Source: Escherichia phage vB_Ec-M-J
Direction: 5' to 3' (one strand)
Length of the DNA: 64,000 nt
Sequence record: OQ718158.1
Part shown: positions 1-64,000 of the stretch, one piece after another
Layout: the number at the start of each line of letters is the position of its first letter
Numbering within the stretch: position 1 is the first letter of the stretch
The notes under the pieces: model-generated
The model's database searches: none
Seen by the model: the letters and a program-made list of their open reading frames with translations, nothing else
What the model was told of the DNA's origin: nothing
Position numbers and translations under genes: made by a program

Positions 1-187
1 TTGATTGGGAATAAAAAGGTATCGACATATAAATCAGATGCTGGTATAATAGCAAATGTAATATTGATAGTGGACCCCAAGACAAAGGATGGGGATATTT
101 ACATAGTCATTTATCAAGATTCGTCGAACAAACGCGATCAGGATATTGATAAATTGAATATTCATTGTGAACTGTAAGGTATAACAA

Positions 188-571
188 ATGATAAACGATG
201 TAATGCTTTATGTATTAATTACTCCGATTCTTATTAACTCAGTAATAACTATTTCAATGGCATTATTTGGTATAGTAGCAATTGTTTATGCGGTTAGTAC
301 TGGAAAGTATACTTTAATTAGTAAGGTTGATTCATGGTTCGCATCTGATAGTGTACCATATTCAGCTAGTATGATTACGATTGGTATTCTAATCGTTGCA
401 TTTACACTGCACTGTATTGGTTTTATTAATACAAGTATTTTTTCAGTTTTTATTGGTCTATCATTATATCCATCACTTTGGTACTTGATTTATGTAATCG
501 ATGTTTGGTATAATAACTACAAGCAGTACAAAGTGAAGAAATCCATTTTATCCAAAGGAAACAAATCATGA
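188..571 (+). CDS. small hydrophobic membrane protein (hypothetical)
   Basis: 127-aa track ORF, several hydrophobic segments; stop overlaps next start (ATGA). Confidence 0.5.
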   Translation: MINDVMLYVLITPILINSVITISMALFGIVAIVYAVSTGKYTLISKVDSWFASDSVPYSASMITIGILIVAFTLHCIGFINTSIFSVFIGLSLYPSLWYLIYVIDVWYNNYKQYKVKKSILSKGNKS

Positions 572-918
572 AAGTAATTTTGTTTTTTGTTTGTATGATT
601 ATATGTGGTATGTCTTATGCAGAACCATTACCTGGACTAGTCTGTACTGAAGGTGATATTAAACACATTTACCAAGGTGATAGCGATGACCATACTATCG
701 TTTATATCGATGGTGAAGTGTATAATTTTGTTAAAGAACATACTGTAGGTGACATTAGTTTTACGCAGTACTCGAATGATACTGATCCCAATATGCTTGC
801 ATTTCTTCAAGTTGATGTATATGAAGAAAGTAATGGTGAACAGTATGTTAAACTTGTGATGATGCGTAAGGCAGCAAAACAGGCAACATTCGGTGGCTTG
901 TGTAAATATGAGGACTAA
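568..918 (+). CDS. secreted hypothetical protein with N-terminal signal peptide
   Basis: N-terminus MKVILFFVCMIICGMSYA is signal-peptide-like; RBS GGAAAC before ATG. Confidence 0.55.
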   Translation: MKVILFFVCMIICGMSYAEPLPGLVCTEGDIKHIYQGDSDDHTIVYIDGEVYNFVKEHTVGDISFTQYSNDTDPNMLAFLQVDVYEESNGEQYVKLVMMRKAAKQATFGGLCKYED

Positions 919-922
919 ACAT

Positions 923-1114
923 ATGTTGATTTATCAATGTGATAACATTCGTGTTATGCAGCATCCCTACTTACAAATCTTTGATGTGCAGCAGTATATG
1001 GAAGGTGATGACCCAAGAACCTATGGTCGTAAGTATGATTACTTCACTGTAAAGCAGTGTCATAACATCAAAGAAGTACGACAATTAGTTCAAGAACTTC
1101 AAAATAAAGGTTGA
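923..1114 (+). CDS. hypothetical protein
   Basis: track ORF 893..1114 trimmed to first ATG after upstream stop; followed by terminator hairpin. Confidence 0.45.
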   Translation: MLIYQCDNIRVMQHPYLQIFDVQQYMEGDDPRTYGRKYDYFTVKQCHNIKEVRQLVQELQNKG

Positions 1115-1140
1115 CTTCGGTCAACCTTTTTTGTTATAAT
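1106..1140 (+). terminator. fused terminator-promoter module (UUCG-loop hairpin holding TTGACT -35, then TATAAT)
   Basis: AAAGGTTGAC-TTCG-GTCAACCTTTTTT followed by TATAAT. Confidence 0.65.
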
Positions 1141-1169
1141 TACTTCATCAACTACTGGGGATTTTAATT

Positions 1170-1610
1170 ATGTACGTATATCGTTTTGAACTTAAATTCA
1201 GTTATATTGAACCTAACTTAGATCCAGCAAAAACAGTAGGGCCGTTCGCACGGTACTCTTCACGATACAGTACTAAAAATGGATTTGACCGTTTGTGCAT
1301 GACCACGCCTTCGCAATTCCAACCAGAACCAACTGAAGATGGAATCTATTCAATCAAACGTGGCTGGGCATTTGGCTGTCAGAGTTTGAATGATTTGTTT
1401 AAGTTCTTTACTATGGACTTGGGTAAATTACATCGTGCAGGGTTTGCTGTATCAGTATATGAAGTTCCTGATAATCATGTTGACATTGGTCGTAGTCAGG
1501 TTCAGTACTATTGTGGTAGTGCCAATCTGGTTCGTATTATGTCAGTGAGAGAAGCAAAGGATGAGTACCGCCAAAGTAAAAGAGTAATACATGAGGCTGT
1601 ATATGGATAA
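1170..1610 (+). CDS. hypothetical protein
   Basis: 146-aa track ORF directly downstream of terminator/promoter module. Confidence 0.55.
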   Translation: MYVYRFELKFSYIEPNLDPAKTVGPFARYSSRYSTKNGFDRLCMTTPSQFQPEPTEDGIYSIKRGWAFGCQSLNDLFKFFTMDLGKLHRAGFAVSVYEVPDNHVDIGRSQVQYYCGSANLVRIMSVREAKDEYRQSKRVIHEAVYG

Positions 1611-1947
1611 GACTCAAATAGAATTAAAAAAATTTGTATCGTTTTATCTACCCAATGACCCACGTTGTACACAATATGATGTTGCATATTACAATGCATT
1701 GACTACACAGTTAATGAAGAAATTCAAACAGTGTTTGACTGTATTCAATGATGATGGTAGACGTAGATATAGAATCATTCCAATGAATGATGAAAACGAT
1801 AACTACTTTGACTTTGATGTTGTTTTTCGAGCATATAATGATGATAGAATAAAATTAAATTATGAGCAAATAATGCTTGACCTCAGTGTTATCTGTGTTA
1901 TAATTACTCACATAGCCGAACTTGATGGTTTAAAAGAATGGTATTAA
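1603..1947 (+). CDS. hypothetical protein
   Basis: track ORF 1591..1947 trimmed to ATG overlapping upstream stop (ATGGATAA). Confidence 0.5.
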   Translation: MDKTQIELKKFVSFYLPNDPRCTQYDVAYYNALTTQLMKKFKQCLTVFNDDGRRRYRIIPMNDENDNYFDFDVVFRAYNDDRIKLNYEQIMLDLSVICVIITHIAELDGLKEWY

Positions 1948-1961
1948 CTTAGAGGATAATC

Positions 1962-2228
1962 ATGAAGCTTAAATTACAATACAATGGTTTTACTTTGCGT
2001 AACGACACTGAGTTTGTCAATCGTTCACCAGGTGCTGAGTTGTTTTTGCGAGAGATGAACATTCCTTTCGTCATCACTACTGTTGGTGACCGTGAAGTGC
2101 TACAATACGCAGAGCATCCAGTTATTGATGTTCCGTGGTATTCTGAGCATATGTATATGGATATGGCCCGTCGCTACGACTGTAAGTTCGTAGTTGAAGG
2201 TGATAAAATTACAGTCCAATTCAAATAA
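1962..2228 (+). CDS. hypothetical protein
   Basis: 88-aa track ORF; RBS GAGGA before ATG. Confidence 0.55.
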   Translation: MKLKLQYNGFTLRNDTEFVNRSPGAELFLREMNIPFVITTVGDREVLQYAEHPVIDVPWYSEHMYMDMARRYDCKFVVEGDKITVQFK

Positions 2229-2239
2229 GGTAACTTAAA

Positions 2240-2533
2240 ATGATCAGTACTTCAGTAAATGCAAGCATCGTGGCAGACGTAGAAATGGTTAAAGAATGTA
2301 CAGACGAAACCCTTCGCAACATGTACATCAATGATTTGATTTCAGAGTACGGAAGTCGTGGTGTTCATGAGTTTGTTCGCCTAAGCGGTGAATTGATGAA
2401 GAATCGCATTCGTATGAAGCTTAATGTGCATCCAAAAGCATGGGCGTTTACAATGAAGTACGCTGAAGATATTGTTGAGTTGCGTCGCAATGATGTGTAT
2501 AATCGTTTACACAATGGTACATTAAAGGACTAA
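2240..2533 (+). CDS. hypothetical protein
   Basis: 97-aa track ORF; AAGG RBS. Confidence 0.55.
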   Translation: MISTSVNASIVADVEMVKECTDETLRNMYINDLISEYGSRGVHEFVRLSGELMKNRIRMKLNVHPKAWAFTMKYAEDIVELRRNDVYNRLHNGTLKD

Positions 2534-2583
2534 ATTATAGGAATCCGTAAAAGGATTCCTGTTCTTGTTTATAAGGTAATAAA

Positions 2584-2808
2584 ATGAAATATCTAGTACT
2601 AGTACTGCTATTCTTGAGTACTGTTGTATGTGCTAAACCAAAGTATCATGTAGTGTGTATCAACGAGATGGAAGGATATACTGAAACATATAAGAACCAT
2701 ATTGTTGAAGTTGCAGCCCAAGGTTCCTATGGGACCATCATCTTCCTTAAGAACAATGTGATTGTTCAGTACAAAAAAGATTCAAATTGTAAAGTGACTA
2801 AAAAATGA
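2584..2808 (+). CDS. secreted hypothetical protein (signal peptide)
   Basis: N-terminus MKYLVLVLLFLSTVVCA; AAGG RBS. Confidence 0.55.
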   Translation: MKYLVLVLLFLSTVVCAKPKYHVVCINEMEGYTETYKNHIVEVAAQGSYGTIIFLKNNVIVQYKKDSNCKVTKK

Positions 2809-2878
2809 TCTAGATCAATTTTTCAGATATTCTCTGTAAATAATAGCAGTACAGAACATTATTTTACGGAGGTGTAAT

Positions 2879-3115
2879 ATGGAAACTATAATCATCATAT
2901 GTGCGTTGTTTGCATTTTTGGTAATGTGGTCACCAACATTCATTGCATATAAAATGAAAAATAAAAATGCAGAAGCAATTATGTACGTAAACTTATGTTG
3001 CATACTAACTTATGGAATACTTTTATTCTTTACTGAATTTACATTAATCCCAGTAGTAGTTTGTTCATCAATGTTTATTTGGTTGTTTCTGCTTTATGAA
3101 TCTATTAAAAAATAA
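2879..3115 (+). CDS. small membrane protein (hypothetical)
   Basis: 78-aa ORF, two hydrophobic helices; GGAGG RBS. Confidence 0.5.
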   Translation: METIIIICALFAFLVMWSPTFIAYKMKNKNAEAIMYVNLCCILTYGILLFFTEFTLIPVVVCSSMFIWLFLLYESIKK

Positions 3116-3169
3116 AAGATATAGGGTTGGTAATATGCCATCCCTTTTACTTTATGTGGGGTTTAATTA

Positions 3170-3742
3170 ATGAATAGAAAAGGTAAGTTCAAAGTATCAA
3201 AGAAGAACAAAAGTTCTAGATTTAGACCTATAACTTTAACTTTTAAGGCTAAAGAAGAATTAACTGCACTTAGTAAAAAGATAATTTCATCTAAGATTAA
3301 AGTATCATACGTAAATTCGGTAAAATTTCAGAAGGTTAAACCACAAGACAAACTCATTTCACTTATATTTAAACGTAATGATTTTGAGATATTAGTAGAT
3401 GATTATAGAGCCTATAATGCTGGATTCATTCATGTCACTTGTAATACCGAACTAACTGAGTTGGAACATTTGACATGTATCATAAGTGTAGATAACGGTG
3501 TGGTGAAGTACAATTTTTTACATTTTACCAATATCAATAATGGAATGGGTGTACAATCCAGACCTATAGTACCTACATGTGATGTGACTAATTTAGCAAA
3601 GCTCAATGAAGAAGAATATTTTCAAGAAAGCATTGTAACTGAGCATTTAGATGCTATAATAGCAACTTACAAAGAATGCATATGGGTTTTGAATGCGATA
3701 AAGCCCAAATTGTGTTTAATGAATGTCGTTCGTGATTTATAA
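3170..3742 (+). CDS. hypothetical protein
   Basis: 190-aa track ORF; GGGG RBS. Confidence 0.55.
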   Translation: MNRKGKFKVSKKNKSSRFRPITLTFKAKEELTALSKKIISSKIKVSYVNSVKFQKVKPQDKLISLIFKRNDFEILVDDYRAYNAGFIHVTCNTELTELEHLTCIISVDNGVVKYNFLHFTNINNGMGVQSRPIVPTCDVTNLAKLNEEEYFQESIVTEHLDAIIATYKECIWVLNAIKPKLCLMNVVRDL

Positions 3743-3755
3743 CTGGAGATGTAGT

Positions 3756-4199
3756 ATGGGTTGGATTAACGTTAATAGCATTGAACTAAATGAGCAAGAC
3801 ATATTTGCCTTTGTTAATTTGGTAGAGAACATTGCTATTAAAGGTCGTCTGTTTAGTTCATCGGACGGTAAAAAATGGATCTCTCTTATGAACGACAATG
3901 GCGAGATTTATGACGTTATGCAACTACCTCATTGGGCTTATAAGAATACATCTGATGATGTGATGGCTGCTGTTATGCGTGAGTTTGAGAAGCTGCCAGG
4001 TGGTGATATTAAGAACATCGTATTCAATGCAGAACGCATGAACTACACACCAGAGCAGCTTCAACAGTTGGCAATTGCTGCCTATCAAGCTGCCATTAAG
4101 AAACCTGAATGTGTGATATTAAAGTACACACCGAACTTGAAGTTAACACTAGAAGATATGGATTCCTTTATCTTCAGTTCAGAACTTAAACAGTACTGA
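3756..4199 (+). CDS. hypothetical protein
   Basis: track ORF 3723..4199 trimmed to ATG after GGAG. Confidence 0.55.
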   Translation: MGWINVNSIELNEQDIFAFVNLVENIAIKGRLFSSSDGKKWISLMNDNGEIYDVMQLPHWAYKNTSDDVMAAVMREFEKLPGGDIKNIVFNAERMNYTPEQLQQLAIAAYQAAIKKPECVILKYTPNLKLTLEDMDSFIFSSELKQY

Positions 4200-4270
4200 T
4201 TTGACTTTGGAACAACCATTTCATATGTGATATAATCTTAAGTGTCTGTTGAAATAAACAGCACATGAAG

Positions 4271-4278
4271 TATAAATA
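4271..4278 (+). promoter_or_regulatory. T4-type late promoter motif TATAAATA (tentative)
   Basis: exact TATAAATA about 35 nt upstream of 4311 start; 8-mer alone expected by chance in AT-rich DNA. Confidence 0.3.
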
Positions 4279-4310
4279 TTAAAGTAATTTATCTCTTTAA
4301 GGAGTATGAA

Positions 4311-4694
4311 ATGGTTGATAAATGGAATAAGAAAGATCCATCGCATGATGTGGATATTTCTGGAATTGATAATGCACATAAGCATAAGTATCTTGATTCA
4401 CTAGGTCTACTAAAGCCTGACCAAAGTCTTGCACATGATCGTCCTTCACGCGAAAAAGCTTTCAGTTTAGAATCACTAGGCCATGAATTGAATCGTGTAT
4501 TTGAAGATCATCCAATTTATGTACGTGATATCATTGAGAAACTTAAAGTGACTCCTAAAGAGCACTTCAAGGCAACAGTACACGCAGCATTCCGTGCACT
4601 ACATGAAGCACTAAAGAAAACTCATAACCTTCGTAAGATTCATGATGATATCGTGAACTCTATTGAAGGCGAAAAACATAAGTTTAAAAAATAA
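4311..4694 (+). CDS. hypothetical protein with Y(L/V)(D/N)SLGLL motif
   Basis: 127-aa ORF; AAGGAG RBS; TATAAATA late-type motif about 35 nt upstream; motif shared with 5542..7053. Confidence 0.6.
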   Translation: MVDKWNKKDPSHDVDISGIDNAHKHKYLDSLGLLKPDQSLAHDRPSREKAFSLESLGHELNRVFEDHPIYVRDIIEKLKVTPKEHFKATVHAAFRALHEALKKTHNLRKIHDDIVNSIEGEKHKFKK

Positions 4695-4698
4695 TTAA

Positions 4699-4734
4699 AA
4701 GGGGTTGACTTCAGTCAGCCCTTTGTCGTATAAT
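4699..4734 (+). terminator. fused terminator-promoter module
   Basis: GGGGTTGACTTCAGTCAGCCC hairpin then TATAAT. Confidence 0.55.
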
Positions 4735-4781
4735 ATTTTCATCAAGTGATACAAAATACAAACAACGTGAGGTATTAAATT

Positions 4782-4895
4782 ATGCAAGGTACTAAATTCA
4801 TCATCGCTGCCCTAATCGCTGCTGTTGTAGTGGGTACAGTATGTTATTCAATTGACACCTATATCAATACACCTAGTGTTGAACAAACCAAATAA
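4782..4895 (+). CDS. small hydrophobic peptide (37 aa, hypothetical)
   Basis: hand-found ORF below track threshold; GAGG RBS; single TM-like segment. Confidence 0.35.
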   Translation: MQGTKFIIAALIAAVVVGTVCYSIDTYINTPSVEQTK

Positions 4896-4903
4896 GGGAT
4901 ATC

Positions 4904-5167
4904 ATGGCTGAAACATTATCACTATATGCGTTAGTACTGTTATTTGTCGGATTTCTTCCCGCACTCATTACAGCCATTCGTGTTGTTAAACATGAAGCTG
5001 CATTGATTGTATGTAGTATTGGGTCGAACATTCTATTGTATTTCTTTTTGACAAACACTATTGTACTGTTCGCTTTCTTTATCATGATTCTGTGGGTACT
5101 TGTAATTCTCGGATTCTTCATTTGGTCATTGGTTGATCCTAAGAAAAAAACAGGAGAAGTGAAATGA
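4904..5167 (+). CDS. small membrane protein (hypothetical)
   Basis: 87-aa hydrophobic ORF; stop overlaps next start. Confidence 0.5.
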   Translation: MAETLSLYALVLLFVGFLPALITAIRVVKHEAALIVCSIGSNILLYFFLTNTIVLFAFFIMILWVLVILGFFIWSLVDPKKKTGEVK

Positions 5168-5460
5168 AATTAATTATTGTAATGATGATGTTTTTGGCTT
5201 TCCCAGTACTGGCTACTCCTAATCTGGACTGCACACTGTTGCGTTCAGATGGTGACACACTTGAAATCAACACATATGAACTCTTTGGTCCAAGTGTAGT
5301 GGAGAATGAAACCACCTACAATTTCAAAGCTATTGACTTTGAAGGTAATGTTCCAGTACTAACTACAATGACTATTGACAAAACTACTTTACTCGGACGA
5401 ATCACCACACAACGCGGAGAAAGTAAAACATTCACAGCGAAAGCTGACTGTAACTACTAA
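5164..5460 (+). CDS. secreted hypothetical protein (signal peptide)
   Basis: N-terminus MKLIIVMMMFLAFPVLA; GGAG RBS. Confidence 0.55.
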   Translation: MKLIIVMMMFLAFPVLATPNLDCTLLRSDGDTLEINTYELFGPSVVENETTYNFKAIDFEGNVPVLTTMTIDKTTLLGRITTQRGESKTFTAKADCNY

Positions 5461-5481
5461 TGGTATAGTACAGTGAAAATA

Positions 5482-5513
5482 GGGTTGACTTCGGTCAACC
5501 TTTTCTTTATACT
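5482..5513 (+). terminator. fused terminator-promoter module
   Basis: GGGTTGAC-TTCG-GTCAACC then T-run and TATACT. Confidence 0.6.
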
Positions 5514-5520
5514 ATAAATA
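5513..5520 (+). promoter_or_regulatory. T4-type late promoter motif TATAAATA (tentative)
   Basis: exact TATAAATA about 25 nt upstream of 5542 start. Confidence 0.3.
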
Positions 5521-5541
5521 TAGTCATAGAGAATAAACAAT

Positions 5542-7053
5542 ATGAAATCTATGGAGAGAAATCAAATGCCAGGTCAATTTACTGATAAAAATGGCGGGAA
5601 CATGGCAGGTCACTCTGATAAATGGAGTGAACGCAATCGTCGTCAAAATAGCTACCAAGCAGGACAGGGGTCACGTGGTTCACGTAATCAAGGGACAGGT
5701 TTAGCTGGTAAGGCAAACGCAGAAGCAGGTGAAGTTAAGAGTACTGAGAACATGACTGAGCTAGAAAAGCTACGTTATGTTAACTCATTAGGTCTTCTTA
5801 ACGCAACACAGAAACAACGCCTTGCTGATATGGAACGTGCTGAGAAAGAACAAGAAGTTCCTAAAGAAGAACCAAAACCAGAAGCTCCTAAAGCAGCTAA
5901 CCCTGTTAAAGAGTTATCTGATAACTTAGGTAAGATCTTTGCTAACAAACCACAGTTGATTCAGGGTATTGTCAAAGCACTACAGGCAGTTCCTAAAGAA
6001 GAACTCAAAGGTAAAGCACAAGCTGTACTTGATGCAATGAAAGGTAATAAGAGCACTGAACCTACTGAAGTATTCAGTACTATCATGCGTGCACTTGAAG
6101 GTACACACAAAGAAGATTCCAAAGAACCTGAACAGGGTGAAGCAAGTCTTGATGGTATTCTTAAAACTTTTGATAGTATTGGTAAAGCAGACCGTGCTAA
6201 TGCCCAGCAAGTCAAGAATGTACTGGCTAAACTTGAAAACCGTTTAGAAGGTAAAGATGATAAGGTTAAGCTCGTATCAGATGCAGTTAACAGTGCACTT
6301 AAATCTTATGTACAAGGTGAGAAAAGTCGCTTCGTAACAGCTATGGATGCTGCATTCAACACTATGAAAAAGTATGAAGCAGAACATGGTGAGAAAGTGA
6401 CACCTGATGGATATCTACTACGTAAAGATGAAGAAGGTGCAGTTGAACAGAAAGATGTTGAGCCTGAGCAAGAAGATCTACCTGATACCGTTGATATGGA
6501 TGGATACATTCATCGTCCTGAGATGGAAGAGTTTGGGTCAGATAAAGAAGGTTTTGAACATGCAATGGCAGTATATAAAGCATTAGTTAAAAATCCAGAT
6601 TATGCTAACCGTTTTGTTGACGAGTTTGATAGTGCATGGAATAACTACAAAGAGAAAGGTTATGATTTCCCTGCTGAAGCTGCATTCTTTGAACTTGGTA
6701 AACTATTAGCTAAACATGGAATTGACGTTGGTTCATCTGATTCCGAAGGTATGGAAGAAGAACATCTTGAAATGACTGATAAATCAATTCATGAACTTCA
6801 AAAGTTAATGATGTGGATATCCGAGATTGGTAAAAAAGCAGGTGCTGATAGTAAAAGTATCAACAAAAATATTAGTTGGATTAAAGATAATGTTGGTAAC
6901 AATGCTCGTAAACTTCAAAAGGCTTGGGCTGATTTAGTAAATGGTGCAGATGATGTTGACATTGAATCACCAGAAGCATATGAGTATGCACTAACTACAC
7001 TTGATAACTCATTCAAAGAGTACGACCGTGGTGTTGGAAAGGATAAAAAATAA
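5542..7053 (+). CDS. acidic K/E-rich 503-aa protein (hypothetical; candidate late/virion protein)
   Basis: longest plus-strand ORF in part 1; TATAAATA at 5513; shares SLGLL motif with 4311..4694. Confidence 0.7.
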   Translation: MKSMERNQMPGQFTDKNGGNMAGHSDKWSERNRRQNSYQAGQGSRGSRNQGTGLAGKANAEAGEVKSTENMTELEKLRYVNSLGLLNATQKQRLADMERAEKEQEVPKEEPKPEAPKAANPVKELSDNLGKIFANKPQLIQGIVKALQAVPKEELKGKAQAVLDAMKGNKSTEPTEVFSTIMRALEGTHKEDSKEPEQGEASLDGILKTFDSIGKADRANAQQVKNVLAKLENRLEGKDDKVKLVSDAVNSALKSYVQGEKSRFVTAMDAAFNTMKKYEAEHGEKVTPDGYLLRKDEEGAVEQKDVEPEQEDLPDTVDMDGYIHRPEMEEFGSDKEGFEHAMAVYKALVKNPDYANRFVDEFDSAWNNYKEKGYDFPAEAAFFELGKLLAKHGIDVGSSDSEGMEEEHLEMTDKSIHELQKLMMWISEIGKKAGADSKSINKNISWIKDNVGNNARKLQKAWADLVNGADDVDIESPEAYEYALTTLDNSFKEYDRGVGKDKK

Positions 7054-7062
7054 ACATTTAAA

Positions 7063-7100
7063 AGGTTGACTTCGGTCAACCTTTTTTTGTAAATATTGTA
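7063..7100 (+). terminator. terminator hairpin of module type
   Basis: AAAGGTTGAC-TTCG-GTCAACCTTTTTTT. Confidence 0.65.
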
Positions 7101-7124
7101 GAGGGTTTTATAAGAGGTAATGCA

Positions 7125-7376
7125 ATGTTTAAATATGTTTTATTTTCACTTGTATTGTTTACTGATATAGTTTATAGTACTGAATACCAGTGCTCCATTG
7201 CTAGACAGGAGTTTAGAAACGGTGAGTTCTATACCAAGTCTTACACTAGAGGATTGGTACATGACAATAATAAAACTATAGGGTTCAATGCATTTGATAA
7301 CAAAGATCGATATACGTCTGGAATACTATCTGAACGTAAGTCTGATATACTAGGTATCGAGCGTGAATTCCGGTGA
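7125..7376 (+). CDS. secreted hypothetical protein (signal peptide)
   Basis: N-terminus MFKYVLFSLVLFTDIVYS; GAGG RBS. Confidence 0.5.
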   Translation: MFKYVLFSLVLFTDIVYSTEYQCSIARQEFRNGEFYTKSYTRGLVHDNNKTIGFNAFDNKDRYTSGILSERKSDILGIEREFR

Positions 7377-7386
7377 CACGGTTGCA

Positions 7387-7737
7387 ATGTGTAATGATAT
7401 TGAGAGTACTAAGAAAGTATATACTAATGGTGAAAATACTTTTAGATTCCACAATCTTACTACTAATGAAAGTTTATACTTCTACAACTGTAAAGAGTTC
7501 ATTAAACCTGTGGATAACTCATGTGATATGCCGGAGCCAAAAGCTGCTGTATGTGAGGAACCACAATCCAAAGCTGACAAAGATTCAAAAGATAAGAAAG
7601 ACAAAGCTGACAAATCGGATAAAAAAGAAAACAAAAAGAAAGCTAAAGATGATAAAGATAAAAAGTCCCCTAAGCCAAATCCATTTGAAAAGCCAAAGAA
7701 TGAAAAGCCAAAACCAGACATGACATGTAAAATATAA
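7387..7737 (+). CDS. hypothetical protein with Lys/Asp-rich low-complexity tail
   Basis: track ORF 7363 (GTG) trimmed to first ATG; may be a frameshifted continuation of 7125..7376. Confidence 0.4.
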   Translation: MCNDIESTKKVYTNGENTFRFHNLTTNESLYFYNCKEFIKPVDNSCDMPEPKAAVCEEPQSKADKDSKDKKDKADKSDKKENKKKAKDDKDKKSPKPNPFEKPKNEKPKPDMTCKI

Positions 7738-7742
7738 AAGAA

Positions 7743-7777
7743 AAGGGTTGACTTCGGTCGGCCTTTTTTGCTATAAT
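7743..7777 (+). terminator. fused terminator-promoter module
   Basis: GGGTTGACTTCGGTCGGCC then TTTTTTGCTATAAT. Confidence 0.6.
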
Positions 7778-7803
7778 CATTTCATCAACTACTGGAGGCA
7801 AAC

Positions 7804-8217
7804 ATGTTAAAAGTTATTTTCCGTTCTATCAGTTCATTACTTCTTATGATTAGTTCAGTTTGTTATGCAAATGAAGTATCTGATTTATTTGAGAAGAATT
7901 ACCCAACTGCACAAGAGATGGGTGTTTTAAAATGCAAGCTAACTTCGTACAACATCATCGGCAGTAAACTTGTACTAGAACATGAACGTAGTACACCAAT
8001 CCCTCTAGTAGAAGAAGGTAGTACCTTTAGCTTCAAGTACGGGGTGAACGTAACATCTGGTGTAATGAACAATGTTGATGCAGAGACTGGTTCAACATGG
8101 AGTACTAGCGGTAAAGATGTGTTTCATCGTATGCGTGAAAATGGTAAACTGAAGTACGTATATGAAAGTTCATTCATGAAACGTGTATTCATTATAAAAA
8201 ATTGTGTACCAGCATAA
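7804..8217 (+). CDS. secreted hypothetical protein (signal peptide)
   Basis: N-terminus with hydrophobic core before CYA; GGAGG RBS. Confidence 0.55.
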   Translation: MLKVIFRSISSLLLMISSVCYANEVSDLFEKNYPTAQEMGVLKCKLTSYNIIGSKLVLEHERSTPIPLVEEGSTFSFKYGVNVTSGVMNNVDAETGSTWSTSGKDVFHRMRENGKLKYVYESSFMKRVFIIKNCVPA

Positions 8218-8228
8218 GGAACAACATC

Positions 8229-8504
8229 ATGCGTTCATTTGAAAACTTAATAGGTAAACTTCGCTTACAAGAAATTGAAGCTGATGTGAAGGAATTATCT
8301 GAAACTAAGAGTTACATTCATTTAGATGAACTGTTTATTAAGTACGGTGAGATTGGTTTTAAGTCATTATTTGTGTTTGTCATGAAGGTGCATAGTTTAA
8401 AGTACTTTGATTTGAGTTCAAAAGACGGACAACCAAATCTGTATTACATGTATTATCTTAAGAACATAGACGAAGCTAATACATTATTCTTAGAATATAT
8501 GTAG
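8229..8504 (+). CDS. hypothetical protein
   Basis: track ORF trimmed to ATG after AAGGAACAA. Confidence 0.5.
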   Translation: MRSFENLIGKLRLQEIEADVKELSETKSYIHLDELFIKYGEIGFKSLFVFVMKVHSLKYFDLSSKDGQPNLYYMYYLKNIDEANTLFLEYM

Positions 8505-8513
8505 GGGTAAAAA

Positions 8514-8852
8514 ATGGAACAACATTTTGAATTAATTAATAAGGTATCATTTTATGTAGTATCATTAATTTGGGTGTATTACATGTTTTGTTACATTATT
8601 GCATTCTTCCGATACACGACCTTGTATCAACGCATATACTACGATGCACCCATTTCATTTATGATGTTCTGTGCATGTACGTGGGGGATAATTGAAGCAC
8701 TGGTATGTGGATATAGTACTGACGAATTAAATCTCGTATCGGGGTTGACATTACTAACAATTGCCATTATGATAGCTACTGTTCCGATATTTTTGCTCTT
8801 TAAACTGCTTCATCGTATCGATGAGTGGCGTAATAAAATCCCTGAAAAGTAA
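8514..8852 (+). CDS. small multi-pass membrane protein, family A paralog 1
   Basis: about 112 aa, hydrophobic, C-terminal basic tail ending KIPEK; tandem with two paralogs. Confidence 0.6.
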   Translation: MEQHFELINKVSFYVVSLIWVYYMFCYIIAFFRYTTLYQRIYYDAPISFMMFCACTWGIIEALVCGYSTDELNLVSGLTLLTIAIMIATVPIFLLFKLLHRIDEWRNKIPEK

Positions 8853-8861
8853 GGATTGATA

Positions 8862-9203
8862 ATGATTTTTTACACTAATGCGTTTGCTTATGCCGTTGCA
8901 TCAATCTACATTGTGTACTTCTTATTTGGTGGAGTACTGTACTTCTTTAAGTACAAAACATTGTTTAACCGAATGTATCCAAATCACCCAATTGTAGTAG
9001 TACTTTTGATGATTTCTGTTGCTCACATCATTGTAGAAACAATAATGGGTATCAGTGCAGTACATTACAGTCTAGGTACTATTGTGATTATTACTATGAT
9101 CATCGCATACATTTTAGTAATGGGTTCTGGTTTATTTGGGAATGTAGCAATGAAATTGTATAATCGAATTAAAACCTTACGTGATAATCTACCGGAGCGT
9201 TGA
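8862..9203 (+). CDS. small multi-pass membrane protein, family A paralog 2
   Basis: track ORF (TTG) trimmed to ATG; tail ends NLPER. Confidence 0.6.
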   Translation: MIFYTNAFAYAVASIYIVYFLFGGVLYFFKYKTLFNRMYPNHPIVVVLLMISVAHIIVETIMGISAVHYSLGTIVIITMIIAYILVMGSGLFGNVAMKLYNRIKTLRDNLPER

Positions 9204-9204
9204 G

Positions 9205-9549
9205 ATGTATAATTTAAATTTAATCTCATATATCATAACAACACTGTTTACTTTCTATACCTTTGTCGGTATACTCCTACTGTACTTTAAATTTTATAAA
9301 CTCTTTGACCGTTTATATCCATCATTGGAACATGAATTCTTATTGGTGATGTACATCTGTTTAACGTGTATGTCTACATTTTTCACTGTATTTGATGGTA
9401 TCATCGGTATTAAAGCTGAAGATCCAAATGGCAGTACACTTGTTGCCTTTATCCTGGTAGGATTCTTCGGTACTTATATCACTTTCATTTCAACATGGTC
9501 TGTGGTTGATTATCTCATTAGATTACGAGATAAAATGCCAAATCGATAG
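9205..9549 (+). CDS. small multi-pass membrane protein, family A paralog 3
   Basis: track ORF (GTG) trimmed to ATG right after upstream stop; tail ends KMPNR. Confidence 0.6.
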   Translation: MYNLNLISYIITTLFTFYTFVGILLLYFKFYKLFDRLYPSLEHEFLLVMYICLTCMSTFFTVFDGIIGIKAEDPNGSTLVAFILVGFFGTYITFISTWSVVDYLIRLRDKMPNR

Positions 9550-9558
9550 GGGATTGCT

Positions 9559-9816
9559 ATGTTTGCATTGCGTAATAAAAATACAAAAGAGATTCTATGT
9601 ATCTCAACAGTATGGGATTGTGCAGGAAGTGAAATGATCCTCGAAGAAGGTTCAGGTGATTGTGTTTATGTTGTTCATGATCGTCGCGAACTGGAATCAT
9701 TACTTGATGAATTTAATGCTGGTGGAAATCCTAAAAGTACTCAATTCCCTGAGATCAGGAATCCAGCACCACCAGGCTCTTATGAAATTCTACAACTGTG
9801 GGAGATGGATAAGTAA
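9559..9816 (+). CDS. hypothetical protein
   Basis: 85-aa track ORF; GGGG RBS. Confidence 0.5.
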   Translation: MFALRNKNTKEILCISTVWDCAGSEMILEEGSGDCVYVVHDRRELESLLDEFNAGGNPKSTQFPEIRNPAPPGSYEILQLWEMDK

Positions 9817-10196
9817 TGCGACAAATGCACAAAGTAACCGAGCTAAACAAGCGTCTGATTAAACAATCAATGTTTGAGGATAAAGAGTCTTACTATAACT
9901 TCAAACGTGCTGTAGAGGCTGCTATCCACATTCAGAAGCTTAAAGATAGTGGATGTATTATTCTCGAAAATGGTTCTGACGTTGTTACTGATGACTTCAG
10001 TGTAGCGTTTGATGTTTCACCTGATGGTTCGCTATCAATGCCACGCTTAGGGACTGGTGACATGACTGTGTGGGTAGGTTTCACTATGGGGAATGTACCA
10101 GGCACGGTGTATGTAGATGATGCTGAGTTGAAAGAAAGCTTTAAAAACTTATCGCATCTTGAACCACAATACGCACATGAAATGAATTTATTTTGA
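9816..10196 (+). CDS. hypothetical protein
   Basis: 126-aa ORF; start overlaps upstream stop (TAATG). Confidence 0.55.
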   Translation: MRQMHKVTELNKRLIKQSMFEDKESYYNFKRAVEAAIHIQKLKDSGCIILENGSDVVTDDFSVAFDVSPDGSLSMPRLGTGDMTVWVGFTMGNVPGTVYVDDAELKESFKNLSHLEPQYAHEMNLF

Positions 10197-10197
10197 G

Positions 10198-10225
10198 TTG
10201 ACAAACTCATTCAGTACTGTATAAT
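10198..10225 (+). promoter_or_regulatory. sigma70-type promoter followed by 5' GC hairpin (10235..10255)
   Basis: TTGACA-N16-TATAAT; hairpin GGGGATGAACTTCTCATCCCC. Confidence 0.6.
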
Positions 10226-10272
10226 GTTTATCAAGGGGATGAACTTCTCATCCCCACAATCGAGGAATTGTC

Positions 10273-10827
10273 ATGATTACTTTTAAGAAAACTGCTAACC
10301 ACATCCATGAGATCTACATTAACGGTCACAAAGCTGGCCTTCTTCGTTTACTCGCCCATCATCCGAATATTACCGTATCTGATAATGAACCTAAAGATTG
10401 GCGTGTATTTTTCTTTGGAAAGTACAGTGATTTTCAAGTATCAAACCTGAAGAACATTCGTTCAGTATGCACGTTAACTGAAATTAAAGAAAAGTTAACC
10501 AAAGCATTGAAAACTAATCCAGATGGTGTTCTTCCACCTGATAACTTTGTAGAGAAAGGATATGCCTTAGCTCATTTCAAAGATGGTACTATTCAATCTA
10601 TCAGTACTGAATATGAATATCAATGGACTGAGTACTTCACTTATGGATCGCGTAATACATTGATGGCTTCACGTAGTAAATTGGAAGAAGTACTGACTCG
10701 TATGAATGAACGCGAGCGTCAGTACTATGACAAACCAGAAATGTGGAGTTCAACTTACATTGACCGTATTGACTATGTTATTATGACTCCAATCTTTGAC
10801 ACTGCTTACTATGATTCTTTGAAATAA
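10273..10827 (+). CDS. hypothetical protein
   Basis: 184-aa ORF behind TTGACA-N16-TATAAT promoter and 5' GC hairpin. Confidence 0.6.
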   Translation: MITFKKTANHIHEIYINGHKAGLLRLLAHHPNITVSDNEPKDWRVFFFGKYSDFQVSNLKNIRSVCTLTEIKEKLTKALKTNPDGVLPPDNFVEKGYALAHFKDGTIQSISTEYEYQWTEYFTYGSRNTLMASRSKLEEVLTRMNERERQYYDKPEMWSSTYIDRIDYVIMTPIFDTAYYDSLK

Positions 10828-10838
10828 GGATAACTTAT

Positions 10839-11015
10839 ATGAAACTACGTACTCGTAATCGACTGATGGATGCACTGTACCATGAACAGCTTTCACTGAA
10901 TGAAGTGAAGCGACAGTTAATGTACACATATCTGTTACCCGCTCGCATTGCAAAACAACGTGCTAAAGAATTGCTGAAAGAAGCAATCGAGTACTGGGAA
11001 TCTGATTCGTACTAA
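10839..11015 (+). CDS. small hypothetical protein (58 aa)
   Basis: hand-found ORF below track threshold; AAGGA RBS. Confidence 0.35.
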   Translation: MKLRTRNRLMDALYHEQLSLNEVKRQLMYTYLLPARIAKQRAKELLKEAIEYWESDSY

Positions 11016-11043
11016 TTGTCACGTTAATTAAGTGAGGCGATAA

Positions 11044-11295
11044 ATGAAAATTTTATTAGTTCTAATACTACTAATTGTTTTACCATTTACGTTAGTATCC
11101 CCTGAACTTGCATGGAATGTGTTTGTGTACTTACTATGTACTATGATAGTAAATGGTATCTTGTTCTTAGTTCTATTCATAAATGGAATAGGACACGGTG
11201 GAGGATGGACCAGTACTGCTGATATTGTACATAAAACCACTATGTCTTTATTTGTAGTGTGGAATTTATTCTGGACTTGGTTTGTGTTCTTCTAA
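11044..11295 (+). CDS. small membrane protein (hypothetical)
   Basis: 83-aa hydrophobic ORF; GAGG RBS. Confidence 0.5.
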   Translation: MKILLVLILLIVLPFTLVSPELAWNVFVYLLCTMIVNGILFLVLFINGIGHGGGWTSTADIVHKTTMSLFVVWNLFWTWFVFF

Positions 11296-11305
11296 TTAAA
11301 AAAAT

Positions 11306-11677
11306 ATGAATATAGATTTGAAAGGTGCAACACGAACTGTCATACTCATTGGGGAATATGCTATCAAGATTCCAACCTTTAAAAGTTGGAAGCTATTCTT
11401 AACAGGGATGATAGCTAACCTCAATGAACGTTCGTGGATGCAGTACTCCAAGCGTAGTGATACTGGTATCTGTCCTACTTTGTGGTCATCATGTACTGGA
11501 CTAGTAACTGTACAGAAACGTTGTAAGCCAGTACAACATAGGGGTTTATTTTGGGTGGAGTTGTGTGCTTTAGCATTGAATTCAGAGTTAAGTACTGACT
11601 TCTTCTATTCAGATGCGAAGCCAGAAAACTTTGGGTATCTGTGTGGTAAGTTGGTTAAACTTGATTATGGAGATTAA
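11306..11677 (+). CDS. mini protein-kinase-like protein (hypothetical)
   Basis: YAIKIP (beta3 Lys-like), DAKPEN (catalytic-loop-like), KLDYGD (DFG-like) in kinase order; weak RBS. Confidence 0.45.
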   Translation: MNIDLKGATRTVILIGEYAIKIPTFKSWKLFLTGMIANLNERSWMQYSKRSDTGICPTLWSSCTGLVTVQKRCKPVQHRGLFWVELCALALNSELSTDFFYSDAKPENFGYLCGKLVKLDYGD

Positions 11678-11678
11678 T

Positions 11679-11948
11679 ATGTACGCATTGTATAATAAAG
11701 AAAAGAAACGATTTGCTAAGGTTGAAATTTCGATTGATACATTTGATATGTTGGAGTACTGTATTGTAACGGACTTATATGCTAACTTGTATTACGTTCT
11801 TGATGACGTATCAGTACTGCAACGATTGCTTGAGAATTCCAAAAGTCAATGCCAGGGCATCCATGATGGTTCATCTTATGAAACACCTGAGTGTTCCTAC
11901 GGCTATCTGGACGGGTATGAGATTGTGAAGTTGGGGATTGTTGAATAA
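11679..11948 (+). CDS. hypothetical protein
   Basis: track ORF trimmed to ATG immediately after upstream stop. Confidence 0.45.
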   Translation: MYALYNKEKKRFAKVEISIDTFDMLEYCIVTDLYANLYYVLDDVSVLQRLLENSKSQCQGIHDGSSYETPECSYGYLDGYEIVKLGIVE

Positions 11949-11960
11949 ATGGATTAAACA

Positions 11961-12374
11961 ATGAAGAAGTGTATCACGTGTAATATTGAAAAAGACATTA
12001 GTGAATTTGGTATAAGAAGTGATACTGGGAAACATAGAAATACATGCAAAGGTTGTAGTAATATTACCAGTAAGAAAACCAGAAATAAAAAAACTGATGT
12101 CAAAAAACTTGAAGAAATCAAAAGAAAAAATAAAGATTTCATGACCAGAGTTAAATCATTTTATGGTTGTAGTGTTTGTATGATGAAGTATCCAGAATGT
12201 TTAGACTTTCACCATCTTGACCCTAATACCAAAGAACATACACCAAGTTCTATGTTCAGTAAAAGTCGAGATGCTATCAAAGATGAAATTCGAAAGTGTA
12301 TGATTCTTTGTTCTAATCACCATCGCATGGTACATTCTGGTAGACTATGTTTGATTGAAAGAAAAAAGGGTTGA
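11961..12374 (+). CDS. HNH endonuclease (homing-endonuclease-like)
   Basis: Cys pairs plus HHLDP...CSNHHRMVH, an HNH-type motif; stop lies inside terminator hairpin. Confidence 0.75.
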   Translation: MKKCITCNIEKDISEFGIRSDTGKHRNTCKGCSNITSKKTRNKKTDVKKLEEIKRKNKDFMTRVKSFYGCSVCMMKYPECLDFHHLDPNTKEHTPSSMFSKSRDAIKDEIRKCMILCSNHHRMVHSGRLCLIERKKG

Positions 12375-12400
12375 CTTCGGTCAGCCCTTTTTGCTATAAT
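12366..12400 (+). terminator. fused terminator-promoter module
   Basis: AAAGGGTTGAC-TTCG-GTCAGCCCTTTTTGCTATAAT; HNH gene stop lies in stem. Confidence 0.65.
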
Positions 12401-12428
12401 CATTTCATCGAAACGAGAGGATGAATAC

Positions 12429-12944
12429 ATGACACGCATTAACTTAGTACACGTTAAAGAACTTGCTGACCAACATCTGATGGCTGAATATCGTGAACTC
12501 CCACGTGTGTTTGGTGCTGTACAAAAACATGTTCAAGCACGTAAGCGAGTCCGTGATTTCAAAATTAACAGTACTTACCTGTTAGGTTCAGGTCATGTAA
12601 CATTCTTCTACAACAAGTTATTGTACTTACAGAAGCGTCATATTGATATTGTTAACGAATGTTTGCGTCGTGGTATGAAGATTCAAAACACTGAAGTAAA
12701 CGACATTAGCGGATTCCCTGCTGAGTTTTGTAATGACTACGTACCATCGGAGTCAGAGATTAAAATGTCTCGTGAGCGTTTGATTGAGAAGCTCCAGATG
12801 AAGCCTACGTGGTATAAATTTACTGACGTTGAACGCCCACAGTACGTTAAAGATATGCAGGACGTAAGTAGTAATATAGAATCTAGTACTGATATGTTAG
12901 ACGAAATTGAAGAACAAATCAAAGATGAAATGAATAATTATTAA
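12429..12944 (+). CDS. denV: endonuclease V, pyrimidine-dimer DNA glycosylase (T4 DenV homolog)
   Basis: N-terminus [31 protein letters not shown] matches T4 DenV as recalled from memory. Confidence 0.85.
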
Positions 12945-12982
12945 AGGTAAGGGTTAACTTCGGTCACACAAAGGAACATAAC

Positions 12983-13177
12983 ATGTTATTAGTATATTCA
13001 AAGCGTTTCTGGATTTCTTTTATTGTACTATCGCTTATCGGCTTCGGTGTGAGTATACTCTTTTCGTGGGATGAATTGGGTACATGGTATTATGAAGTTC
13101 CGTGGTACATGAAGATAGCTCCTTGTTATGCGGCATTGTTCGTGTCATTCCTTATTGTTGTCTTCAGCGAGGATTAG
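12983..13177 (+). CDS. small membrane protein (hypothetical)
   Basis: 64-aa ORF with two hydrophobic segments. Confidence 0.45.
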   Translation: MLLVYSKRFWISFIVLSLIGFGVSILFSWDELGTWYYEVPWYMKIAPCYAALFVSFLIVVFSED

Positions 13178-13283
13178 TTGATGTAGTAGGTGCTACACCA
13201 AAGTATTTGGATATTTGAGATATAAACATTGACACCTGTTCTATCTTTCTGTATTATGTACATCACCAAATGAGGAATACCAC

Positions 13284-13643
13284 ATGGCATCTTTAAGTGA
13301 AATCGCGGAATACAACCCACTAACAATCTCAACAATTCAACGTACAAAAACTTTTTATTTCCGTCCTGCTGATGGATGGAAACGTGGAATGAATGGTGAC
13401 TATCGAGTACTGGAAGATGCACTCGTCGAGCGTATCAACTCTGAACTACATAAGTATGAAGGTGTTAAAGTTGTGCGTTCAACTTCTCGTTATTTTGAGT
13501 ACTACATTGAGTCTTCAACTGTAAATGAAAACTCATCATTCTCGGTGGATAACACTGATATTCTTCGCAATGCAGTTGGTCTGTTATGCAACATTGCTGA
13601 GGAAATGGGATTAACTATTACTACAATGAGTGAATTAGAATGA
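13284..13643 (+). CDS. hypothetical protein
   Basis: 119-aa ORF behind TTGACA-N17-TATTAT promoter; GAGGAA RBS. Confidence 0.55.
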   Translation: MASLSEIAEYNPLTISTIQRTKTFYFRPADGWKRGMNGDYRVLEDALVERINSELHKYEGVKVVRSTSRYFEYYIESSTVNENSSFSVDNTDILRNAVGLLCNIAEEMGLTITTMSELE

Positions 13644-13837
13644 TTAAAACTTTTATTCTTACTATGGTATTTGGGTCTTATGGGTATGGTGGTGGTGTAG
13701 CAACAGTTGAGTATCCATTATACGAAGATTGTAAGGCCGCCGCTGAAGTGTTTGTAAAAACAACCAAAGATTTAGCAACTGTCACTGATGCAAAAGCTTG
13801 GTGTACAACTAAAAATACACCAGAAACTAAGAAATAA
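13640..13837 (+). CDS. small hypothetical protein
   Basis: 65-aa ORF; ATGA overlap with upstream gene. Confidence 0.5.
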   Translation: MIKTFILTMVFGSYGYGGGVATVEYPLYEDCKAAAEVFVKTTKDLATVTDAKAWCTTKNTPETKK

Positions 13838-13843
13838 AAAATA

Positions 13844-13879
13844 AAGGGTTGACTTCGGTCAGCCCTTTTTGCTATAATT
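13844..13879 (+). terminator. fused terminator-promoter module
   Basis: same 36-nt module as at 12366 and 15256. Confidence 0.65.
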
Positions 13880-13904
13880 ATTTCATCAACTGATGAGGTA
13901 ACAA

Positions 13905-14141
13905 ATGAAACTATCTTTTATACGATTAGCTGAATTTTTCGGTACTAATGTAATTACTCTACAACAAATCGCAGATAATACATCATTAACTACTCAAGAA
14001 GTACTTGACTTAGATGTAATTCAGTGCGATAATACTTCCATCGATTACAAAGAAGGTCTTGTCGAAAAAGATAAGATTCAAGCTAAGATTAATGGTGCTG
14101 GACGGGTTCAGTACTGGAAAGGAGTTTTAAGTAATGTATAA
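13905..14141 (+). CDS. hypothetical protein
   Basis: 78-aa ORF after terminator/promoter module; GAGG RBS. Confidence 0.5.
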   Translation: MKLSFIRLAEFFGTNVITLQQIADNTSLTTQEVLDLDVIQCDNTSIDYKEGLVEKDKIQAKINGAGRVQYWKGVLSNV

Positions 14142-15249
14142 ATTTTATTTTAATGACGATGGTGAAAAAGTTTATTTCCACGAAGAACTTGGTATGCGTT
14201 TTGAATGGATGCACGCGGAAGACATTGAACAATTTTCTTGTGGAAAAACTGCCAAAGACCACGTTGATGACATAGAGGCATCATTCTATGATTTAGGAAT
14301 AACTGATATCACAATTTTGGGTATTGGTGTGTCAAACGCAGCTGAATTTGGTATTTCTGGAAATTCACATGCTAAAATCGTCTTAAAAAAAGACGATATC
14401 ATCTATAATAATTATAAAATAACTGCTTTTAAAACAAAGCTTAATAAGTTGTCAGAAGGTGATGGTATTAAGTTATCTTTTTCATACACAAATGATAATT
14501 ATTACTATTACGTAACCAAACTTGCAAAATTACAATCTAAAAACTGTCATATACATCCAAATGAAATAATTGATAATGGAATTTCATCTAAAATAAAATT
14601 CACATATAGTGATGGTGTAACTGTACCTAGAAGAATAAATGATATATTGACAAAAACTAAAATTAATGTGAGTTATTTTGTAGATGATGATATTAGAGAT
14701 GGGGTAGCTTTAAATCGATGTAGAGAATTGAAATATCATTTTCAGTCTATTTACAAGCATGAGAATGGACGATACTTTGTAAAATATGAGTGTACTAGAG
14801 GTCATCAATGTGATCAAGACTATCATGCATTTACTGGTACAGCGAAGCAATCATGTGGTGTGTGTTCTAAACTTAAGACACACTCATATGGTCATAATGA
14901 TACCATGAAATTTTTAAGGAATTTGCATATTACAATAACGGAAAAAACTTTCAATGATTTGAAAGATAAAATGAAACTTCCATATGATTTTTATGTGAAA
15001 GATTTAAATGCGTTGATAGAATATGACGGTAGTGATCATTTTAAAAATAAGTCATCTCGAAACAATTTTATTGATCGTCAGAAGAAAGATAAAATGAAAA
15101 CGGAGTACGCAATCAACAATGGATATAACTTCCTACGAATTGCATATTATGAAGGTCATCTTGAAGTACTGGAATCTTTCCTGAAACTCATCGAAGAGAA
15201 CCCAGGAAAGCAAATCGTACAGATTTATGGTGATGTGAAAATCATCTAA
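14134..15249 (+). CDS. putative nuclease (zinc-ribbon plus PD-(D/E)xK-like C-terminal domain)
   Basis: C-terminus IEYDGSDHF...DRQKKDKMK...GYNFLRIAY resembles restriction-endonuclease-like fold; Cys/His cluster. Confidence 0.5.
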   Translation: MYKFYFNDDGEKVYFHEELGMRFEWMHAEDIEQFSCGKTAKDHVDDIEASFYDLGITDITILGIGVSNAAEFGISGNSHAKIVLKKDDIIYNNYKITAFKTKLNKLSEGDGIKLSFSYTNDNYYYYVTKLAKLQSKNCHIHPNEIIDNGISSKIKFTYSDGVTVPRRINDILTKTKINVSYFVDDDIRDGVALNRCRELKYHFQSIYKHENGRYFVKYECTRGHQCDQDYHAFTGTAKQSCGVCSKLKTHSYGHNDTMKFLRNLHITITEKTFNDLKDKMKLPYDFYVKDLNALIEYDGSDHFKNKSSRNNFIDRQKKDKMKTEYAINNGYNFLRIAYYEGHLEVLESFLKLIEENPGKQIVQIYGDVKII

Positions 15250-15255
15250 AACAAA

Positions 15256-15290
15256 AAGGGTTGACTTCGGTCAGCCCTTTTTGCTATAAT
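15256..15290 (+). terminator. fused terminator-promoter module
   Basis: same module; GCTATAATCATTTCATCAACTGATGAGG continues to RBS. Confidence 0.65.
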
Positions 15291-15318
15291 CATTTCATCA
15301 ACTGATGAGGATAACGAA

Positions 15319-16089
15319 ATGACCAGAGAAGCACGTAGCATTCAAATCCAGAAAAACTTCAACTCCATGATGGTTGCTCTTGAGTGTTTGCTCGACGATA
15401 ACAGTACTGTAAAAAGTATGGTTGTCAGCGGTGCACCTGGTGTTGGTAAGACTTACACCCTGTCACAACGCCTCCAGAAAGCTCATGACGCAGCAGAATG
15501 GAACGTAGCTACTATCAGTGGTAAGATGACTACTCTTGCTCTGTACGAAGTTCTGTACAAGAATCGTCACAGCACTAACGTATTAGTACTGGATGATATG
15601 GACAGCATCTTTGATTCAGAAGACGGTATGAACCTGCTCAAAGCAGTACTGGACAGCGGTAAACGTACTGTGTCTTACATGACTAGCTCTAAGTACTTAA
15701 CTACCAACGGTATCCCTAACAGCTTTGATTTTAACGGTCGTATCGTATTCATTACTAACAAAGATTTAGCACTGAATGCTAAAGCTAAAACCAAAATGTC
15801 TGCTCACTATGCTGCTCTTATGTCTCGCTCTGTGTATGTTGACTTACAGATCCAGACTAAAAGCGATATCATGATTCACATTGAAAACGTAATGAACAAG
15901 ACCAACATCCTGTCAACTAAAGGTGTTAATAGTAATGGTAGCAAAGCAATCCTGAATTGGATGCTGAAACATGAAGATGCACTTCGTGCCCCTTCACTGC
16001 GTATGCCTCTGTTGATTTCAGCAGTATACAACAACAACCCGTATGATTGGGAAGAGCAGTGCGAAAACTTGTTCCTTGAGAAAATTTAA
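15319..16089 (+). CDS. P-loop NTPase (ATPase)
   Basis: Walker A GAPGVGKT and Walker B-like VLVLDDMD. Confidence 0.65.
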   Translation: MTREARSIQIQKNFNSMMVALECLLDDNSTVKSMVVSGAPGVGKTYTLSQRLQKAHDAAEWNVATISGKMTTLALYEVLYKNRHSTNVLVLDDMDSIFDSEDGMNLLKAVLDSGKRTVSYMTSSKYLTTNGIPNSFDFNGRIVFITNKDLALNAKAKTKMSAHYAALMSRSVYVDLQIQTKSDIMIHIENVMNKTNILSTKGVNSNGSKAILNWMLKHEDALRAPSLRMPLLISAVYNNNPYDWEEQCENLFLEKI

Positions 16090-16156
16090 TTACATGTATT
16101 GACAGCACTACACTATGGTAGTACTATAACTTAATATTCACCACCGGAGATACGAT

Positions 16157-16495
16157 ATGCTTGAGTTTTTTAATTCAGATACAATGCTTAGTATTACTTT
16201 GATTTATCTGTTTGGTTTTTTCTTTTATCATGCACTAGTTGTAGTACTATGGTATTTTAAAAAGAAAATTGTTTTCAAACTGTATCCTGATGGAAATATT
16301 TCACTACTTCTTTTCACTATTATCCAAGGTATGTTTGCAATTGTTGGTCTTATCGCACACTTAATTTATTGTGCTAATCCACAGTTGAACTCAATATCAC
16401 AATATATTGTTTTCCTTGGATTACTAATTTGGGTGCTGATATACTTGTTTAATCTCATCATTAATGGTAGAGCAAAAATTCGTGGGGACTTCTAA
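16157..16495 (+). CDS. small multi-pass membrane protein, family B paralog 1
   Basis: 112 aa, hydrophobic; first of 7 tandem paralogs with coupled starts. Confidence 0.6.
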   Translation: MLEFFNSDTMLSITLIYLFGFFFYHALVVVLWYFKKKIVFKLYPDGNISLLLFTIIQGMFAIVGLIAHLIYCANPQLNSISQYIVFLGLLIWVLIYLFNLIINGRAKIRGDF

Positions 16496-16842
16496 TGTTT
16501 GAATCTTATCTTGAGTTTTTAAAGAGTAGTTCTGTTGCACATTCAATTGCAGGGATTATTCTAACAGGTTATGTAACATTTTGGGTAGTTATGTTTCTAG
16601 GATGGTATTTTAAACGACAATTCTATAAGCGTAATGGTGAAGATTTTATGAATTCTTTCATTAATCAATCGTTGTTTGCATCAACATTGATAGCATGTAT
16701 TGTAGCAACACTCACAGGAAAGGTACTGCCAGCATTCTCCGCAGTTTACGGTACATTGGGTATGATATGTGTAGTTTTTTACTTGACCATTAAACTTTGT
16801 TGTGTTATGATTGAACTTCGAAACAAGATACCGGAGGAATGA
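16495..16842 (+). CDS. small multi-pass membrane protein, family B paralog 2
   Basis: tail ELRNKIPEE like family A; TAATG overlap. Confidence 0.6.
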   Translation: MFESYLEFLKSSSVAHSIAGIILTGYVTFWVVMFLGWYFKRQFYKRNGEDFMNSFINQSLFASTLIACIVATLTGKVLPAFSAVYGTLGMICVVFYLTIKLCCVMIELRNKIPEE

Positions 16843-17177
16843 TGGAATATTTTTTACACTTACTGCCGTGGTATATGAAAGTTAGTACTATGTACTATAT
16901 TCTTAGTGCTGGATTCTACTTTCTGATGTGGTTCTTCAAACGACCAATTTCAGTATTCATCTCTGATAACATGCTGCAATTAAAATTACACGCATGGTTT
17001 TTTATGGCGATGTTTATGCCTATTATTCACTACTCAATGATTAGTAGAGGTTTACGTTCTAATGGTGAACCAATTATATTAGTATTCTATTGGGGTTCAA
17101 CTATTGCATATGTAAGTTTGTTGTTGATCCCAGCCGTTCATAAATTGCGTTCTAAAGTTCCTGATGCGAGGTACTAA
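16839..17177 (+). CDS. small multi-pass membrane protein, family B paralog 3
   Basis: tail HKLRSKVPDARY; ATGA overlap. Confidence 0.6.
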   Translation: MMEYFLHLLPWYMKVSTMYYILSAGFYFLMWFFKRPISVFISDNMLQLKLHAWFFMAMFMPIIHYSMISRGLRSNGEPIILVFYWGSTIAYVSLLLIPAVHKLRSKVPDARY

Positions 17178-17491
17178 TGGATATCGTAACATTGATTTAC
17201 ACGTTGTATTCATTCTATTTTATTATGTGTTGGGTTGGATTTTTATTTGTACTGAAAATGTTTGATTATGTTGAAAAACAGATAAAAGAATTTTGTATTC
17301 CTTTTATTGGGTCAACCATAATTAGTATTACTTGTTTGTATTATTTGGTATGTGATCCACCTGTTAATACAGCAATGATTGACTTCATGTTATTACCAAC
17401 AACTGTTATTTTTTTATGTAGTCTGATGCCACCGATTAGTCGTGGGCTAACCGAATTTAGACGCAATCAAAAGCGTAAACGAGGGATGTGA
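17177..17491 (+). CDS. small multi-pass membrane protein, family B paralog 4
   Basis: 104-aa hydrophobic ORF; TAATG overlap. Confidence 0.55.
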   Translation: MDIVTLIYTLYSFYFIMCWVGFLFVLKMFDYVEKQIKEFCIPFIGSTIISITCLYYLVCDPPVNTAMIDFMLLPTTVIFLCSLMPPISRGLTEFRRNQKRKRGM

Positions 17492-17859
17492 TGGAAATTG
17501 CACTTATTATATTAACTGCTATGTTGTTTATTAGTACAATTGTTATTATTGGCAAGTTCTTCTGTGTATCCTTCTTGGAAACCGTATACGATGAAATTGC
17601 TGATGATTATGAATTACATGCGGGATTTTTTACTACGTATTGGATTAGTTTATTACTACTTATCACTGTATGGATTTTACATATATTCAAATGGGGTATG
17701 GTAGATGGTGATCCAGTACTGGCAATTATCTGTGTAGTGTTTGGTCTACTCGGTGGTGCTGTCCATAATCTGATGGTAATTTGGCAAACCGTACAATATG
17801 TATTAGTTCCACATTTTCAGAGAATGCACCAAAGCATCAAATACCGCAAACGAGGATAA
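17491..17859 (+). CDS. small multi-pass membrane protein, family B paralog 5
   Basis: track ORF 17488 (GTG) trimmed to ATG overlapping upstream stop. Confidence 0.55.
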   Translation: MEIALIILTAMLFISTIVIIGKFFCVSFLETVYDEIADDYELHAGFFTTYWISLLLLITVWILHIFKWGMVDGDPVLAIICVVFGLLGGAVHNLMVIWQTVQYVLVPHFQRMHQSIKYRKRG

Positions 17860-17860
17860 C

Positions 17861-18223
17861 ATGAATAATATTGAATTATCTTTTATTGGTCAATTAATGG
17901 TAATGGCGTATACATTTATCTTCTCACTGAATGCATTCGTGTGCATTGGGAAGTACTTCCATAAGCGACCATTATCAAATATATATGATGTAATACAAAG
18001 GAGATATAGTCCAGCATATACTGTGTTGAGTACAGCATTCAATTTTGGTTTTATTCTAATGCTGGTTGCATTATTAACATCGAGTTCGAATTTTATAACA
18101 TTTGGTATTATGGTATGTTCACTAACACTGTGTGTGGTTATTCTCTGTGCATCAGTTGAGTTGATGGCGTGGATGTATAATAAGATTTCCGAAATCCATG
18201 AGCGTTTAGGTAAGAGGAACTAA
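17861..18223 (+). CDS. small multi-pass membrane protein, family B paralog 6
   Basis: 120-aa hydrophobic ORF; GAGGA RBS. Confidence 0.55.
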   Translation: MNNIELSFIGQLMVMAYTFIFSLNAFVCIGKYFHKRPLSNIYDVIQRRYSPAYTVLSTAFNFGFILMLVALLTSSSNFITFGIMVCSLTLCVVILCASVELMAWMYNKISEIHERLGKRN

Positions 18224-18224
18224 A

Positions 18225-18596
18225 ATGAGTTATCGTGAAATATTTTCGATCATTACTATTATTGTGTTTAGTTTAGGTTCTTTGATTTGGTTATTGTATT
18301 ACTTCTGTGTAACCCCAGTATATAATATGCTAAATTCAGTACGCTCTGATGTTGGTATTGTTTCTTTTATTATCTTCATGGCATATTATATGCTAAGTAT
18401 CACAGGTTTGGTTTTGGTTGTTATCTTTGACCTTGGACCGAATCAAGATGGTATGGAGGTGTGGGAATTGATAACGATGTTTGCATGTATGATACCTGCA
18501 TTTGGTGTATGTGCTGGTGTATTTTATGGGTTATGTAAAGGTGTGAACTACTTAAAAAATATCCACAATACTATTCGTAAAAAACGTATGTTATAA
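18225..18596 (+). CDS. small multi-pass membrane protein, family B paralog 7
   Basis: 123-aa hydrophobic ORF; followed by bidirectional hairpin. Confidence 0.55.
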   Translation: MSYREIFSIITIIVFSLGSLIWLLYYFCVTPVYNMLNSVRSDVGIVSFIIFMAYYMLSITGLVLVVIFDLGPNQDGMEVWELITMFACMIPAFGVCAGVFYGLCKGVNYLKNIHNTIRKKRML

Positions 18597-18603
18597 TAAA
18601 AAA

Positions 18604-18626
18604 TCCAGTACTATAATAGTACTGGA
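18604..18626. terminator. bidirectional hairpin between convergent genes
   Basis: TCCAGTACTATAATAGTACTGGA in A/T-rich context. Confidence 0.55.
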
Positions 18627-18632
18627 TTAATT

Positions 18633-19757
18633 TTAATTATCTAAGCCACCAATTACACTGAACTGTGTGGTAACGTCTGAACTATTATCTATGTAAGTTC
18701 TTCGACCAACATAATATAGTTGTCCTTTTGCTTGAATAAAAGTTACGGTCCCTGTATTGAATGTTATAATATCATTGTATGTAATGTCAGGTGGTAGTGC
18801 TGCTGATAATGCAGTAACAGCACTTAATGCAGCACTAGCACTACCATTTATACCAGCAGCAATACTACCAGTACCATAGAACTTATTATCTTTACCAATG
18901 AATACGTTGGCTGATGCTTGTGTAGCTGATGTTATTGCCTTACCAATTTGGAATGCGGTTCCTATGGTGTATGGTGTGCTCCTGGCTGCGTCTATGCTTT
19001 GTGTATATCCATCCCCTAGCTGACCATTAACTTTGTCACCACATGAGTATAGAGTACCATTGAGGCTGTATATGATCCCACGGTTAGAGAAGCTAACAGC
19101 TTCTGCATTAGTCCATACTGGTGCGGTGTATGAGTTTACACGACTAGCGGTAGTTCCTAGACCTAGTATACCATATGTGTTATCACCACATCCAAACCAT
19201 TGTCCAGAACTGTTTTGATAGAACACTGAACGTTCTGTTGATTCCATGCGTACAGCATCCACAGCACCACTTTTAACGAACGAAGTGGATGAGGATGTAG
19301 TACCAGTACCCAATGCACCATAAGTGTTTGTACCAATCGCATAGATTGATCCTAGTGGTGTCATAACACGTATGCAGTTATATCCCAATTGAACTTTACA
19401 TTCAAATAGGTTGTCCCATATTTCAGGAACAGCAGAAAATAAATTTGTAATTTCGAACCATGATGTTGTCGAACCAGTTAATCCTATACTGCTTTTGTTT
19501 CCTAAAATGAAAACAGTTTTGTCCTTCTTAATTATCCATGATGATAGAAAGCCTATCTCACAGCTATGAACATTTGATTCGATTTGGGTAATATAATACT
19601 TAACGGTGTTATCACCCATAAATGCCGCAGCACCAGATGCAAAAAGGTTTCCAGTTTGTTTATTTAAAATGTAGTTATTGTTTCCATATACACTAACATC
19701 ATAAGAACTTTCTTGTTTTTCGTTCCCATAATCAAATAACAATACGAAAGGTAACAT
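18633..19757 (-). CDS. beta-propeller protein, RCC1-like repeats, divergent leader MLPFVLLFDYGN
   Basis: 374 aa; G/S/T/N-rich; motifs YGALGTG, YGILGLG, NGQLGDG. Confidence 0.75.
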   Translation of the reverse strand: MLPFVLLFDYGNEKQESSYDVSVYGNNNYILNKQTGNLFASGAAAFMGDNTVKYYITQIESNVHSCEIGFLSSWIIKKDKTVFILGNKSSIGLTGSTTSWFEITNLFSAVPEIWDNLFECKVQLGYNCIRVMTPLGSIYAIGTNTYGALGTGTTSSSTSFVKSGAVDAVRMESTERSVFYQNSSGQWFGCGDNTYGILGLGTTASRVNSYTAPVWTNAEAVSFSNRGIIYSLNGTLYSCGDKVNGQLGDGYTQSIDAARSTPYTIGTAFQIGKAITSATQASANVFIGKDNKFYGTGSIAAGINGSASAALSAVTALSAALPPDITYNDIITFNTGTVTFIQAKGQLYYVGRRTYIDNSSDVTTQFSVIGGLDN

Positions 19758-19834
19758 GATAAAATCTCCTTGTGTTATACTTTATTTAATCATTTTATAA
19801 TGTACAATTTTACAGCGATTTAATTGAGGTACTC

Positions 19835-20485
19835 ATGAATAAAAGAAGTAAGTTCTATCAAGAATATTTCACTAAACAGAAACGATTCACAAAAAAATAC
19901 TTTACATCATCCCACCGACCAGTTGCAAGTTACAAACGTCCTAATACTAACTATCTTACTGGTGGCAAGTTTAGTGCAAAGTTCGAATTACTTATGCGTG
20001 AAAAGAATATCAAGATGCATTACGCAGAGACAAGAAAAAACTCATCAATTATTTGTTCTGATTTTCTTGAGTACGGTTGCTTAACTTATAAATTCAATGA
20101 TGTATATTTGTATATTGATGTTGATTGTAACAGTACTCGTATGTTTGAGATTTCAATTCACCCAAATCACAACCGTTATATAAACATTAACTTGGTTGAT
20201 AAAGTACTGATTGGTATATCTAGTACTGATGGTGGTGGATTTGAATTTATTGCTTCAAAATATGATGAAGATTTCGTACTTTACCCAGTACTTGATGATG
20301 TGAAAGATATTCTCAATTCATTAAAAGGAAGTCAATACAAATTATCTGAAGAACAGCTATTTCAGTACTCACTTATTCATGATGATATCGAGATATACTT
20401 AGAGTGTGCGAGAATCTTGGAGTATCTTTATAATGAACTAACAACAACTGGTAAAGTGACAGCATTCACATTATATAATATGTAA
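19835..20485 (+). CDS. hypothetical protein (plus-strand gene embedded in propeller array)
   Basis: 216-aa ORF flanked by AGTACT hairpins on both sides. Confidence 0.55.
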   Translation: MNKRSKFYQEYFTKQKRFTKKYFTSSHRPVASYKRPNTNYLTGGKFSAKFELLMREKNIKMHYAETRKNSSIICSDFLEYGCLTYKFNDVYLYIDVDCNSTRMFEISIHPNHNRYININLVDKVLIGISSTDGGGFEFIASKYDEDFVLYPVLDDVKDILNSLKGSQYKLSEEQLFQYSLIHDDIEIYLECARILEYLYNELTTTGKVTAFTLYNM

Positions 20486-20493
20486 AAGAAAAA

Positions 20494-20512
20494 GCCAGTA
20501 CATAGTACTGGC
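20494..20512. terminator. bidirectional hairpin between convergent genes
   Basis: GCCAGTACATAGTACTGGC flanked by A and T runs. Confidence 0.55.
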
Positions 20513-20518
20513 TTTATA

Positions 20519-21652
20519 TTAAACTGGTGGAGAATTATATGGCTCAAATTTATAAGTTGTCGTAGCAGTACCAGCAATGGCGTTGTTAGCTAGTATGTAC
20601 ATAGTCCTATAGTCGATTACTACCACAGTAATACTACCACCAAAAGCATAGTCTGTTATGTTATTAGTGTTGAATGGTAAATTAGATGAACTGGTCCATG
20701 TATTAGCTGTTGTGCTATTTGTACCATTGGAATAGCCGACACTAGATGCACCAGTTGTCCATAAGTTTCCATCATTGAACAACGATACATGGTTAGCTGT
20801 ATATGATTTATTAGGTATAGAACTATCAATTGGCGTATTCCAAACTTTAGTAACCCATGTTGTGACGGCTGTATTATTAGTAACACCATTACCTAACGAA
20901 CCATTTATTGGTATACCTCTTATATAAGAAGTGTTAGTACTAGGGTCAACATATCCAAATGTATATGTATCAAATGCAAATTGAAAACAATCAGAACTCG
21001 GTAATGTGTACAGTAATGTATATGAAGACGTGATTATTGATGAATTTGTACCGTTCACGCCTTGGTATAAAATACCACTACCCAATATTTGATTATTATT
21101 TTTTGTTATAGCAGTCATAGATGGATATGTTTTTACTTCACGCACATCATTAGTTACATATGTTTGTGTTGATAATGCAACATTACTACCATTACCAATA
21201 ACACCTGTATTTGCACCGCTTCCATAAAGTGAACCATCATTCAAAAGTACCATTGTGGCATTACTATTTCCAGTAATTGTTTTAATATTACTAACATCCA
21301 CCGCAGCAAATACAGTTGATGTTAAATCAGTGAAACGTGTATAATGTGATGTTGTGCCATTGATTGGTGTCGCAAAACCAGAATACAAAATTCTATTTTC
21401 TTTGGTAATAAGGAATGTTCCAGTAACACCGTTTGAATGGATATCAATAATATTATCGCCCATTAATACCCAATCACTTACGAATGTTGTACCAGCACCC
21501 AACCCATATGTCGTATTGTATCCACGTCCATACACTCTACCATCACTGAGTAATGTTACCACACATTGACCACCACCACCAAGGATAACTTTTTGGATAG
21601 TACTCTTTACTTTTATATTCCCGTACTTAACCATTCTTGCAAAAGGTAACAT
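20519..21652 (-). CDS. beta-propeller protein, RCC1-like, leader MLPFARMVKYGN
   Basis: 377 aa; conserved leader and upstream cassette with AAGGAGG RBS. Confidence 0.8.
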   Translation of the reverse strand: MLPFARMVKYGNIKVKSTIQKVILGGGGQCVVTLLSDGRVYGRGYNTTYGLGAGTTFVSDWVLMGDNIIDIHSNGVTGTFLITKENRILYSGFATPINGTTSHYTRFTDLTSTVFAAVDVSNIKTITGNSNATMVLLNDGSLYGSGANTGVIGNGSNVALSTQTYVTNDVREVKTYPSMTAITKNNNQILGSGILYQGVNGTNSSIITSSYTLLYTLPSSDCFQFAFDTYTFGYVDPSTNTSYIRGIPINGSLGNGVTNNTAVTTWVTKVWNTPIDSSIPNKSYTANHVSLFNDGNLWTTGASSVGYSNGTNSTTANTWTSSSNLPFNTNNITDYAFGGSITVVVIDYRTMYILANNAIAGTATTTYKFEPYNSPPV

Positions 21653-21696
21653 AATTCCCTCCTTTATTCTTTATACTATATTTAATCAAAAAGAAA

Positions 21697-21715
21697 AGCC
21701 AGTACTCTGTACTGG
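21697..21715 (-). terminator. inter-cassette terminator hairpin of propeller array (representative)
   Basis: GCCAGTACAGAGTACTGGC followed by TTTTCTTTTT on minus strand; same design between most paralogs. Confidence 0.6.
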
Positions 21716-21722
21716 CATTATT

Positions 21723-22883
21723 TTAAATTGGTGAATCTTCAACAAATATAGTACTAGCAGTACCACCAGATACTAGGTTAGTACCACTTGAATATATTTT
21801 GTTTCCATCTGTCATATATGTTTTACCATAGCAACTTTGGATTTTAACATCTTTGAAATTCAAATCAGGAGTAATAGATTTAGTGTAAGTTAATACGTTA
21901 GTAGTTGAACCTGTACTTAATTGTCCATAGTATGAAGTCGCTGAGTTATTACCAGCAACGTATACACCTGTGTCAGTAATAACAAAGTTAGAGTAATATC
22001 CGTACCCATATCCTATATCTAATATATTTCCTTGTGGTTGATTTGCCACAACAGTTGTCAATATGTTGGTTGATGCTGCTGTATTAGTAGCAGCCTGTCC
22101 ATATGATTGGTCACCACCAGTATACACAGTAACAACAGACGTACTATTGTTTCTAGCAATACCTTGAACCATACCATTAACAGTACTTATAAATGCTATA
22201 GTACTAACAGTTGCTGGTAATCTATCTGATAATGCGAATACATTATAAAAACTCACGGTTGAAGTACTGTTAGTATCACCCTTAACTTCACCTGTGTAAT
22301 ATAGTCTACCACTTTCGGCAATAAACGAACACATGTTTATACCTGCAATAATCCTTTTCGGAACCGCACCACTTGGTATAATTGATTGTACTAAAGTAGA
22401 GAAACTGTTAGAATAAGAAGCATTCCCAAGCTGCCCTCCTGTGTTATAACCACCACTCCAAATTGTCCCATTACTCATAAGTATTGAAATGAAGTTATTC
22501 CCTAGTGATATTTCTGAAATTGTTCCTTGGGAATTAACTTGATTAATAACAGTTTGCATAGAAGTCCATGCATTAACAGATGATGTACCCATACACACAT
22601 TGTATTGTCGCCCTGTGTATTGATATGTACCATCTGATTTGTGAATCATTGTAGCATACTGACCACACCATACATCAATGACATCCGATGCAGTTACTGT
22701 CCATGATGTTCTGGTTGTATTGTCTCCTAAACCCAACTGACCACTTGAATTGGAACCACGGGTATATAATTTACCATTACTACCCAATACCATAACCCAG
22801 TTATACCCTGCAACTAATTTTTTAATGGCAGCAGGGGATGGTGCAATGTTCCCGTAATCAAACAATCTTACAAAAGGTAACAT
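21723..22883 (-). CDS. beta-propeller protein, RCC1-like, leader MLPFVRLFDYGN
   Basis: track ORF trimmed to MLPF start (AAGGAG RBS); motifs SGQLGLGDN, GGQLGN. Confidence 0.8.
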   Translation of the reverse strand: MLPFVRLFDYGNIAPSPAAIKKLVAGYNWVMVLGSNGKLYTRGSNSSGQLGLGDNTTRTSWTVTASDVIDVWCGQYATMIHKSDGTYQYTGRQYNVCMGTSSVNAWTSMQTVINQVNSQGTISEISLGNNFISILMSNGTIWSGGYNTGGQLGNASYSNSFSTLVQSIIPSGAVPKRIIAGINMCSFIAESGRLYYTGEVKGDTNSTSTVSFYNVFALSDRLPATVSTIAFISTVNGMVQGIARNNSTSVVTVYTGGDQSYGQAATNTAASTNILTTVVANQPQGNILDIGYGYGYYSNFVITDTGVYVAGNNSATSYYGQLSTGSTTNVLTYTKSITPDLNFKDVKIQSCYGKTYMTDGNKIYSSGTNLVSGGTASTIFVEDSPI

Positions 22884-22896
22884 TTTTTTCTCCTTA

Positions 22897-24045
22897 TTAT
22901 ATTGATGGCATATCCAACACATATGAGTTGCTAGTAATTGATGAATATGTAGAATTTAAACCTGTACTATAAACATAATCACCTGCCCATAAGAATGTTC
23001 TATCCAATGTTGTATGTATTTCAATATCATCATATGATGATAATGATATTTGTGCTAGTGTATATGTAGTAGCATCAATGTTTGAACCAATACCCAAAGT
23101 ACCATTGTATTGTGATTGGGAGTTTTGACCAGTTGCATATATACCAGATTTGGTTATTAAATGCTGATTGTACATTGACGTACCTTTAAACAATTTAATT
23201 AAATTAGAGTTAGGTGTAGTTATTGGTGCAGGAGCAAGTATTGTTGTTGTAGTGCCACCATCACCTAATTGTCCATATCGTTGGTAACCACCAGCGTATA
23301 CCTGTTTAACTCCAGCCGTAGTTTCAATAATAAAGAATGAACCATAGCCAGTAGTATTAAAGTCTATAATTTTATTTGTACTCAAACCAACATTATATCT
23401 AGTAAATGTTGTTGCATTTGCTGAACCACCAGCATTCCCACCTACCATTTGCCCACTATAATAAAATGCTCCAGTACTGTCAGTATAAGCCATACAGTTC
23501 TCACTACCATAGATTTTTACTGGTGTACTGGGGAAACTAGAGGTTATATTCACACATGTATTATATTTTGCAGTAGTTCCAGTAATTTCACCATTGTTGT
23601 TTTGCCCAATTACCCAAACTGTGTCATCCGAACGTATAGCCATTGAGCTATAAAACGAGGATACAAATTGTTTAATAAAGGAACCAGGGAGAGAAGTAAG
23701 CATACTATTGATTTGTGCACTCACATTGGTCCATGTATTCACAACTGAATTGACACCTGCGGCTGCACCTGAACCAGAACTCCACCATGATTCATCATTC
23801 TTTTTAATCAATGTACCATTAGCAGAGCAATAAACATCAGCAACTGAACTATTAACTAATATCCATGCCCTCGCTGCTGTTGTATTACCAGTACCTAGCT
23901 GTCCTGCTGCATTACTACCCTTAGCATATAAATCTCCATTCTGCGTTAAAAGCATAGCATGTTGGTATCCAGTTGACAATTTCTTTATTTTTGGTAATGC
24001 TGGTGCTTCATTTCCATAATCAAACATTCTAACAAAAGGTAACAT
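22897..24045 (-). CDS. beta-propeller protein, RCC1-like, leader MLPFVRMFDYGN
   Basis: 382 aa; motifs AGQLGTGN, YGQLGDGG. Confidence 0.8.
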   Translation of the reverse strand: MLPFVRMFDYGNEAPALPKIKKLSTGYQHAMLLTQNGDLYAKGSNAAGQLGTGNTTAARAWILVNSSVADVYCSANGTLIKKNDESWWSSGSGAAAGVNSVVNTWTNVSAQINSMLTSLPGSFIKQFVSSFYSSMAIRSDDTVWVIGQNNNGEITGTTAKYNTCVNITSSFPSTPVKIYGSENCMAYTDSTGAFYYSGQMVGGNAGGSANATTFTRYNVGLSTNKIIDFNTTGYGSFFIIETTAGVKQVYAGGYQRYGQLGDGGTTTTILAPAPITTPNSNLIKLFKGTSMYNQHLITKSGIYATGQNSQSQYNGTLGIGSNIDATTYTLAQISLSSYDDIEIHTTLDRTFLWAGDYVYSTGLNSTYSSITSNSYVLDMPSI

Positions 24046-24116
24046 AATTCCCTCCTTTATTCATTATACTATATTTAATCAAAAAGAAAAGCCAGTACTC
24101 AAGTACTGGCATTATC

Positions 24117-25295
24117 TTAAAATTGTGGTAGTTGGTATTCAGTTAATGTCCATGTACCTGTAACTGTTCCATTCGGGGACATCCCTGTGTAGTATAATTT
24201 GCCACCAGCGTATACAAATAATGCATTGTCATTAGCAGCAACCATCGAAGTTTCTGGATCAAATACTACAGAAATTGGTAATTGTGATTGAACAAATACT
24301 GACGCATTGGTAGTTGAATTGTTACCAAGTTGTCCATAGTTGTTATACCCAGTACTGAAAATACGGCTACCATTTCTATATAATATACCCCTAGTACTTT
24401 GTGAATGTAGATCTATAAATTCAAAATCGGAAACATTAGTTAATTGCAAATAAGTACTTTGTGGAGTTAGTGCTGTCTTATTCGTATTGGTTGTAACTCC
24501 ATTACCTAATTGACCGTAAAATTGTGATCCTAAACCATATAGCGGATAAGTACCATCTGAATAAAGAACTATACCCAACATCTTATTATGTGAAAGAATA
24601 TCTATTGGATATTTCCCTGTACCAAAGTCGTATCTAGTCCAAGACGTTAATGTAGCCGACGCTGCCCCAGTTAACAAAGTACCAGTGGTAGTTGTGCCAC
24701 ATCGCCACGCTGAATTATCATTCTTAATTATCCAAGTTGGACTATTAAAAAATGAACTAACCTTTTTAACATTAATATTGACCTGGGTTAATTCTGTAAG
24801 CATTGATGAACTTGAACCCAACTCATATGTGGAGTTATTACCTATTGCATAAAGAACCCCACTATTTGTTAGTACAAACAAATTACGAACATTAGGATAT
24901 ATCTCTTTAATATCATCAATATTAATACCCGAAAAATAAGAAGTACATTCCACAAAGGTAGTACTTTGTACTTCACTCGATGCACCTGTCCAGGTGTTCC
25001 ATCCTGCATAATAAAATTTATTATCATTAGTCTGTACTAAGCTATATGAAGAGTTCCTAGTGCACCAGAAATTTTTCACATTTTGCATTAATCGAACCCA
25101 TGATGTCTGTGTTGTAGTATTACCCAGTCCGAAAATACCAGCATTGTTTCCACCGATACCCCACAAATCACCGTTACTATACTGTAGCATCAATGTATTG
25201 TTGGTGAACGCTGATGGTGCTTGCATTTTAATTACATTAGCTGATGGTGCAGGTTTAATATTCCCGTACTTAACCATTCTTGCAAAAGGTAACAT
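24117..25295 (-). CDS. beta-propeller protein, RCC1-like, leader MLPFARMVKYGN
   Basis: 392 aa; motifs YGQLGNGV, YGQLGNNS. Confidence 0.8.
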   Translation of the reverse strand: MLPFARMVKYGNIKPAPSANVIKMQAPSAFTNNTLMLQYSNGDLWGIGGNNAGIFGLGNTTTQTSWVRLMQNVKNFWCTRNSSYSLVQTNDNKFYYAGWNTWTGASSEVQSTTFVECTSYFSGINIDDIKEIYPNVRNLFVLTNSGVLYAIGNNSTYELGSSSSMLTELTQVNINVKKVSSFFNSPTWIIKNDNSAWRCGTTTTGTLLTGAASATLTSWTRYDFGTGKYPIDILSHNKMLGIVLYSDGTYPLYGLGSQFYGQLGNGVTTNTNKTALTPQSTYLQLTNVSDFEFIDLHSQSTRGILYRNGSRIFSTGYNNYGQLGNNSTTNASVFVQSQLPISVVFDPETSMVAANDNALFVYAGGKLYYTGMSPNGTVTGTWTLTEYQLPQF

Positions 25296-25370
25296 ATATT
25301 TTTCCTCCTTTATTCATTATACTATATTTAATCAAAACGAAATGCCAGCACTCAAGTACTGGCATTATTG

Positions 25371-26561
25371 TTATAGTTGTCTTGGAGTATCAAGTACATA
25401 TCTATTTGTACTAGGACCACCATCATCATAAGTTCCGGTTGAATATATATTTTTCATATCAGCAGTTAGGAAAGTACGTAACGACCCTCGATATATTTTT
25501 ATTTTATCATACATAGAATATGTTATTTCTGACGGCAATGGACATGCAGTAAATTTACCAATGGTAACATTAGAACCAACACCCAATGAACCAGCATAAC
25601 TACTCGCATTTAAACCTGTTGCATATACACCAGAACTCGTAACTAGTATACTAGATTGTGCTGGGTATCCAGTATGAATTGAATACAAAGTACCGGGTGG
25701 TAAGGTTGTACTATTATTTCCTAATACTGCTCGTGCTGTACTAGACGTAGTGTTATTACCCCATGCCCCATTATTGGCGTTCCCACCCACTAGGAACTGA
25801 CGTGCTCCTGTACTTGGATTCTCCACTAAAGCACTGACTGCACCAATTGTACATACAACATATTGTAATGTTTTTGTATATGTTGTACTTGGCTGATATA
25901 AAGTATATTGATTGTATGGAGTCCATGTATCAGTAGTACTTATACCTGATGTACTACCACCAATATATAAATTATTTTGTGTATCATAAAACATTACACA
26001 GCTATTTGTTGACTGTATTCGTGCAATATCAACATTAGGCGTGACAGCTTTTACAAATGATCCATCTGTTATTTGCTGAGTACTACCAGTACCATCAGCG
26101 AATTGTCTAGCCCCACTCCAACCAGTACTCCATATTGTATTATTATCCATTAAGAAAGTAAACCAAGTAGTACCTGCATACATCTGTTTAATTGAAGTAC
26201 CTGAACTTTGTGTGTACAAATTTTCAATATATTGGTTATAACTTAAAAATGATGTAGTACTAGTTTCTAAACCAATATGACTACCATATCCACAATAAAA
26301 ATAATTTAAGTCCTTATCTTGAACTAACAAAGTTCCTTGTGTCATCCAGCAATCTTTGACATTTTCTCTAATTAATGTCCACGACCTTACTGCATTATTA
26401 TTTCCGCGACCGAACTTCCCATAACTATTATTTCCTCGTGCGTATAGTTGACCGTCAGTATAAAGTACAACCACATCAGTATCAGTTGGTATTATTTTCT
26501 TAATTAGAAGAGGTTCAGGTGTGATATTCCCATAATCAAACAATCTAACAAAAGGTAACAT
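25371..26561 (-). CDS. beta-propeller protein, RCC1-like, leader MLPFVRLFDYGN
   Basis: 396 aa; conserved leader and cassette. Confidence 0.8.
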   Translation of the reverse strand: MLPFVRLFDYGNITPEPLLIKKIIPTDTDVVVLYTDGQLYARGNNSYGKFGRGNNNAVRSWTLIRENVKDCWMTQGTLLVQDKDLNYFYCGYGSHIGLETSTTSFLSYNQYIENLYTQSSGTSIKQMYAGTTWFTFLMDNNTIWSTGWSGARQFADGTGSTQQITDGSFVKAVTPNVDIARIQSTNSCVMFYDTQNNLYIGGSTSGISTTDTWTPYNQYTLYQPSTTYTKTLQYVVCTIGAVSALVENPSTGARQFLVGGNANNGAWGNNTTSSTARAVLGNNSTTLPPGTLYSIHTGYPAQSSILVTSSGVYATGLNASSYAGSLGVGSNVTIGKFTACPLPSEITYSMYDKIKIYRGSLRTFLTADMKNIYSTGTYDDGGPSTNRYVLDTPRQL

Positions 26562-26631
26562 ATTTTCCTCCTTTATTCATAATACTATATTTAACCAAAA
26601 AGAAAAGCCAGTACTTGATACTGGCGTAATG

Positions 26632-27774
26632 TCAATAAGCTTCCCACGGTAAGGGTGTCTTCCTAAATCCATACCTGGTTGTGGTCGCACCATCACCAGC
26701 AATGTATCGACCGATACCACATTGGTATAACTCTGTACTACTACATATAGCACCACCAATAGTACCACTACTCCACAGAATTATATTAGAATATGTTATT
26801 GGTAAATCACTACATTTAGTATATACACCAACGGTAGCAGTCCCACTAATACCACCAAACATACTTCGGTTAGCACCAGTATAATATATACCATCTGGAC
26901 TCATAAATGCAGAGGTGTAAGTTGTACTACAATCCACTGGACTTCTTATAGTATTAAGATCGCCTGGGTATGTCCTGACACCAAAGGTGTATACATTACC
27001 ATCAGTTGTAATACCATTACCTAACTGCCCACTGTTTTGTCCACCACATGTAAGCAACAATGCAGAACCAGAAACAATTGCAGTAGCATTATACGAAGTA
27101 CCCATCGCAATAGAAGCACCAGACAATAGTTTTGGAGTAACAATAGCTGTTGTATTACCCTGGCCTAATTCACCATTGATATTTCGTCCCCATGCGTATA
27201 TAGAAGTTGTATCCAATCGACATAGTACTGAACCATAACTAAACGTATATCGCATGTCAATTACCGCATTAGGCAAATTAACCTTAGTTGCAACACTAAT
27301 AACACCACCAGTAACACCACTGTTTGCGTTCATGTTACGACCATATGCATATAAAGAACCATCTGAAGTTTTAATATGCATCATACCATCTGTACAATAC
27401 AATGCATCTATACTATCCACTGCAACCGGACCCATACTGGTAGTTATATCGGTCCACCCAAGCGTGGTAGTACTGGAAATTAAGTTATTTCCGGCGTATA
27501 GTATTCTATTATTATTAGTAACTACAACTGTATATCTGGCAGTAACACCAATTAATCGAACATCAGTATATATCTTAGACCACGCACCTAATGAATTGGT
27601 GTTTGCATCCAAAAAGCCCAACTGCCCATCTGTATTGTATCCAATACCCCATACATCACCTGCACTGTCCAATAACACTTCATGTGAAAATCCAATCTTA
27701 AAATCTTTTATTGTAGGAACTACCGGAACTGGTGCAATATTCCCGTACTTAACCATTCTAGCAAAAGGTAACAT
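26632..27774 (-). CDS. beta-propeller protein, RCC1-like, leader MLPFARMVKYGN
   Basis: 380 aa; motifs DGQLGF, SGQLGNG, NGELGQGN. Confidence 0.8.
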   Translation of the reverse strand: MLPFARMVKYGNIAPVPVVPTIKDFKIGFSHEVLLDSAGDVWGIGYNTDGQLGFLDANTNSLGAWSKIYTDVRLIGVTARYTVVVTNNNRILYAGNNLISSTTTLGWTDITTSMGPVAVDSIDALYCTDGMMHIKTSDGSLYAYGRNMNANSGVTGGVISVATKVNLPNAVIDMRYTFSYGSVLCRLDTTSIYAWGRNINGELGQGNTTAIVTPKLLSGASIAMGTSYNATAIVSGSALLLTCGGQNSGQLGNGITTDGNVYTFGVRTYPGDLNTIRSPVDCSTTYTSAFMSPDGIYYTGANRSMFGGISGTATVGVYTKCSDLPITYSNIILWSSGTIGGAICSSTELYQCGIGRYIAGDGATTTRYGFRKTPLPWEAY

Positions 27775-27850
27775 AATTCCCTCCTTTATTCATTATACTA
27801 TATTTAATACAAAAAAGAAAAGCCAGCACTCAAGTACTGGCATTTTAATT

Positions 27851-28999
27851 TTAACGAGGTATAACTATTTTTTTGAATAATCCAGTATTTCCTGCATTTT
27901 CTTCTTCATATGGAATTGTACCCATACCAGCAGTTCTGCCACCATTCCCTGAACCATACAGTTCTCCATTCTTAATCATGAATGTTATCATATAACCATG
28001 TGTCATTTTATCATATGGAACTGGTTCAGTTATATTATTACATGCTCGCCATGTACTAATAACACTAGAGTTCGTTATACCATCACCTGATGCGTTTCCT
28101 CGACCAGCGAAATACCATATCCCACCTGCTCTAACGTGTGCTTCATAATTAGAACCACCTATGTAATCAATCGCAGTACTAGGAATACTAGAAGCTGGTA
28201 TCTTTGTGATTGTTCTAAGACTGTTAATAGTGCCATTAGTACCATCACCCAACTGTCCATATATTTGTGAACCGAATACATATAGCCCATCACTCTTTAA
28301 TACGTAATTAGCACTATATGCATTTTCTGAATTTACCTGTAATACTCCAGTAGTAACAGTAGTCAATGTGGTGGTAGTTGTACCAGTCGAACCAATACTA
28401 GATTTATTCCCACTGTACTTTAATATTCCATTATTGTATAATACAAATGAAGCATTATCAGCGGTTACACCAATATCTTTAACATCAACTTCTGGTGTCA
28501 ATGTCAGTACTGATACTCTTTGGTCAACAGCCCCAGTAAAAACTTCACCGTTGTTATTGTAACCCATCTTATATAATTTATTATCTATTGTTAATAATAA
28601 TGTAACGCCGTTTCCTATAACTATTTTACTATATGTGTCATTCACATCATCAAAAATACCAAGTATTTCTGTCCATACACGATAAGTAGTATTAACACCA
28701 CGATAGATTTGAGCACCAGTACTCCACCATGTGCCATCATTTTTACGTACTAATATTCCATGTGTATTACCAGTAGTCCAAAATTCCTTTACATCAGTTA
28801 AACATAAAACCCACTCTTCAACTATAGTAGGAGAACTACTACCAGTACCTAATTGATAGTAAAAATTATGCCCTCTGCCATATAATCTTCCGTCTTCTAA
28901 TAAAATAAACACATTATTCTGTAAAACTTTTACCATCTTTATACCAACTGGCACAGGTGCTTCATTCCCATAATCAAACATTCTAACAAAAGGTAACAT
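27851..28999 (-). CDS. beta-propeller protein, RCC1-like, leader MLPFVRMFDYGN
   Basis: 382 aa; motifs YYQLGTGS, YGQLGDGT. Confidence 0.8.
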   Translation of the reverse strand: MLPFVRMFDYGNEAPVPVGIKMVKVLQNNVFILLEDGRLYGRGHNFYYQLGTGSSSPTIVEEWVLCLTDVKEFWTTGNTHGILVRKNDGTWWSTGAQIYRGVNTTYRVWTEILGIFDDVNDTYSKIVIGNGVTLLLTIDNKLYKMGYNNNGEVFTGAVDQRVSVLTLTPEVDVKDIGVTADNASFVLYNNGILKYSGNKSSIGSTGTTTTTLTTVTTGVLQVNSENAYSANYVLKSDGLYVFGSQIYGQLGDGTNGTINSLRTITKIPASSIPSTAIDYIGGSNYEAHVRAGGIWYFAGRGNASGDGITNSSVISTWRACNNITEPVPYDKMTHGYMITFMIKNGELYGSGNGGRTAGMGTIPYEEENAGNTGLFKKIVIPR

Positions 29000-29070
29000 A
29001 TTTCCCTCCTTTATTCATTATACTATATTTAATTCAAAAAGAAAAGCCAGTATCAAGTACTGGCATTATG

Positions 29071-30180
29071 TTATTTTGGTAAATCAATTTTAGTAAAGAC
29101 TGCAACATCCTCGCTTGCCCCTGGGATGGCGTAATAAGAACCAGTACTATATACATCTCCGTCTTTTGTTAATATTGAAGTTAAACCATCACTAAAAAGA
29201 ACATCACTAATCTCACTAACTGAAACAGGTAATTGTAAATTAGTAGCACTATATATTGCACCAGTTTGAGAATTGTTTAATCCCAAACCACGGTTCGCCC
29301 CAACACCCTTCTGATATGTACTAGTAATTATAATTTGTGTAGCAGTATTTAATGCAGGTGAATTCGTCATAAACAACGGAGAACTATTAGGCAAAGAACT
29401 TACAGGAACTGCACGAAATGTAGTTGTATCTGAACTAAGAAAGTTTGGCGTTTGACCACATACGAAATATGATGTACCATTATAGTAATTAAATGCATTA
29501 CCACCTATAGCTGCATCTATTACTCCAGTACTACGTAATCCCCACGTGTTAATTTGTGTTCGGTTCCCCGTGCCATGCTGACCCCTGTCATTCCACCCAG
29601 AACTATATAACTTATTATCTAATGTAATATACATACTGTCATTTGAATTCGTCATTACTTTACGCACATTAGTAGCACATTGAGTTAATGTGTAAATTGA
29701 TGATGAACCAATACCTAAAGCACCACGATATCCATTAGCCCCTGCACCATAGAGTACTGAACTAGTGCTAAGTACAAATATTAAACCATACGAACATACT
29801 ATATCAGCAATTTCATTTACCGATAGTACACTCGTAAACCACGCAGTCCTATCAACTAATACAGTACTGTAAGAAGTCCCAGTAGAAGACGAAAACCAAT
29901 AAGTCTCACCAGCAGTCCATATAGTATTGTCACTCTTAATAACAACAACTGTACGATCACCAGCAAAAAAATTAGTAACTTCTGTACTCACTAATCTCCA
30001 TGAAGATACAGTGTTGGTATTACCATTTCCAGATTCACCACCTTGATTTCTACCTATGTAATATAAATCATGTGAATCAGTCAATAAGAATTGACCCTGT
30101 GTAGACGCACCAACTTTTATTATATTTTTAGGACCAGGTGTGATATTCCCATAATCAAACATTCTTACAAAAGGTAACAT
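29071..30180 (-). CDS. beta-propeller protein, RCC1-like, leader MLPFVRMFDYGN
   Basis: 369 aa; motif RGQHGTGN; only 10 nt from upstream paralog (co-transcribed). Confidence 0.8.
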   Translation of the reverse strand: MLPFVRMFDYGNITPGPKNIIKVGASTQGQFLLTDSHDLYYIGRNQGGESGNGNTNTVSSWRLVSTEVTNFFAGDRTVVVIKSDNTIWTAGETYWFSSSTGTSYSTVLVDRTAWFTSVLSVNEIADIVCSYGLIFVLSTSSVLYGAGANGYRGALGIGSSSIYTLTQCATNVRKVMTNSNDSMYITLDNKLYSSGWNDRGQHGTGNRTQINTWGLRSTGVIDAAIGGNAFNYYNGTSYFVCGQTPNFLSSDTTTFRAVPVSSLPNSSPLFMTNSPALNTATQIIITSTYQKGVGANRGLGLNNSQTGAIYSATNLQLPVSVSEISDVLFSDGLTSILTKDGDVYSTGSYYAIPGASEDVAVFTKIDLPK

Positions 30181-30190
30181 ATTTCTCTCC

Positions 30191-31321
30191 TTAATTTAAT
30201 AATGCCCCTGGCAAATCCACTTTGACGAATTGTGCATATGCTGAGGAATTTTGATCAAAGTTTGGTCCCAATCCATAAAATGAGCTAATGCCGTCTTCAT
30301 TTGTGTATATGATATAAACGTTCTTTACATCATTTCCGCATATAAATCGAATGTCTTTCGTTTGTGTTCCCGCTGGAACATTACGAAGGTTCACAACGCC
30401 ATTACTTGCATTGTTATCAGCCGACGCAATTGGTAATTGATTTTGACCATATTGACCACGCATATTTTTTGCATCTAAACCAAACACAGTATCTGATACC
30501 GCACCAACTTTCAAAAATGAACCAAAACTATTATTGAATGACTTTGGAAATGTACCACTATAAACACTTCTCCCATCTGATAATACCGCTGAACTGAATT
30601 TCCCGCTATTCGATATGGCAAATTCATTGTAAGGAAGTGTACCCATTTTGGTATATACAGAATATGAATTAGTGGAAGTATTATCAATAATCTTATTACC
30701 ATTATATCCAATACCATACTGGTATCCGTCTGCATCTTGAACTATACACAAAGGACCACTTGGGGTTTGTGTCAACGAAACAACACGTTCAACTTGTATA
30801 TCACCAAATGTATTTCTTCGCCATGTTCTATCTATTATAGTACTAGTATTACCCAAAGATAATGCCACACTATATAATAGATTGTTTTCAGTAAAAATGG
30901 CAACATAATATGCGTGGTTAATAACTTGCTTCATCCCAGCATCAATAACTTCCTGTGGAATATGATCAGTAACATCCAACCAATCAAGGTTAGATGATGC
31001 AATATCTGGAGTACTGAATTTGTCAAATCTAGTTGAGCCACAAACTAGCACTCTATCATCATTTGTCAAAGCCACTGTGCTAGTCTGCATATTAGAACTG
31101 AATGATTTAACATTACTAATGTTAGACTTGTACCAACCCTTATCAGCAGCACCCACCGTGAATCCGGTTCCCATTGATCCACTTGTACTTGTACCATAAG
31201 CCCACATCTCACCACTATATGTTAGTGCCATACAGTGGCTTCCATTTGCTTGGAAATCCTTTATACCAGTGGGAGCAACCACTGTATTCCCATAATCAAA
31301 CATTCTAACAAAAGGTAACAT
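30191..31321 (-). CDS. beta-propeller-like protein, leader MLPFVRMFDYGN
   Basis: 376 aa; same leader; variant upstream cassette. Confidence 0.75.
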   Translation of the reverse strand: MLPFVRMFDYGNTVVAPTGIKDFQANGSHCMALTYSGEMWAYGTSTSGSMGTGFTVGAADKGWYKSNISNVKSFSSNMQTSTVALTNDDRVLVCGSTRFDKFSTPDIASSNLDWLDVTDHIPQEVIDAGMKQVINHAYYVAIFTENNLLYSVALSLGNTSTIIDRTWRRNTFGDIQVERVVSLTQTPSGPLCIVQDADGYQYGIGYNGNKIIDNTSTNSYSVYTKMGTLPYNEFAISNSGKFSSAVLSDGRSVYSGTFPKSFNNSFGSFLKVGAVSDTVFGLDAKNMRGQYGQNQLPIASADNNASNGVVNLRNVPAGTQTKDIRFICGNDVKNVYIIYTNEDGISSFYGLGPNFDQNSSAYAQFVKVDLPGALLN

Positions 31322-31398
31322 AACTAATTCTCCAAATTCAAATAATTATAATGTATTTACAAAAAAAATACCAGCACATATTTCAGTACTGGTATCAT

Positions 31399-32580
31399 TT
31401 ATGGTAAAATGATAGATTGTAACGAACTCATACCCAATGCTGGAACACTAGCCTGTGGTGCTGGAGAATTCAATTTTGGTGATGAAACCGCATATGACAT
31501 TCCTGAACCCAAATCTGGATCAAAAACTACAGCACAATAATTCCCACTATATATAAGTCCATTCTTGTATCCTTGTGCACTTTGAATGCATTTCGTGAAC
31601 GTACCAATATCTGTAGTGGCATTTATTAAGTTCCTCCCACGATAACCGCAGGTGTATATGAAATTATCATCGCCTATGTACATACTAGAATCCCCAGAAG
31701 AACTACATAGATACGACATATAAGCACGCATGTTTTTAGGAGCAACTGACAATGTACCTGCATAGAATTTATTATTCGAACCCGTAATATCACCATCACC
31801 CAATGCACCAAAACTTCCCCAGCCAGTACCATAATATCTCTTATCACTCAAGAATATAATACAGTTGTTATTACACATCTTGACTTGATATATCAATGAA
31901 GGATCAACCCCAGGGAATGATTCAGTGTATGTTAGAACAGCCAGATCAGTACTAGCATTACATTGATGATATGTATTAGTACCAGCGGACAAGATTGTTC
32001 CATTAGCTAACAGAATTCTCGCAGTACCAGTACCAGCAGTACAAGCAACTGCACTTCCTGCACTTCCGGTGTATATTTGTCTGAAAGTAAAGAAACCAAC
32101 AGTTTTACTTCCCTGCCCACTCCAACCAGTATTATCAACTCCACACGCCCATACTGAACCATCTTGCATGATCATCATTACACCAAAGCGTTCTATTGAA
32201 ATATAAACAATCTTCGTTGTATCAACTGCACTAAATCTAGAAGTTATATCAGTCCATACCTTAACACTTACCGCCGTCGCACTGGAAGTAGGATCTTCAC
32301 CAGCTATCATTATCCTCCCATTGTTAGTAAGATACATTGTCTGACTATAACCAGTACTACAAAACTTAACACTATCAGTCTCTGGAACTTTTAACCACTC
32401 GTTGTAACGTGTTACGTTAGTGTTATTACCTAACTGATAATAGTTATTCATCCCAGATACATATAACACACCATCCTTTATTAAACTATAAGTCGCACTA
32501 TAGTCACTACAGGTATAACGTGTACCCACAGGTCGCTCAACGACGTTCCCATAATCAAACATTCTAACAAAAGGTAACAT
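31399..32580 (-). CDS. beta-propeller protein, RCC1-like, leader MLPFVRMFDYGN
   Basis: 393 aa; motif YYQLGNNT. Confidence 0.8.
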   Translation of the reverse strand: MLPFVRMFDYGNVVERPVGTRYTCSDYSATYSLIKDGVLYVSGMNNYYQLGNNTNVTRYNEWLKVPETDSVKFCSTGYSQTMYLTNNGRIMIAGEDPTSSATAVSVKVWTDITSRFSAVDTTKIVYISIERFGVMMIMQDGSVWACGVDNTGWSGQGSKTVGFFTFRQIYTGSAGSAVACTAGTGTARILLANGTILSAGTNTYHQCNASTDLAVLTYTESFPGVDPSLIYQVKMCNNNCIIFLSDKRYYGTGWGSFGALGDGDITGSNNKFYAGTLSVAPKNMRAYMSYLCSSSGDSSMYIGDDNFIYTCGYRGRNLINATTDIGTFTKCIQSAQGYKNGLIYSGNYCAVVFDPDLGSGMSYAVSSPKLNSPAPQASVPALGMSSLQSIILP

Positions 32581-32653
32581 AATAAAATCTCCGTAATTAA
32601 ATTATATAGTATTTACAAAAAATACCAGTACATATTTCAGTACTGACCTATTA

Positions 32654-33775
32654 TTAAAAGGGCAACGGTAACTCAGTAAAAGTACTTACGTCCGGTAAAC
32701 CATACATTGAATTAGCATCACCACAGTAATACCACTTCGTAGAATCATGTACCACCGATAAACGCTGTGCACATAACACTTCCTGTATGTCATTAAACAC
32801 CATCGGGACTAACTCATATGTATCCGCAAATGAAGATACACCACCACTCGCATGAAAAGTATTCGTCCCAGCATAAAATAACTGATTAGTGTTCTTACCC
32901 ACAGCAAATGTCATCAATATCCCATCATTCTCCCATAAAGAAGAAAACTTATCAACACTACCAGAAAGCTCTGTGTAAGTACTCGTAATGGCACTCGCAG
33001 CCGCCGCATTACCCATCTGTTTATTCAAGTTCTGTCCAGCAATAAAATATCTCGTGCGTGCACTAGAATCAGTATATAATAACCCAGTGTTCGTAGTCAT
33101 CATTCCAATGTCCTTAATCGTCATACCAGTCTGTGAATAACTTAGATACGAAGTTAAACTACCATTATTACCCAACGAACCGTTATCACTCATGCCACAA
33201 CGATGTAATATACCACTTGTATCAACGTAGATAGTACTAACTAAACTCGTATACAACTCTTGTACATTATTCGCAATAAACACAGCAGTCGCCTTATTAC
33301 TAACCCCACCAAATGATAGGTTATTATCAAATCCCTTAGCGTATAATTGATTATTAGTAGTCAATAATCCAATCGTGAAATAAGACATTTTCATATCCCT
33401 TACTGTACTCAAATCTACTGCCCCAAATTGGTGCGTAACATCTGTCCATGTGAAAATCTGTGCACTACCAACACCACCCGTTTCAAACCATTTGTCACCA
33501 CAGTACAATATGCGATTACCCTTAGTAAAGATAACTGTTACCAATCCACTACCACACGCAAACTTTACATCACTTCTAACCTTCGTCCAATCAAGTACAT
33601 AGGTAGTGGTGTTATTACCTATACCTAACTTGCCATAACGGTTATAACCACGCACCCACAAATCACCACTCTTAGTAATTAATAGTAATGCGTCTCCTGT
33701 ACTTATTATTCGAAATCCCGAACTAGGATCAGGTACTTCATTTCCATAATCAAACATTCTAACAAAAGGTAACAT
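32654..33775 (-). CDS. beta-propeller-like protein, leader MLPFVRMFDYGN
   Basis: 373 aa; conserved leader and cassette. Confidence 0.75.
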   Translation of the reverse strand: MLPFVRMFDYGNEVPDPSSGFRIISTGDALLLITKSGDLWVRGYNRYGKLGIGNNTTTYVLDWTKVRSDVKFACGSGLVTVIFTKGNRILYCGDKWFETGGVGSAQIFTWTDVTHQFGAVDLSTVRDMKMSYFTIGLLTTNNQLYAKGFDNNLSFGGVSNKATAVFIANNVQELYTSLVSTIYVDTSGILHRCGMSDNGSLGNNGSLTSYLSYSQTGMTIKDIGMMTTNTGLLYTDSSARTRYFIAGQNLNKQMGNAAAASAITSTYTELSGSVDKFSSLWENDGILMTFAVGKNTNQLFYAGTNTFHASGGVSSFADTYELVPMVFNDIQEVLCAQRLSVVHDSTKWYYCGDANSMYGLPDVSTFTELPLPF

Positions 33776-33848
33776 ATATCCCTCCTTTATTCATTATACT
33801 ATATTTAATCAAAAAAGAAATGCCAGTACTCAAGTACTGGCATAGTAT

Positions 33849-34976
33849 TCAAAAAGGTAAATCAATTTGCTTAGTAATAATAGTATCTAACGGTATTGAA
33901 CACAATGAGAAATTCTTTCCACCCGTATTTTCAGGATTATATCCATTCATCCATACATTATTACCTTCGTAAAATGTATTCCAGTATAAAGACCCACTAT
34001 ATCGTGTATTCGAATTGAACGATGTAAAATTGAATTCTTGAAATGCTGTAAAATATGGAAGGGAACTTGAACTACTTCCCGTAAATGGGGTATGCCCAGT
34101 TGCTATTAGTTTGTTTGTATCTGCATTAATTAAAAATACAACACTAGTCGAATAGTCCAACGAATCAGGATGATATATATTACTCATATCACCTATAGTA
34201 AAACCAACATCAAAAACTTTACTATGTGCACCACTACCAGCAAAAGTAGTTCCAGTTGCATATATTTTATTATCAGATGTTATCATTACAAAACCAACAC
34301 CAGAAACAAAACTGCATTTTATATCATAAGATATATCATCAAACAACGGAACAAATGTGGTTGCATCACCCGATGTTGCTTTAACTTGAAAGCTGTTATT
34401 TGAACCTGAACCATATACAGTTCCATCGTTTTTAATCTTAAACAATGTATCGCCAAGGTAACCGCCAAATATATTATCCACATTAGTGTCAAGTACAGTC
34501 CACGCTGAAACATAATTTTTATGTCCTAAACCTAATGTACCACTTCGATTCCATCCTCTTCCATAAAGTGTTCCGTCTTTCATTAATATAAATGCTGTAT
34601 AACCACATAACATTTTTTTAATTTGGGTAACATCTATACCAGTGAAATACACAGCCCAGTCAGTATATCCTTGTTGGAAAGTATTAGAATTCGTGAATGC
34701 ATATGTTGAACCTGAACCATATATTTTATCACCTTTAATAACAACGGAAAACGATCCTAACCATAAGTCATCAACTTCAGTTGTGATTTGTTGAACTGCT
34801 CCTAACGATACAAACTGTGTACTTAAACCCGCATTATAGTTTGAATCTTCACCGTGTGCATATACAGTGCCATCTTGCATTAGAAACATTTCAAGAGTGT
34901 AACTAACAACACTTTTCTTTATATTATTAACTTCGATTATATTCCCATAATCAAACATTCTAACAAAAGGTAACAT
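33849..34976 (-). CDS. beta-propeller protein, RCC1-like, leader MLPFVRMFDYGN
   Basis: 375 aa; motifs YGRGWNRSGTLGLGH, YGSGSNNS. Confidence 0.8.
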   Translation of the reverse strand: MLPFVRMFDYGNIIEVNNIKKSVVSYTLEMFLMQDGTVYAHGEDSNYNAGLSTQFVSLGAVQQITTEVDDLWLGSFSVVIKGDKIYGSGSTYAFTNSNTFQQGYTDWAVYFTGIDVTQIKKMLCGYTAFILMKDGTLYGRGWNRSGTLGLGHKNYVSAWTVLDTNVDNIFGGYLGDTLFKIKNDGTVYGSGSNNSFQVKATSGDATTFVPLFDDISYDIKCSFVSGVGFVMITSDNKIYATGTTFAGSGAHSKVFDVGFTIGDMSNIYHPDSLDYSTSVVFLINADTNKLIATGHTPFTGSSSSSLPYFTAFQEFNFTSFNSNTRYSGSLYWNTFYEGNNVWMNGYNPENTGGKNFSLCSIPLDTIITKQIDLPF

Positions 34977-35045
34977 AATTCCCTCCTTTATTCATTATAC
35001 TATATTTAATCAAAAAAAGCCAGTATCAAGTACTGGCATATTAAT

Positions 35046-36194
35046 TTACTGCAAAAATGACATATCGACTTCTGTATAATTAAGAACGTTCTGTCCAGAA
35101 ATACCACCCATTACTACTATTGCAAGGCCACAATAATATAATTTTCCAGTATCAGTAAGTATAAGTGAACCAGATGGGGTGCGTACCAAATTACAAGAGG
35201 TATTAAACGAAGTATATGAAGGAGTATAGGAGTACTGATTAATATTATTACCAACACCTAATTGACCAGACGCGTTGCTTCCAGATGCATAAAGTACTTC
35301 ATCACCTTTAACTATATGTGATGCCATGTTACCAACACAAGTATATAAACTATAAACACCTGCACTCAATAATGTGGGGGTTTTATATTGTATATCAGTA
35401 GAAGAGGAAGTACCACCTGTACCAAATTCGTTCCCATATTGTGCACCGAACTGTTTACCACAAGCGTACAAATTATTATCCGATTTGATAAAAAATGTAC
35501 TCTGATAACTTACATTAAAATCTATAACATCCGAAGAAATCATCGTCACCCCAGTAATAGAAGTTTGATTACCCGTGCCCAACTGGTAGTAATAGTTAAA
35601 ACCACAACCCCATAAAGTATTATCTTCTCGCAAATAAATGTTACCAACTGCCTTTTTAACCGAAGTTATAGTATCTACTCTTTTGAATGTGTTAAAAGAA
35701 TTAATGTTTGTGCCATCACCAAATGATGATATGTTCGATATATTGTTAGCTCCACAACAATACAATGTACCATCGTTTGTTATCAAATTCACCTTCATAT
35801 CATAAAAACTACTCATGTATTTTATATCAGAAACATTAATACCACTTGATGTTATCCACGTAGTACAGTCCGTCCACAAAGTTTTTCTATCAGTTACACC
35901 AGTGAATGCCTTCGTGTTACCAGTGATAAAAACTTTTCCAGTACCTTTCTCTTCATACAATTGACAATCACTACTGTTATCTTCCAATAGAACTCGTTTA
36001 ACATTCTCCGCACAAAGAATAAATTTACTCGATGCTACACCTGTACCAGTACCCCAATTCGTCGCAGAAGATGCATACAACTTATCAGTATAAGTATCAT
36101 GAAGATACATAGAATCACTGGAATATATTTTAAAACGCCCAGAGTTGGTAGGTGCTTCATTCCCATAATCAAACATTCTTACAAAAGGTAACAT
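35046..36194 (-). CDS. beta-propeller protein, RCC1-like, leader MLPFVRMFDYGN
   Basis: 382 aa; motifs YYQLGTGN, SGQLGVGN. Confidence 0.8.
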   Translation of the reverse strand: MLPFVRMFDYGNEAPTNSGRFKIYSSDSMYLHDTYTDKLYASSATNWGTGTGVASSKFILCAENVKRVLLEDNSSDCQLYEEKGTGKVFITGNTKAFTGVTDRKTLWTDCTTWITSSGINVSDIKYMSSFYDMKVNLITNDGTLYCCGANNISNISSFGDGTNINSFNTFKRVDTITSVKKAVGNIYLREDNTLWGCGFNYYYQLGTGNQTSITGVTMISSDVIDFNVSYQSTFFIKSDNNLYACGKQFGAQYGNEFGTGGTSSSTDIQYKTPTLLSAGVYSLYTCVGNMASHIVKGDEVLYASGSNASGQLGVGNNINQYSYTPSYTSFNTSCNLVRTPSGSLILTDTGKLYYCGLAIVVMGGISGQNVLNYTEVDMSFLQ

Positions 36195-36206
36195 ATTTCC
36201 TCCAAA

Positions 36207-37112
36207 TTATTTAAAAACATACTGCGTATTAACACGTGTCCCGTTGTCGTAACCAAGTACGTAAAATATTTCAGCACTATTATTAGAGCCAAATAATGCA
36301 CCAGTACTATTACTCAACGTTGTATTGATAGCTAATGGTATCCATTTGTTTTGCTCGGCATCATATTTTAATAAATTTAATGCACCATAAGATACTGCAT
36401 ATATACCTTTGTCATATCTATTGTAAATTATCTTACTAGGGTTAGCTCCACCAACTGCTGCCATTCTTGACCAAACCGCACTCTCTATGTGATATTTTTG
36501 TGCAGGAGTAGATCCTTGTCCTGTAAAATATATGTAAGTACCATCAGTGCACATATCACCACCACCATTGTTTGTTGTATTCCCAGTAGTACCTAACGAT
36601 GTCCATGTATTAGTACTCGGCGTATAACTATATAATGCAGTATTAGACGGTGAACCCCACAAATATATCTTATCCCCTGTAGTAATCATCTTACTATATA
36701 CTGCCTGGTTAGGTTTGCCAACACTTGTATTATTCAGTGTCCATGTATCAGAGCTTATGTCATATACATAAAAATTATTATTAGCAACATTCGCTGCACC
36801 TAAACCACCGAACAAATATATTTTTCCTTGATAGGCACACAATGCACTTCCATAGGTGGATACTGGTGGTGATGATAATTGTACCCATATTCTAGAATTT
36901 AAATTAAAACTCCATAACTGATTATCCTGGTTCGAAGTATTCATTATACCACCAAATATATAAGCAGTATTTCTTGATGCATCATACGTATAACCAAAGT
37001 TATTTCGTGCTGAAGGTACTGGTGATGTGGTAAATTGAGTTCGTATACCACCATTTGGGGCTGGTAATGGAGCTTCATTCCCATAATCAAACATTCTAAC
37101 AAAAGGTAACAT
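36207..37112 (-). CDS. Kelch-type beta-propeller protein with the same leader MLPFVRMFDYGN
   Basis: track ORF trimmed to MLPF start; Kelch-like blades YIFGG, IYLFGG, IYLWG, YIYFTG. Confidence 0.75.
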   Translation of the reverse strand: MLPFVRMFDYGNEAPLPAPNGGIRTQFTTSPVPSARNNFGYTYDASRNTAYIFGGIMNTSNQDNQLWSFNLNSRIWVQLSSPPVSTYGSALCAYQGKIYLFGGLGAANVANNNFYVYDISSDTWTLNNTSVGKPNQAVYSKMITTGDKIYLWGSPSNTALYSYTPSTNTWTSLGTTGNTTNNGGGDMCTDGTYIYFTGQGSTPAQKYHIESAVWSRMAAVGGANPSKIIYNRYDKGIYAVSYGALNLLKYDAEQNKWIPLAINTTLSNSTGALFGSNNSAEIFYVLGYDNGTRVNTQYVFK

Positions 37113-37159
37113 ATTTCCTCCTTTATTCATTATATCATATTTACCCCATAAACAAAACC

Positions 37160-37188
37160 CTTGACATCCTTTCAGTACTGGTGTACTA
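37160..37188 (+). promoter_or_regulatory. sigma70-type promoter for the plus-strand small-gene array
   Basis: TTGACA-N17-TACTAT in divergent region between Kelch gene start and array. Confidence 0.55.
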
Positions 37189-37214
37189 TAGAAGGAATAC
37201 AAGGAGAACTACAC

Positions 37215-37442
37215 ATGACAGCTACACTTAAGTACTACATTAATACTCTAAATGAACTAGAGTACGGTAAGTTTCTCGCGGATAGTTCGTGGCTAATTGA
37301 GCTAAAAACACATAACAGTACTGGATGTAACCTTATGCTGAACAATGCACTTGATACCCTTGTAGTGAGTATTTTACACAGCACCATCTGCGGGGATAGC
37401 AATAAACAATTATCAAAAATCTTAGTACTGGTAGCTCTATGA
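37215..37442 (+). CDS. small protein, EYY-family-like (first gene of plus-strand array)
   Basis: track ORF trimmed to ATG after AAGGAG; N-terminal KYYINTL; behind TTGACA-N17-TACTAT promoter. Confidence 0.5.
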   Translation: MTATLKYYINTLNELEYGKFLADSSWLIELKTHNSTGCNLMLNNALDTLVVSILHSTICGDSNKQLSKILVLVAL

Positions 37443-37651
37443 ACACTATGAACATTGAACAGTACTACATTGATGCACTGCCAACAAAAGGTCTACGAGA
37501 AAGCCTACTGTATACACAAAATAATTATATAAACCTCAAACATTGTCCTAAACTATTGAACTCGTACAGGAATAATAAAATAAGAAATGCTGTACAAGGG
37601 GTAGAAAGTATGCAATACTATTACATCCTAACCCTTTTAATCGAGCACTAA
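37439..37651 (+). CDS. small protein, EYY-family paralog
   Basis: about 70 aa; N-terminal QYYIDAL, C-terminal YYYILTLLIEH. Confidence 0.55.
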   Translation: MNTMNIEQYYIDALPTKGLRESLLYTQNNYINLKHCPKLLNSYRNNKIRNAVQGVESMQYYYILTLLIEH

Positions 37652-37652
37652 T

Positions 37653-37838
37653 ATGTATAAAGAATTCTACTGTAGTAAGCTGCACAAACAATACAGAGAT
37701 TCATTTCCCAATGAACCTATGGATATGAATAGTCCCTTTTATAAATTTGACTTCAGACTGGAGACACGTTATGCAATAGAACATCAATTTCCTGAAACTA
37801 AGTACTTATCTATCATGAACCTCATCTTTAAGTTCTAA
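37653..37838 (+). CDS. small protein, EYY-family paralog
   Basis: N-terminal MYKEFY; hydrophobic C-terminal motif. Confidence 0.55.
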   Translation: MYKEFYCSKLHKQYRDSFPNEPMDMNSPFYKFDFRLETRYAIEHQFPETKYLSIMNLIFKF

Positions 37839-37849
37839 AAGAGTACTAT

Positions 37850-38062
37850 ATGAAAACTATGAACATACACCAGTACTACTTAGATATTCTCCCTAAAGAT
37901 GTACAGTTCATCCTTAAACAAGAATACAGTACTTTAAAAAACCTTAAAAGATCCGCACCGAATGTATTAATCCTGCACCAAGAAAATGTAGTTGATAATA
38001 TTCTACAAGGTGTACCAGGGACCGAGTACTTTAACATAATAAGGCTAATTACATTACCATGA
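37850..38062 (+). CDS. small protein, EYY-family paralog
   Basis: N-terminal HQYYLDILP; C-terminal EYFNIIRLITLP. Confidence 0.55.
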   Translation: MKTMNIHQYYLDILPKDVQFILKQEYSTLKNLKRSAPNVLILHQENVVDNILQGVPGTEYFNIIRLITLP

Positions 38063-38244
38063 ATCATATATTATACTATTACCAAAATCTATCCGACAGG
38101 GACAAGTACACCCACAACTCCAATGTATGGTACTACAAACGCGGTAGTATAAGAGACAAACAACATTACTTCTGTATTGCTATAAAAGAAGCACTAACAA
38201 CTAAGTACACGTACAGAGCAGTACTGAAACTTATTGATATGTAA
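38059..38244 (+). CDS. small protein, EYY-family paralog
   Basis: C-terminal YTYRAVLKLIDM; ATGA overlap. Confidence 0.55.
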   Translation: MNHILYYYQNLSDRDKYTHNSNVWYYKRGSIRDKQHYFCIAIKEALTTKYTYRAVLKLIDM

Positions 38245-38254
38245 AGAGAATACT

Positions 38255-38437
38255 ATGAGCATTGAATTGTACTTAAGTAAATTACAGCCTGGCGATAGAT
38301 TCATCTACAATAAGTTCGAATTCAACTACAAGAACGGGAGCAACAAATATCGTCGAGGATACCTATATACAAGCACAAGAGATGCACAAAACGAAAAGTA
38401 CACATACAGAGAAGTACTTAAACTAATCTCTATTTGA
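38255..38437 (+). CDS. small protein, EYY-family paralog
   Basis: track ORF trimmed to ATG; C-terminal YTYREVLKLISI. Confidence 0.5.
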   Translation: MSIELYLSKLQPGDRFIYNKFEFNYKNGSNKYRRGYLYTSTRDAQNEKYTYREVLKLISI

Positions 38438-38445
38438 GGTAATAT

Positions 38446-38631
38446 ATGAATACATTTGAGTACTATACAAATAAACTATCTATGCCTGAAAGATCTCATC
38501 TCTATGTGTGGAGAAATGCGTATAAAAGCGGCAATAAACTTATACAAAGAAATTCCCTTACAGTGTGTACAAATTTAATTAAAGCAGAGTACCGCACATA
38601 TATTGAAGTACTCAAACTGATAGCAATCTAA
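38446..38631 (+). CDS. small protein, EYY-family paralog
   Basis: N-terminal MNTFEYYTNKL; C-terminal EVLKLIAI. Confidence 0.55.
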   Translation: MNTFEYYTNKLSMPERSHLYVWRNAYKSGNKLIQRNSLTVCTNLIKAEYRTYIEVLKLIAI

Positions 38632-38639
38632 GGTACTCT

Positions 38640-38819
38640 ATGCAAGAATTCTATATCTATAACCTCCAGCACAAAGATAGATACAACTATAATAAATTCC
38701 AAAGGTACTACACAGTCGGGAACAAAAGAGATAAAAAACGTTATCTACTCTCGTGTACAGTAGAAGCACAAAACGAAAAGTACACGTACAGAGAAGTACT
38801 TAAACTAATCTTAATCTAA
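38640..38819 (+). CDS. small protein, EYY-family paralog (59 aa)
   Basis: hand-found ORF below track threshold; MQEFYIYNL...YTYREVLKLILI. Confidence 0.5.
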   Translation: MQEFYIYNLQHKDRYNYNKFQRYYTVGNKRDKKRYLLSCTVEAQNEKYTYREVLKLILI

Positions 38820-38826
38820 GGTAGAC

Positions 38827-39015
38827 ATGAACACTTTTGAGTACTACTTCAATAAACTAAACCACATAGAACAAAGTATGCACAACTCATTTATTCAGCA
38901 CCATCAATCATCTGCACATGGAATTAAAAATATATCGATTGAGATTATCACTACCCGTGTACTGTCATCTGAACGTTATATGTATATTGATGTACTGAAA
39001 CTCATCTCTATGTAA
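38827..39015 (+). CDS. small protein, EYY-family paralog
   Basis: N-terminal MNTFEYYFNKL; C-terminal DVLKLISM. Confidence 0.55.
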   Translation: MNTFEYYFNKLNHIEQSMHNSFIQHHQSSAHGIKNISIEIITTRVLSSERYMYIDVLKLISM

Positions 39016-39023
39016 GGAATAAT

Positions 39024-39203
39024 ATGCAAGAATACTATATAGAACACATAAGCATTAAAGACCGTTTCATGTACGACACCTTCGTGAAGTACTACAACCT
39101 GGCAACTAATAGTACTAAAAATATTAATCTCAATAGCTGCATTCATCACGCACTAACAAAAGATAATCCCTTCAGGGAAATCCTCGCTCTCGCATCTGTA
39201 TAA
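39024..39203 (+). CDS. small protein, EYY-family paralog (59 aa)
   Basis: hand-found ORF below track threshold; N-terminal MQEYYIEHI. Confidence 0.45.
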   Translation: MQEYYIEHISIKDRFMYDTFVKYYNLATNSTKNINLNSCIHHALTKDNPFREILALASV

Positions 39204-39213
39204 AGGAAACCAA

Positions 39214-39873
39214 ATGAAACTTAATGCACACAGCAAACAATACCTTAAGCACTTTAAATACCTCAACAGTATTCAAGCAGAATCAGTTACATCATCTTAT
39301 ACGTATCACCCGAATATACTAAAGAAACGAAATAAAAAGAAAAAATCCAGAAATGTTCTCGTATCTAAGAACCTCAAATCGTACTTGAAGAAAAATAATA
39401 TAGCTCTTGCTTTTATTAATATCTATAATACTGATTTAAAAGTATTGAGTACTAATACCAGCACAAAAGCACTAAAGAATGCATCTATCTATATACACAT
39501 GGATAATATCCCGTGCACTATAATTCTATCTTTCGGGAATGTATACTTCTTCGGGAATTGTAATAGCACCCATGATATCAGTACTGCACAATTCCAAATC
39601 GGCGATATGTACTGCATGGGTTCAGAAAAAATACACGATAACATGCACTTCTTCCAAAAGCAACGTACTAACGAAACTGATACAGTACTGCAATTCCTCA
39701 AAGAATTACCAGGCAAAGAATTAACACCAGAAGAAGAATTCATGTACAGTACTGTAATCGATAATCCAGGACTCTATAAAAACGCGTACAAACTAACAAA
39801 ACATGTACAGGAACTTATCAGTACTGATAAGAAAATTCATCACCTCATTACGTATATTACAAACTATGTATAA
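39214..39873 (+). CDS. hypothetical protein (219 aa) interrupting the small-gene array
   Basis: track ORF; basic N-terminal region; GGAAAC RBS. Confidence 0.55.
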   Translation: MKLNAHSKQYLKHFKYLNSIQAESVTSSYTYHPNILKKRNKKKKSRNVLVSKNLKSYLKKNNIALAFINIYNTDLKVLSTNTSTKALKNASIYIHMDNIPCTIILSFGNVYFFGNCNSTHDISTAQFQIGDMYCMGSEKIHDNMHFFQKQRTNETDTVLQFLKELPGKELTPEEEFMYSTVIDNPGLYKNAYKLTKHVQELISTDKKIHHLITYITNYV

Positions 39874-40048
39874 AGAATACTACAAAGATAAAATCCCAAT
39901 GCATCTACAACACCATATACCAAACGTTGCATTGGGTATCAAAGATCACGCAAAGATAATGTTCCAACAATGTACTAAGTACACGCTCATATACGATGAT
40001 AATCCATATATGCTGTACTACGTAGTAATGCTAACATTCAGGTACTAA
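39866..40048 (+). CDS. small protein, EYY-family paralog
   Basis: track ORF trimmed to MYKEYYKDKIP; C-terminal YYVVMLTFRY. Confidence 0.5.
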   Translation: MYKEYYKDKIPMHLQHHIPNVALGIKDHAKIMFQQCTKYTLIYDDNPYMLYYVVMLTFRY

Positions 40049-40049
40049 T

Positions 40050-40229
40050 ATGCACAAACATAAAGAATTCTACCTCTCGTACCTTAATTCCGATATAGTA
40101 ACATCCAATACCTTCAGTACTAAAATTATCTATAATGAATTAATGAAAGAGTGTATTAAAGGTGCTATTAACCCTAAAGATACGTATGACTTGTACTATG
40201 CAGTACTAACCCTTGTTTTCACGAAATAA
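40050..40229 (+). CDS. small protein, EYY-family paralog (59 aa)
   Basis: hand-found ORF below track threshold; N-terminal MHKHKEFYLSYL. Confidence 0.45.
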   Translation: MHKHKEFYLSYLNSDIVTSNTFSTKIIYNELMKECIKGAINPKDTYDLYYAVLTLVFTK

Positions 40230-40237
40230 CACATAAT

Positions 40238-40429
40238 ATGAATAACCACAAAGAATACTACATAGATAAACTCCCAATGCATCTACAATACCTTGTACCA
40301 ACAGAACCATTGGGTATAGAAAAAGACTACGAAAAAGACTACTTCGTTAAGTGCACTAAATCCTCGATAGATATTGAGGACTATAATCGAGTACTGTATC
40401 ACATCCTTTTACTAATATATAAGTACTAA
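40238..40429 (+). CDS. small protein, EYY-family paralog
   Basis: N-terminal MNNHKEYYIDKLP; C-terminal ILLLIYKY. Confidence 0.55.
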   Translation: MNNHKEYYIDKLPMHLQYLVPTEPLGIEKDYEKDYFVKCTKSSIDIEDYNRVLYHILLLIYKY

Positions 40430-40430
40430 T

Positions 40431-40619
40431 ATGAATAACCACAAAGAATACTACATACAATTTCTCCCCAGTATTTTTGAACACTACGCCAGATATAAAG
40501 TCCCCCTGGATAACGATTTGGCAGTACTGGGATTCAATAACTGCATAGAACGAAGTATAGAAAATAGTAGTAGTTATGACCAATTATATAACACTATCCT
40601 ACTTATATTCAGGTACTAA
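40431..40619 (+). CDS. small protein, EYY-family paralog
   Basis: N-terminal MNNHKEYYIQFLP; C-terminal ILLIFRY. Confidence 0.55.
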   Translation: MNNHKEYYIQFLPSIFEHYARYKVPLDNDLAVLGFNNCIERSIENSSSYDQLYNTILLIFRY

Positions 40620-40620
40620 T

Positions 40621-40812
40621 GTGTATAAAGAATACTACATAAAAGATTTACCACCGCACCTTCAAGGTAATCTGTTAGAAGATGAACCTCGCGGTATCAA
40701 TGCTCAAAACGATAAAGTGTACTTTACTATGTGCACTAAAGCATGTATACTAGATTTTGACAGCTATCATCGAGTACTGTATCATGTACTGTACCTAGCT
40801 TTCGTGTACTAA
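40621..40812 (+). CDS. small protein, EYY-family paralog (probable GTG start)
   Basis: paralog alignment places start at GTG giving (M)YKEYYIKDLP; C-terminal VLYLAFVY. Confidence 0.45.
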   Translation: MYKEYYIKDLPPHLQGNLLEDEPRGINAQNDKVYFTMCTKACILDFDSYHRVLYHVLYLAFVY

Positions 40813-40822
40813 AGAGGCCAAT

Positions 40823-41029
40823 ATGAACGAACAGAAAGAATTTTACACCAAACACCTCAGTGCATCAGAACAAATGTTTCTAAGGAGTGTATCACCTTTA
40901 AGTTTAGATACACCACACGCCAGAGATTGTTTTAATAATTGTATACGTATTACTCTAGAAGCTTTAGAAAATAATAACAAAAATATTCAGTACTCAGGCG
41001 TAATGGGACTAATATTCTTCTATGAATAA
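40823..41029 (+). CDS. small protein, EYY-family paralog
   Basis: N-terminal MNEQKEFYTKHL; C-terminal GLIFFYE. Confidence 0.55.
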   Translation: MNEQKEFYTKHLSASEQMFLRSVSPLSLDTPHARDCFNNCIRITLEALENNNKNIQYSGVMGLIFFYE

Positions 41030-41210
41030 CAAAGAATTCTACATAAACCATCTGGAACTAAACTCCCAAATGCTTATACCACTAAACCCAATAGATATCA
41101 AGGATAAGAAAAATACCCAACAATTCATTTACCATACACAGTGTGCTATCACTCCAGATTATAATACATATAAACTGTACTACATTCTCGCCCTAATATA
41201 CAGGTACTAA
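41022..41210 (+). CDS. small protein, EYY-family paralog
   Basis: N-terminal MNNKEFYINHL; start overlaps upstream stop. Confidence 0.55.
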   Translation: MNNKEFYINHLELNSQMLIPLNPIDIKDKKNTQQFIYHTQCAITPDYNTYKLYYILALIYRY

Positions 41211-41211
41211 T

Positions 41212-41397
41212 ATGCATAGAGAATACTACACACAATTTGTTAAAGGGAACTACAAACACGCCGTCCCCGTAAACCCCTTAAATTCTAATGACCCAAGTAC
41301 TATATTCTTGTTCCATGACGCAATACGTACAGTACTCAATACTAAAGATGAACAGGTGCAGTACGTATTCTTACTATTACTTATATACAGACACTAA
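41212..41397 (+). CDS. small protein, EYY-family paralog
   Basis: N-terminal MHREYYTQF; C-terminal LLLLIYRH. Confidence 0.55.
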   Translation: MHREYYTQFVKGNYKHAVPVNPLNSNDPSTIFLFHDAIRTVLNTKDEQVQYVFLLLLIYRH

Positions 41398-41402
41398 CTA
41401 AT

Positions 41403-41612
41403 ATGAATAAAGAACATAAAGAATACTACTCCAAACACCTCAGCCCCTCAGAACAAATGTTTCTAAGGACTACAGCACCTTTAAGTACTGATACATATTT
41501 CGGCAGATTATGCTACAATAATTGTATTCAAATGACTTTAAACGCAAACGACAATAATAACAGTACTAACCTGTACTCAGGCATCATAGGTATACTATTT
41601 CTATATGAATAA
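41403..41612 (+). CDS. small protein, EYY-family paralog
   Basis: N-terminal MNKEHKEYYSKHL; close paralog of 40823..41029. Confidence 0.55.
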   Translation: MNKEHKEYYSKHLSPSEQMFLRTTAPLSTDTYFGRLCYNNCIQMTLNANDNNNSTNLYSGIIGILFLYE

Positions 41613-41787
41613 AGAACATAAAGACTTCTATATAAGAAAACTAACATTCGTCCCCGTAAAAATATATAAAGAATGCGACCCAAGATTATACCTATGGCAC
41701 TTCAATGAGTGCATAAAAGATTCTATATACCCTAAGAACTACAAAGAACAATTGTGCTCAGTACTAACCCTAGTACTATCATATTAA
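41605..41787 (+). CDS. small protein, EYY-family paralog
   Basis: N-terminal MNKEHKDFYIRKL. Confidence 0.55.
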   Translation: MNKEHKDFYIRKLTFVPVKIYKECDPRLYLWHFNECIKDSIYPKNYKEQLCSVLTLVLSY

Positions 41788-41800
41788 TAGAGATAATACT

Positions 41801-41983
41801 ATGCATAAAGACTTCTATATAAGTAAACTCAAAGAGAATGAACAAGCATGGGTTAACAATTTAATCCCCCTGGCAATGACTCAATACGAATTTAATATGT
41901 GTACAAAGATTGTTTTAACTAGTAATGATATCTCTAATACGTACTACTTCCTATTAAGAGTACTATATGGTACTTTGAAATAA
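41801..41983 (+). CDS. small protein, EYY-family paralog
   Basis: N-terminal MHKDFYISKL. Confidence 0.55.
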   Translation: MHKDFYISKLKENEQAWVNNLIPLAMTQYEFNMCTKIVLTSNDISNTYYFLLRVLYGTLK

Positions 41984-41994
41984 TAAGGTATACT

Positions 41995-42201
41995 ATGCAG
42001 AACATAAAAAACTATAAAGAGTACTATATAAGTAAACTACCACCGACTGACCAAGCATGGATTAGATCTATAATAGTACTGGCATTTAATAGATATGCAT
42101 TTAACAGATGTACCGAGATTGCTATAGACCCTTATAATATTAAAGAGAATGTACAGCATAATCAGTACTACTATATGTTAATGCTTATATATAGGAAGTA
42201 A
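41995..42201 (+). CDS. small protein, EYY-family paralog (last of array)
   Basis: N-terminal KEYYISKLP; C-terminal YYYMLMLIYRK. Confidence 0.55.
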   Translation: MQNIKNYKEYYISKLPPTDQAWIRSIIVLAFNRYAFNRCTEIAIDPYNIKENVQHNQYYYMLMLIYRK

Positions 42202-42547
42202 TTCAACATATAGACAGGGGGAAGCTCCGCAGGGAAAGCATTGGACAGGCTTTAACATATGTTATATATGTTAAAATTCAGCCTGGACAAATGCGATCAC
42301 TAGGATTCTCCCCAGGCTAAACCCCGTAATCATATGTAGTCATAAGTAATCATATATAAACATTTAAGTAATCATTTATAATCACTGTAGTGATCAGTAG
42401 TGAGTACTAGAGTGTAATAGAGTACAGGAATGTGCACGTTTAATCAAGAACGTAGCAGTACTGATATGTCACTAAAGTAGGCAGAGGAAGTCTGCCGTAC
42501 TTTGTAGTTTCCAAGCTCCTTTTCCATTTTGCAAATTACATCAAATG

Positions 42548-42574
42548 TAATCAAAAGTAATCAAAAGTAATCAC
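42548..42574. repeat. short tandem repeat GTAATCAAAA x2.7
   Basis: AATGTAATCAAAAGTAATCAAAAGTAATCA. Confidence 0.6.
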
Positions 42575-43263
42575 GCAATGATTAGTACTGAATTATTACT
42601 TTCACCTTAATTTCAATTACCCCTTTACCCTTCGGGGTAAAATTCCATTACCCCTTGAGGCTCCAGCAAAAAGTTGGTTAGTACTCCATCCTAAATCTCG
42701 ATCCTAAAAATTTTGGAGTACCTATGAAATAAAAGTTGGATCTTCGAAATTTGAAATTTACGTTGGGACGTTTATGATTTGTGGGATATAATGATGTTTG
42801 TAGTCGGGTAGTTTTCAAGAATATCAGCACTGAATAATGAAAGAAAGCTATTGACATTATGATTCAGTACTGTATAATGTTCTACATAGGGTGATGAGTT
42901 GCTGCGAACAATTCATTTACTCTACCTCCTGTCGTGAGACAGTACAGAAAAGATAGTTCCTCCTGTGGTGGTACATCTTTTTGAACCTCATATGAAAATC
43001 GTAATAACAGTACTGATATTAACAGAATGGTGTCAGTACTGATTTTAATCTAAAGCATTATGCCACCAGCACAAGCTGGTGGATTCCCTCTAACAGTATT
43101 CAGTACTACATGATGGTCTTCATCCTCCTAGGGTAACATAGTGAGGGCTATGATGGCAGTACTGAATACTCCCTTTCAAAAGATAGATCTATGGTATAGT
43201 ACTGACGGATTTTGGGCGTAGTTACCCTGGATGGATTTTGGACGTAGATATGTCTAGCCCTCC

Positions 43264-43395
43264 AGAAGTCTGGAAGTAAAGATGGCTATCCATCTAGACG
43301 GCTAAACGGCTAGATTTCTGGATGGCTAGATGGCTAGACGTTTGGACGGCTAAACGGCTAGATGGTTACACGTCTGGAAGTATAGACGGCTAAAT
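43264..43395. repeat. iteron-like direct repeats of (C/T)GGCTA(A/G)A
   Basis: about 9 copies of GGCTAGA/GGCTAAA within 130 bp, plus repeated TCTGGAAGT. Confidence 0.6.
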
Positions 43396-44151
43396 CAAAA
43401 TTTTATTTTGTTTTTCCAATAGTTCCCCTACCGCGTGGGGATAGTTTCCCCGCAGTATCTGGAGTTAGATTTTTCTGAATCTGGAATCATTATCTTATAA
43501 ACTGGGGGCAATGTCAACGACCTGGACGGATATTTTTAAAAATTTTTTCAGTACTGAATTTTGGGCGTAACTATGCACCCGGTGGGCTTGAGTCTTTCTC
43601 GACTTGATGGAACTATTATACAGTACTGAAAAAATAAAGCAATACCCTGGAAGCAAAAAAGTTTTAATTAATTTGCTTGCTATCCTGGGCCGGACTATGG
43701 TACTATATTTCAGTACTGAGAAAGTGCGTTTACCTGCTAGGGTGCGGGAGTGTATCCTTTTTTTATATCTTGAATTTTGGGCGTAATTCCGCACCCTCTG
43801 GGGTTTCCGCTTTCTCGCGTCTATGTAGTAATTATACGCTTTTTCAGGATCAAGTCAATACCTAAAAACAAAATAATTGAAAATAATTTAACGCGTTTAA
43901 ACGGCCCGTAAAGCCCTGGAATGATTGGAATGGTGCAAATGTATAGCTTAGGTGTATTAATGCGTTAGAATGCGTCTGAGGCCGTTTTACGGGGTATAGG
44001 GATGATTTGGTGGATTGATTCAGTACTGAATGATAGTACTACTATATAGAAAGATAGTTCCCCTGGATGGTTGCAGTACTGAATGATAGTACTGAATAAT
44101 AGTTCCCCTATATAGAAAGAAAACTATTTTAAAAGTATTTGTAGAAAGTAC

Positions 44152-44179
44152 TTGCAAACTAAGTTTAACGGCGTATAAT
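44152..44179 (+). promoter_or_regulatory. class-A early promoter
   Basis: AAAGTACTTGCAA-N16-TATAATGTTTTACATC, one of about 30 near-identical copies. Confidence 0.7.
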
Positions 44180-44234
44180 GTTTTACATCGAGAGCGGGAA
44201 CACTTCCCGCTACATATTACGAGAGATTAAAACG

Positions 44235-44597
44235 ATGGCGACTCAAATCACTAAAATTATTGCTAACCTGGTTAACTTTCGCGACGAGATGAAAGATCTT
44301 CCGGCAGAAACGGTAAAAATTCACATTTCAGCTTATCGGGAACTTATTGCAATGTTACCGCTTAAGCGTGAACAATACGCCGCGACCGTGATGCTTGATG
44401 CGATGATCCATAAGATGATCGCCAGTGATTTAACGATGGTTTATCAGTATATGGGCGAAAATTTCGCGGTGTATAGTAAACCAGTACCAGGAATGGAAAG
44501 TACAGAAGTATTACACGGTTTAAATTTAAAACAAGATGCATGGGATAATATGCCTCGTTTCCTGGTATGGGCTGACAGTGGCAAGATTTACGAATAA
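44235..44597 (+). CDS. small early-type ORF (hypothetical)
   Basis: track ORF trimmed to ATG after class-A promoter and GC hairpin. Confidence 0.55.
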   Translation: MATQITKIIANLVNFRDEMKDLPAETVKIHISAYRELIAMLPLKREQYAATVMLDAMIHKMIASDLTMVYQYMGENFAVYSKPVPGMESTEVLHGLNLKQDAWDNMPRFLVWADSGKIYE

Positions 44598-44611
44598 GTT
44601 TTAAAAAGTAC

Positions 44612-44639
44612 TTGCAAACTAAGTTTAAAAGCGTATAAT
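44612..44639 (+). promoter_or_regulatory. class-A early promoter
   Basis: same consensus; hairpin at 44651..44671. Confidence 0.7.
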
Positions 44640-44691
44640 GTTTTACATCAGGTGGGGAATAGTTCCCCACTATAATTAAGAGATTAATTTC

Positions 44692-44925
44692 ATGAGTACT
44701 ATTTTAACTGTTTCTCAATCCGTTGCACTGACTGACCTATTAAACGCTTTAAGCCGTTGCACTGAGGTTGGCTTGTTTGATGTGGTAGACGTTGCACCGG
44801 ACGTTATTAATCATTTTTGTGATGCGATGGAAGAATGTAAGGAAGATGATAGCCGTATGATGGCGGTCGCCTTTGAGGAAGTACAACCAGGTGAGATCAA
44901 AGGTTTACCAGTACTGAAAAAATAG
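44692..44925 (+). CDS. small early-type ORF (hypothetical)
   Basis: behind class-A promoter and hairpin GGTGGGGAATAGTTCCCCACT. Confidence 0.55.
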   Translation: MSTILTVSQSVALTDLLNALSRCTEVGLFDVVDVAPDVINHFCDAMEECKEDDSRMMAVAFEEVQPGEIKGLPVLKK

Positions 44926-44928
44926 TAC

Positions 44929-44956
44929 TTGCAAACTAAGTTTAAAAGCGTATAAT
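44929..44956 (+). promoter_or_regulatory. class-A early promoter
   Basis: same consensus; hairpin at 44968..44988. Confidence 0.7.
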
Positions 44957-45007
44957 ACTTTCTATCAGGTGGGGAATAGTTCCCCACTATATAAGAGGAT
45001 TTAAAAA

Positions 45008-45247
45008 ATGGCTAAATCAAAAATGTTCTTAGGTCACAAAAACAAAACTCATTGGAATGTAAGCCTTTGGATTAATAACGATGAGTCATTGTACCGGTTG
45101 GCCCAGGACTTTATTAACGATAGCACTAATCGCAATGATGCGGCCCGTCATATGATGTTATTTTTAGAACAGACTGGACAAGATAAAACACCGGACGGAT
45201 TCAAATATAGCACTACTGCGATCCGTGCGGCGATGGTTGGAATGTAA
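45008..45247 (+). CDS. small early-type ORF, paralog of 47111..47350
   Basis: shared HKNKTHWNVSLWINN and C-terminal TPDGFKYSTTAIRAAMVGM. Confidence 0.65.
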   Translation: MAKSKMFLGHKNKTHWNVSLWINNDESLYRLAQDFINDSTNRNDAARHMMLFLEQTGQDKTPDGFKYSTTAIRAAMVGM

Positions 45248-45335
45248 TAGAATAGAATTTATTTAAAGTACTATTGCACGGGGATAGTACTTTATAATAG
45301 TGTTTTATTCATACACCAACGATAAGGGCAACAGC

Positions 45336-45602
45336 ATGAATATTAAGTATTTTGCGACGCGTGAACAAGCTCGGATCGCCGCACGGCAGGACGGGGCAAC
45401 GTTTAAAGATATGGGCGTACAATCGGAACGTGGTAAACGTTGGGCCATTGTAAAGCGTAGTACCGCCAGATCATTACAGTACTGGTTAGCGGCCTTAAAA
45501 AGTCCCGATAGTGTATCGCGTCGAGTGGTAGAAATAAAGCTCGACCGAAAGGGCAACCGCGTGACTGTGTACCGTACTAAAAAGATTGCAGTACTTGAAT
45601 AA
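45336..45602 (+). CDS. small early-type ORF, paralog of 57850..58245
   Basis: track ORF trimmed to ATG after AAGGGCAACAGC; shared FATREQARI...RKGNRVTVY. Confidence 0.6.
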   Translation: MNIKYFATREQARIAARQDGATFKDMGVQSERGKRWAIVKRSTARSLQYWLAALKSPDSVSRRVVEIKLDRKGNRVTVYRTKKIAVLE

Positions 45603-45609
45603 AAAGTAC

Positions 45610-45637
45610 TTGCAAACTATGTTTAATGGCGTATAAT
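45610..45637 (+). promoter_or_regulatory. class-A early promoter
   Basis: TTGCAA-N16-TATAAT then GCGGGAACACTTCCCGC hairpin. Confidence 0.7.
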
Positions 45638-45689
45638 GTTTTACATCGAGAGCGGGAACACTTCCCGCCTATAACCTGGAGTAATAAAA

Positions 45690-45920
45690 ATGACTAATAT
45701 GTATATGACTGAAGTTAAAACCGTAAAAGATACTACCACGAATAAAACTACTTACTTACAGCGGATCTGCGGTGTATGGCAACGTATCAGCAAATCAAAG
45801 TACTTTAAATTAACATCATATGCAAACCGTTCGGATTCATTCAGTACTGAAATAAAAGGTAATAAAGTACACCAATACGGCACTTATTATTATTATAGCC
45901 TGGACGCGATTGCAGTCTAA
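45690..45920 (+). CDS. small early-type ORF (hypothetical)
   Basis: behind class-A promoter and hairpin; GGAG RBS. Confidence 0.55.
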   Translation: MTNMYMTEVKTVKDTTTNKTTYLQRICGVWQRISKSKYFKLTSYANRSDSFSTEIKGNKVHQYGTYYYYSLDAIAV

Positions 45921-46201
45921 GCAGTTTACAAATCTTTACAATTGCCGGTATTGACTTATTTTGTCAGTACTGGCATAATGTATTCATTGGCAGATAAGCC
46001 GTAGCCCATAGGGTGCGGGAGTGTATCTATAGAAAAATTAGTTTAGTACAGTTACAATTGTGCACCCGGTGGGTTAGCTGTTGTCATGGGGTATATTATG
46101 CCAGTACTTGATAATGCTGTCAATACTTTTTTAATATTCAGTACTGAAAACTATTTTTAAAAAGTACTTGCAAACTATGTTTAAAGGCGTATAATGTTTT
46201 A

Positions 46202-46276
46202 CATCAGGACGGGGAACGAAATAAGTAACTTCCCGTTAAGTAGCCCAGGAGTAAGGCACACGAAAAACTCCCCTGA
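46202..46276 (+). ncRNA. candidate structured leader or small RNA, copy A
   Basis: ORF-free transcribed segment between two promoters; ATCAGG...CCTGAT closing stem plus inner ACGGG/CCCGT stem. Confidence 0.35.
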
Positions 46277-46327
46277 TAAAATAGTTTGACAATTGTTTTT
46301 AAAAGCGTATAATACTTACATCAACTA

Positions 46328-46453
46328 CTGAATGAGGGTTACAAAATGAAAACTATCACTACTACTACTTTCGTTATGGATTTTTCTGAATTGAATGAGG
46401 GTTGCAAAGCGAAAACTGTCACTAATACTACTTTCGTTATGGATTTTTCTGAA
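46328..46453 (+). repeat. 63-bp tandem duplication spanning the start of gene 46346
   Basis: TGAATGAGGGTT(A/G)CAAA...TTTCGTTATGGATTTTTCTGAAT occurs twice. Confidence 0.7.
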
Positions 46454-47020
46454 TTGAACGCAGAACAAAAAACGTCAGCTATCGAACTGGTTCGGGAACG
46501 TGAAAAAAACTTAAACGATGATTATTTTTCTGAAAGTGAAATTGAATACTATAAAGAAACAGTACTACCGGAATATGGCATTAATGACGCTGAAATACAA
46601 TTCAGTGGTTTTTGGTCCCAGGGTGACGGTGCATCAATCAGTACTGACCACGTTGACGCAGTGAAGTTTTTACGCAAGGTAAGAGCATTAACTAAATATC
46701 GCTCAATCCGTCACTTGCTGAATGAAGATGATTTGGCGATGAGTGTAAAGCGTTCTCACTCCCACTACTCGCATGAGAATACTGTAAGCGGGTACATTGA
46801 ATCGGCTTACACTGATTTAACCGCAAAACAAGAAACGTTAGTTAATGAGCTTGAGGAACTACTCACTGAAACTATTCGTGAATTATCCCGCAAGTTGTAC
46901 CGTGATTTAGAGAATGCATATGAGGATCAATTCACTACTGAAAACATTACGGCACTGATTGAGGGTAACGAATATCAATTCAATGTTATTAATGGCGTAG
47001 TAGAATCAATCGAATATTAA
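46346..47020 (+). CDS. hypothetical protein with 21-aa N-terminal tandem duplication
   Basis: 224-aa track ORF; 63-bp direct duplication spans the start region. Confidence 0.6.
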   Translation: MKTITTTTFVMDFSELNEGCKAKTVTNTTFVMDFSELNAEQKTSAIELVREREKNLNDDYFSESEIEYYKETVLPEYGINDAEIQFSGFWSQGDGASISTDHVDAVKFLRKVRALTKYRSIRHLLNEDDLAMSVKRSHSHYSHENTVSGYIESAYTDLTAKQETLVNELEELLTETIRELSRKLYRDLENAYEDQFTTENITALIEGNEYQFNVINGVVESIEY

Positions 47021-47110
47021 TTTAAAAAGTACTTGCAAACTAAGTTTAAAGGCGTATAATACTTTATATCGAGGCGGGGAGTGGTTCCCCGCTCAAACGA
47101 GGATTAAAAA

Positions 47111-47350
47111 ATGGCTAGTACTAAAACTTACAACGGGCACAAAAACAAAACTCATTGGAATGTTTCCTTATGGATTAATAACGGTGAGTCATTGTATCGG
47201 CTTGCTCAAAGTTGCATCGCACAAAGTAGAACTAAAGATATTGCTGCGGAATGTATGTACCGCAGATTAAAAGCCAACGGTACTACTACAACGCCGGACG
47301 GATTCAAGTATAGCACTACGGCGATCCGTGCTGCAATGGTTGGAATGTAA
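47111..47350 (+). CDS. small early-type ORF, paralog of 45008..45247
   Basis: near-identical N- and C-terminal blocks; own promoter and hairpin. Confidence 0.65.
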   Translation: MASTKTYNGHKNKTHWNVSLWINNGESLYRLAQSCIAQSRTKDIAAECMYRRLKANGTTTTPDGFKYSTTAIRAAMVGM

Positions 47351-47408
47351 TATTCAGTACTGTAACAATGGCGGGGAATGGTTCCCGCCTTTATTGAGGG
47401 TTTATCTA

Positions 47409-47669
47409 ATGAGTAAAGTAATTAGCTATACAGTACTAAGCAAGTCATTATCTATTAGCCAGTGCACCGATGGTTATTGGCTATTTGATGAAACGCGTGG
47501 AATGAATTTAGCTATGCGTGCAAAAACTGCTGAGGCGGCGTATCTTGAGGCACTGGAATACTACCAGGAACGTTTAACGGAAGTAGAAGAAGATTATAAA
47601 AGCCTCAAAGCGAAAGTAGATCATTTCGTCGGTCAATTCATCGAGGAAGACGACGACAAACAATATTGA
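47409..47669 (+). CDS. small early-type ORF (hypothetical)
   Basis: track ORF trimmed to ATG after GAGGG; acidic C-terminus. Confidence 0.5.
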   Translation: MSKVISYTVLSKSLSISQCTDGYWLFDETRGMNLAMRAKTAEAAYLEALEYYQERLTEVEEDYKSLKAKVDHFVGQFIEEDDDKQY

Positions 47670-47755
47670 AAAAGTACTTGCAATTAGTTTTAAGTACTGT
47701 ATAATGGTTTACATCAAAGGGAGAAATGGTTCTCCCTGGTAATGAGGAAAATAAA

Positions 47756-47977
47756 ATGGCTAATATCACTACTCTTTCCCAACTGGAAGCACTGGTTAAA
47801 TCTATGCGGGAACATGCCGACAAAATCGGCGTACAAGATCCAGCCGTTTGCTTCTGCGACGAATTGAATGATGATACCCTGGTAATAGCAGAAGTCCAGG
47901 ACGTTTCTAACTATTCCTCGCGTTACACTGGCGGCGTAGCAAATAAAGGTGACTTCTGTTTATACCTTACAAAATAA
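47756..47977 (+). CDS. small early-type ORF (hypothetical)
   Basis: track ORF trimmed to ATG after promoter and hairpin. Confidence 0.55.
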   Translation: MANITTLSQLEALVKSMREHADKIGVQDPAVCFCDELNDDTLVIAEVQDVSNYSSRYTGGVANKGDFCLYLTK

Positions 47978-48220
47978 CAACGCGGGGAGATAATAACTCC
48001 CCGTTACTTTTTCAGTACTGAATCATTTAATAGACGGATCTCGGCACCCGGTGGGTTAGTGACTGTTTCGTCTTGATGTAGTAATTATGCCAGTACTGGA
48101 TGCACTTGTCAACAATTATTTTTCAAATACTTTTTATTAAAATACTTGCAATTAGTTTTTAAACGCGTATAATGTTTTGCATAGGGGGAGCGGTTCCCCT
48201 GGTAACTAAGGAATAAGAAA

Positions 48221-48457
48221 ATGGTCGAACAAATCAAATCAACGTCTTCGAATGTAACGGGAACGGTAGCACACTTTACTAGTGATGAATCGCGGGGCGT
48301 TCCCTATTGTGCTGTACATGTAAACACTGAGGGTAACTACTGGTTTACGGTTTACGGATCATATTCATTTGGACGGCCAGGGCATCAAAAAATTCTGGAT
48401 AAAGTACAACCAACGGGTAAAAATATCACTGCCGAAATGTTTTATAAAAAATCATAA
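48221..48457 (+). CDS. small early-type ORF (hypothetical)
   Basis: behind promoter and hairpin; AAGGAATAAG RBS. Confidence 0.55.
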   Translation: MVEQIKSTSSNVTGTVAHFTSDESRGVPYCAVHVNTEGNYWFTVYGSYSFGRPGHQKILDKVQPTGKNITAEMFYKKS

Positions 48458-48541
48458 AGTACTTGCAATTAGTTTTTAGTACTGTATAATATTTTACATC
48501 GCAAGGGGGAGCGGTTCCCCCTGGTAACTAAGGATAATCAA

Positions 48542-48841
48542 ATGAAAATTGCAATCATCGCCCTGGCTTTATCTGTTTCCTCTTTCGCTGTTAATGCGTC
48601 ATTAGATGTAAGTAGTGAAAAATTCATTCAGTGCACTGTTGCAATGACCGATGAAAGAACTGGCGAGATTGTATTAAAGGATTTAGAGATCCAGCCGGAA
48701 GCATTTAAAAACGGGCCGTTCCATGAAGAAGACGAAAAAGGTAGCACGACAATTTATTACGATGCCAGTACTAAACGCGGTTCGGTCACTGTAATGGATA
48801 CTGAGAAAGTAACTCATACTGGCGTTATTAATTGCCGTTGA
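48542..48841 (+). CDS. secreted small protein (signal peptide)
   Basis: N-terminus MKIAIIALALSVSSFAVNA; own promoter and hairpin. Confidence 0.6.
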   Translation: MKIAIIALALSVSSFAVNASLDVSSEKFIQCTVAMTDERTGEIVLKDLEIQPEAFKNGPFHEEDEKGSTTIYYDASTKRGSVTVMDTEKVTHTGVINCR

Positions 48842-48862
48842 TAGATACTACGGGGTAACATC

Positions 48863-49093
48863 ATGACTAAGCGAATTGTTTTACTTAACGAAAGCAGTAC
48901 TACACAACTACTTAACGCCGTGCATTATGATATTGAAACGAGCGTTAATCTTATCAGTACTGTCGTACTGTTGGACACTGGAAAGGTCGCCAATGATAAA
49001 GCGATTGCAGGTATATTAACGGATCTTGAGCCTGGTAGCAGTGCACCCATAACGTTAAATGGTAAAGTGTTTAATATTTTACTCACTGATTAA
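48863..49093 (+). CDS. small ORF (hypothetical)
   Basis: 76-aa track ORF co-directional with neighbours. Confidence 0.5.
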   Translation: MTKRIVLLNESSTTQLLNAVHYDIETSVNLISTVVLLDTGKVANDKAIAGILTDLEPGSSAPITLNGKVFNILLTD

Positions 49094-49327
49094 GTACATA
49101 GCCCACCTGGTGGGCTTTTTTTGTTTTTGTAGTATCGTAGTACTGAGATACTTTGAAAATAGTTTTAAAAAAGTAGTTGACATTACCGCAGAAAAGCGTA
49201 GAATGTATTACATCAAGACGGGGAGCACTAAGTAGACCGCCAGTAAGTCGAACGAAAAACTGGACACGTCGAGAAAACTTTGATACACTAATAAACGTAA
49301 ACTAAACTTTAATTGAGGATTTATAAA

Positions 49328-49810
49328 ATGGCTAATGTAAAATCATTCATCAAAGCACTGGTAGCAAATGAAACTAACGTCGCGGCTGAGATCCTGGCTG
49401 AACTGGATAACGATACCATGAAAGCGGTACGCAATAATTTTAACATCGCGTACAGTACTGCGAAAGAACTACAAGCAAATAAAGCGGCAGAAATTGAAGC
49501 GGCAAAGGCTGCCCGTGAAGCAGAACTACAAGCAACAATCGAAAGTATTCAGGCGGCAGTAGTTGGATTGGATCTGGAAGTAGTTACAGAGATGGCACAA
49601 AAAGCCCTGGCGGTTAAGTATGGGGAAGACAAGCCAGAAGTAAAAGCCAAAAAATGGATTCAGGAACGCGTAGCGGTAGTACTGGATAATGGGGAAGAAT
49701 ATCTGATTCCGGTGCGTGGTAACTGTATTGCGGTAGTACTGGACGCGATTAACGCCAGCGGTATGACTCGCGAGGAATGGATCGAATCTCATCGCAAAGT
49801 TGAAGCATAA
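49328..49810 (+). CDS. hypothetical protein (161 aa), Ala/Glu-rich
   Basis: track ORF trimmed to ATG after GAGGA; followed by strong terminator. Confidence 0.6.
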   Translation: MANVKSFIKALVANETNVAAEILAELDNDTMKAVRNNFNIAYSTAKELQANKAAEIEAAKAAREAELQATIESIQAAVVGLDLEVVTEMAQKALAVKYGEDKPEVKAKKWIQERVAVVLDNGEEYLIPVRGNCIAVVLDAINASGMTREEWIESHRKVEA

Positions 49811-49831
49811 CAATTAAAGTACTGAATCACT

Positions 49832-49857
49832 AGCCCACTGTATAAGTGGGCTTTTTT
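49832..49857 (+). terminator. rho-independent terminator
   Basis: AGCCCACTGTATAAGTGGGCT then TTTTTT. Confidence 0.7.
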
Positions 49858-50094
49858 GTGTTTATCGTTTACCAGGCCACCAGCACCGCCTAGAAACGAT
49901 TCTAACGTATTAAACTGTTTATCTGATGCATTGCCCTAGCTGGTGGCGTGAAGGTCGTTAGAATGCGATTGAGAGCGTTTAAAGTATTTTGCAAAAAGTA
50001 ATAAAAAGTACTTGCACGATTAAGAGATTAGCGTATAATGTTTTACATCGAGAGGGGGAAACGGTTCTCCTTCCAAATCAAAGGAATCAAAACA

Positions 50095-50322
50095 ATGGCT
50101 ATCGTAATCACTCGCGTAACTGGTACTACTGGCAATTCTTCTACTGTTGCTGTAATTACTAATAAGAAAGGTGCGGAATTGCATTTTGCAATGGATAAAT
50201 GGGCCGTTAATGAGTTCGGTCAGTGGGCAAGTGTAGCATACATTGAAACCTATCAAGTGCCGTCGATTAGTTTAACTGATTTGGGCGTTGAGCGTATCCT
50301 TTGCCTTGATGAATTAAATTAA
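50095..50322 (+). CDS. small early-type ORF (hypothetical)
   Basis: track ORF trimmed to ATG after promoter and hairpin. Confidence 0.55.
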   Translation: MAIVITRVTGTTGNSSTVAVITNKKGAELHFAMDKWAVNEFGQWASVAYIETYQVPSISLTDLGVERILCLDELN

Positions 50323-50407
50323 AAAAGTACTTGCAAAGTAAATCGAATAAAGTATAATACATTACATCAAGGGGAGAAATGGTTCTCCCCACTACAAGGA
50401 AACTAAA

Positions 50408-50551
50408 ATGAAAACTTGTCAATGTGGTCAGAAATCTATTACGGGTTTAAAGCGGGGCGTTGCTCTTTGCCAGTACCATTATAATTTACAAGTATGGGGT
50501 AAAGAATGGGCCGACCAGGTGGAAGCAGCAAAGAAAGCAAAAAGTAAGTAA
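50408..50551 (+). CDS. small Cys-containing ORF (47 aa)
   Basis: hand-found ORF below track threshold; CQCG...CQYH; own promoter and hairpin. Confidence 0.45.
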   Translation: MKTCQCGQKSITGLKRGVALCQYHYNLQVWGKEWADQVEAAKKAKSK

Positions 50552-50569
50552 AATATTATCACAGTACTA

Positions 50570-50598
50570 TTGACATAGTTTGATAGTACTGGCATAAT
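50570..50598 (+). promoter_or_regulatory. class-B promoter (TTGACA-N17-CATAAT flanked by AGTACT)
   Basis: CAGTACTATTGACATAGTTTGATAGTACTGGCATAAT; repeated at 50864, about 53706 and about 61900. Confidence 0.65.
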
Positions 50599-50631
50599 AG
50601 ATTTTATCAAGACAACTAAGAGGAAACAATA

Positions 50632-50844
50632 ATGGCTATCATCACAAAAATCAAAGTTAACAAATCACTGGTTAAACTTGAACAAGTGAAAGCAGGTTAT
50701 AAAGTATCGTGGTGCGGTATGTATCGGATGTTCACCGATATAGACAATGCAATCAAGTACTACACTGACACCGTTGCCTCATTCGTTCGTGCTGATGTGG
50801 TTATGGCAGTGGCAACGCACAAAGCAGCGAAAGAAAGTAAGTAA
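50632..50844 (+). CDS. small early-type ORF (hypothetical)
   Basis: behind class-B promoter TTGACA-N17-CATAAT; AAGAGGAAAC RBS. Confidence 0.55.
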   Translation: MAIITKIKVNKSLVKLEQVKAGYKVSWCGMYRMFTDIDNAIKYYTDTVASFVRADVVMAVATHKAAKESK

Positions 50845-50863
50845 AAATATTATCACAGTACTA

Positions 50864-50892
50864 TTGACATAGTTTGATAGTACTGGCATAAT
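50864..50892 (+). promoter_or_regulatory. class-B promoter
   Basis: identical block to 50570..50598. Confidence 0.65.
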
Positions 50893-50933
50893 AGATTTTA
50901 TCAAGACAACATATTAATTTAAGGAATACAAAA

Positions 50934-51257
50934 ATGGCTAAAACTATCATTAACACCGTTTCCCTGGCTGCAATCCGTGCAATCAATGTTGACGGTAAAC
51001 GTTGGACTGATTCATATGGCAATACTTATCATTCTTGTCATGTAAGCGTTGAACTGGATAACGGTTTGAATGATCTGGCGGTTGAATCATTTACTTATGG
51101 CTATGAAGATGCATATCAACAAACGGCGTTATCTCTCTTAAAGGAATCAGTAGACGGGCTTAATACTGATGAAACCTCCCTTACTCGTGTGTGCAATGAT
51201 CTTAATATCCCGTTGCATTGTACTGTACAGAATGTTAAACGCAAAAAAGATCTTTAA
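50934..51257 (+). CDS. small early-type ORF, paralog of 57431..57754
   Basis: shared RWTDSYGNTYHSCHVS and C-terminal VKRKKDL. Confidence 0.65.
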   Translation: MAKTIINTVSLAAIRAINVDGKRWTDSYGNTYHSCHVSVELDNGLNDLAVESFTYGYEDAYQQTALSLLKESVDGLNTDETSLTRVCNDLNIPLHCTVQNVKRKKDL

Positions 51258-51336
51258 TTAGCTTTACTTTATGCAGATACTTTGATATAGTGTCTGCATA
51301 GGGGAAAGAAATTAAACTACTTAAGAGGATCGTATA

Positions 51337-51606
51337 ATGAAAAATATCAGTACTTTAATCGATGCAGGTACTCATGTTCGTCGGTCTATGGTTGCAACCA
51401 GTACTACAAAACAAGTAGCGAGCGGTTATCTTGTATTTGTGCACGATGGTAAACTCCTGGAACGTTCAATCAATTTTGATGTTAAAAACAATTGCCGTTT
51501 TATTATCTTTAAGCGTGAGCAATATAAAATTGATTTACCAGCAAAGCCCATTAGTGGGGCGTACAACGTGCAATCATTGTTTGAACGTCAACCATACACC
51601 TATTAA
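51337..51606 (+). CDS. small ORF (hypothetical)
   Basis: 89-aa track ORF; AAGAGGA RBS. Confidence 0.55.
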   Translation: MKNISTLIDAGTHVRRSMVATSTTKQVASGYLVFVHDGKLLERSINFDVKNNCRFIIFKREQYKIDLPAKPISGAYNVQSLFERQPYTY

Positions 51607-51657
51607 TCAAAACATCGTTAGCGGTCGATTCAGGCCGCTTATATTGGGGATTATACC

Positions 51658-51930
51658 ATGAACGTTAATCAAGTACTGAATGAGATCGAAAGCATCATTA
51701 AACCGATGAAGCGTACTGATGCTATGTTAACACCGGAAGAATGCCGCCTTTATGAGCGTTACAGCGTCGAACAAGTCCAGGCAATGGCTATGGCTACCCC
51801 AGCCGTTAAACCGCCTGAGAATGCGTTACAGGACGTTACAGGGGATTATATCATCAATCCAGTACTAGGGAAGATGGCTGCAATCACCGAAGATCAACAA
51901 GACTACTTAAGCCAGTACTTAAAAGGTTAA
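51658..51930 (+). CDS. small ORF (hypothetical)
   Basis: 90-aa track ORF; GGGG RBS. Confidence 0.5.
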   Translation: MNVNQVLNEIESIIKPMKRTDAMLTPEECRLYERYSVEQVQAMAMATPAVKPPENALQDVTGDYIINPVLGKMAAITEDQQDYLSQYLKG

Positions 51931-51935
51931 TTAAT

Positions 51936-52145
51936 ATGCTTACTGTACAGGATAAGATCGACATCTTAAAGGTTAATATGTATGTGATTGATGCAGTACC
52001 TGGTAAAGTATTTGCCTACGATGACACCACTGTAAGCGATTTCTACTATAGCCAGGCCGTGGGGGATCTTTCTGTACAGTCGGTTATTGAAAACGTAGTT
52101 AATGCAGCGTATGAGCATTTACTTTCAAATAGTACTTGCAATTAG
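51936..52145 (+). CDS. small ORF (hypothetical)
   Basis: 69-aa ORF; stop falls inside next promoter. Confidence 0.5.
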   Translation: MLTVQDKIDILKVNMYVIDAVPGKVFAYDDTTVSDFYYSQAVGDLSVQSVIENVVNAAYEHLLSNSTCN

Positions 52146-52214
52146 TTTTTAAACGCGTATAATGTTTTACATGAAGGGGAGAAATGATTCTCCCCACTAA
52201 TTAAGGAATATGAA

Positions 52215-52361
52215 ATGAAAGCATCAAAAAAGAGTACTAACAAGAAAGCACGTTCAACCTTAGATGGGGTATTCCCTTTACGTTTCGTTGATGAAGTGGT
52301 TTCCTACCCGCCTGGCCTTACTCCTGAGATGGTAGAAAGTTTGCGTAAATCTAAAAAATAG
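52215..52361 (+). CDS. small basic ORF (48 aa)
   Basis: hand-found ORF below track threshold; own promoter and hairpin. Confidence 0.45.
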   Translation: MKASKKSTNKKARSTLDGVFPLRFVDEVVSYPPGLTPEMVESLRKSKK

Positions 52362-52442
52362 TACTTGCAATTAGTTTTTAGTACTGTATAATGTTTTACA
52401 TGAAGGGGAGAAATGATTCTCCCCAATAACAGGAGAAACAAA

Positions 52443-52595
52443 ATGAAACAATACAACGCTCGGTTTGATGTTACTATCGGTAACGGCAAAGGTCAATTCT
52501 CTTTCAGTACTCGCAAAAGTTATACAGAAAACTTCCTGCGTAATTGTGCACTGACCGCCGCACAAATTAAACATTACTTTCAGGCTAAAAAATGA
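52443..52595 (+). CDS. small ORF (50 aa)
   Basis: track ORF trimmed to ATG after promoter and hairpin. Confidence 0.5.
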   Translation: MKQYNARFDVTIGNGKGQFSFSTRKSYTENFLRNCALTAAQIKHYFQAKK

Positions 52596-52681
52596 AATCA
52601 TTAGCTTACTATAGTTCTGCGGTGATCGGTGCATTGATCGCGGCGTTGTTAGTAACCTATCTATTCTTTATGGTGATTTAA

Positions 52682-52825
52682 ATGAATCCAACAGGTTTAA
52701 ACTATAAAAGTTGTTCGGCGTTTACGAAAGCAAATAAAGCGAATGCACGTAAAGCGAAAGTACAGGAATACATCAAGCAAGGCATGACGCGAAAAGCGGC
52801 GATTATAAAAGCTAAAAATAAATGA
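52682..52825 (+). CDS. small basic ORF (47 aa)
   Basis: hand-found ORF; preceded by a 29-aa hydrophobic mini-ORF at about 52592..52681. Confidence 0.4.
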   Translation: MNPTGLNYKSCSAFTKANKANARKAKVQEYIKQGMTRKAAIIKAKNK

Positions 52826-52831
52826 AAAAAG

Positions 52832-52862
52832 TGGTTGACTCCGGTCAGCCATTTTGCTATTA
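52832..52862 (+). terminator. fused terminator-promoter module, UCCG-loop variant
   Basis: GGTTGAC-TCCG-GTCAGCC then TTTTGCTATTATAT. Confidence 0.55.
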
Positions 52863-53036
52863 TATATTCATTGAGAGATAGCTCACTAGCCCACAGGGTG
52901 CATAAGTGTATCTATTATATGAGTATTGAGTACTGAAAACTATTTTTAAAAAGTACTTGCAAACTATCTCAATAAGCGTATAATGTTTTACATCGAGAGG
53001 GGGAAACGGTTTCCCCTGGTAATAAGGAAACAAATC

Positions 53037-53378
53037 ATGACTATCTCAATTGCTCAATCTAACTTTGAAAATGAAATCATCGCCCAGGCACTGCGTTTAA
53101 ATGATGGTCGGGCCGAAATTAATTACGGTTTCAATTCAGGCGGTTGCGAAAACTATCAGTACTTTGTAACGGCTGATGGCGGTGTCCTGGGTATCAATAC
53201 AGTTATTGTAAACATCCAAAAAATTAATTTCAATGATCCAGACGATAGCCAGTTTTACATCACTGGCGTAGACGTGAACTATGAGGATGACTCACTAACT
53301 GATGATCACACTGGCGAGCGGTTAGAAAGTGCATACGGTGAAGATGATTATCAGTCCGGTCCAGAAGATTTCGAATAA
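53037..53378 (+). CDS. small acidic early-type ORF
   Basis: track ORF trimmed to ATG after promoter and hairpin. Confidence 0.55.
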   Translation: MTISIAQSNFENEIIAQALRLNDGRAEINYGFNSGGCENYQYFVTADGGVLGINTVIVNIQKINFNDPDDSQFYITGVDVNYEDDSLTDDHTGERLESAYGEDDYQSGPEDFE

Positions 53379-53473
53379 TATAAAAAATAGTTTGACAATA
53401 GATTATAGTACTGTATAATTAATTACATCAAGGGGAGAAAAACTTCTCCCCACTAACAGAGAGAGAAAACAAA

Positions 53474-53686
53474 ATGGCTAATATCCGGTCGAAATTAAAA
53501 AATGCAAAACAAGTTTTATTTTCAGATCATGAATACTTTAATAAAGATATTACAGGAGTTACAAGTATCAAGGAAGTAAAAGAAAAAACCGGCGTTTTGT
53601 GTGATGTGCGATTAGTTGGGACATTTGGGAATAACGTGCTATATCGCTGCGGTGATTACAATTTTACACTGACTATCATTAACTAA
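53474..53686 (+). CDS. small early-type ORF (hypothetical)
   Basis: behind TTGACA-variant promoter and hairpin. Confidence 0.55.
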   Translation: MANIRSKLKNAKQVLFSDHEYFNKDITGVTSIKEVKEKTGVLCDVRLVGTFGNNVLYRCGDYNFTLTIIN

Positions 53687-53769
53687 AAATATTATCACAG
53701 TACTATTGACATAGTTTGATAGTACTGACATAATAACTTTTATCAACTACACTACTAAGGAATTAAAAA

Positions 53770-53949
53770 ATGGCTATCATCGCAAAAACTGAAATCGTTG
53801 GTCTGGATTCTATCATCATGACGTTTGAAGATCAAAAAGGTATGTATGTAGTTTCCTATGGTGATTATGTTCGGGAGTATGAAACGGTAGACGAAGCCTT
53901 TGAAAGTTATATTCGCCAGGTGAATAAAGCATACGACGACTACCGCTAA
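53770..53949 (+). CDS. small ORF (59 aa), loosely similar to 50632..50844
   Basis: hand-found ORF below track threshold; behind class-B promoter; N-terminal MAII. Confidence 0.45.
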   Translation: MAIIAKTEIVGLDSIIMTFEDQKGMYVVSYGDYVREYETVDEAFESYIRQVNKAYDDYR

Positions 53950-54048
53950 AATATATTACCAGTACTATTAAATCTATTGACAACGTTTGATAGTACTGTA
54001 TAATAAGTTTTATAAACAGTAGTTAACTTAACCTAAGAGAGAAACAAA

Positions 54049-54192
54049 ATGATCGCACTGGATTCATTCATCGACGCAGTACTGGCAAAAACTGGCGAGG
54101 ATCTGACCGCAGAACAATACGCGATGATCGAGCAATGTCAGCAAAACGGTAAATCGGTGAAAGATACTGTTAAGATTATCCGCAAGATGTAA
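54049..54192 (+). CDS. small ORF (47 aa)
   Basis: hand-found ORF; class-B-like promoter upstream; terminator hairpin downstream. Confidence 0.4.
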   Translation: MIALDSFIDAVLAKTGEDLTAEQYAMIEQCQQNGKSVKDTVKIIRKM

Positions 54193-54198
54193 TATTAT

Positions 54199-54226
54199 AG
54201 CCCACTGGTTAACGCTGGTGGGCTTT
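54199..54226 (+). terminator. terminator-like hairpin containing a Chi octamer
   Basis: AGCCCACTGGTTAACGCTGGTGGGCT then TTT. Confidence 0.5.
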
Positions 54227-54297
54227 AATCATTTACCCTATACAATGCCAGTACTAAACCGTTTATCTCGTTAGAATGCGTTACAGGACGTTTGACA

Positions 54298-54495
54298 ATG
54301 ATTAGCATGAAATCAGTACAAAAACAAATAGAAACATTATCAAAAATTAAACGTAAACAATACTCGTTAGAATATACAATCAATGGTAACTATCATCTAA
54401 TGAAAGAAAATAATTTTATAGTCATTGATGAATCATTGCAAGTTATTAGTATAGTACTGAAAGCATTAATTAATGATAGAAAAAAATTAAAATAA
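54298..54495 (+). CDS. small AT-rich ORF (hypothetical)
   Basis: track ORF (TTG) trimmed to ATG; composition differs from neighbours. Confidence 0.4.
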   Translation: MISMKSVQKQIETLSKIKRKQYSLEYTINGNYHLMKENNFIVIDESLQVISIVLKALINDRKKLK

Positions 54496-54823
54496 TTGTT
54501 GACATACAATGCCAGTACTGGCATAATACTTACATCAAGACGAGAACGTCACTAACCCATAGGGTGCACAAATGTAACTATATAATATCGATCAATAAAT
54601 GATCAAAAAAGTACTGGATCAATTTAGCATAAGGAGTATAATTCTGATCAATTCTTGATCAAAGGCAATATACGCAGTTGAATTTATATAGACAGTACAA
54701 AGGCGTTACTATCCGTGGTAATGCTGATGGATATGTAGTATCATACGGTTTGAATAAGATAAGCACTAGTAGTATTATTGTAGCATTACAGTACTATAGT
54801 ATTTTTATAATGAGGTTAAAATA

Positions 54824-55081
54824 ATGGCTGTTGGATTCGCGAAGGACGGGGCCGAGCAAGACGAGATTAACGCAGTTATTCAGGCCGCTGTAAACCACGC
54901 TAGAACGCAAATTAACGCACAAATAGAATCACTGATACATTGCCTCGACTGTGGCGATAAAATCCCTGAGAATCGCCGCCAGGTCGTTAAGGGGTGTAAG
55001 TACTGTATCACTTGCCAGGAGGATCATGATAGTACTTTTAAACGTCAACCGCGTAATTGTTGGCATAGATCTATGAGATAA
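54824..55081 (+). CDS. TraR/DksA-family-like C4 zinc-finger protein
   Basis: CLDCG...(17 aa)...CITCQ, the CxxC-N17-CxxC spacing typical of TraR/DksA. Confidence 0.55.
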   Translation: MAVGFAKDGAEQDEINAVIQAAVNHARTQINAQIESLIHCLDCGDKIPENRRQVVKGCKYCITCQEDHDSTFKRQPRNCWHRSMR

Positions 55082-55144
55082 AAAGTATTGACAGTACTAT
55101 CCAGTAGTGTATAATGTTTTATATCTTAACTGAGGATAGAAATC

Positions 55145-55501
55145 ATGGGAATACAACATATCACGCGTACTACTGACAATGGCGAGATCACTGGCTATCA
55201 AGTACAGGGCAAAGTAGCACAATTGCAGTACTGGTTTGTTAAACGTGGAATCATTGCACCGGATCTTGATTATGACCGTGTAGCGTTTATTGATTCTCTT
55301 TATGTTGATCCTGATAGTCGGGGGAATGGTGAAGGTAACGAATTAATGAATGCCTTTATTGATGCCGCCGATGATTCAGATTGTATCATCTTAGAATGCG
55401 ATACGGGAGAAGATAACGCCTTTAATCTTAAAGAATGGTATGAAGGTTTCGGATTCGAGGTACTGATCGATAGTGAATATCCTATCATGATTTTATCATA
55501 G
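55145..55501 (+). CDS. small GNAT-like acetyltransferase (putative)
   Basis: LYVDPDSRGNGEGNELMNAFIDAA resembles GNAT acetyl-CoA-binding motif A. Confidence 0.4.
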   Translation: MGIQHITRTTDNGEITGYQVQGKVAQLQYWFVKRGIIAPDLDYDRVAFIDSLYVDPDSRGNGEGNELMNAFIDAADDSDCIILECDTGEDNAFNLKEWYEGFGFEVLIDSEYPIMILS

Positions 55502-55580
55502 TACTTGCATTTAGTTTTCAGTACTGTATAATAGTTTACATGAAGGGGAGAATAGTTCTCCCCACTACAAGGAAAGACAA

Positions 55581-55769
55581 ATGGAAAACTTATCAAGTAT
55601 TTTAGTACAAGATGATTTCGGTAATCCTGGAAGTGCTATCATTGTTCGGGGTAATAAAGCAACGTTTGTTATTGCTGGTGGACCCGTACAGCGTAGCATT
55701 AAAAATAATGCTGTTACCATTAATAATGTACGCTATCGCTTAGATAAAGAATTAATTCATAAACTGTAA
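55581..55769 (+). CDS. small early-type ORF (hypothetical)
   Basis: behind class-A promoter and hairpin. Confidence 0.55.
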   Translation: MENLSSILVQDDFGNPGSAIIVRGNKATFVIAGGPVQRSIKNNAVTINNVRYRLDKELIHKL

Positions 55770-55855
55770 AAAAGTACTGGACAATAGATTATAGTACTGT
55801 ATAATAAGTTACATGAAGGGGAGAAAATGATTCTCCCCACTAAGAGGAAAGAAAA

Positions 55856-56068
55856 ATGCAAGGTCAACTAATCGTTCGTAAATGGTCTGATACTAACGCT
55901 AAACCGTGGGATGTACAATACATCGCCCCCAATGGTGAATCCAGATATCAACCAGGTGTAACGCATAGTACTGAGCAATTCGCCGCCGCTCATCGTGAAC
56001 GTCTGTTACAATCAATGCAGCAAGGTTTCGGTGAAAAATTCATTCAGGATCATTGGCTGAAAGATTAA
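55856..56068 (+). CDS. small early-type ORF (hypothetical)
   Basis: behind TTGGACA-type promoter and hairpin. Confidence 0.55.
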   Translation: MQGQLIVRKWSDTNAKPWDVQYIAPNGESRYQPGVTHSTEQFAAAHRERLLQSMQQGFGEKFIQDHWLKD

Positions 56069-56154
56069 AAAGTTCTTGCACAGTACTGAATAAAGTGTAT
56101 AATGTTTTATATCGAGAGGGGAATAGTTCCCCTCCTAACAAAAAGGAAAGTATA

Positions 56155-56328
56155 ATGATCCAAGTAGAATTATCAGTACTGAAAGATCTATTTTATCGGT
56201 TAGGTACTAATGGCGAGTATCCTAAAAGTGATACCGCAAAACTTTTTGTATCACTCGACTTATGGCAACGCGAACAATTAGTAATGTCGTGGCGTAAAGG
56301 TAAAGCAGATCGCGAGGTGAAAGCATGA
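56155..56328 (+). CDS. small early-type ORF (57 aa)
   Basis: track ORF trimmed to ATG after promoter and hairpin. Confidence 0.5.
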   Translation: MIQVELSVLKDLFYRLGTNGEYPKSDTAKLFVSLDLWQREQLVMSWRKGKADREVKA

Positions 56329-56474
56329 AAGAATTCTTATTTGAAGTAGTGTTTCAAGGTGTCGGTAGTAACCAACTGATTCGCTCAAGTGGTTACAATG
56401 TTAACCAGGCATGGAATAACATTAAACAAATGTACCCGAACGCTATCACATATCGCAACCCGAAAGAAGTTTAA
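56325..56474 (+). CDS. small ORF (49 aa), translationally coupled
   Basis: hand-found ORF; ATGA overlap; followed by terminator/promoter module. Confidence 0.45.
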   Translation: MKEFLFEVVFQGVGSNQLIRSSGYNVNQAWNNIKQMYPNAITYRNPKEV

Positions 56475-56488
56475 AAATAATTGAAAAA

Positions 56489-56521
56489 GGGATTGACTCC
56501 GGTCAGTCCCTTTGCTATTAT
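56489..56521 (+). terminator. fused terminator-promoter module, UCCG-loop variant
   Basis: GGGATTGAC-TCCG-GTCAGTCCC then TTTGCTATTATAT. Confidence 0.6.
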
Positions 56522-56656
56522 ATACGCATAGAAACAAATTAGCCCACCGGGTGCATAAATGTATCTATTGTTTGCTGGTGGCTAGTACTATCAAGTACTG
56601 AAAACTATTTTTAAAAAGTACTTGCAAAGTATCACGATAAGCGTATAATGTTTTAC

Positions 56657-56729
56657 ATCAGGACGGGGAACGAAACAAGTAACCCCGTTAAGTAGTCCAG
56701 GAGTAAGACATACGAAAAACTCCCCTGAT
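56657..56729 (+). ncRNA. candidate structured leader or small RNA, copy B
   Basis: about 90% identical to copy A, with stem-preserving differences. Confidence 0.35.
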
Positions 56730-56798
56730 AAAATAGTTTGACAATAGAAAGTAAACGAGTATAATACTTACATCAACCACTGATAAGGAAACATTAAA

Positions 56799-57074
56799 AT
56801 GCGGATTCTACTGACAGCTAACGAAATCGAACAAGTACTGACTACTAACCTGGAAGACTGGAAACGTGAAGCAGATATCCAGGCGGTTCAATGGCTTAAT
56901 GATAAGTTAACGCCGGATGATTTAAGTAAGATTGTAGATCCTCAATTCTACGAAGATATTCACGACACCGCGTTAAGCGTCGAGGATGTACTTGATAAGC
57001 ACTACATTGATACTGATTTACATGTTTACGGTCGTAAAAACTTTATCACTATTCACGACATTTACAATACTTAA
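56799..57074 (+). CDS. small acidic early-type ORF
   Basis: downstream of duplicated dual-promoter cassette. Confidence 0.55.
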   Translation: MRILLTANEIEQVLTTNLEDWKREADIQAVQWLNDKLTPDDLSKIVDPQFYEDIHDTALSVEDVLDKHYIDTDLHVYGRKNFITIHDIYNT

Positions 57075-57160
57075 GTATTGACAAAGTATCTTAGTACTGT
57101 ATAATAGTTTACATCGAGAGGGGAAACGGTTCCCCTCCTAACAAAGAGAGAGAAATAAAA

Positions 57161-57343
57161 ATGGCTAAGTGCACTATCTGCAAGAAAGAAATAGTATTAG
57201 TTCCAAGTGCCCGTGAACGTGCCGCTCGGTTTGGTGGCAAAGCGTCAGACTATACAAAAATGTTTACTGCCCATACAGCTTGCCAGGTAGCAAAACGTTC
57301 ACAAGAAAGCGTAGAATTAATGCGTAAACTTTCCAAAAAATAA
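57161..57343 (+). CDS. small early-type ORF with Cys pairs
   Basis: CTICKK...HTACQ; behind promoter and hairpin. Confidence 0.55.
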   Translation: MAKCTICKKEIVLVPSARERAARFGGKASDYTKMFTAHTACQVAKRSQESVELMRKLSKK

Positions 57344-57430
57344 GTATTGACAAAGTATCTTAGTACTGTATAATAGTTTACATCAAGCGAGGGGAATGGT
57401 TCCCCTCCTAACAAAGAGAGAGAAATAAAA

Positions 57431-57754
57431 ATGGCTATGATCCTTACCCAGAAAGTAGAACTGAAAATTGTAACCTCCTTTGACATTAACGTTAATCGGT
57501 GGACTGATTCACACGGCAATACTTACCACTCTTGCTACGTGTCTGCGTTAATTGGCGACCGCTGGGAAGACCTGGGACACGAAACCTTTACATACGGTTA
57601 CGGTACACAAGGCGAATACACGGGCTTGGAGATCATTAAAGAAACCGTTATAGGTTTCAACCCGAAAGAAAAAGTTATTCACCGCATCGAGGAAGAGATC
57701 AACAAAGAAATAACAGTTCGATACAACGATGTAAAACGTAAGAAAGACATGTAA
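57431..57754 (+). CDS. small early-type ORF, paralog of 50934..51257
   Basis: shared RWTDSHGNTYHSCYVS and VKRKKDM; upstream region duplicated from 57161 gene. Confidence 0.65.
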   Translation: MAMILTQKVELKIVTSFDINVNRWTDSHGNTYHSCYVSALIGDRWEDLGHETFTYGYGTQGEYTGLEIIKETVIGFNPKEKVIHRIEEEINKEITVRYNDVKRKKDM

Positions 57755-57849
57755 TAGAATCCATTTAAAGTACTATTTGACATTGCCCAGATAGTACTTT
57801 ATAATAGACTCTAACTTGTAGTACTAACTCAACTAATAGGATGTATACC

Positions 57850-58245
57850 ATGATTACTAAATTCTACGCTACCCGTGAAGCTGCCCGTATTGTTGCACGC
57901 GAGGAAGGAGCAGCATTTAAAGACATGGGCAAAGATGCACCGAAAGGTCAACGCTGGGCCGTACAGTTCAAAGAAATCTCTGATATTGTGAATTCACCTG
58001 AGCCAGTACTGACAGCAGCAGAACTAAAACGAGCGGATATGCTGGCGGCAATACTTGACGCACAAGATGAGTTTATCGCTGATTCTGATATCAAAGTACA
58101 GGTAAACCACACCGCATGGACTCACGCGGATCACCTGGCAAACCTTAAGCGTCCAAGTGAACTGATTCGCAACCAGAAAGAGATCCGACACGACCGTAAG
58201 GGTAATCGTGTAACAGTATACAGTAAACGCCGCCAGGTTATCTAA
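57850..58245 (+). CDS. small early-type ORF, paralog of 45336..45602
   Basis: start set by paralog alignment; shared FYATREAARI...RKGNRVTVY; terminator follows. Confidence 0.6.
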   Translation: MITKFYATREAARIVAREEGAAFKDMGKDAPKGQRWAVQFKEISDIVNSPEPVLTAAELKRADMLAAILDAQDEFIADSDIKVQVNHTAWTHADHLANLKRPSELIRNQKEIRHDRKGNRVTVYSKRRQVI

Positions 58246-58267
58246 TAACTTGCAGTACTAACAACAC

Positions 58268-58292
58268 GGCGGGATCAGTTCCCGCCTTTTTT
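58268..58292 (+). terminator. rho-independent terminator
   Basis: GGCGGGATCAGTTCCCGCC then TTTTTT. Confidence 0.7.
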
Positions 58293-58306
58293 ATAGGACA
58301 AACAAC

Positions 58307-58561
58307 ATGATTAAGGTTCAACTATCAAACGATAATGTATTACGGGTACACTATAAAGCACCTCAGAGAATCATCACAAAGGCCGTACAGCTTGCTAATG
58401 AGTTTATTAATGGTAACCTATTACCTAGGAAGTTAAGCAACGGGAAACTGCGTGTAATCGACGTGGACACTAACAACAGGATAGTAATCGAGAACACAGG
58501 AAAGATAAACCTTTATGAGCATCAACAATACAATAAGAAAATAAAACTAATATCACGTTGA
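58307..58561 (+). CDS. small ORF (hypothetical)
   Basis: 84-aa track ORF; AGGA RBS. Confidence 0.5.
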   Translation: MIKVQLSNDNVLRVHYKAPQRIITKAVQLANEFINGNLLPRKLSNGKLRVIDVDTNNRIVIENTGKINLYEHQQYNKKIKLISR

Positions 58562-58614
58562 CAGTACTCAATTGTTTTAGTACTATGTACACATACCAAC
58601 ACGGGAGAAACAAA

Positions 58615-58833
58615 ATGAAATTATCTAAAATCGAAAAGAAAACTATTGATGAAGCAGTTAAGCACGGTTATACCTTTCGTAATGATTCACATTTTACCAA
58701 TTTTCAACAAGGGTATCGTACTATTAAAAAACTAATTGACAAAGGTTTATTAGTTGAAGTCAATAACGGTAACGGTATCGAGTATCAACCAACACAGGAC
58801 GCATTTTATTTTAAGAAATATAATATTATCTAA
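58615..58833 (+). CDS. small ORF, promoter-duplicate partner of 58891..59133
   Basis: track ORF trimmed to ATG; identical upstream TTGACA promoter block. Confidence 0.5.
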   Translation: MKLSKIEKKTIDEAVKHGYTFRNDSHFTNFQQGYRTIKKLIDKGLLVEVNNGNGIEYQPTQDAFYFKKYNII

Positions 58834-58890
58834 TTGACAGTACTCAAATGTTTTAGTACTATATGTACATACCAACACGGGGGAAACAAA

Positions 58891-59133
58891 ATGATTACTT
58901 TAGAAAAACGTATCAAAGAAACTACATCGCTGGTGGAACTGTTAACAGTACTCAAATGTAAAACAACACCATTCAGCACGCCGGACTTTATTAATATGGT
59001 TGATGTTAATGGTCGCTATCGTATCACGGTCGAACAAGGAGCGGCGAAAGTATTCAGTACTAAAAACACTAAGGAAGTGATCCACGCCGTTAATGTTAAA
59101 AAAGTAGTTGCCATTGATAGTAAAGTACTGTAA
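58891..59133 (+). CDS. small ORF, promoter-duplicate partner of 58615..58833
   Basis: track ORF trimmed to ATG after GGGGGAAAC. Confidence 0.5.
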   Translation: MITLEKRIKETTSLVELLTVLKCKTTPFSTPDFINMVDVNGRYRITVEQGAAKVFSTKNTKEVIHAVNVKKVVAIDSKVL

Positions 59134-59164
59134 TATAGTTTCATTAACTCAAGGAGAACATGCA

Positions 59165-59749
59165 ATGCGTAATTATACTAAATTCATCCGTACACTGTCA
59201 GAAATGGAAACCAACAAAGAGATCCTTTCAGCTTGTCGGTTAGCTGGACTGGAGATCATCGGTGCTGGTTCTTCCCGTATAGTATTCGCTTTAAATGATC
59301 GGTTAGTGATTAAGGTCGCGAATTGTGATGCGGGTGTAGAACAAAATGAAACTGAATGTAAGGTATGGAATTTTTTAGACTATGACCGCCCTCAGTTGAA
59401 ACAGTACTTTGCAAAGGTGCATATGCATTTATGCGATCCTGATAATATGTTTATCGTTATGGATCGGTTGAGTACTGCAAGTAAAGGCAGTGTGAAGCAC
59501 GTTAACGCGTGCAATGAATTAAAGTACAATATTAAACGTAATGCAATTGAACGCCAGCACCGCTTTGCTGATGCACTACAACACGTCGATGATACATTAT
59601 CAACACTAACGATAAGAGATATCAGAAAACAGAATATCGGCCAGGATCGTAATGGCCTTATTAAAGTACTTGATTACGGTTTAACCTGCAATATCTGGAA
59701 TCAGTACTATAAAAAGCGTGATGTGGCAGCAAGTAAGGTAACACGATAA
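59165..59749 (+). CDS. mini protein-kinase-like protein (putative)
   Basis: IGAGSSRIVF (Gly loop), VIKVA (Lys), IRDIRKQNIG (catalytic loop), KVLDYG (DFG-like); AAGGAG RBS. Confidence 0.5.
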   Translation: MRNYTKFIRTLSEMETNKEILSACRLAGLEIIGAGSSRIVFALNDRLVIKVANCDAGVEQNETECKVWNFLDYDRPQLKQYFAKVHMHLCDPDNMFIVMDRLSTASKGSVKHVNACNELKYNIKRNAIERQHRFADALQHVDDTLSTLTIRDIRKQNIGQDRNGLIKVLDYGLTCNIWNQYYKKRDVAASKVTR

Positions 59750-59763
59750 AAAAGATTAAAAAA

Positions 59764-59796
59764 GGGATTGACTCCGGTCAGTCCCTTTGCTATTAT
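59764..59796 (+). terminator. fused terminator-promoter module, UCCG-loop variant
   Basis: identical to module at 56489. Confidence 0.6.
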
Positions 59797-59973
59797 ATAT
59801 TCATTGAGAGATAACTCACTGACCCATAGGGTGCGGAAGTGTATCTATTATATAAGTATTCAGTACTGAAAACTATTTTAAAAAAAAGTACTTGCATTGT
59901 ACTTAGAATCAAGTATAATGTTTTATATCGAGAGGGGGAAATGGTTCTCCCTGGTATATTAAGGAATAAAATC

Positions 59974-60195
59974 ATGACTACAATGACTTGCATTTACGCT
60001 TCCAATCTTCTGAATGATGCGGCCTTTAATGTTGATTCAGAATATCAATGTTATCGGGATGAAAATAAAAAAGTTTTTGTAGTTGATAATAATGGTTTCC
60101 ATATTGAATTACAATCCGGCTTCACTGGCGTTGATGGTAAATCAGTATGGGGCGTACAGGATGATAAAGGTACATATCATTTTAAACGTAATTAA
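59974..60195 (+). CDS. small early-type ORF (hypothetical)
   Basis: track ORF trimmed to ATG after promoter and hairpin. Confidence 0.55.
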   Translation: MTTMTCIYASNLLNDAAFNVDSEYQCYRDENKKVFVVDNNGFHIELQSGFTGVDGKSVWGVQDDKGTYHFKRN

Positions 60196-60278
60196 GTATT
60201 GACAAAGTATCTTAGTACTGTATAATAGTTTACATCAAGGGGAGAATAGTTCTCCCCGATACTAAAAGGAATAAAATC

Positions 60279-60686
60279 ATGACTACTACTAATCAAGCTC
60301 GGTCCATCGCCAACGATAAAAATCATGCTGAAATGGTCGCTGGTTACATTGAAGCTATGCAATTCAGTACTGTACACAATGAGAACGGCGAATACCTGGA
60401 AGATTATGAATTATCAGAGCAAGCCCATCAAGCGGCAGTGATTGCATGTTCACGTTTCCTTGCTGTACATGGTGAAGATATGGAAACAGTACAAAAACAC
60501 CATAATCCTGATTATACTTATAGTCATGCGGGTCATGATCTCTTTCTTACTCGCGAAGGTCACGGCACTGGTTTTTGGGATCGTGATATCGGTCACTATG
60601 ATGATATATTCACTAAGTACTGCGAAGAAATCAACGTTTGCGATCCCTATGTAGGCGATGATAATCTAATCTATATGGGCGAATAA
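60279..60686 (+). CDS. small early-type ORF, His/Asp-rich
   Basis: 135-aa track ORF behind promoter and hairpin. Confidence 0.55.
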   Translation: MTTTNQARSIANDKNHAEMVAGYIEAMQFSTVHNENGEYLEDYELSEQAHQAAVIACSRFLAVHGEDMETVQKHHNPDYTYSHAGHDLFLTREGHGTGFWDRDIGHYDDIFTKYCEEINVCDPYVGDDNLIYMGE

Positions 60687-60773
60687 AAGTATTTGACAAA
60701 GTATATCAGTACTGTATAATAGTTTACATCAAGGGGAGAATAGTTCTCCCCACCAATAAAAGGAAACAAAATT

Positions 60774-61046
60774 ATGTCCAGCTACTCCGCTACTATGATC
60801 ATTAAAGATATGAACGGTAATCCTACTTCTGCTGGTGGATCATTTGGAAACATTAATTTAGATGGTCGGTTATCCATGCAATCAGCCATCGATGCAGCGA
60901 AAGAAGTTTTTAAGAATGAATGTACTGTAAGTAAGCTGGATTATATGGGATTCGCTATCGAAAAAACTAATCGTTTTGTGAACTACAAAAATCCACTGAT
61001 GATCGATACTAACCTGAAAGCAAACGAAGTGGGGTACTTATTATGA
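60774..61046 (+). CDS. small early-type ORF (hypothetical)
   Basis: behind promoter and hairpin. Confidence 0.55.
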   Translation: MSSYSATMIIKDMNGNPTSAGGSFGNINLDGRLSMQSAIDAAKEVFKNECTVSKLDYMGFAIEKTNRFVNYKNPLMIDTNLKANEVGYLL

Positions 61047-61234
61047 CAGTAGAAGAAGTTAAAAAAGTACTGGCAGTACTACGCTATCATAATCATTGCA
61101 AGGTGAAGAATGATCCTGATTATCTCGATTCATCCCTGGAAGAGGATACACTACAAGCAATAAGCCATATGCAAAAAATGCTTAAGCGTATGACCGAAAA
61201 GAATAGGCCGGACTATATCGGAAATAAAATTTAA
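61043..61234 (+). CDS. small ORF, translationally coupled
   Basis: ATGA overlap with upstream gene. Confidence 0.5.
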   Translation: MTVEEVKKVLAVLRYHNHCKVKNDPDYLDSSLEEDTLQAISHMQKMLKRMTEKNRPDYIGNKI

Positions 61235-61321
61235 AAAGTACTTGCATTGTAGTTAGATTAACGTATAATGTTTTATATCGAGAGGGGGAAATGGTTTCCC
61301 CTCAAGTCCAGGAGATACACC

Positions 61322-61585
61322 ATGAACACTATCGAAATCACTATCAATGCACACGTATACGACAACGTAGTACTGCAAACTACTATGACCGCTAATGATA
61401 CCAGTACTTTGCGGAATACTGTTATTAGTGCCGTATGTGCTGCAATCGGTGATGTCGCCCTGGAAAATGCAGAACACATCAACAACGGTTTCACTATGTG
61501 CAAACGTGATAACGCAAAACATATCATCGTAGAAGGTTACGGCGGTGTAGAATTTAATGTTTATATGAAAAAAGTACTTGCATAA
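61322..61585 (+). CDS. small early-type ORF (hypothetical)
   Basis: track ORF trimmed to ATG after promoter and hairpin. Confidence 0.55.
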   Translation: MNTIEITINAHVYDNVVLQTTMTANDTSTLRNTVISAVCAAIGDVALENAEHINNGFTMCKRDNAKHIIVEGYGGVEFNVYMKKVLA

Positions 61586-61652
61586 TAACTAAAACAAAGT
61601 ATAATGTTTTGCATAGGGGGAGATATCCTCCCCCACTAAAAGGAGTAATAAA

Positions 61653-61877
61653 ATGGCTAACTTTGATGAACTGATGCGGGAAGTAGCTAACCTGGCAGAA
61701 GAGAAGAAATCATTCGATTCTATCTATAACACCGCTCACCGTGATTCAGTACTGGCATGTAACCAGGATCAAAAAGATGAACTAATCGCCACCTATCATG
61801 AAGCATGGAAGTACTACCGACAATGGGAGAAAGAAGAAAGTGAGTCTACCATCGAAGGTATCAATAATCTAATCTAA
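61653..61877 (+). CDS. small early-type ORF (hypothetical)
   Basis: behind promoter and hairpin; AAGGAG RBS. Confidence 0.55.
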   Translation: MANFDELMREVANLAEEKKSFDSIYNTAHRDSVLACNQDQKDELIATYHEAWKYYRQWEKEESESTIEGINNLI

Positions 61878-61953
61878 AAGTTTTATTTCAGTACTATTGA
61901 CATAGCTTGATAGTACTGATGTAATAACTTTACTAACTACAAGGGGAAACATA

Positions 61954-62211
61954 ATGGATCAATTCACACAATATCGGGTAAATCCTCAATCTATGGCCTA
62001 CGTAGAAGACCATAAAACGTTACCAGTACTGCAACCAGTTAAAGGCCGTATCTATCGTGGCCTTGCCTGGGATACGGCCCAGGATGGATATAAAACCGTC
62101 GCCGTGGGGATGTATTGCGGGAATGGTGAATGGTTTGATCCTAACAATCCGATTGCACTTGACAGTACTGAAAAAATGAAATGGGCCGACTACATCGAAG
62201 ATATTTCATAA
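61954..62211 (+). CDS. small early-type ORF (hypothetical)
   Basis: behind class-B promoter. Confidence 0.55.
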   Translation: MDQFTQYRVNPQSMAYVEDHKTLPVLQPVKGRIYRGLAWDTAQDGYKTVAVGMYCGNGEWFDPNNPIALDSTEKMKWADYIEDIS

Positions 62212-62301
62212 AAACTATTTGACAGTACTAACCAGTAATGTATAATGTTTTACATAGAGCGGGGGAATAGTTCTCCCGCCAATAGTTTGGAGTTAAACAT
62301 T

Positions 62302-62502
62302 ATGTCTATCGCTATCGCCCTGGTTGAAGTACTGAAAGAAGCTAAAGCCAACCTTATCGATGTACAGATTAAGGAATTGCAAAACGGCTTAATCGGCTGT
62401 ACTTGTACCGCTGGTGGAGCGGCAGACTATCGAGAACACGAATCACTCGAATCACTGGTTCGGTATCTTACCATGATCGTTGATGATTGGAGAATCATCT
62501 AA
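62302..62502 (+). CDS. small early-type ORF (hypothetical)
   Basis: track ORF trimmed to ATG after promoter and hairpin. Confidence 0.5.
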   Translation: MSIAIALVEVLKEAKANLIDVQIKELQNGLIGCTCTAGGAADYREHESLESLVRYLTMIVDDWRII

Positions 62503-62519
62503 CAAAAAAGAATAAAAAA

Positions 62520-62552
62520 GGGATTGACTCCGGTCAGTCCCTTTGCTATTAT
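62520..62552 (+). terminator. fused terminator-promoter module, UCCG-loop variant
   Basis: identical to module at 56489. Confidence 0.6.
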
Positions 62553-62746
62553 ATACGCATAGACAAAAACTAGCCCACAGGGTGCATAAGTGTATCCAAA
62601 ATATATAGTTAATAACGGTGAGTAACTATCTGCTGGTGGAGTGAAAACTATTAATAAAAAAGTATTGACAAAGTATATCAGTACTGCAATAATGTATCTC
62701 GTAGGGCGGCAATGGTGCGACGGCCCACAAAGTTAGGAGCTTCAAA

Positions 62747-63079
62747 ATGACTACTTCAATCGCTATCGTTAAAGCTTTCATCCGTACTAATGTTTCCTCT
62801 GTATTCATCGACGGCCTCGACCGTAACGTAGAATACTCAATCATTATCGCACAAACGGCAAACGGTTCTCGGTACATCCTGAATGATAGTGAAGCAAATC
62901 ACTACTACTTCACTAAAGCCACTGGCTTTAAACGCATCGATGCTGATGTAGTATACGCTAAGATGAATAAGCTGGTAGATAAGATTAACGCTAAAGGTAC
63001 TATAGATTTACAGTACTGGACCGAAACCGATCCAGAATATGGATCTCACCGCTACCTGAATCCAGGTATTAAAATGTAA
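62747..63079 (+). CDS. small early-type ORF (hypothetical)
   Basis: 110-aa track ORF; AGGAG RBS. Confidence 0.55.
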   Translation: MTTSIAIVKAFIRTNVSSVFIDGLDRNVEYSIIIAQTANGSRYILNDSEANHYYFTKATGFKRIDADVVYAKMNKLVDKINAKGTIDLQYWTETDPEYGSHRYLNPGIKM

Positions 63080-63168
63080 AAAGTACTTGCATAGTACTTA
63101 GATTCATGTATAATGTTTTACATAGAGAGGGGGAAATGGTTCTCCCTCCTAAATTAAGGAGTTTTATC

Positions 63169-63570
63169 ATGACCTTCTCAATCACTTCCTTCGCTGACGT
63201 TTTAGTACTGGCTCGGACTTTTGGTAAAGATGCACTGGAGTACGCTGTAAGTAATGGCACTATCCAACCGGAACAGTGCCGCATCATTGGAAACTGCAAA
63301 CGTTGGGCGGTATCCAATACTATTGCACTGGAAAACTTCAACGATGGCAACAATGAATATTCTGTTGATGCAGTATTCGAAGCCGTAGACCTGGGCGGTA
63401 TCTATAACACTAACCTGAATGATGTGCGTATCGTTCGCACGGGGTTCGGTGCTTATGATGTATCTATCCGTGAAGCTATGGACAATGGATACATTAGCAA
63501 GGACTTACTTGCTCACATCATGCAGCTATGGACGGAACGTAACGAAGCACGCACTATCTTAGGGCTGTAA
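63169..63570 (+). CDS. small early-type ORF (hypothetical)
   Basis: track ORF trimmed to ATG after promoter and hairpin. Confidence 0.55.
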   Translation: MTFSITSFADVLVLARTFGKDALEYAVSNGTIQPEQCRIIGNCKRWAVSNTIALENFNDGNNEYSVDAVFEAVDLGGIYNTNLNDVRIVRTGFGAYDVSIREAMDNGYISKDLLAHIMQLWTERNEARTILGL

Positions 63571-63638
63571 GCGTTACACATCACTAAACATCATAGGCCG
63601 CTCTCTAGCGGCCTTAACTATATCAGGAGGGCATACAT

Positions 63639-63848
63639 ATGTTCTATACAGTATATAGCGTTATAGGCACTATTGCAGGCGTACATGATAACGTCGATAG
63701 TGCTATGCGTACAGTACTGCAACAGGTTCCACTTAAGCCTAAGACCATTAAGCAGATGACAGCACGACTAACCAGGGCGACGGCTGGCGTGGAAGTATGG
63801 CAGGACTATGGGGATACACAGATAATCGTAAGCGTAACGAAGGATTAA
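63639..63848 (+). CDS. small ORF (hypothetical)
   Basis: 69-aa track ORF; AGGAGG RBS; hairpin upstream. Confidence 0.5.
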   Translation: MFYTVYSVIGTIAGVHDNVDSAMRTVLQQVPLKPKTIKQMTARLTRATAGVEVWQDYGDTQIIVSVTKD

Positions 63849-64000
63849 TGCGTAAAAGGATTTAGTACTGAATCATAAAAAAGTCAAGGTATTTTTAAAC
63901 TTCAGCGTTAAAAAAATGCATAGGTAATCCCTTGACTTTTATGAATAAAAAGGGATTGGACTATGGCAAAATGCGTAGGGGGCTAAAGGGCGGGTAACCT

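What the first reader, a model, noticed from the sequence alone, without database searches (positions are those of the whole stretch)
36207..37112. The same 12-aa leader is grafted onto a different propeller type (Kelch-like)
The last array gene has the identical leader MLPFVRMFDYGNEAP, but its body shows Kelch-like blades (AYIFGG, KIYLFGG, KIYLWGSP, YIYFTGQG) rather than RCC1 motifs. A shared leader on two propeller types argues that it is a portable module, not an intrinsic structural part of one fold.
Basis: partly seen in the sequence, partly recalled or inferred. Interest (0 to 1): 0.7.

Follow-up and report, generated by a model that had tools for sequence, protein, structure and literature searches.

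The report
Shared address tag on phage propellers
A giant E. coli phage puts the same 12-residue N-terminal tag on a Kelch propeller, on 14 RCC1 propellers and, in related phages, on lectin-like proteins. The tag is therefore a portable label, most likely one that attaches interchangeable binding domains to the virus particle.

Summary
Gene 36207-37112 (- strand, 301 aa) starts with MLPFVRMFDYGNEAP, identical to three neighbouring genes. Its body is a six-bladed Kelch propeller, shown by Pfam, an AlphaFold model and Foldseek. The 14 neighbours are seven-bladed RCC1-like propellers. The window holds 15 tagged genes, not 16.

The window is an Asteriusvirus jumbo phage, 99% identical to phage BF17 for this gene. 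In both models the tag and a Pro-rich linker lie outside the fold.

Related jumbo phages (CBB, XbC2, GAP32, 121Q) put the motif M-L-P-F-x-[RIQ]-[MLI]-x-x-Y-G-N on Kelch, RCC1, RCC1+Kelch, concanavalin-like lectin and unassigned bodies. One XbC2 array has 11 consecutive tagged genes. Orthologous bodies carry different tag variants in different genomes. Homologous bodies in PhiEaH1 and rV5-like phages carry a different tag.

Published mass spectrometry finds many of these proteins in virions. The best reading is a virion-docking tag for interchangeable surface binding modules. The main rival is a T4-like capsid-targeting signal for packaged proteins. The docking partner and the location on the particle are unknown.

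The parts
36207..37112 (-). Leader-Kelch gene: 301 aa plus stop. It is the first gene of the tagged array in the direction of transcription.
   Evidence: ORF and translation. 99% identical to a BF17 CDS of the same length. Pfam Kelch families. PHROG phrog_12615, unknown function.
37077..37112 (-). Leader coding segment, residues 1-12: MLPFVRMFDYGN.
   Evidence: 93% nt identity to the leaders of the 14 RCC1 genes, against 36% in the next 36 nt. 15 pattern matches in the window against 0 expected. pLDDT <50 and no secondary structure.
37047..37076 (-). Pro-rich linker, residues 13-22: EAPLPAPNGG.
   Evidence: pLDDT <50 and no secondary structure. Across 73 leader proteins, Pro occupies position 15 in 35, position 17 in 28 and position 18 in 11.
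36210..37046 (-). Six-bladed Kelch beta-propeller body, residues 23-301.
   Evidence: AlphaFold2 mean pLDDT 86.4 with 24 strands. Foldseek top hits are the Kelch domains of KLHDC10, NS1-BP, KLHL17 and LZTR1. Pfam PF24681 at 9.7e-27.
37113..37142 (-). Conserved 5' cassette: promoter-like AAATATGATATAATGAATA followed by the AAGGAGG ribosome-binding site.
   Evidence: Near-identical sequence (aaatatagtataatgaataaaggagg) precedes most array genes. Not a canonical sigma-70 promoter by the consensus scan. Function as a promoter is inferred, not shown.
35046..36194 (-). Leader-RCC1 paralog (382 aa), 12 nt downstream of the Kelch gene, with an identical 15-aa leader.
   Evidence: Pfam RCC1, RCC1_2 and WD40_RLD. 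Translation.
33849..34976 (-). Leader-RCC1 paralog (375 aa).
   Evidence: Pfam. Alignment A2.
32654..33775 (-). Leader-RCC1 paralog (373 aa).
   Evidence: Alignment A2.
31399..32580 (-). Leader-RCC1 paralog (393 aa).
   Evidence: Alignment A2.
30191..31321 (-). Leader-RCC1 paralog (376 aa).
   Evidence: Pfam. Alignment A2.
29071..30180 (-). Leader-RCC1 paralog (369 aa). Its 121Q ortholog carries a different leader variant.
   Evidence: Body 89% identical to the 121Q ortholog, leader only 9/12 identical.
27851..28999 (-). Leader-RCC1 paralog (382 aa).
   Evidence: Alignment A2.
26632..27774 (-). Leader-RCC1 paralog (380 aa), leader variant MLPFARMVKYGN.
25371..26561 (-). Leader-RCC1 paralog (396 aa).
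   Evidence: Body 87% identical to the 121Q ortholog, leader 8/12 identical.
24117..25295 (-). Leader-RCC1 paralog (392 aa), leader variant MLPFARMVKYGN.
22897..24045 (-). Leader-RCC1 paralog (382 aa). This is the paralog used for the RCC1 structure model.
   Evidence: AlphaFold2 pLDDT 84.1. Foldseek top hits are UVR8, RPGR and RCC1, TM 0.77-0.81 for UVR8. Pfam.
21723..22883 (-). Leader-RCC1 paralog (386 aa from ATG 22883). The mechanical ORF starts 13 codons further upstream.
20519..21652 (-). Leader-RCC1 paralog (377 aa), leader variant MLPFARMVKYGN.
18633..19757 (-). Leader-RCC1 paralog (374 aa), the last in the transcription direction, leader MLPFVLLFDYGN.
   Evidence: Pfam..
35019..35037 (-). 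Representative intergenic hairpin terminator, GCCAGTACTTGATACTGGC followed by a T-run. Similar hairpins follow most array genes.
   Evidence: 21 terminator-like sites in 18000-37600 against 7.7 expected. Twelve sites on the array (minus) strand have a CCAGTA or TCAGTA stem, eight of them the core GCCAGTA..TACTGGC; eleven lie between array genes and one just after the last gene.

Best explanation
The 12-residue N-terminus is a portable protein-level address tag with consensus M-L-P-F-x-[R/I/Q]-[M/L/I]-x-x-Y-G-N. A short Pro-rich linker follows it.

The tag does not belong to any one fold. It docks whatever domain follows it onto a common acceptor site in the virion of Rak2-like jumbo phages.

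The bodies are interchangeable, lectin-like binding modules: a Kelch propeller here, RCC1 propellers next door, and concanavalin-like domains in relatives. They are most probably displayed on the outside of the particle (tail, baseplate periphery or 'hairs') as accessory adhesins or host-range factors. The array would then work as a plug-and-play library of binding domains that share one attachment device.

**Shown:**
- The tag sits on several unrelated folds.
- It is predicted to lie outside the fold in both propeller types.
- It is under protein-level constraint.
- Tag and body are exchanged independently.
- Many of the tagged proteins are in purified virions.

**Inferred:**
- The tag is what causes virion incorporation.
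- The acceptor is a single shared site.
- The proteins are external and bind host surface structures.
For: **1. The same tag sits on different folds.**
- In the window it sits on Kelch and RCC1 bodies.
- In phage CBB, ten tagged genes cover three Kelch bodies, Laminin_G_3/concanavalin-like bodies and Pfam-unassigned phrog_6011 bodies.
- In Xanthomonas phage XbC2, 11 consecutive tagged genes include an RCC1+Kelch fusion, Kelch, RCC1, a gene annotated LamG and unassigned bodies.
- I collected 73 distinct tagged proteins. MLPF is invariant, Y10 occurs in 68, G11 in 67 and N12 in 70.

**2. The tag has a sharp module boundary.**
- Nucleotide identity among the 15 genes is 0.89 in codons 1-12 and 0.38 in the next 12.
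- The RCC1 bodies are only 21-31% identical to each other.

**3. Selection acts on the protein.** In CBB, XbC2 and a metagenomic relative, synonymous codons vary (CCA/CCT/CCG, TAT/TAC, GGA/GGG/GGT) while the residues are kept.

**4. Tag and body are exchanged independently.**
- Orthologous bodies that are 87-89% identical between this phage and 121Q carry leaders only 8-9/12 identical. Each leader matches the majority variant of its own genome.
- Conversely, the CBB_247 body has a homolog in phage PhiEaH1 (E 6.6e-32) whose alignment starts right after both leaders. There it carries a different leader, M-x-E-A-L-L-x-G-K-K, shared by four tandem PhiEaH1 genes and seen in rV5-like phage 4MG.

**5. 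The tag is predicted to lie outside the fold in both propeller models**.

**6. The proteins are in virions.**
- CBB_247, 536, 537, 548, 549, 551, 552 and 553 are recorded as structural proteins in the CBB record or by the authors' mass spectrometry (PMC5259590).
- phAPEC6 gp003, 005, 006, 007, 009 and 010 were detected in virions. Four of them are labelled 'DNA condensation protein' in the table, that is, RCC1-like (PMC7247149).

**7. Several hints point to an external, adhesin role.**
- The bodies are carbohydrate- or protein-binding folds.
- Charge density is low, pI is 4.8-8.6 and S+T+N+G makes up 36-45% of residues.
- The CBB_247-type body forms the C-terminus of a 623-aa 'tail fiber protein' next to the sheath genes in phage HRDY3.
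- An RCC1+Big_2 'tail protein' lies in the tail-fibre cluster of rV5-like phage FENT2.
- The phiKZ Kelch protein gp298 is a low-abundance virion protein needed for adsorption to particular hosts (PMC12676376).

**8. There are mechanistic precedents for N-terminal docking.**
- The 29-aa 'conserved peptide' of Klebsiella phage KP32 RBP2 is necessary and sufficient to dock foreign domains onto the virion (PMC13352976).
- The phiKZ gp131-135 paralogs share an N-terminal attachment region, and gp131 carries a seven-blade propeller (PMC13250141).

**9. The tag is clade-specific.**
- All six IMG/VR contigs with hits are 348-378 kb long.
- 596 Gb of cellular genomes gave 2 hits. That is about what I estimated by hand from the pattern's information content, with no shuffle control. 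One hit is a 16-codon ORF; the other heads a 570-codon reading frame in Paenibacillus whose true start I judged to lie downstream.
Against: - No experiment or structure shows the tag bound to anything. No acceptor was identified.
- No solved structure contains a homolog in a virion context.
- Location on the outside of the particle rests only on analogy. Mass spectrometry cannot tell inside from outside, and the phAPEC6 authors proposed an internal role.
- Peptide counts in phAPEC6 are low, 1-4 unique peptides per protein.
- AlphaFold's low confidence for the leader does not exclude it packing on the body or on a partner subunit. RCC1 residues 1-8 have pLDDT of 50 or a little above.
- Within this genome even synonymous sites of the leader are nearly fixed: TTA in 15/15 genes, CCT in 15/15 and AGA in 14/15. 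Gene conversion or an mRNA-level constraint therefore contributes to the conservation seen in the window.
- CBB_550, the closest CBB relative of this Kelch gene, was not among the proteins detected by mass spectrometry.
Confidence: 0.5

Rival explanations
1. The leader is a capsid-targeting signal, analogous to the T4 capsid targeting sequence. It would direct the proteins into the prohead, possibly onto the inner body. They would be packaged with the DNA and ejected into the next host, for example as anti-defence or takeover effectors. The array would then be a hyperplastic internal-protein locus.
For: - A short N-terminal leader shared by otherwise unrelated proteins in a tandem, fast-evolving locus is the architecture of the T4 internal-protein locus (own knowledge of T4 IPI, IPII, IPIII and Alt).
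- These phages have T4-type head genes, including a Peptidase_S77 prohead protease and scaffold.
- phAPEC6 has an inner body, and its authors suggested the RCC1-like proteins for it.
- The proteins are virion-associated at low peptide counts.
Against: - 13 of the 15 window proteins have no [L/I]-x-E (T4 gp21-type) cleavage motif anywhere in their first 45 residues. One has IIE directly after the leader, at residues 13-15. Position 13 is E in only 12 of 73 proteins.
- The leader has no sequence similarity to the T4 signal.
- The bodies are rigid 30-40 kDa propellers and lectin folds with near-neutral pI, unlike small basic DNA-associated internal proteins.
- Homologous bodies occur in tail-fibre proteins and tail-fibre gene clusters of other phages.
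- A Kelch virion protein in phiKZ acts in adsorption.
Confidence: 0.2
2. The leader serves another protein-level role that is not virion addressing. Possibilities are a recognition tag for a phage chaperone or assembly factor, a degron or regulatory handle, or a strand that links subunits head-to-tail or into oligomers such as the 'hairs'.
For: - The tag is invariant on diverse bodies and under protein-level constraint, which fits any common binding partner.
- Kelch and RCC1 propellers are peptide-binding platforms; Foldseek hits include degron- and peptide-bound Kelch domains.
- phAPEC6 and CBB, both with large arrays, have unexplained hair-like appendages.
Against: - Concanavalin-like and unassigned bodies carry the same tag, so self-recognition by propellers cannot be general.
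- Most tagged CBB proteins end up in the virion, which a degron would not predict.
- There is no evidence for oligomers.
Confidence: 0.15
3. The conservation is mainly at the nucleic-acid level. The promoter-RBS-first-36-nt cassette would be a translation-initiation or expression unit and a recombination substrate, homogenised by gene conversion. The encoded peptide would have no function of its own.
For: - Within this genome the leader codons are almost invariant even at synonymous sites (TTA 15/15, CCT 15/15, AGA 14/15).
- The cassette continues upstream into a conserved RBS and promoter-like sequence, and hairpin terminators flank the genes.
- Leaders follow the genome and not the body, as gene conversion predicts.
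Against: - Across genera the codons differ while the residues are kept.
- Conservation stops exactly at codon 12, and the invariant residues fall in two blocks, MLPF and YGN. That pattern fits a peptide ligand.
- Genes lacking their own promoter/terminator cassette keep the peptide. Examples are 36194, 30180 and 22883, which follow the preceding gene directly.
Confidence: 0.07
4. The leader is an intrinsic structural element of the propellers, a 'velcro' closing strand or folding nucleus. Its presence on Kelch would simply reflect a common ancestry of the two propeller types.
For: N-terminal strands do close many propellers (textbook knowledge). The leader has a hydrophobic pattern that could form a strand.
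Against: - It is not predicted as a strand in either model. The first strand starts after a Pro-rich linker.
- The same leader is on non-propeller concanavalin-like and other bodies.
- Homologous bodies exist with a different leader or none.
- The Kelch and RCC1 profiles are unrelated.
Confidence: 0.03

Closest known systems
N-terminal 'conserved peptide' of the secondary receptor-binding proteins of Klebsiella phages KP32/K11/KP34, which docks onto the T4gp10-like branching domain of RBP1 (Latka et al.; PMC13352976)
   Same: A short N-terminal peptide conserved among otherwise unrelated virion proteins. It is separable from the functional domain, and in KP32 it is necessary and sufficient to load foreign domains onto the particle. 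It allows modular exchange of binding or enzymatic bodies.
   Different: - The KP32 peptide is about 29 aa, against 12 aa here, with no sequence similarity noted.
- The KP32 bodies are trimeric beta-helix depolymerases, not monomer-sized propellers or lectins.
- KP32 has one secondary RBP per phage, against 10-16 tagged genes here.
- The partner is known in KP32 and unknown here. Nothing here is experimentally tested.
T4 capsid targeting sequence of internal proteins IPI/IPII/IPIII and the hyperplastic internal-protein locus of T4-like phages (own knowledge)
   Same: A roughly 10-aa N-terminal leader shared by unrelated proteins encoded in tandem in a rapidly diversifying locus, with the products found in virions. 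The phage has T4-type head-assembly genes.
   Different: - No sequence similarity.
- No conserved [L/I]-x-E protease site after the leader.
- The bodies are large lectin-like folds, not small basic proteins.
- Homologous bodies are tail-associated in other phages.
phiKZ gp131-gp135 paralogous baseplate/fibre family (PMC13250141) and phiKZ Kelch protein gp298 (PMC12676376)
   Same: - Both are jumbo-phage cases.
- In gp131-135, paralogs share an N-terminal attachment region while their C-terminal domains differ. gp131 has a seven-bladed propeller at the baseplate periphery.
- gp298 is a low-abundance Kelch virion protein, encoded away from the tail genes, and conditionally required for adsorption.
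   Different: - The shared phiKZ N-terminal region is a folded domain with a helix bundle, not a 12-aa peptide.
- gp298 is not known to carry a shared leader.
- No sequence relationship was found: phiKZ was absent from the tblastn hits at E<=1e-5.
RCC1-like 'DNA condensation proteins' of phAPEC6/121Q/GAP32 and 'kelch-like proteins' of CBB, as annotated in the literature (PMC7247149, PMC5259590)
   Same: These are the same gene families. The window's genes are orthologs or paralogs of them, and virion association was shown by mass spectrometry.
   Different: - The papers treat RCC1 and Kelch genes as separate families.
- One paper proposes DNA condensation in the inner body on the strength of the eukaryotic RCC1 name.
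- Keyword searches of the two papers (N-terminal, conserved, paralog), and of the CBB supplement for 'MLPF', found no mention of the shared leader.
- The CBB paralog table groups only 536-537 and 549-553.
- The near-neutral, low-charge composition found here argues against DNA binding.

Membership tests
Kelch-repeat beta-propeller (Pfam clan Beta_propeller; PF01344, PF13415, PF13418, PF13964, PF24681) | Repeats of about 45-50 aa with the GG doublet and conserved Y/W, scoring above Pfam gathering thresholds | tested here: met
   PF24681 scores 94.1 bits (cut-off 50). Kelch_1 49.9 (20.1). Kelch_3 63.8 (22). Kelch_6 60.0 (25.3). Kelch_4 59.8 (21.6). Nearly invariant GG and W columns in alignment A1.
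Kelch-repeat beta-propeller | Six four-stranded blades forming a closed propeller | tested here: met
   AlphaFold2 model with pLDDT 86.4 and 24 strands. Foldseek probability 1.00 and TM up to 0.75-0.79 to the Kelch domains of NS1-BP, KLHL and LZTR1.
RCC1-like domain (PF00415, PF13540, PF25390), tested for the body of this gene | RCC1 repeats, seven-bladed RCC1/UVR8-type propeller | tested here: not met
   No RCC1 family hit at E<=1. hhalign of the Kelch profile against the RCC1-paralog profile gives probability 1.4%. The 14 neighbours do meet this feature.
T4-type capsid targeting sequence | Short N-terminal leader shared by otherwise unrelated proteins of one tandem locus | tested here: met
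T4-type capsid targeting sequence | Leader ends at a prohead-protease site ([L/I]-x-E) and is removed in the mature virion | tested here: not met
   The motif is absent from the first 45 residues of 13 of 15 window proteins; one protein has IIE at residues 13-15. Position 13 is E in only 12 of 73. Actual processing could not be tested: no peptide-level mass spectrometry data are held.
T4-type capsid targeting sequence | Protein located inside the capsid and ejected with the DNA | not testable with these tools
   Only whole-virion mass spectrometry is published.
N-terminal docking peptide / anchor module of phage receptor-binding proteins | Conserved N-terminal segment on proteins whose remaining domains are unrelated, separable from the functional domain | tested here: met
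   Sharp boundary at codon 12. Outside the fold in two models. Same leader on at least five body families. Same body with another leader.
N-terminal docking peptide / anchor module of phage receptor-binding proteins | Binds a defined acceptor (branching domain, baseplate or fibre) and is required for virion incorporation | not testable with these tools
   No complex prediction was available. No solved structure contains a homolog.
N-terminal docking peptide / anchor module of phage receptor-binding proteins | Body binds a host surface receptor | tested here: inconclusive
   Lectin-like folds, homologs in tail-fibre proteins and clusters of other phages, and the phiKZ gp298 precedent. No direct evidence for these proteins.

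The most novel reading that the evidence does not exclude
Rak2-like jumbo phages use one universal 12-residue address tag to load a whole genomic library of unrelated binding domains onto a shared set of docking sites on the particle. This phage has 15 such genes; relatives have 4-16.

Each virion would then carry a stochastic mixture of adhesins, a combinatorial, bet-hedging host-recognition surface.

Other large myophages (PhiEaH1, rV5-like phages) would use the same principle with a different tag. Short lineage-specific tags plus freely exchanged bodies would then be a general, previously unrecognised design rule, and a ready-made handle for displaying foreign proteins on jumbo phages.
Probability: 0.3. 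Interest if true: 0.8.

Novelty: new variant of a known kind. Interest (0 to 1): 0.62.

Why it matters
- **It reassigns a prominent gene family.** These genes are currently annotated 'regulator of chromosome condensation / DNA condensation protein'. They would become a family of modular virion proteins, defined by a shared N-terminal tag.
- **It makes a question testable.** How do 350-kb phages with unexplained 'hairs' and broad host ranges attach accessory binding domains? The tag gives a 12-residue peptide to fuse to a reporter, mutate or use as bait.
- **It could be an engineering handle.** If the tag proves sufficient for incorporation, as the KP32 conserved peptide is, it would be a compact way to display proteins on jumbo phages or retarget them.
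- **The design may be general.** A second tag on homologous bodies in PhiEaH1 and rV5-like phages suggests so.

Tried and rejected
1. **Profile search for the leader in the 5.8-billion-protein collection.** A 42-column profile collected only 8 candidates and returned two short fragments.
2. **Leader in cellular genomes.** One scan of 596 Gb gave 2 hits. That is about the number I estimated by hand from the pattern's information content, with no shuffle control. One is a 16-codon ORF. The other heads a 570-codon reading frame in Paenibacillus whose real start I judged to lie downstream. I treat both as chance.
3. **Resemblance to a tail-fibre N-terminus.** The rV5-like tail-fibre N-terminus reads ...EIWAYGNIVLP. 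I rejected the resemblance because the solved homolog 9cuy_c has AADVNLP at that position, so YGN is not conserved in that family.
4. **Solved virion structures containing these bodies.** None found. Only eukaryotic RCC1-type and unrelated chains turned up.
5. **Sigma-70 promoters in the intergenic cassette.** They are not enriched: 84 sites against 106 expected. The cassette's promoter role stays an inference. It does not match the ATAAATA late motif reported for CBB.
6. **Peptide-level mass spectrometry data,** to see whether the leader is retained. The supplements held for the CBB paper do not contain them.
7. **Erwinia phage pEa_SNUABM_25,** which matched CBB_247 'from residue 2'. There the body is the C-terminus of a longer protein, so it does not carry the leader.
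8. **DNA-condensation function implied by the RCC1 name.** I judged this unlikely from composition. I could not test it directly.
Full report
**What the window is.** The 301-aa product of 36207..37112 (- strand) is 99% identical to a hypothetical protein of Escherichia phage BF17, an Asteriusvirus with a 383-kb genome. It is 74-76% identical to 'kelch-like' proteins of phages A4, Turkey5 and EJP2. It is 36% identical over its full length to CBB_550 of Pectobacterium phage CBB, a Mimasvirus. A neighbouring gene is 99.2% identical to phage fEgEco12. The window is therefore part of a Rak2-like jumbo myophage. It has 33-42% G+C, with a GC-skew switch across the minus-strand array.

**Checking the observation.**
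- Fifteen minus-strand genes between 18633 and 37112 begin with MLPF[V/A][R/L][M/L][F/V][D/K]YGN.
- A degenerate 36-nt pattern for this leader matches 15 times, against 0.00 in shuffles.
- The gene in question carries MLPFVRMFDYGNEAP, identical over 15 residues to three RCC1-like neighbours.
- The count of 16 genes is not. The sixteenth MLPF is a 23-codon ORF lying inside another array gene.
- The Kelch gene is first, not last, in the direction of transcription.

**The body is Kelch and the neighbours are RCC1.**
- Pfam assigns the body to Kelch families well above their thresholds, with no RCC1 hit. The neighbours hit RCC1, RCC1_2 and the RCC1-like domain.
- The AlphaFold2 model built on a 40-sequence alignment has mean pLDDT 86.4 and 24 strands, which is six blades. 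Its best PDB matches are Kelch domains of KLHDC10, NS1-BP, KLHL17 and LZTR1.
- The model of the paralog at 22897..24045, built on the 14 paralogs, has pLDDT 84.1. It matches UVR8, RPGR and RCC1, which are seven-blade propellers.
- Profile-profile comparison of the two alignments finds nothing, at probability 1.4%.

**The leader-body junction.**
- In the Kelch model, residues 1-22 (leader MLPFVRMFDYGN plus linker EAPLPAPNGG) have pLDDT below 50 and no secondary structure. The first strand is residues 24-27.
- In the RCC1 model, residues 1-19 have no secondary structure and pLDDT of about 50-70. The first strand is residues 20-25.
- At the DNA level the 15 genes are 89% identical over codons 1-12 and 38% over the next 12. 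For the Kelch gene against the RCC1 genes the figures are 93% and 36%.
- The RCC1 bodies are only 21-31% identical to each other, yet M1, L2, P3, F4, Y10, G11 and N12 are invariant.
- Across 73 distinct leader proteins from this and related phages, the leader is followed by a Pro-rich stretch. Pro occupies position 15 in 35 proteins and position 17 in 28.

**The leader is portable, as related phages show.**
- A degenerate DNA pattern found the leader in six IMG/VR contigs, all 348-378 kb long.
- In CBB the leader MLPF[S/P/A/T][R/I]..[E/Q/K]Y[G/A]N heads three Kelch proteins, Laminin_G_3 (concanavalin-like) proteins and members of PHROG 6011 that Pfam does not assign. One tagged gene, CBB_247, lies elsewhere in the genome.
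- In Xanthomonas phage XbC2, eleven consecutive genes all start MLPFP... Their bodies include a 688-aa RCC1+Kelch fusion, further Kelch proteins, RCC1 proteins, a gene annotated LamG and unassigned folds.
- Codon choice in the leader varies in these phages while the residues stay, so selection acts on the peptide.
- Within the present genome even synonymous sites are nearly fixed.
- Orthologous bodies that are 87-89% identical between this phage and 121Q carry leaders only 8-9/12 identical. Each matches its genome's majority variant, VRMFD here and ARMVK in 121Q. Leaders therefore evolve in concert within a genome and are exchanged at the junction.
- The reciprocal case exists too. The CBB_247 body has a homolog in Erwinia phage PhiEaH1 (28.6% identity, E 6.6e-32) whose alignment starts right after both leaders. 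The PhiEaH1 protein carries a different leader, M-x-E-A-L-L-x-G-K-K, shared by four tandem PhiEaH1 genes with unrelated bodies.
- The same second leader heads a PHROG-6011 'virion structural protein' and another protein in rV5-like phage 4MG.
- Cellular genomes do not carry the MLPF leader above the number of hits I estimated by hand for chance.

**What the proteins do.**
- Published mass spectrometry places many of them in virions. In CBB these are CBB_247, 536, 537, 548, 549, 551, 552 and 553.
- In phAPEC6, gp003, 005, 006, 007, 009 and 010 were detected with 1-4 unique peptides each. Four of them are labelled 'DNA condensation protein' in the table.
- Keyword searches of the two papers, and of the CBB supplement for 'MLPF', found no mention of the common leader. 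The CBB paralog table links only 536-537 and 549-553. The phAPEC6 paper suggests a DNA-condensing inner-body role from the RCC1 name.
- Composition argues against DNA binding. pI is 4.8-8.6, charge density is low and S+T+N+G makes up 36-45% of residues.
- Three observations favour an external, adhesin-like role:
  1. The CBB_247-type body forms the C-terminus of a 623-aa tail-fibre protein next to the sheath genes in phage HRDY3.
  2. An RCC1+Big_2 protein (PHROG 'tail protein') lies in the tail-fibre cluster of rV5-like phage FENT2.
  3. The phiKZ Kelch protein gp298, a low-abundance virion protein encoded away from the tail genes, is required for adsorption to particular hosts.
- N-terminal docking of exchangeable modules has direct precedents: the KP32 'conserved peptide' and the shared N-terminal regions of phiKZ gp131-135, where gp131 carries a seven-blade propeller.

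**Best explanation and rivals.**
- I conclude, at confidence about 0.5, that the leader is a virion-addressing or docking tag for interchangeable, probably surface-displayed binding modules.
- The main rival, at about 0.2, is a T4-like capsid-targeting signal for packaged and ejected proteins. The architecture fits. However, 13 of the 15 proteins have no gp21-type [L/I]-x-E site in their first 45 residues, and the body types point to the outside of the particle.
- A purely nucleic-acid explanation (expression cassette plus gene conversion) accounts for the within-genome synonymous identity. It does not account for residue conservation across genera with varying codons.
- An intrinsic structural role is contradicted by the non-propeller bodies, by the models, and by homologous bodies that carry another leader.

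**Gene organisation.**
- Most array genes are separate units. Each has a hairpin terminator (commonest core GCCAGTACTTGAGTACTGGC plus a T-run) followed by AAATATAGTATAATGAATAAAGGAGG and the ATG.
- The Kelch gene has the promoter-like and RBS part upstream. It abuts the next gene with a 12-nt gap.

**Novelty and limits.**
A search for the string 'MLPF' together with 'phage' returned only two unrelated papers.
- The principle of N-terminal addressing modules on phage proteins is known. This is a new, very short, clade-wide variant, attached to an unusually wide range of folds and present in up to 16 copies per genome.
- The acceptor, the location on the particle and the ligands of the bodies remain unknown. 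All functional statements are inferences.

Noticed in passing
window 18600-37150, intergenic regions (e.g. 35019-35037, 33820-33843, 29046-29064, 24091-24110): Most array genes are flanked by a conserved cassette. It consists of a hairpin terminator (commonest core GCCAGTACTTGAGTACTGGC plus a T-run), then AAATATAGTATAATGAATAAAGGAGG, then the ATG. Terminator-like sites number 21 against 7.7 expected. The cassette could drive unequal crossing-over and gene conversion in the array.
   Followed up: partly
window 37439-42201, + strand: A second tandem array of about 20-25 small paralogous ORFs (59-81 aa), divergent from the leader array. Their starts resemble M..KE(F/Y)Y(I/T).(K/H)L and their ends resemble LL.LI(Y/F)(R/K)Y or YREVLKLI. 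Function unknown.
   Followed up: no
L020 (Erwinia phage PhiEaH1) about 4170-7213; L022 (Escherichia phage 4MG) 6965-7615 and 11948-12601; L016 (FENT2) 6001-7695: A second, different N-terminal leader, M-x-E-[A/M]-[L/I/M]-L-x-G-(G)-K-(K/S), heads tandem genes with unrelated bodies in PhiEaH1. In rV5-like phages it heads proteins whose bodies are homologous to MLPF-tagged bodies. The FENT2 RCC1+Big_2 tail protein has ..LFLLLEGGGS near its annotated GTG start and may belong to this class.
   Followed up: partly
L015 (Xanthomonas phage XbC2) 359-2425: One 688-aa protein combines the leader, an RCC1-like domain (residues about 30-276) and a Kelch domain (residues about 365-650). The two propeller types also occur fused in a single chain.
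   Followed up: partly
C-termini of the 14 RCC1 paralogs, e.g. window 29071-29100, 32654-32680, 33849-33875: Most RCC1 paralogs end in a conserved motif, F-x-[K/E]-[I/V/L]-[D/P]-L-P-x (e.g. VFTKIDLPK, FTELPLPF, ITKQIDLPF). The Kelch gene, which ends QYVFK, lacks it. In a closed propeller this tail should lie next to the N-terminal linker, so it may contribute to docking in the RCC1 class.
   Followed up: no
window 19835-20485, + strand: A 216-aa gene on the opposite strand interrupts the array between the last two leader genes. BF17 has the same arrangement (L001 37373-38023). Function unknown.
   Followed up: no
window leaders: 21617-21652, 25260-25295, 27739-27774 versus the other twelve: Two leader variants coexist in this genome: VR[M/L]FD (12 genes, counting VLLFD) and ARMVK (3 genes). 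Positions 5, 8 and 9 co-vary. 121Q uses almost only the ARMVK type. This could mean two acceptor variants, or drift with gene conversion.
   Followed up: partly
window 27254-27880, + strand: A 208-aa ORF lies antisense inside the array genes 26632-27774 and 27851-28999. It is probably a spurious ORF on the opposite strand of the array genes.
   Followed up: no
window 15319-16089, + strand: A 256-aa protein with a P-loop (GAPGVGKTY). It resembles CBB_538, the gene that also neighbours CBB's leader genes 536/537 (similarity judged by eye from the two translations). A conserved neighbour of this kind is a candidate assembly factor for the tagged proteins. Not examined.
   Followed up: no

Follow-up and report, generated by a model that had tools for sequence, protein, structure and literature searches.

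A tandem array of small paralogous genes in an Asteriusvirus jumbo coliphage as a candidate early operon of host-directed binder proteins

Introduction

Closely packed, very small genes that follow strong host-type promoters and are transcribed early by the host RNA polymerase are known from the host-takeover module of SPO1 and the early ORFans of T4. In poxviruses and in the MGF of ASFV, tandem arrays of paralogs vary in copy number between strains, and their functions are thought to lie in host range or immune evasion.

Other phage systems come close in one respect or another. Bacillus phage G carries about 35 copies of a zinc ribbon, a lineage-specific expansion (PMC7824862), and it has been proposed that the genomes of 121Q and phAPEC6 grew in part by tandem duplication (PMC7247149). 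The RpoD-like promoters of CBB, a related phage, are concentrated at short hypothetical ORFs, which the authors read as early host-takeover genes (PMC5259590). The internal proteins of T4 are highly diverse defence proteins with only a capsid-targeting sequence in common, and T4-type IP loci act against variable host defence enzymes (PMC3012670).

Here we describe an array of small genes in Escherichia phage vB_Ec-M-J (OQ718158.1), an Asteriusvirus (121Q/PBECO4-like) jumbo coliphage. The window, that is the whole stretch of DNA analysed, is 64,000 nucleotides long and 97% identical to Escherichia phage BF17. Every member of the array is annotated in the deposited records as "hypothetical protein" only, and the family is not described in PMC7824862 or PMC7247149.

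Results

Layout of the array

Positions 37215-42201 hold 22 tightly packed tandem ORFs of 59-75 aa on the plus strand, with one unrelated 219-aa gene between them. The ORFs fall into three subgroups, A (ORFs 5-10), B (ORFs 3 and 11-22) and C (ORFs 2 and 4); subgroup A (38059-39203) has sizes of 59-62 aa and ORFs 11-22 (39866-42201) of 59-69 aa.

37215-37442, plus strand: ORF 1, 75 aa, borderline member with a KYYxxL start and a hydrophobic ILVLVAL end
37439-37651, plus strand: ORF 2, 70 aa, subgroup C
37653-37838, plus strand: ORF 3, 61 aa, subgroup B
37850-38062, plus strand: ORF 4, 70 aa, subgroup C
38059-38244, plus strand: ORF 5, subgroup A
38255-38437, plus strand: ORF 6, subgroup A
38446-38631, plus strand: ORF 7, subgroup A
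38640-38819, plus strand: ORF 8, subgroup A
38827-39015, plus strand: ORF 9, subgroup A
39024-39203, plus strand: ORF 10, subgroup A
39214-39873, plus strand: 219-aa gene, phrog_29152, inside the operon but outside the family
39866-40048, plus strand: ORF 11, subgroup B, phrog_11711
40050-40229, plus strand: ORF 12, subgroup B, phrog_11711
40238-40429, plus strand: ORF 13, subgroup B, phrog_11711, modelled with AF2
40431-40619, plus strand: ORF 14, subgroup B, phrog_11711
40621-40812, plus strand: ORF 15, subgroup B, phrog_11711, GTG start
40823-41029, plus strand: ORF 16, subgroup B, phrog_11711
41022-41210, plus strand: ORF 17, subgroup B, phrog_11711
41212-41397, plus strand: ORF 18, subgroup B, phrog_11711
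41403-41612, plus strand: ORF 19, subgroup B, phrog_11711
41605-41787, plus strand: ORF 20, subgroup B, phrog_11711
41801-41983, plus strand: ORF 21, subgroup B, phrog_11711
41995-42201, plus strand: ORF 22, subgroup B, phrog_11711

Within 37215-42201, 97.7% of the sequence is coding, and genes lie in all three reading frames. Four junctions overlap (two by 4 nt, two by 8 nt), five have gaps of 1 nt, and the remainder measure 5-13 nt. Shine-Dalgarno-like sites precede about half of the small ORFs. Further, the conserved C-terminal codons ...AGG TAC TAA supply the predicted ribosome-binding site of the next gene, a packing for translational coupling. All 22 ORFs listed in the first-pass annotation are present, as are the overlapping stop and start codons and the single GTG start, which in the WPEC5 ortholog is an ATG at the same position. 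The size range given there, 59-70 aa, was too narrow at the upper end, the first ORF having 75 aa, and of the 22 members three fall below 60 aa, one fewer than given there.

The 219-aa gene, absent from that earlier description, is a distant paralog of a 216-aa ORF at 19835-20485 and shows no similarity to the small-protein family. Between its stop and the start of ORF 11 there is an 8-nt overlap.

One family with a helical fold

The small proteins carry an N-terminal K-E-Y/F-Y-x-x-x-L motif and a C-terminal Y-Y-x-x-L-x-L-I-x-x-Y motif. Both had been pointed out before and both are real. A family HMM matches 21 members in the window, with E-values from 1e-11 to 5e-25, and nothing beyond these across the 64 kb. 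Profile-profile comparison with hhalign joins subgroup B to A (probability 86%, E = 5e-6) and to C (probability 92%, E = 6e-7), in both cases over 55-56 columns. At the sequence level it is thereby demonstrated that 21 ORFs form a single family, collinear between subgroups.

The claim of 22 paralogs accordingly holds for 21, while ORF 1 is only a plausible member. It has no BLAST link to the other array ORFs, and its hhalign score is marginal against subgroup C (E = 1.9e-3, probability 14%) and non-significant against A or B. Its AF2 model is all-helical (pLDDT 73), with helix lengths unlike those of the other member modelled. In all relatives ORF 1 is kept as the array's first gene.

Among existing models, phrog_11711, whose function is listed as unknown in PHROG, is matched over the full length by 13 of the 22 ORFs (ORF 3 and ORFs 11-22; best E = 2.6e-28), and so covers subgroup B only. 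Subgroups A and C and ORF 1 have no match in PHROG, Pfam or NCBIfam models. The union of subgroups A, B and C into one family, as judged by these profiles, is new here.

The AF2 model of 40238-40429 is a small helical fold (pLDDT 92.3, pTM 0.77) with helices at residues 3-9, 14-17, 30-45 and 49-62, the N-terminal motif forming a packed helix in the model (pLDDT 82-95). No relative of this fold was found in PDB or Pfam, and neither fold nor sequence searches gave a match pointing to any activity. GRAVY is negative in 21 of 22 proteins, transmembrane segments are absent, and Tyr makes up 10.3% of the residues; four members of subgroup A are basic (pI 9.4-9.6, net charge +5 to +6). The conserved aromatic and hydrophobic residues lie at the two ends of the protein and in a single central helix (F-x-x-C-T-x-x-x-I), with the C-terminus as strongly conserved as the N-terminus, and the 20-30 residues between the conserved parts vary freely.

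Spread and turnover

Matches to the family were found in 35 phage records, all from Escherichia or Salmonella Asteriusvirus. There are 48 matches among 5.8 billion proteins, and when 1.84 billion protein representatives were searched exhaustively, 37 family clusters came up. Every contig or record traced, a set that leaves out the 31 newly found clusters, is Asteriusvirus-like, and by those traced the family is restricted to this genus. Within it the array holds 15-22 copies in six genomes, and both the copy number and the sequence of the small genes turn over faster than the neighbouring genes.

Promoters and the 3' element

The following elements flank the array or lie inside it.

37128-37143, minus strand: divergent promoter motif of the propeller type, TAAATATGATATAATG, for the Kelch-type gene 36207-37109
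37161-37189, plus strand: sigma-70-type promoter TTGACA-N17-TACTAT of the small-gene operon
40757-40785, plus strand: promoter-like TTGACA-N17-TATCAT inside ORF 15
42211-42330, plus strand: non-coding element, structured and highly conserved, directly after the last gene

The single TTGACA-N17-TACTAT promoter that the first-pass annotation placed ahead of the array is found at 37161-37189, conserved and divergent from the propeller array. Six Asteriusvirus phages have both of its hexamers unchanged; the divergent JNE01 has a -10 of TACAAT. The spacer contains the palindrome CAGTACTG. In a comparison with JNE01, where the small proteins reach no more than 59% identity, the 105-bp intergenic region is still 90% conserved. 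The site at 40757-40785 is a doubtful promoter, as its -35 drifts to TTGATA or ATGACA in relatives.

Perfect sigma-70 promoters are abundant in the window, where they precede small plus-strand genes; promoter-like sites as a whole show no enrichment in this stretch (19 counted, 32 expected). The window has just two copies of the T4-type late motif TATAAATA, at 4271 and 5513, both upstream of structural genes, and none at the small-gene operon. Like an early host-takeover operon, the array has a conserved host sigma-70 promoter ahead of densely packed small genes. Judged by promoter type alone, it is probably expressed early; the literature searched contained no time-course transcriptome or proteome for any Asteriusvirus.

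The element at 42211-42330 has an MFE of -42.1 kcal/mol (z = -4.1) and no T-run. Its last 62 nt are invariant across the genus. In the upstream hairpin stem WPEC5 differs yet is self-complementary when aligned by eye, with no pairs changed on both sides according to the tool. The element may mark the 3' end of the operon.

A candidate operon of host-directed binders

The explanation that we favour, and to which we give an even chance, is that the array is expressed early as a translationally coupled operon, whose products are a diversified family of binder proteins aimed at the host. It would be a single polycistronic operon of 21, possibly 22, co-oriented paralogs behind one conserved host-type (sigma-70) promoter, and the family would have expanded by tandem duplication followed by divergence. 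The products would be genus-restricted, soluble, tyrosine-rich helical proteins of about 60 aa, each a mini helical bundle with the conserved residues as its core and a variable surface on display. From such a core and surface we infer a library of binders. The same combination is found in most protein families and is no proof of binder function. By analogy with other early phage genes, the binders would be made in the first minutes of infection and might act on variable host proteins, in host takeover, counter-defence or host range.

Relation to the propeller array

The neighbouring propellers number 16, as reported earlier, with their composition now refined to 15 RCC1-like and one Kelch-type protein; the product of the Kelch-type gene (36207-37109, minus strand) starts with MLPF. 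The small array and the propeller array are divergently adjacent in every genome that has the family. This adjacency is real and speaks in favour of a functional link. Across six non-independent genomes the copy numbers of both arrays rise together, with small-gene to propeller counts of 22:16, 22:15, 21:10-13, 16:10-14, 16:9 and 15:6-9. Conserved adjacency and joint rise leave room for some functional link.

The small proteins could accordingly be partners of the propellers, i.e. assembly chaperones, adaptors, inhibitors or immunity-like proteins, working either as specific pairs or through conserved termini that bind the conserved MLPF N-terminal region of the propellers. The well-conserved intergenic region fits this, as do the highest copy numbers of both arrays occurring in the same genomes and an extra family member at the far end of the propeller array in JNE01. 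However, the ratio is neither fixed nor 1:1 in the six genomes, and no correlated presence, absence or divergence of small protein-propeller pairs was seen across genomes. In JNE01 four propellers are 83-99% identical to those of the window, while no small protein exceeds 59%; JP4 and 121Q have the same subset of the window's propellers, yet JP4 has five extra small genes; and for three window propellers that BF17 lacks there is no corresponding small gene specific to the window. Further, the Yersinia phage fHe-Yen9-04 (Eneladusvirus) carries five RCC1-like genes in tandem, and about 21 kb of sequence around them is free of family members, and the family is absent from all other Rak2-like phages with 1-2 propellers. 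Each propeller gene has a private promoter motif, of a type unlike the small-gene promoter. Finally, the virion proteome of phAPEC6, a related phage, includes the RCC1-like gp549 and gp551, and a 4.7-kDa protein was detected, but its mass-spectrometry Table 1 lists none of the small-array proteins, as far as the accessible text of PMC7247149 goes.

We therefore consider a partnership unlikely, if a serious candidate. The first-pass speculation about cognate adaptors, chaperones or immunity-like proteins is not supported: the ratios, the uncoupled presence and divergence and the differing promoters speak against it, and the co-occurrence behind it holds throughout Asteriusvirus and breaks down in fHe-Yen9-04. 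Under the host-directed binder explanation the small proteins would be neither stoichiometric nor cognate partners of the virion-associated propellers, and the adjacency would be the shared boundary of two hyper-variable accessory arrays.

It is also conceivable, although quite improbable, that both arrays are one combinatorial host-interaction system. The virion-borne, cassette-exchanged propellers would then be effectors or receptor binders, and the small helical proteins early-made modulators (inhibitors, adaptors or specificity switches) of the propellers or of their host targets. If true, this would be a phage analogue of the paired multigene families of giant eukaryotic viruses, with a fold without known relative.

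Regulators or internal proteins

A different role would be that of small DNA-, RNA- or RNA-polymerase-binding regulators of phage or host transcription, for example in the control of the individually promoted propeller genes. The four basic members of subgroup A, the small size and helical structure, the predicted early expression and the conserved promoter-like motif that each propeller gene has of its own all agree with it; we nevertheless regard it as very improbable.

The array could also encode capsid-targeted internal or ejected proteins, with the N-terminal motif as targeting sequence and the variable body as an injected anti-restriction effector. A polymorphic array of small, diverse proteins with a conserved N-terminus resembles the T4 internal proteins, which are likewise diverse with a common targeting sequence (PMC3012670). 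However, this has only a slim chance of being right, given the sigma-70-type instead of late promoter, the silence of the phAPEC6 virion table in the accessible text despite its 4.7-kDa protein (PMC7247149), the packed helix in which the motif is modelled, the equally conserved C-terminus, and the lack of a consistent L/I-x-E protease site after the motif as read from the ORF sequences.

Coding status and selection

The small ORFs are intact and syntenic in WPEC5, 121Q, SD-2_S15, JNE01, slurp01, BF17, JP4 and one JGI metagenome contig. Pooled over 67 ortholog pairs their dN/dS is 0.42, with 0.37 at the N-terminus, 0.49 in the middle and 0.29 at the C-terminus. The structural, endoV and AAA genes show 0.02-0.17 where dS is large enough to trust, with the exception of 1.19 in one near-identical pair (dS 0.010), and orthologous propellers mostly 0.10-0.26, up to 0.49. 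These values indicate that the small ORFs are under purifying but relaxed selection. A dN/dS below 1 is no positive sign of an arms race, and the excess in the middle region is modest (0.49 vs 0.29-0.37).

With TRF, no tandem repeat of about 190 nt per unit is detected at the DNA level, so the duplications must be old. Together, the ORFs kept in six related phages, the dN/dS and the Shine-Dalgarno-like sites support the earlier proposal that the paralogs are coding, and the non-coding repeat that had been named as its alternative is contradicted. That the units are decaying duplicates or non-coding repeats without current function has hardly any chance: the relaxed constraint would suit it, as would the deposited annotations, several of which leave out roughly half of the ORFs (the BF17 record calls only 12), but all 22 ORFs are intact with start codons and preserved across phages, even in JNE01 with its protein identities of 30-59%, dN/dS stays clearly under 1, the DNA-level repeat is absent, all three frames are in use and the AF2 fold is confident.

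Discussion

How does a putative operon of host-directed binders compare with known systems? With the multigene families of poxviruses and ASFV it shares tandem paralogs and copy-number variation, by analogy only: those belong to another virus realm and have no homology to it, and here the DNA-level repeats are already erased.

Like the T4-type IP loci (IPI, IPII, IPIII), the array is a cluster of small diverse proteins with a short conserved terminal motif (PMC3012670), and both vary between related phages. In contrast to these loci, both termini are conserved here and form part of the modelled fold, the promoter is of the host sigma-70 type and not of the late type, and the proteins are missing from a related phage's virion table in the accessible text of PMC7247149. 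There is also no similarity in sequence or fold, IPI* being alpha/beta and the array protein all-helical in its model.

Dense, very small genes behind strong host-type promoters are common to the array and the early region proposed for CBB (PMC5259590). With the zinc ribbons of phage G it has in common that a small domain has expanded to very many copies in a single lineage of jumbo phages. However, the family is a different one, without a metal-binding motif and with only one conserved Cys, and the array is, unlike the phage G expansion, strictly tandem, co-oriented and served by one promoter. Finally, while the early modules of T4, SPO1 and CBB consist of unrelated genes, this array is made almost wholly of paralogs of one family.

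Organisation of the small-gene array

The window belongs to a jumbo myovirus, one of the Asteriusvirus phages (121Q, PBECO4, phAPEC6 and their kin), for which the name Rak2-like is often used. Members of this genus have repeatedly been isolated with a view to phage therapy of E. coli and Salmonella infections. Over 37000-42400 it is 97.6% identical to Escherichia phage BF17, and this region matches 35 phage records, whose hosts are all Escherichia or Salmonella; the left flank matches the same phages. The G+C content is about 35%, and the sign of the GC skew switches near 19 kb and again near 42 kb. There are no tRNA genes within the window, and Rfam gives no match anywhere in it, including a structured element at 42211-42330.

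Features of the two divergent arrays. Subgroups of the small proteins were assigned by all-against-all BLAST.
18633-37109, minus strand: propeller array, 15 RCC1-like genes and one Kelch-type gene
37215-42201, plus strand: small array, ORFs 1-22
ORFs 5-10, plus strand: subgroup A
ORF 3 and ORFs 11-22, plus strand: subgroup B (phrog_11711)
ORFs 2 and 4, plus strand: subgroup C
39214-39873, plus strand: unrelated 219-aa gene splitting the small array (phrog_29152)

The first-pass annotation had described 22 tandem small ORFs on the plus strand, and that description is real and correct except for minor details. The ORFs are 59-75 aa long and not 59-70 aa, the first being 75 aa, and three of them, not four, are shorter than 60 aa; the 219-aa gene had been missed. 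Together the ORFs cover 97.7% of the region and use all three reading frames. Overlapping stop and start codons, as had been proposed, do occur: there are four such junctions (by 4 nt at two and 8 nt at two), and at five more the spacing is a single nucleotide. The single GTG start is also present, in the member at 40621; the ortholog in WPEC5, a related phage, carries ATG at exactly that position. A Shine-Dalgarno-like core is found in 13 of the 23 operon genes. At several junctions this core comes from the conserved last codons of the preceding gene, AGG TAC TAA, after which T ATG follows. The end of one gene thus furnishes the ribosome-binding core of the next, a hallmark of coupled translation.

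The C-terminus of the 219-aa gene was considered as a fused family domain and rejected (hhalign E 0.08-0.3, hmmsearch not significant).

Coding status and selection

In deposited records every member is named "hypothetical protein", and several records omit about half of the genes. The ORFs are intact across all relatives examined, including the related phage JNE01, where protein identity to the window is 30-59%. No unit-length tandem repeat is detectable in the array at the DNA level, indicating that the duplications are old and that the pattern is not a repeat artefact. The reading of the array as a non-coding tandem repeat fails on this absence and on the preserved ORFs. That the genes are functionless remnants is hardly credible.

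The pooled dN/dS is 0.42 (67 ortholog pairs); the N-terminus has 0.37, the middle 0.49 and the C-terminus 0.29. This region-wise scan for diversifying selection gave a mild excess in the middle, and overall no value above 1. For comparison, structural, endonuclease V and AAA genes with a dS large enough to trust show 0.02-0.17, and orthologous propellers mostly 0.10-0.26, with values up to 0.49. Judged from these substitution rates, the family is constrained yet fast-evolving. Both its copy number and its sequence vary between close relatives that are therapeutic candidates.

One family with a predicted helical fold

By BLAST, ORF 1 is not linked to any other ORF. The nearest formal family, phrog_11711 (no assigned function), recognises subgroup B only and thus covers the family in part. 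We compared profiles built from about 100 unique members gathered from eight related loci. Subgroup B matches subgroup A (probability 86%, E = 5e-6) and subgroup C (probability 92%, E = 6e-7), in both cases over the full length. ORF 1 matches the subgroup C profile at E = 1.9e-3 only, and its AlphaFold2 model is helical at lower confidence. Of the 22 paralogs proposed earlier, 21 are thus demonstrated by profile links, and ORF 1 is a plausible member. The proposed terminal motifs are recovered as K-E-Y/F-Y-x-x-x-L at the N-terminus and Y-Y-x-x-L-x-L-I-x-x-Y at the C-terminus, and the centre of the proteins adds F-x-x-C-T-x-x-x-I to the signature.

ORF 13 was modelled at high confidence with AlphaFold2 from a 48-sequence family alignment (pLDDT 92.3, pTM 0.77), with helices predicted at residues 3-9, 14-17, 30-45 and 49-62. 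The small proteins are predicted to be soluble, without signal or membrane segments. Their tyrosine content is unusually high (10.3%), and all are near neutral except for four basic members of subgroup A.

Alignment and HMM comparison joined 21 members into a single family, and database searches matched no outside relative. Sequence searches of Pfam, NCBIfam and the PDB gave no meaningful match, the top PDB match being a de novo designed repeat protein. With the predicted fold, the best Foldseek hit in the PDB had E 4.1, and BFVD returned the family itself alone. As far as sequence and model searches of these four databases reach, this is a protein family without known relatives.

The distribution is narrow. 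The 33-35 phage records in which tblastn detects the family are all Asteriusvirus. When 5.8 billion proteins were searched with a k-mer-seeded profile, 48 clusters emerged, and 1.84 billion representatives searched exhaustively with HMMER gave 37 matches, all of 41-69 aa. The contigs and records traced to a source, from clusters outside the 31 that the exhaustive search alone revealed, were all Asteriusvirus-like. The same architecture is seen on a JGI metagenome contig of 70 kb that bears a member. A literature search found no description of the family, and neither transcriptomes nor functional studies of early genes in Asteriusvirus or Rak2-like phages.

Promoters and the putative early region around the array

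The promoter proposed for the small array, TTGACA-N17-TACTAT, is located at 37161-37189. It lies in the 105-bp divergent intergenic region, which is 90% conserved in six phages, a conservation far above that of the downstream coding sequence in JNE01. Further, on both sides of the propellers the plus strand carries many perfect sigma-70 promoters before small genes. At 42.8-63 kb there are fourteen with a 12/12 match to the consensus (thirteen TTGACA-N16-TATAAT, one N17), and one more is found at 10198. The density at 42.8-63 kb suggests a strongly expressed early region. In the related phage CBB, the presence of RpoD-like promoters on short hypothetical ORFs was taken to mark an early host-takeover region (PMC5259590).

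The T4-type late motif TATAAATA occurs twice in the window (4271-4278 and 5513-5520), against 13 copies expected by chance, and it looks strongly avoided elsewhere in the window. Both copies are followed, at 21-33 nt, by a gene whose annotation in the related phage 121Q is structural protein.

A TTGACA-N17-TATCAT site inside ORF 15 is doubtful as an internal promoter. Related phages do not keep its -35 hexamer, and the site probably reflects coding sequence. The variant TTGACA-N17-TACTAT also precedes seven back-to-back plus-strand ORFs of 104-123 aa (16099-18596), a block that looks like a paralog array and is syntenic in Yersinia phage fHe-Yen9-04. These ORFs (16157-18596) were rejected as relatives: they have no similarity to the family, and no BLAST pair among them is significant.

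The non-coding region after the array

Directly after the last small gene, 42211-42330 is strongly structured (MFE -42 kcal/mol, z = -4.1). The element has no T-run, and throughout the genus its final 62 nt show no variation. In its upstream hairpin stem WPEC5 differs and is self-complementary by alignment reading, the count of pairs changed on both sides being zero.

No credible ORF is found in the roughly 2 kb at 42202-44177. This stretch holds an iteron-like run of 8-nt period (43232-43391), AGTAATCA runs of 10-nt period (42319-42384 and 42540-42583), a perfect sigma-70 promoter at 42851 and many copies of the palindromic octamer CAGTACTG. A sign change of the GC skew falls within it, and the record ends of Yersinia phage fHe-Yen9-04 lie at the same map position. 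An origin or a terminus may lie here.

The octamer CAGTACTG has 61 copies in the window against about one expected (for instance 37173-37180, 42865-42872 and 43008-43041). Two promoters, that of the small array and the perfect one at 42851, have it between their -35 and -10 hexamers; other copies form terminator stems between propeller genes or fall inside coding sequence. A role in binding, modification or regulation is conceivable.

The propeller array

Most propeller genes are separate transcription units. A unit comprises a terminator (hairpin GCCAGTACTnnAGTACTGGC and a T-run), the promoter-like motif TAAATATAGTATAATG, an AGGAGG ribosome-binding site and the identical start ATGTTACCTTTT, encoding MLPF. 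Close matches to TAAATATAGTATAATG (0-2 mismatches) occur within the window essentially only before propeller genes. The Kelch-type gene (36207-37109) has the same layout and, among five loci compared, is found in BF17 only.

The propeller at 31399-32580 (minus strand) is 99% identical in protein to its JNE01 counterpart, other JNE01 accessory genes being at 30-59%, and several propellers of the window are missing from close relatives, a pattern suggesting that propeller genes are exchanged like cassettes.

Near the far end of the propeller array lies a plus-strand 216-aa gene (19835-20485), a distant paralog of the 219-aa gene at 39214-39873 (hhalign E = 2.6e-5 over the C-terminal 58 columns). 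In JNE01 (L008, 20817-21669) a homolog of the 216-aa gene is directly followed by an extra small-family member, which may reflect an ancestral module of two genes that was duplicated to either side of the propellers.

What the small proteins may do

The first-pass annotation had speculated that small proteins and propellers are cognate partners. We consider this unlikely: the sole points in its favour are the conserved adjacency and a loosely parallel expansion, and counts, divergence and co-occurrence do not support it. The ratio of small genes to propellers in six genomes is variable and not one to one (22:16, 22:15, 21:10-13, 16:10-14, 16:9 and 15:6-9). In JNE01 four propellers are 83-99% identical to those of the window, while all small proteins are at 59% or below. 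JP4 and 121Q have an identical subset of the window's propellers, and JP4 has five more small genes; three propellers of the window are missing in BF17, with no corresponding difference in small genes. Further, fHe-Yen9-04 (Eneladusvirus) has five tandem RCC1-like genes at the syntenic place and no family member nearby, and the family is absent from other Rak2-like phages carrying one or two propellers. The array thus fails the testable defining features of a cognate-partner model.

That the proteins are small regulators is more doubtful still. Capsid-targeted internal proteins as in T4 are, in our judgement, very improbable. Mass spectrometry of phAPEC6 virions detected eight RCC1-like proteins, and no small-array protein appears in the portion of the virion protein table covered (PMC7247149). 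Virion presence, judged on that portion, a late promoter and a protease site all fail for this model.

We rate the array as a lineage-specific tandem expansion of small, putatively early phage proteins. The best reading, held with middling confidence, is an early operon of diversified host-factor binders. The host RNA polymerase would read one early operon, and coupled translation would yield a mini helical bundle in about 21 variants, with a core formed by the conserved aromatic and hydrophobic residues and a centre that varies. The family would have expanded via tandem duplication. The binders may target variable host factors in takeover, counter-defence or host range. The host-factor reading agrees with the presumed early timing, the confinement to one genus, the fast turnover and the pairing of a conserved scaffold with a variable surface. 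The analysis demonstrates the layout of the array, its coding nature, the family links, the distribution and the uncoupling from the propellers; early expression, a role as binders and a host target are inferred.

Its 21-22 tandem copies place the array among the largest expansions of one family seen in a phage genome. If the proteins act on takeover, counter-defence or host range, they would help explain strain-to-strain differences in host range and would offer about 100 natural variants of a 60-residue scaffold for screening. If they have no measurable effect, the array is still a clean case of jumbo genome growth via duplication. In concept the array comes closest to early host-takeover modules, to the polymorphic loci for internal proteins in T4-type phages (PMC3012670) and to lineage-specific expansions in jumbo phages, such as the approximately 35 zinc ribbons of phage G (PMC7824862).

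Follow-up and report, generated by a model that had tools for sequence, protein, structure and literature searches.

A conserved non-coding leader at the probable physical end of the Escherichia phage vB_Ec-M-J genome, carrying an array of MetJ-operator-like boxes

The left end of the T7 genome reportedly carries a terminal repeat with CCTAAAG-type repeats beside it, promoters A1-A3 in the first kb, and a first gene near 0.9 kb. Natural MetJ operators, which resemble an array described below, consist of two to five boxes. In T5, the left terminal repeat includes an untranslated region of 1.2-1.6 kb with repeats, palindromes and host-factor sites, conserved above the neighbouring ORFs (bioRxiv 10.1101/866236). 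Among the Rak2-like jumbo phages, fEgEco12 has direct terminal repeats (DTRs) of 20,993 bp, which PhageTerm detected and restriction digests verified, and a DTR of 21,525 bp is listed for vB_Ec-M-J (PMC13070987); for relatives, these two methods showed unique, non-permuted ends (PMC13070987; PMC11895373).

We analyzed a 64,000-bp stretch of vB_Ec-M-J (OQ718158.1; hereafter the window), which is the last 64 kb of the genome of this Asteriusvirus (a Rak2-like jumbo coliphage), and in it the block at 42202-44234. A sequence-only reading had placed this block at the boundary between gene arrays and the early region, and had proposed a replication origin, a packaging site or a cluster of non-coding RNAs; the boundary is really where the unique genome passes into the right-hand copy of a 21.5-kb DTR, and among the three proposals it is the packaging site or terminus that stands, the ends coinciding with those of fEgEco12 and G17. 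Window base 42476 (AGTAGGCAGAGG...) corresponds to position 1 of the fEgEco12 record (exact 25-mer match), a start offset common to BF17, ELP-22, CRJP21, and E9.1; a comparison over 3.7 kb showed no difference between the two fEgEco12 DTR copies, and the end of the fEgEco12 DTR aligns to the last window base, 64000. Similarly, the linear G17 record has the reverse complement of 64000 as its first base and that of 42476 as its last, the WPEC3 and WPEC5 records begin at the reverse complement of 64000, and the 20,668-bp DTR of Sharanji is consistent with the G17 coordinates. The span from 42476 to 64000 is 21,525 bp, the same length as the listed vB_Ec-M-J DTR. There is thus strong evidence, from end positions mapped in relatives and carried over to vB_Ec-M-J by homology, that base 42476 is the left and base 64000 the right physical end of the packaged DNA, so that 42476-64000 (forward strand) would be the 21,525-bp DTR; one extra A at the window junction (CACTAA/AGTAGG) means that the end may be off by one base. 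The window holds the right DTR copy only, which aligns to the fEgEco12 repeat from first to last base, and through this alignment the same sequence is found at both ends of the virion DNA. An end at 42476 divides the block into 274 bp of unique-side junction and a 1.76-kb terminal leader. We consider it highly probable that the block is such a junction plus a conserved non-coding terminal leader.

The block is non-coding and repeat-rich, as first noted. The claim that its forward strand has no ORF of at least 60 aa holds for ATG starts, but three mechanical ORFs with other starts are present: 43604-43786 (forward strand, TTG start, 60 aa), 43677-43865 (forward strand, TTG start, 62 aa), and 43495-43794 (reverse strand, GTG start, 99 aa). 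All three are interrupted by stops or frameshifts in close relatives, for which reason a coding role was rejected, and substitutions in them are spread over the codon positions without bias (32/26/26, vs 18/16/33 in the neighbouring gene). A 20-codon ORF behind the promoter P1 (see below) was likewise rejected as a gene, being absent in EJP2. The first early gene in fact begins at 44235, and a 363-nt CDS is annotated at the same place in relatives. Most of the repeats and structures listed in the sequence-only reading were recovered, with some corrections. The three exact copies of TTTTGGGCGTA all lie within the block, joined there by one variant copy. The motif CAGTACTG, put at about 15 copies, was counted ten times, and AGTACT 18 times; the motif is not specific to the block, and in the 64-kb window as a whole no hexamer is more over-represented than AGTACT (288 observed vs 21.6 expected). 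A LexA-box reading of CAGTACTG was rejected because its flanking bases or half-site order are wrong for such a box, and no LexA boxes were found in the block. Promoter-like sites were at chance level in total (14 vs 15.1 expected), and individual sites are singled out here only by cross-genus conservation.

On the unique side, a stem-loop follows the last array gene, as had been noticed, and lies at 42247-42285 (forward strand; outer stem AGGCT/AGCCT, inner stem TTAACATAT/ATATGTTAA); its folding energy is -17 to -20 kcal/mol, and the inner stem has compensating variants in relatives (TTAACAATT/AATTGTTAA in fEgEco12 and TTAACATCT/AGATGTTAA in JNE01). Then come GTAATCA-type repeats of 10-11 bp (42326-42396; TRF periods 10 and 22; repeat family D2) and a hypervariable spacer outside the DTR (42380-42475), where indels and divergence are concentrated in the 14-genome alignment. 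The spacer ends in a conserved context at the cleavage point, CAGTACTG (42456-42463) followed by CACTAA (42470-42475): CAGTACTG-N6-22-CACTA lies directly 5′ of the end in 12 of the 14 Asteriusvirus sequences, and also in EJP2 and GAP32; CMSTMSU lacks the context CAGTACTG...CACTA, and A4 yielded no match to the end motif. A terminal hairpin, GGCAGA-GGAAG-TCTGCC (42480-42496; ~97% conserved), starts 4 nt inside the end, and an inverted repeat at the genome ends is also present in Kae01 and EJP2. Further inside the DTR, the tandem GTAATCAAAA repeat seen earlier was recovered by TRF as a 10-bp phased repeat at 42540-42574 (3.4 copies, 95% matches), whose copy number varies among phages. The left and right DTR boundaries have no motif in common beyond the ubiquitous AGTACT, so the end-forming signal is one that we infer from conservation only. 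We propose that the 274 bp to the left of 42476 would form the structured 3′ end of the upstream small-gene array and would also supply the outer part of an end-forming signal (CAGTACTG-N-CACTA, then the cut), whose inner half would be the terminal hairpin and the phased GTAATCA repeats; concatemers may be cut here by terminase, or by a nicking activity that works together with strand-displacement synthesis, on the T7 model.

In the alignment of 14 genomes, the fraction of variable columns was 0.35-0.48 in the leader, 0.48 in the next gene and 0.79 in the preceding gene; the leader (its 1.5-kb core) is at least as conserved as its neighbouring genes. In other Rak2-like genera, the same layout is seen at ends that were mapped or that are record starts, with the same element order at ~70% identity; DTRs are annotated in CBB, fENko-Kae01, and Muenster, and the pEa44 and XbC2 records begin at a homologous TATC... 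sequence. The order is a promoter (P1, ~0.4 kb from the end), the box array, an A/T tract, a covarying hairpin, an inverted repeat, and the early gene. The array is set between P1 and the convergent promoter PL1, and a second promoter-like pair faces the long inverted repeat. The features that recur across genera are the geometry of promoter and hairpin element, the CACTA cut context, the covarying stems, and the convergent promoters. These comparisons show both the conservation of the 1.76-kb terminal leader and its synteny across genera.

Closest to the end within the leader are the UUCG hairpin of the sequence-only reading, TTACCC-TTCG-GGGTAA (42626-42641, forward strand), and an inverted repeat, AGTACTCCA ... 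TGGAGTACC (42680-42722), which is conserved in Asteriusvirus and has two TCCTAAA units in its loop; both of its arms are found in Kae01 and EJP2, and the right arm (TTTTGGAGTACC) alone can be made out in GAP32 and CBB. P1 (42851-42878, forward strand) is the perfect TTGACA-N16-TATAAT (12/12 match) that had been noticed before; it lies 376 nt from the end and reads inward, no ORF follows it, and the bin covering its spacer and -10 hexamer (42861-42880) is identical in 14 of 14 genomes. A promoter-like site 270-400 nt from the end was found in six of the eight leaders scanned (at least 10/12), and none at that threshold in CBB or XbC2. A GC-rich hairpin, CCACCAGC-ACAA-GCTGGTGG (43063-43082; -16 kcal/mol), is kept in Kae01, has its loop flipped (ACAA/TTGT) between relatives, and is the ARNOLD terminator of the G17 annotation. 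Two 26-bp direct repeats with TTTTGG(G/A)CGTA (43204-43250; family D7) adjoin the array on its left, and GAATTTTGGGTGTA is in the equivalent position, left of the array, in CBB, GAP32, and pEa44.

To the right of the array is an A/T-rich tract (43392-43420) with the block's single match to the IHF consensus (AATCAAAATTTTA at 43393), and then a hairpin with conserved flanks, CTACCGCG - GGGGA/TCCCC stem - GCAGTATC (43428-43459). The flanks and the hairpin are kept in ten taxa with at least six different stems (GGGG/CCCC, CTGG/CCAG, CTAGT/ACTAG, CGGAATAT/ATATTCCG, AGGG/CCCT, and CAGGG/CCCTG), which we give as per-sequence folds rather than as a formal pair count since MAFFT places gaps at the 3′ stem instead of the loop; the element is found 800-1000 nt from the end in all eight leaders. 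PL1 (TTGACA-N17-GATAAT, 43489-43517, reverse strand) points toward the array and the genome end and is convergent with P1; the scan detected it in EJP2 and Kae01, and at its place CBB and GAP32 have a weaker TTGCAA-N16-TATTAT, seen by eye only and under the scan threshold. A paralogous unit follows on the reverse strand (43553-43644; families D5 and D7), with a leftward promoter-like site, TTGCTT-N16-TATAAT (43644→43617), and then ...ACGCCCAAAA and the palindrome TTCAGTACTGAA; it is less well supported and is missing from other genera. The long inverted repeat GGGTGCGG ... CCGCACCC (43740-43797), whose loop carries GAATTTTGGGCGTAAT, is conserved in CBB, GAP32, Kae01, Muenster, and Hallingskeid, and shows a compensating double change (GGGTGG/CCACCC) in XbC2. 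On its right flank is the leftward P3 (TTGACT-N16-TATAAT, 43831-43858, reverse strand), conserved in EJP2, Kae01, and Muenster. The leader closes with a variable patch of AGTACTGAATGATAGT / TAGTTCCCC repeats (44001-44120; 88% of columns vary, with indels) and with the first early promoter, AAAGTACTTGCAA-N16-TATAAT, its 5′-UTR hairpin and RBS (44152-44234, forward strand; family D4); the hairpin, GCGGGAA-CAC-TTCCCGC (44194-44210), stands ahead of the first DTR gene.

The GGCTA(G/A)A repeats, which had been described as iteron-like, form an array with an 8-bp period (12.4 copies by TRF), and the published half-metbox matrix identifies it as a tandem array of MetJ-operator-like boxes (43248-43391). 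Scored with this matrix and its thresholds (3.15 bits per box; consensus 12.58), the array core (43280-43391) consists of 14 contiguous boxes (AGATGGCT ATCCATCT AGACGGCT AAACGGCT ...), each above the per-box threshold (3.8-10.7 bits), in exact 8-bp register and with a total of 105 bits, above the consensus score, although run length overstates the significance because tandem units are not independent. In the rest of the 64 kb, the longest metbox run is two and all runs are below 10 bits; a random 8-mer scores at least as high as the unit AGACGGCT with P = 1.9e-4. The unit frequency matrix, built from units already past the matrix threshold, mirrors natural metboxes including their minor alleles, except at position 6, which is G in 53% of boxes vs ~10% in natural metboxes. 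The array overlaps no promoter, does not abut that of a methionine or SAM gene, and has no met gene to regulate; the nearest predicted transcription starts are those of PL1 (~90 nt) and P1 (~360 nt). A TrpR-type tandem CTAG reading was rejected, as the flanking bases or half-site order are wrong for that motif.

Arrays were found in 14 of 14 Asteriusvirus loci scanned and in EJP2, and also in CBB, GAP32, pEa44, Yen9-03, PGT2, Quinn, and AhSzq-1. They lie near the mapped end in Rak2-like phages, and several phages of gammaproteobacteria that are unrelated to these have them near the record end (PGT2, nt 38-109; KPV811, near the 3′ end; also Quinn). The hosts of 88 of the 89 array-bearing phage records, which represent only about six independent phage lineages, belong to MetJ-bearing orders (Enterobacterales, Vibrionales, and Aeromonadales); the exception is XbC2, recorded on Xanthomonas, whose order lacks MetJ. 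We give nearly even weight to the reading, drawn from sequence comparison, that the array is a super-operator for the host MetJ-SAM repressor, with a gating or titrating function. Genomes that enter the cell or replicate would carry polymerised host repressor on their leader, where it may gate convergent leader transcription by host SAM or iron status, or else be titrated by the array; titration is a less convincing role in T7-like and T5-like phages, because these shut the host off, or degrade it, at an early stage. In the literature collection searched, no paper connects MetJ or metboxes with phage genome ends.

In sister genera, the place of the array is taken by Fur boxes. Overlapping GAGAATGATAATGATTCTC-type boxes occur in the leader slot and in the loop of the long inverted repeat in Alcyoneusvirus Muenster, the Kae01/Munch group, and Hallingskeid; Fur-box arrays fill the slot itself in Kae01 and Muenster, and in Hallingskeid as judged by eye. 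Fur sites matching at least 14/19 number five in Kae01, nine in Muenster, and four in Hallingskeid over the whole fetched loci (0.1-0.35 in shuffles), with three, three, and zero, respectively, inside the slot. The vB_Ec-M-J leader has no Fur boxes, and two 14/19 matches occur elsewhere in the 64 kb. A more general reading, which we put forward tentatively and with some doubt, is that the Rak2-like leader slot is filled by operators of polymerising, metabolite-sensing host repressors (14-28 MetJ boxes, or Fur boxes), through which the first phage DNA would read out or titrate a SAM or iron regulator.

Other explanations were weighed against these readings. In one of them, a protein of the phage itself would bind the array, with a small terminase subunit or a ribbon-helix-helix (RHH) protein as candidates, and the metbox likeness would be coincidental or convergent. 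This would suit the position of arrays near mapped or record ends, which fits a role in end biology, and the systematic departure of position 6 from the MetJ consensus; moreover, only 64 kb of the ~378-kb genome could be searched for the binding protein. We nevertheless judge it unlikely: a protein with this one specificity would be required separately in each of the unrelated phage families, the recorded hosts are from MetJ-bearing orders in all but one of the 89 records, and sister genera swap the array for a second host-repressor motif while keeping the flanks. In addition, a tblastn search of 50,697 phage records for phage-encoded MetJ gave no match except three, which are host DNA or a 1.4-kb fragment, and a scan of 40 DTR proteins revealed no RHH, MetJ or Arc domain. 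The notion that the block is a decaying spacer or an assembly artefact at the repeat boundary, without function, could appeal to the two indel-rich patches (42380-42475 and 44001-44120), but is hardly credible given the conservation of the 1.5-kb core in 14 genomes and the recurrence of its element order in other genera; the block is present in 43 records, 34 of which cover at least 80% of it.

Two further explanations are compatible with a terminus. One is a cluster of small non-coding RNAs made from P1, PL1, the 43644→43617 unit, and P3, acting in trans or as sense/antisense pairs, which would account for the conserved sigma-70-type promoters with no ORF behind them, the covarying-stem hairpin ~30-55 nt downstream of the predicted PL1 start, the long inverted repeat between convergent promoters, and the stable leader hairpins. 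We consider it somewhat unlikely, because no unit ends in a canonical intrinsic terminator, conservation is largely at the sequence level with loops included, and the flipped ACAA/TTGT loop suggests events at the DNA level; a search with Rfam 15 covariance models over 40000-46000 gave no match at E ≤ 1, and ARAGORN found no tRNA or tmRNA gene in the window. The ORF-less promoters and the covarying hairpin do leave room for leader transcripts. The other is a replication origin built on the 8-bp repeats, the A/T tract, and PL1, either iteron-type or T4-like; in the latter case, a promoter transcript would form an R-loop in a downstream unwinding element and prime synthesis. Within ~90 nt of PL1 there is a 26-30-nt A/T tract with an IHF-consensus site, followed by the array; the convergent promoters are conserved, and perfect DnaA boxes stand beside the arrays of Vibrio and Aeromonas T5-like phages. 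The cumulative GC-skew minimum also falls at ~41.9-42.2 kb, but the skew turns at the point where one gene module gives way to another on the same strand, and so it is not specific evidence for an origin. An iteron origin would have spaced repeats of ~17-22 bp and a cognate initiator nearby, whereas the units here are contiguous 8-mers, no Rep-like gene is nearby, and the 40 DTR proteins gave no replication-initiator match; nor does the block hold a DnaA box with at most one mismatch. An origin is rather improbable on this evidence.

Reading the block as junction and terminal leader places the chromosome end of a jumbo coliphage to the base and explains a gene-free 2 kb. It is also relevant to annotation, as many deposited Asteriusvirus records are permuted or have spurious ORFs in the block, and to engineering, where the cut-site context and leader are best left undisturbed. 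More surprising is the fit of the "iterons" to a host-repressor operator, together with the presence of operators of another host repressor in this slot in sister genera. If this is true, leader transcription, DNA entry or end protection would be coupled to host physiology, or, alternatively, the host Met/SAM or iron regulon would be derepressed; confirmed MetJ or Fur binding would be an undescribed use of metabolite-sensing host repressors by virulent phages.

The arrays invite comparison with the E. coli MetJ operators (consensus AGACGTCT), which they resemble in their exact 8-bp register, in the unit consensus AGACGGCT (7/8), and in CTAG at the box junctions. In contrast, the E. coli operators overlap met-gene promoters and have T at position 6, and the phage arrays have 14-18 boxes (up to 28 in AhSzq-1) and stand between promoters on a genome end. 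The Fur titration (FURTA) principle has its likeness in the Fur arrays of the sister genera rather than in the leader of vB_Ec-M-J.

With the T7 left end the locus shares a non-coding first kb, short repeats near the end (the two TCCTAAA units, at 42690-42707), inward host-type promoters, and fixed ends formed from concatemers. It differs in that the terminal repeat is 160 bp in T7 vs 21.5 kb here, and the 8-bp array is not the T7 repeat, yet the T7-like PGT2, phiKT, and KPV811 carry the array; moreover, vB_Ec-M-J belongs to the myoviruses, and its set of replication and packaging genes is T4-like (PMC5259590). The iss region of T5 is similar as a non-coding, repeat-dense stretch inside a long DTR, and T5-like phages of Vibrio, Aeromonas, and Providencia carry 8-bp arrays, with DnaA and LexA boxes adjoining in the two loci examined. 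However, the T5 region is at the inner end of the repeat, with the ordered DnaA boxes of an injection stop, and here the stretch is at the outer end without a DnaA box; two-step injection is not known in Rak2-like jumbo phages. T5 itself has no 8-bp array, its repeats (TGTGCAAATCCGACA) are unrelated, and its direct repeat D differs and lacks a metbox run, for which reason the array was rejected as a general feature of long DTRs.

The closest likeness is with the long DTRs of other Rak2-like phages (fEgEco12, Sharanji, the listed repeat of vB_Ec-M-J, CBB, fENko-Kae01, and Muenster), where the ends are the same, window positions 42476 and 64000 being the published or recorded boundaries, and where the repeat of ~20-22 kb is full of small early genes, each with its own promoter. 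The accounts of these DTRs consulted here cover repeat length and promoters, and do not mention the 1.3-1.8-kb non-coding leader, the cut-site context or the box arrays.

By homology to relatives whose ends have been mapped, positions 42476-64000 can be assigned as the right copy of the direct terminal repeat of vB_Ec-M-J (OQ718158.1), with 21,525 bp, the exact length listed for this phage (PMC13070987). The relative fEgEco12 has a linear genome of 374,733 bp with direct terminal repeats of 20,993 bp, detected by PhageTerm and confirmed by restriction digests (PMC13070987); the repeats of Sharanji and CBB are 20,668 bp (PMC11895373) and 22,456 bp (PMC5259590). Both repeat copies in the fEgEco12 record are identical to each other across the 3.7 kb that was compared; the record's opening 25 bases (AGTAGGCAGAGGAAGTCTGCCGTAC) have a single copy in the window, at 42476, and the terminal bases of its repeat (...GGGCGGGTAACCT) align with the window's very last bases. 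Similarly, the linear G17 record runs, as the reverse complement, from base 64000 to base 42476, WPEC3 and WPEC5 share the G17 start point, and BF17, ELP-22, CRJP21, and E9.1 share the start offset of fEgEco12. Since these boundaries match, the repeat would start at 42476, so that the repeat-rich block at 42202-44234 comprises 274 bp of unique-side junction (42202-42475) and 1,759 bp at the start of the repeat, a gene-free leader reaching to the first early gene (start at 44235). The window stops at the exact last base of the repeat, and is therefore the 3′-terminal 64 kb of the linear record. Cumulative GC skew reaches its minimum 0.3-0.5 kb to the left of the genome end, at ~41.9-42.2 kb; on the coding strand of the upstream array of ~60-aa paralogous genes (36000-42200) GC skew is negative and AT skew strongly positive, and the repeat genes have positive GC skew. 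The CMSTMSU record (L010; UNVERIFIED, 386 kb, circular) may be mis-joined at the repeat, since the CACTA context is missing before AGTAGG.

Matches to the block and its flanks come from 43 phage records, most of them of Escherichia jumbo phages (Asteriusvirus wherever a genus is recorded), with eight Salmonella and one Erwinia record besides; identity is 88-97% among the 30 matches listed, with BF17 the highest there (96.7%). In the relatives examined, ~2 kb separate the last gene of the small-gene array from the first early gene, with no annotated genes or only small and doubtful ones. Every feature listed in the sequence-only reading was found in the block, although CAGTACTG has 10 copies there instead of the ~15 claimed. 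Three non-ATG ORFs of 60-99 aa exist mechanically in this non-coding block; these ORFs are interrupted by stops or frameshifts in close relatives and show no codon-position bias. Promoter-like sites are at chance level (14, compared with 15.1 in shuffles); single sites are credible only if conserved across genera.

On the unique side, the last array gene is followed by a stem-loop (42247-42285; in fEgEco12 and JNE01 its inner stem carries compensating substitutions), 10-11-bp GTAATCA repeats, and a hypervariable, indel-rich 95 bp. The end itself has a recurrent context (CAGTACTG, 6-22 nt, CACTA, end) in 12 of the 14 Asteriusvirus sequences; EJP2 and GAP32, which are more distant, also have it, with TATC... 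directly after CACTA; the records of CBB, pEa_SNUABM_44, XbC2, and fENko-Kae01 start with TATC. A hairpin (GGCAGA-GGAAG-TCTGCC) lies 4 bases inside the end, and a 10-bp phased GTAATCAAAA repeat of varying copy number ~65 bp inside. The position and conservation of the cut-site context, the terminal hairpin, and the phased repeats suggest that these elements direct end formation on concatemers; a search for a motif common to the left and right repeat boundaries found none.

Aligned across 14 genomes, the leader has a variable-column fraction of 0.35-0.48, compared with 0.48 for the first early gene and 0.79 for the preceding gene. The same elements recur in the same order, at ~70% identity or less, at the ends of CBB and GAP32 (Mimasvirus), pEa_SNUABM_44 and fHe-Yen9-03 (Eneladusvirus), Muenster (Alcyoneusvirus), XbC2, fENko-Kae01, and Hallingskeid: an inverted repeat (AGTACTCCA...TGGAGTACC) with TCCTAAA units; a sigma-70-type promoter that reads inward, 270-400 nt from the end (found in six of the eight leaders scanned; in the window a perfect TTGACA-N16-TATAAT, 42851-42878, here P1); a GC hairpin; TTTTGGG(C/T)GTA; a repeat array; an A/T tract; a hairpin element 800-1000 nt from the end, in which constant flanks (CTACCGCG ... 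GCAGTATC) enclose at least six different stem sequences in 10 taxa; a leftward promoter; and a long inverted repeat (GGGTGCGG...CCGCACCC) with convergent promoters on either side and a compensating double change in XbC2. Among Asteriusvirus, the GC hairpin (43063-43082 in the window) carries a 4-nt loop of either ACAA or its complement TTGT on identical stems; this swap is an inversion of the loop, of the kind typical for palindrome-mediated template switching, and since the loop flipped between close relatives, it points to DNA-level events. The leader is non-coding, conserved, and syntenic; it is constrained and predates the genus.

The array in this order spans 43280-43391 with 14 in-frame 8-bp units: AGATGGCT ATCCATCT AGACGGCT AAACGGCT AGATTTCT GGATGGCT AGATGGCT AGACGTTT GGACGGCT AAACGGCT AGATGGTT ACACGTCT GGAAGTAT AGACGGCT. 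Under the half-metbox matrix of Augustus and Spicer and its thresholds (PMC3228920), they form 14 contiguous MetJ-type boxes with a total of 105 bits, and runs elsewhere in the 64 kb have at most two boxes; a random 8-mer reaches the score of AGACGGCT with P = 1.9e-4. The array matches the MetJ matrix, and binding of MetJ is predicted. Comparable arrays are present in all 14 Asteriusvirus loci scanned; in EJP2, with 21 units; in CBB, GAP32, pEa44, and Yen9-03 (unit consensus AGACGTCT); and in the unrelated T7-like PGT2 (record nt 38-109), Thalassavirus Quinn, and T5-like AhSzq-1 (28 boxes, 221 bits). Position for position, the pooled unit matrix is similar to natural metboxes, down to the second-commonest bases, in a comparison biased by pre-filtering of the units with the matrix; the exception is position 6, with G in 53% of units vs ~10% in natural boxes. 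With the AhSzq-1 array as query, blastn matched 89 phage records, 88 of them from phages of Vibrio, Escherichia, Aeromonas, Erwinia, Salmonella, Providencia, Pectobacterium, Cronobacter, and Serratia, and one from a Xanthomonas phage; MetJ is confined to Enterobacterales, Pasteurellales, Vibrionales, Aeromonadales, and Alteromonadales. No MetJ homologue was found encoded in any phage record, and no RHH domain among the 40 repeat-encoded proteins.

XbC2 (L027), whose recorded host is Xanthomonas, has a MetJ-like array and a leader ~80% identical to that of Pectobacterium phage CBB, also matching Erwinia phage Kaldavass; its host assignment merits a check. In Vibrio phage Quinn (L021 1000-1100) and Aeromonas phage AhSzq-1 (L022 1295-1345), perfect LexA boxes (CTGT-N8-ACAG) and perfect DnaA boxes (TGTGGATAA) adjoin the arrays, which both terminate in a common CCTCCTGCGCCT that may be the physical end of these genomes. 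A CTATCT/TATC repeat run lies downstream of the PGT2 array (L020 255-370), and CTATCCCTATCTGCTATC just ahead of the arrays in CBB, GAP32, and pEa44 (L017 655-690); TATC forms the first bases of several Rak2-like genomes.

In fENko-Kae01, Muenster, and Hallingskeid the flanks are retained and the slot holds overlapping Fur-box-like hexamer arrays (seen by eye only in Hallingskeid); for example, GAGAATGATAATGATTCTC matches the consensus at 16/19 positions. More Fur boxes occupy the long inverted repeat's loop, a place taken by GAATTTTGGGCGTAAT in the window. Over the whole fetched loci, sites that match at 14/19 or better number five in Kae01 (three in the slot), nine in Muenster (three in the slot), and four in Hallingskeid, compared with 0.1-0.35 in shuffles; CBB and EJP2 have none. 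The clusters lie at 690-795 and 1040-1065 in Kae01 (L018), at 780-905, 1073-1098, and 2415-2445 in Muenster (L028), and at 1240-1350 and 1585-1610 in Hallingskeid (L029). Since some are flanked by convergent promoters, iron-responsive control or Fur titration is suggested for these phages. The swap is seen at the level of sequence, and supplies our main argument that the slot would bind host repressors and not a phage-specific protein: one conserved slot holds two host-repressor motifs.

With 288 copies vs 21.6 expected, AGTACT heads the over-represented hexamers of the whole window, and CAGTACTG/AGTACT is not confined to the block; such palindrome enrichment is unusual. Its density is ~7 per kb in the array genes and repeat (densest at 37001-64000) and 2.8 per kb upstream, mostly within the longer CAGTACTG; ~20 copies sit in early promoters (AAAGTACTTGCAA/TTGAC), others in coding and non-coding DNA alike, and the leaders of CBB, Kae01, GAP32, and Muenster contain it frequently too. 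Each early repeat gene has its own promoter, AAAGTACTTGCAAACTAAGTTTAA-N2-GCGTATAATGTTTTACATC (e.g., 44126-44212 and 44586-44672), followed by a 5′-UTR hairpin (GCGGGAA...TTCCCGC or GTGGGGAA...TTCCCCAC); the repeat holds 20 of the window's 21 copies of AGTACTTG[AC][AC]. Pfam matches among the repeat-encoded proteins (genes at 45008-45247, 47111-47350, 54824-55081, 55145-55501, and 58307-58561) are two DUF7249 paralogues, a DksA/TraR-type C4 zinc finger, a GNAT acetyltransferase, and a ParE-like toxin domain; the remaining 30-odd small proteins match no Pfam family.

Among the roles proposed for the block in the sequence-only reading, that of a packaging site gains from the genome end falling within it, as placed by homology to mapped relatives. 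The two others are compatible with this terminus assignment. An origin might consist of a T4-like promoter with an unwinding element, or of iterons; the block has no DnaA box, no initiator gene was found for it, and at the GC-skew minimum near 42 kb one gene module gives way to another on the same strand. Small leader RNAs might likewise be made, in a block with no canonical terminator, no tRNA or tmRNA genes found, and no Rfam match at E≤1. For the leader of the terminal repeat, we propose that host RNA polymerase would use P1 and the other conserved promoters on entering DNA, and that MetJ-SAM would polymerise on the array, between P1 and the convergent leftward PL1 (43489-43517, minus strand), acting as a roadblock or sensor for leader transcription, unless the array titrates the repressor.

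Titration is the weaker idea for the T7-like and T5-like carriers, because in these the host is shut off or degraded early. The 8-bp array is missing from T5 itself, so it is not universal to long-repeat phages. In the literature searched we found no description of the leader's architecture, of the context around the cut site, of the 8-bp array as MetJ boxes, of the Fur exchange, or of the recurrence in unrelated phages; the terminal repeats and ends of close relatives are already published.
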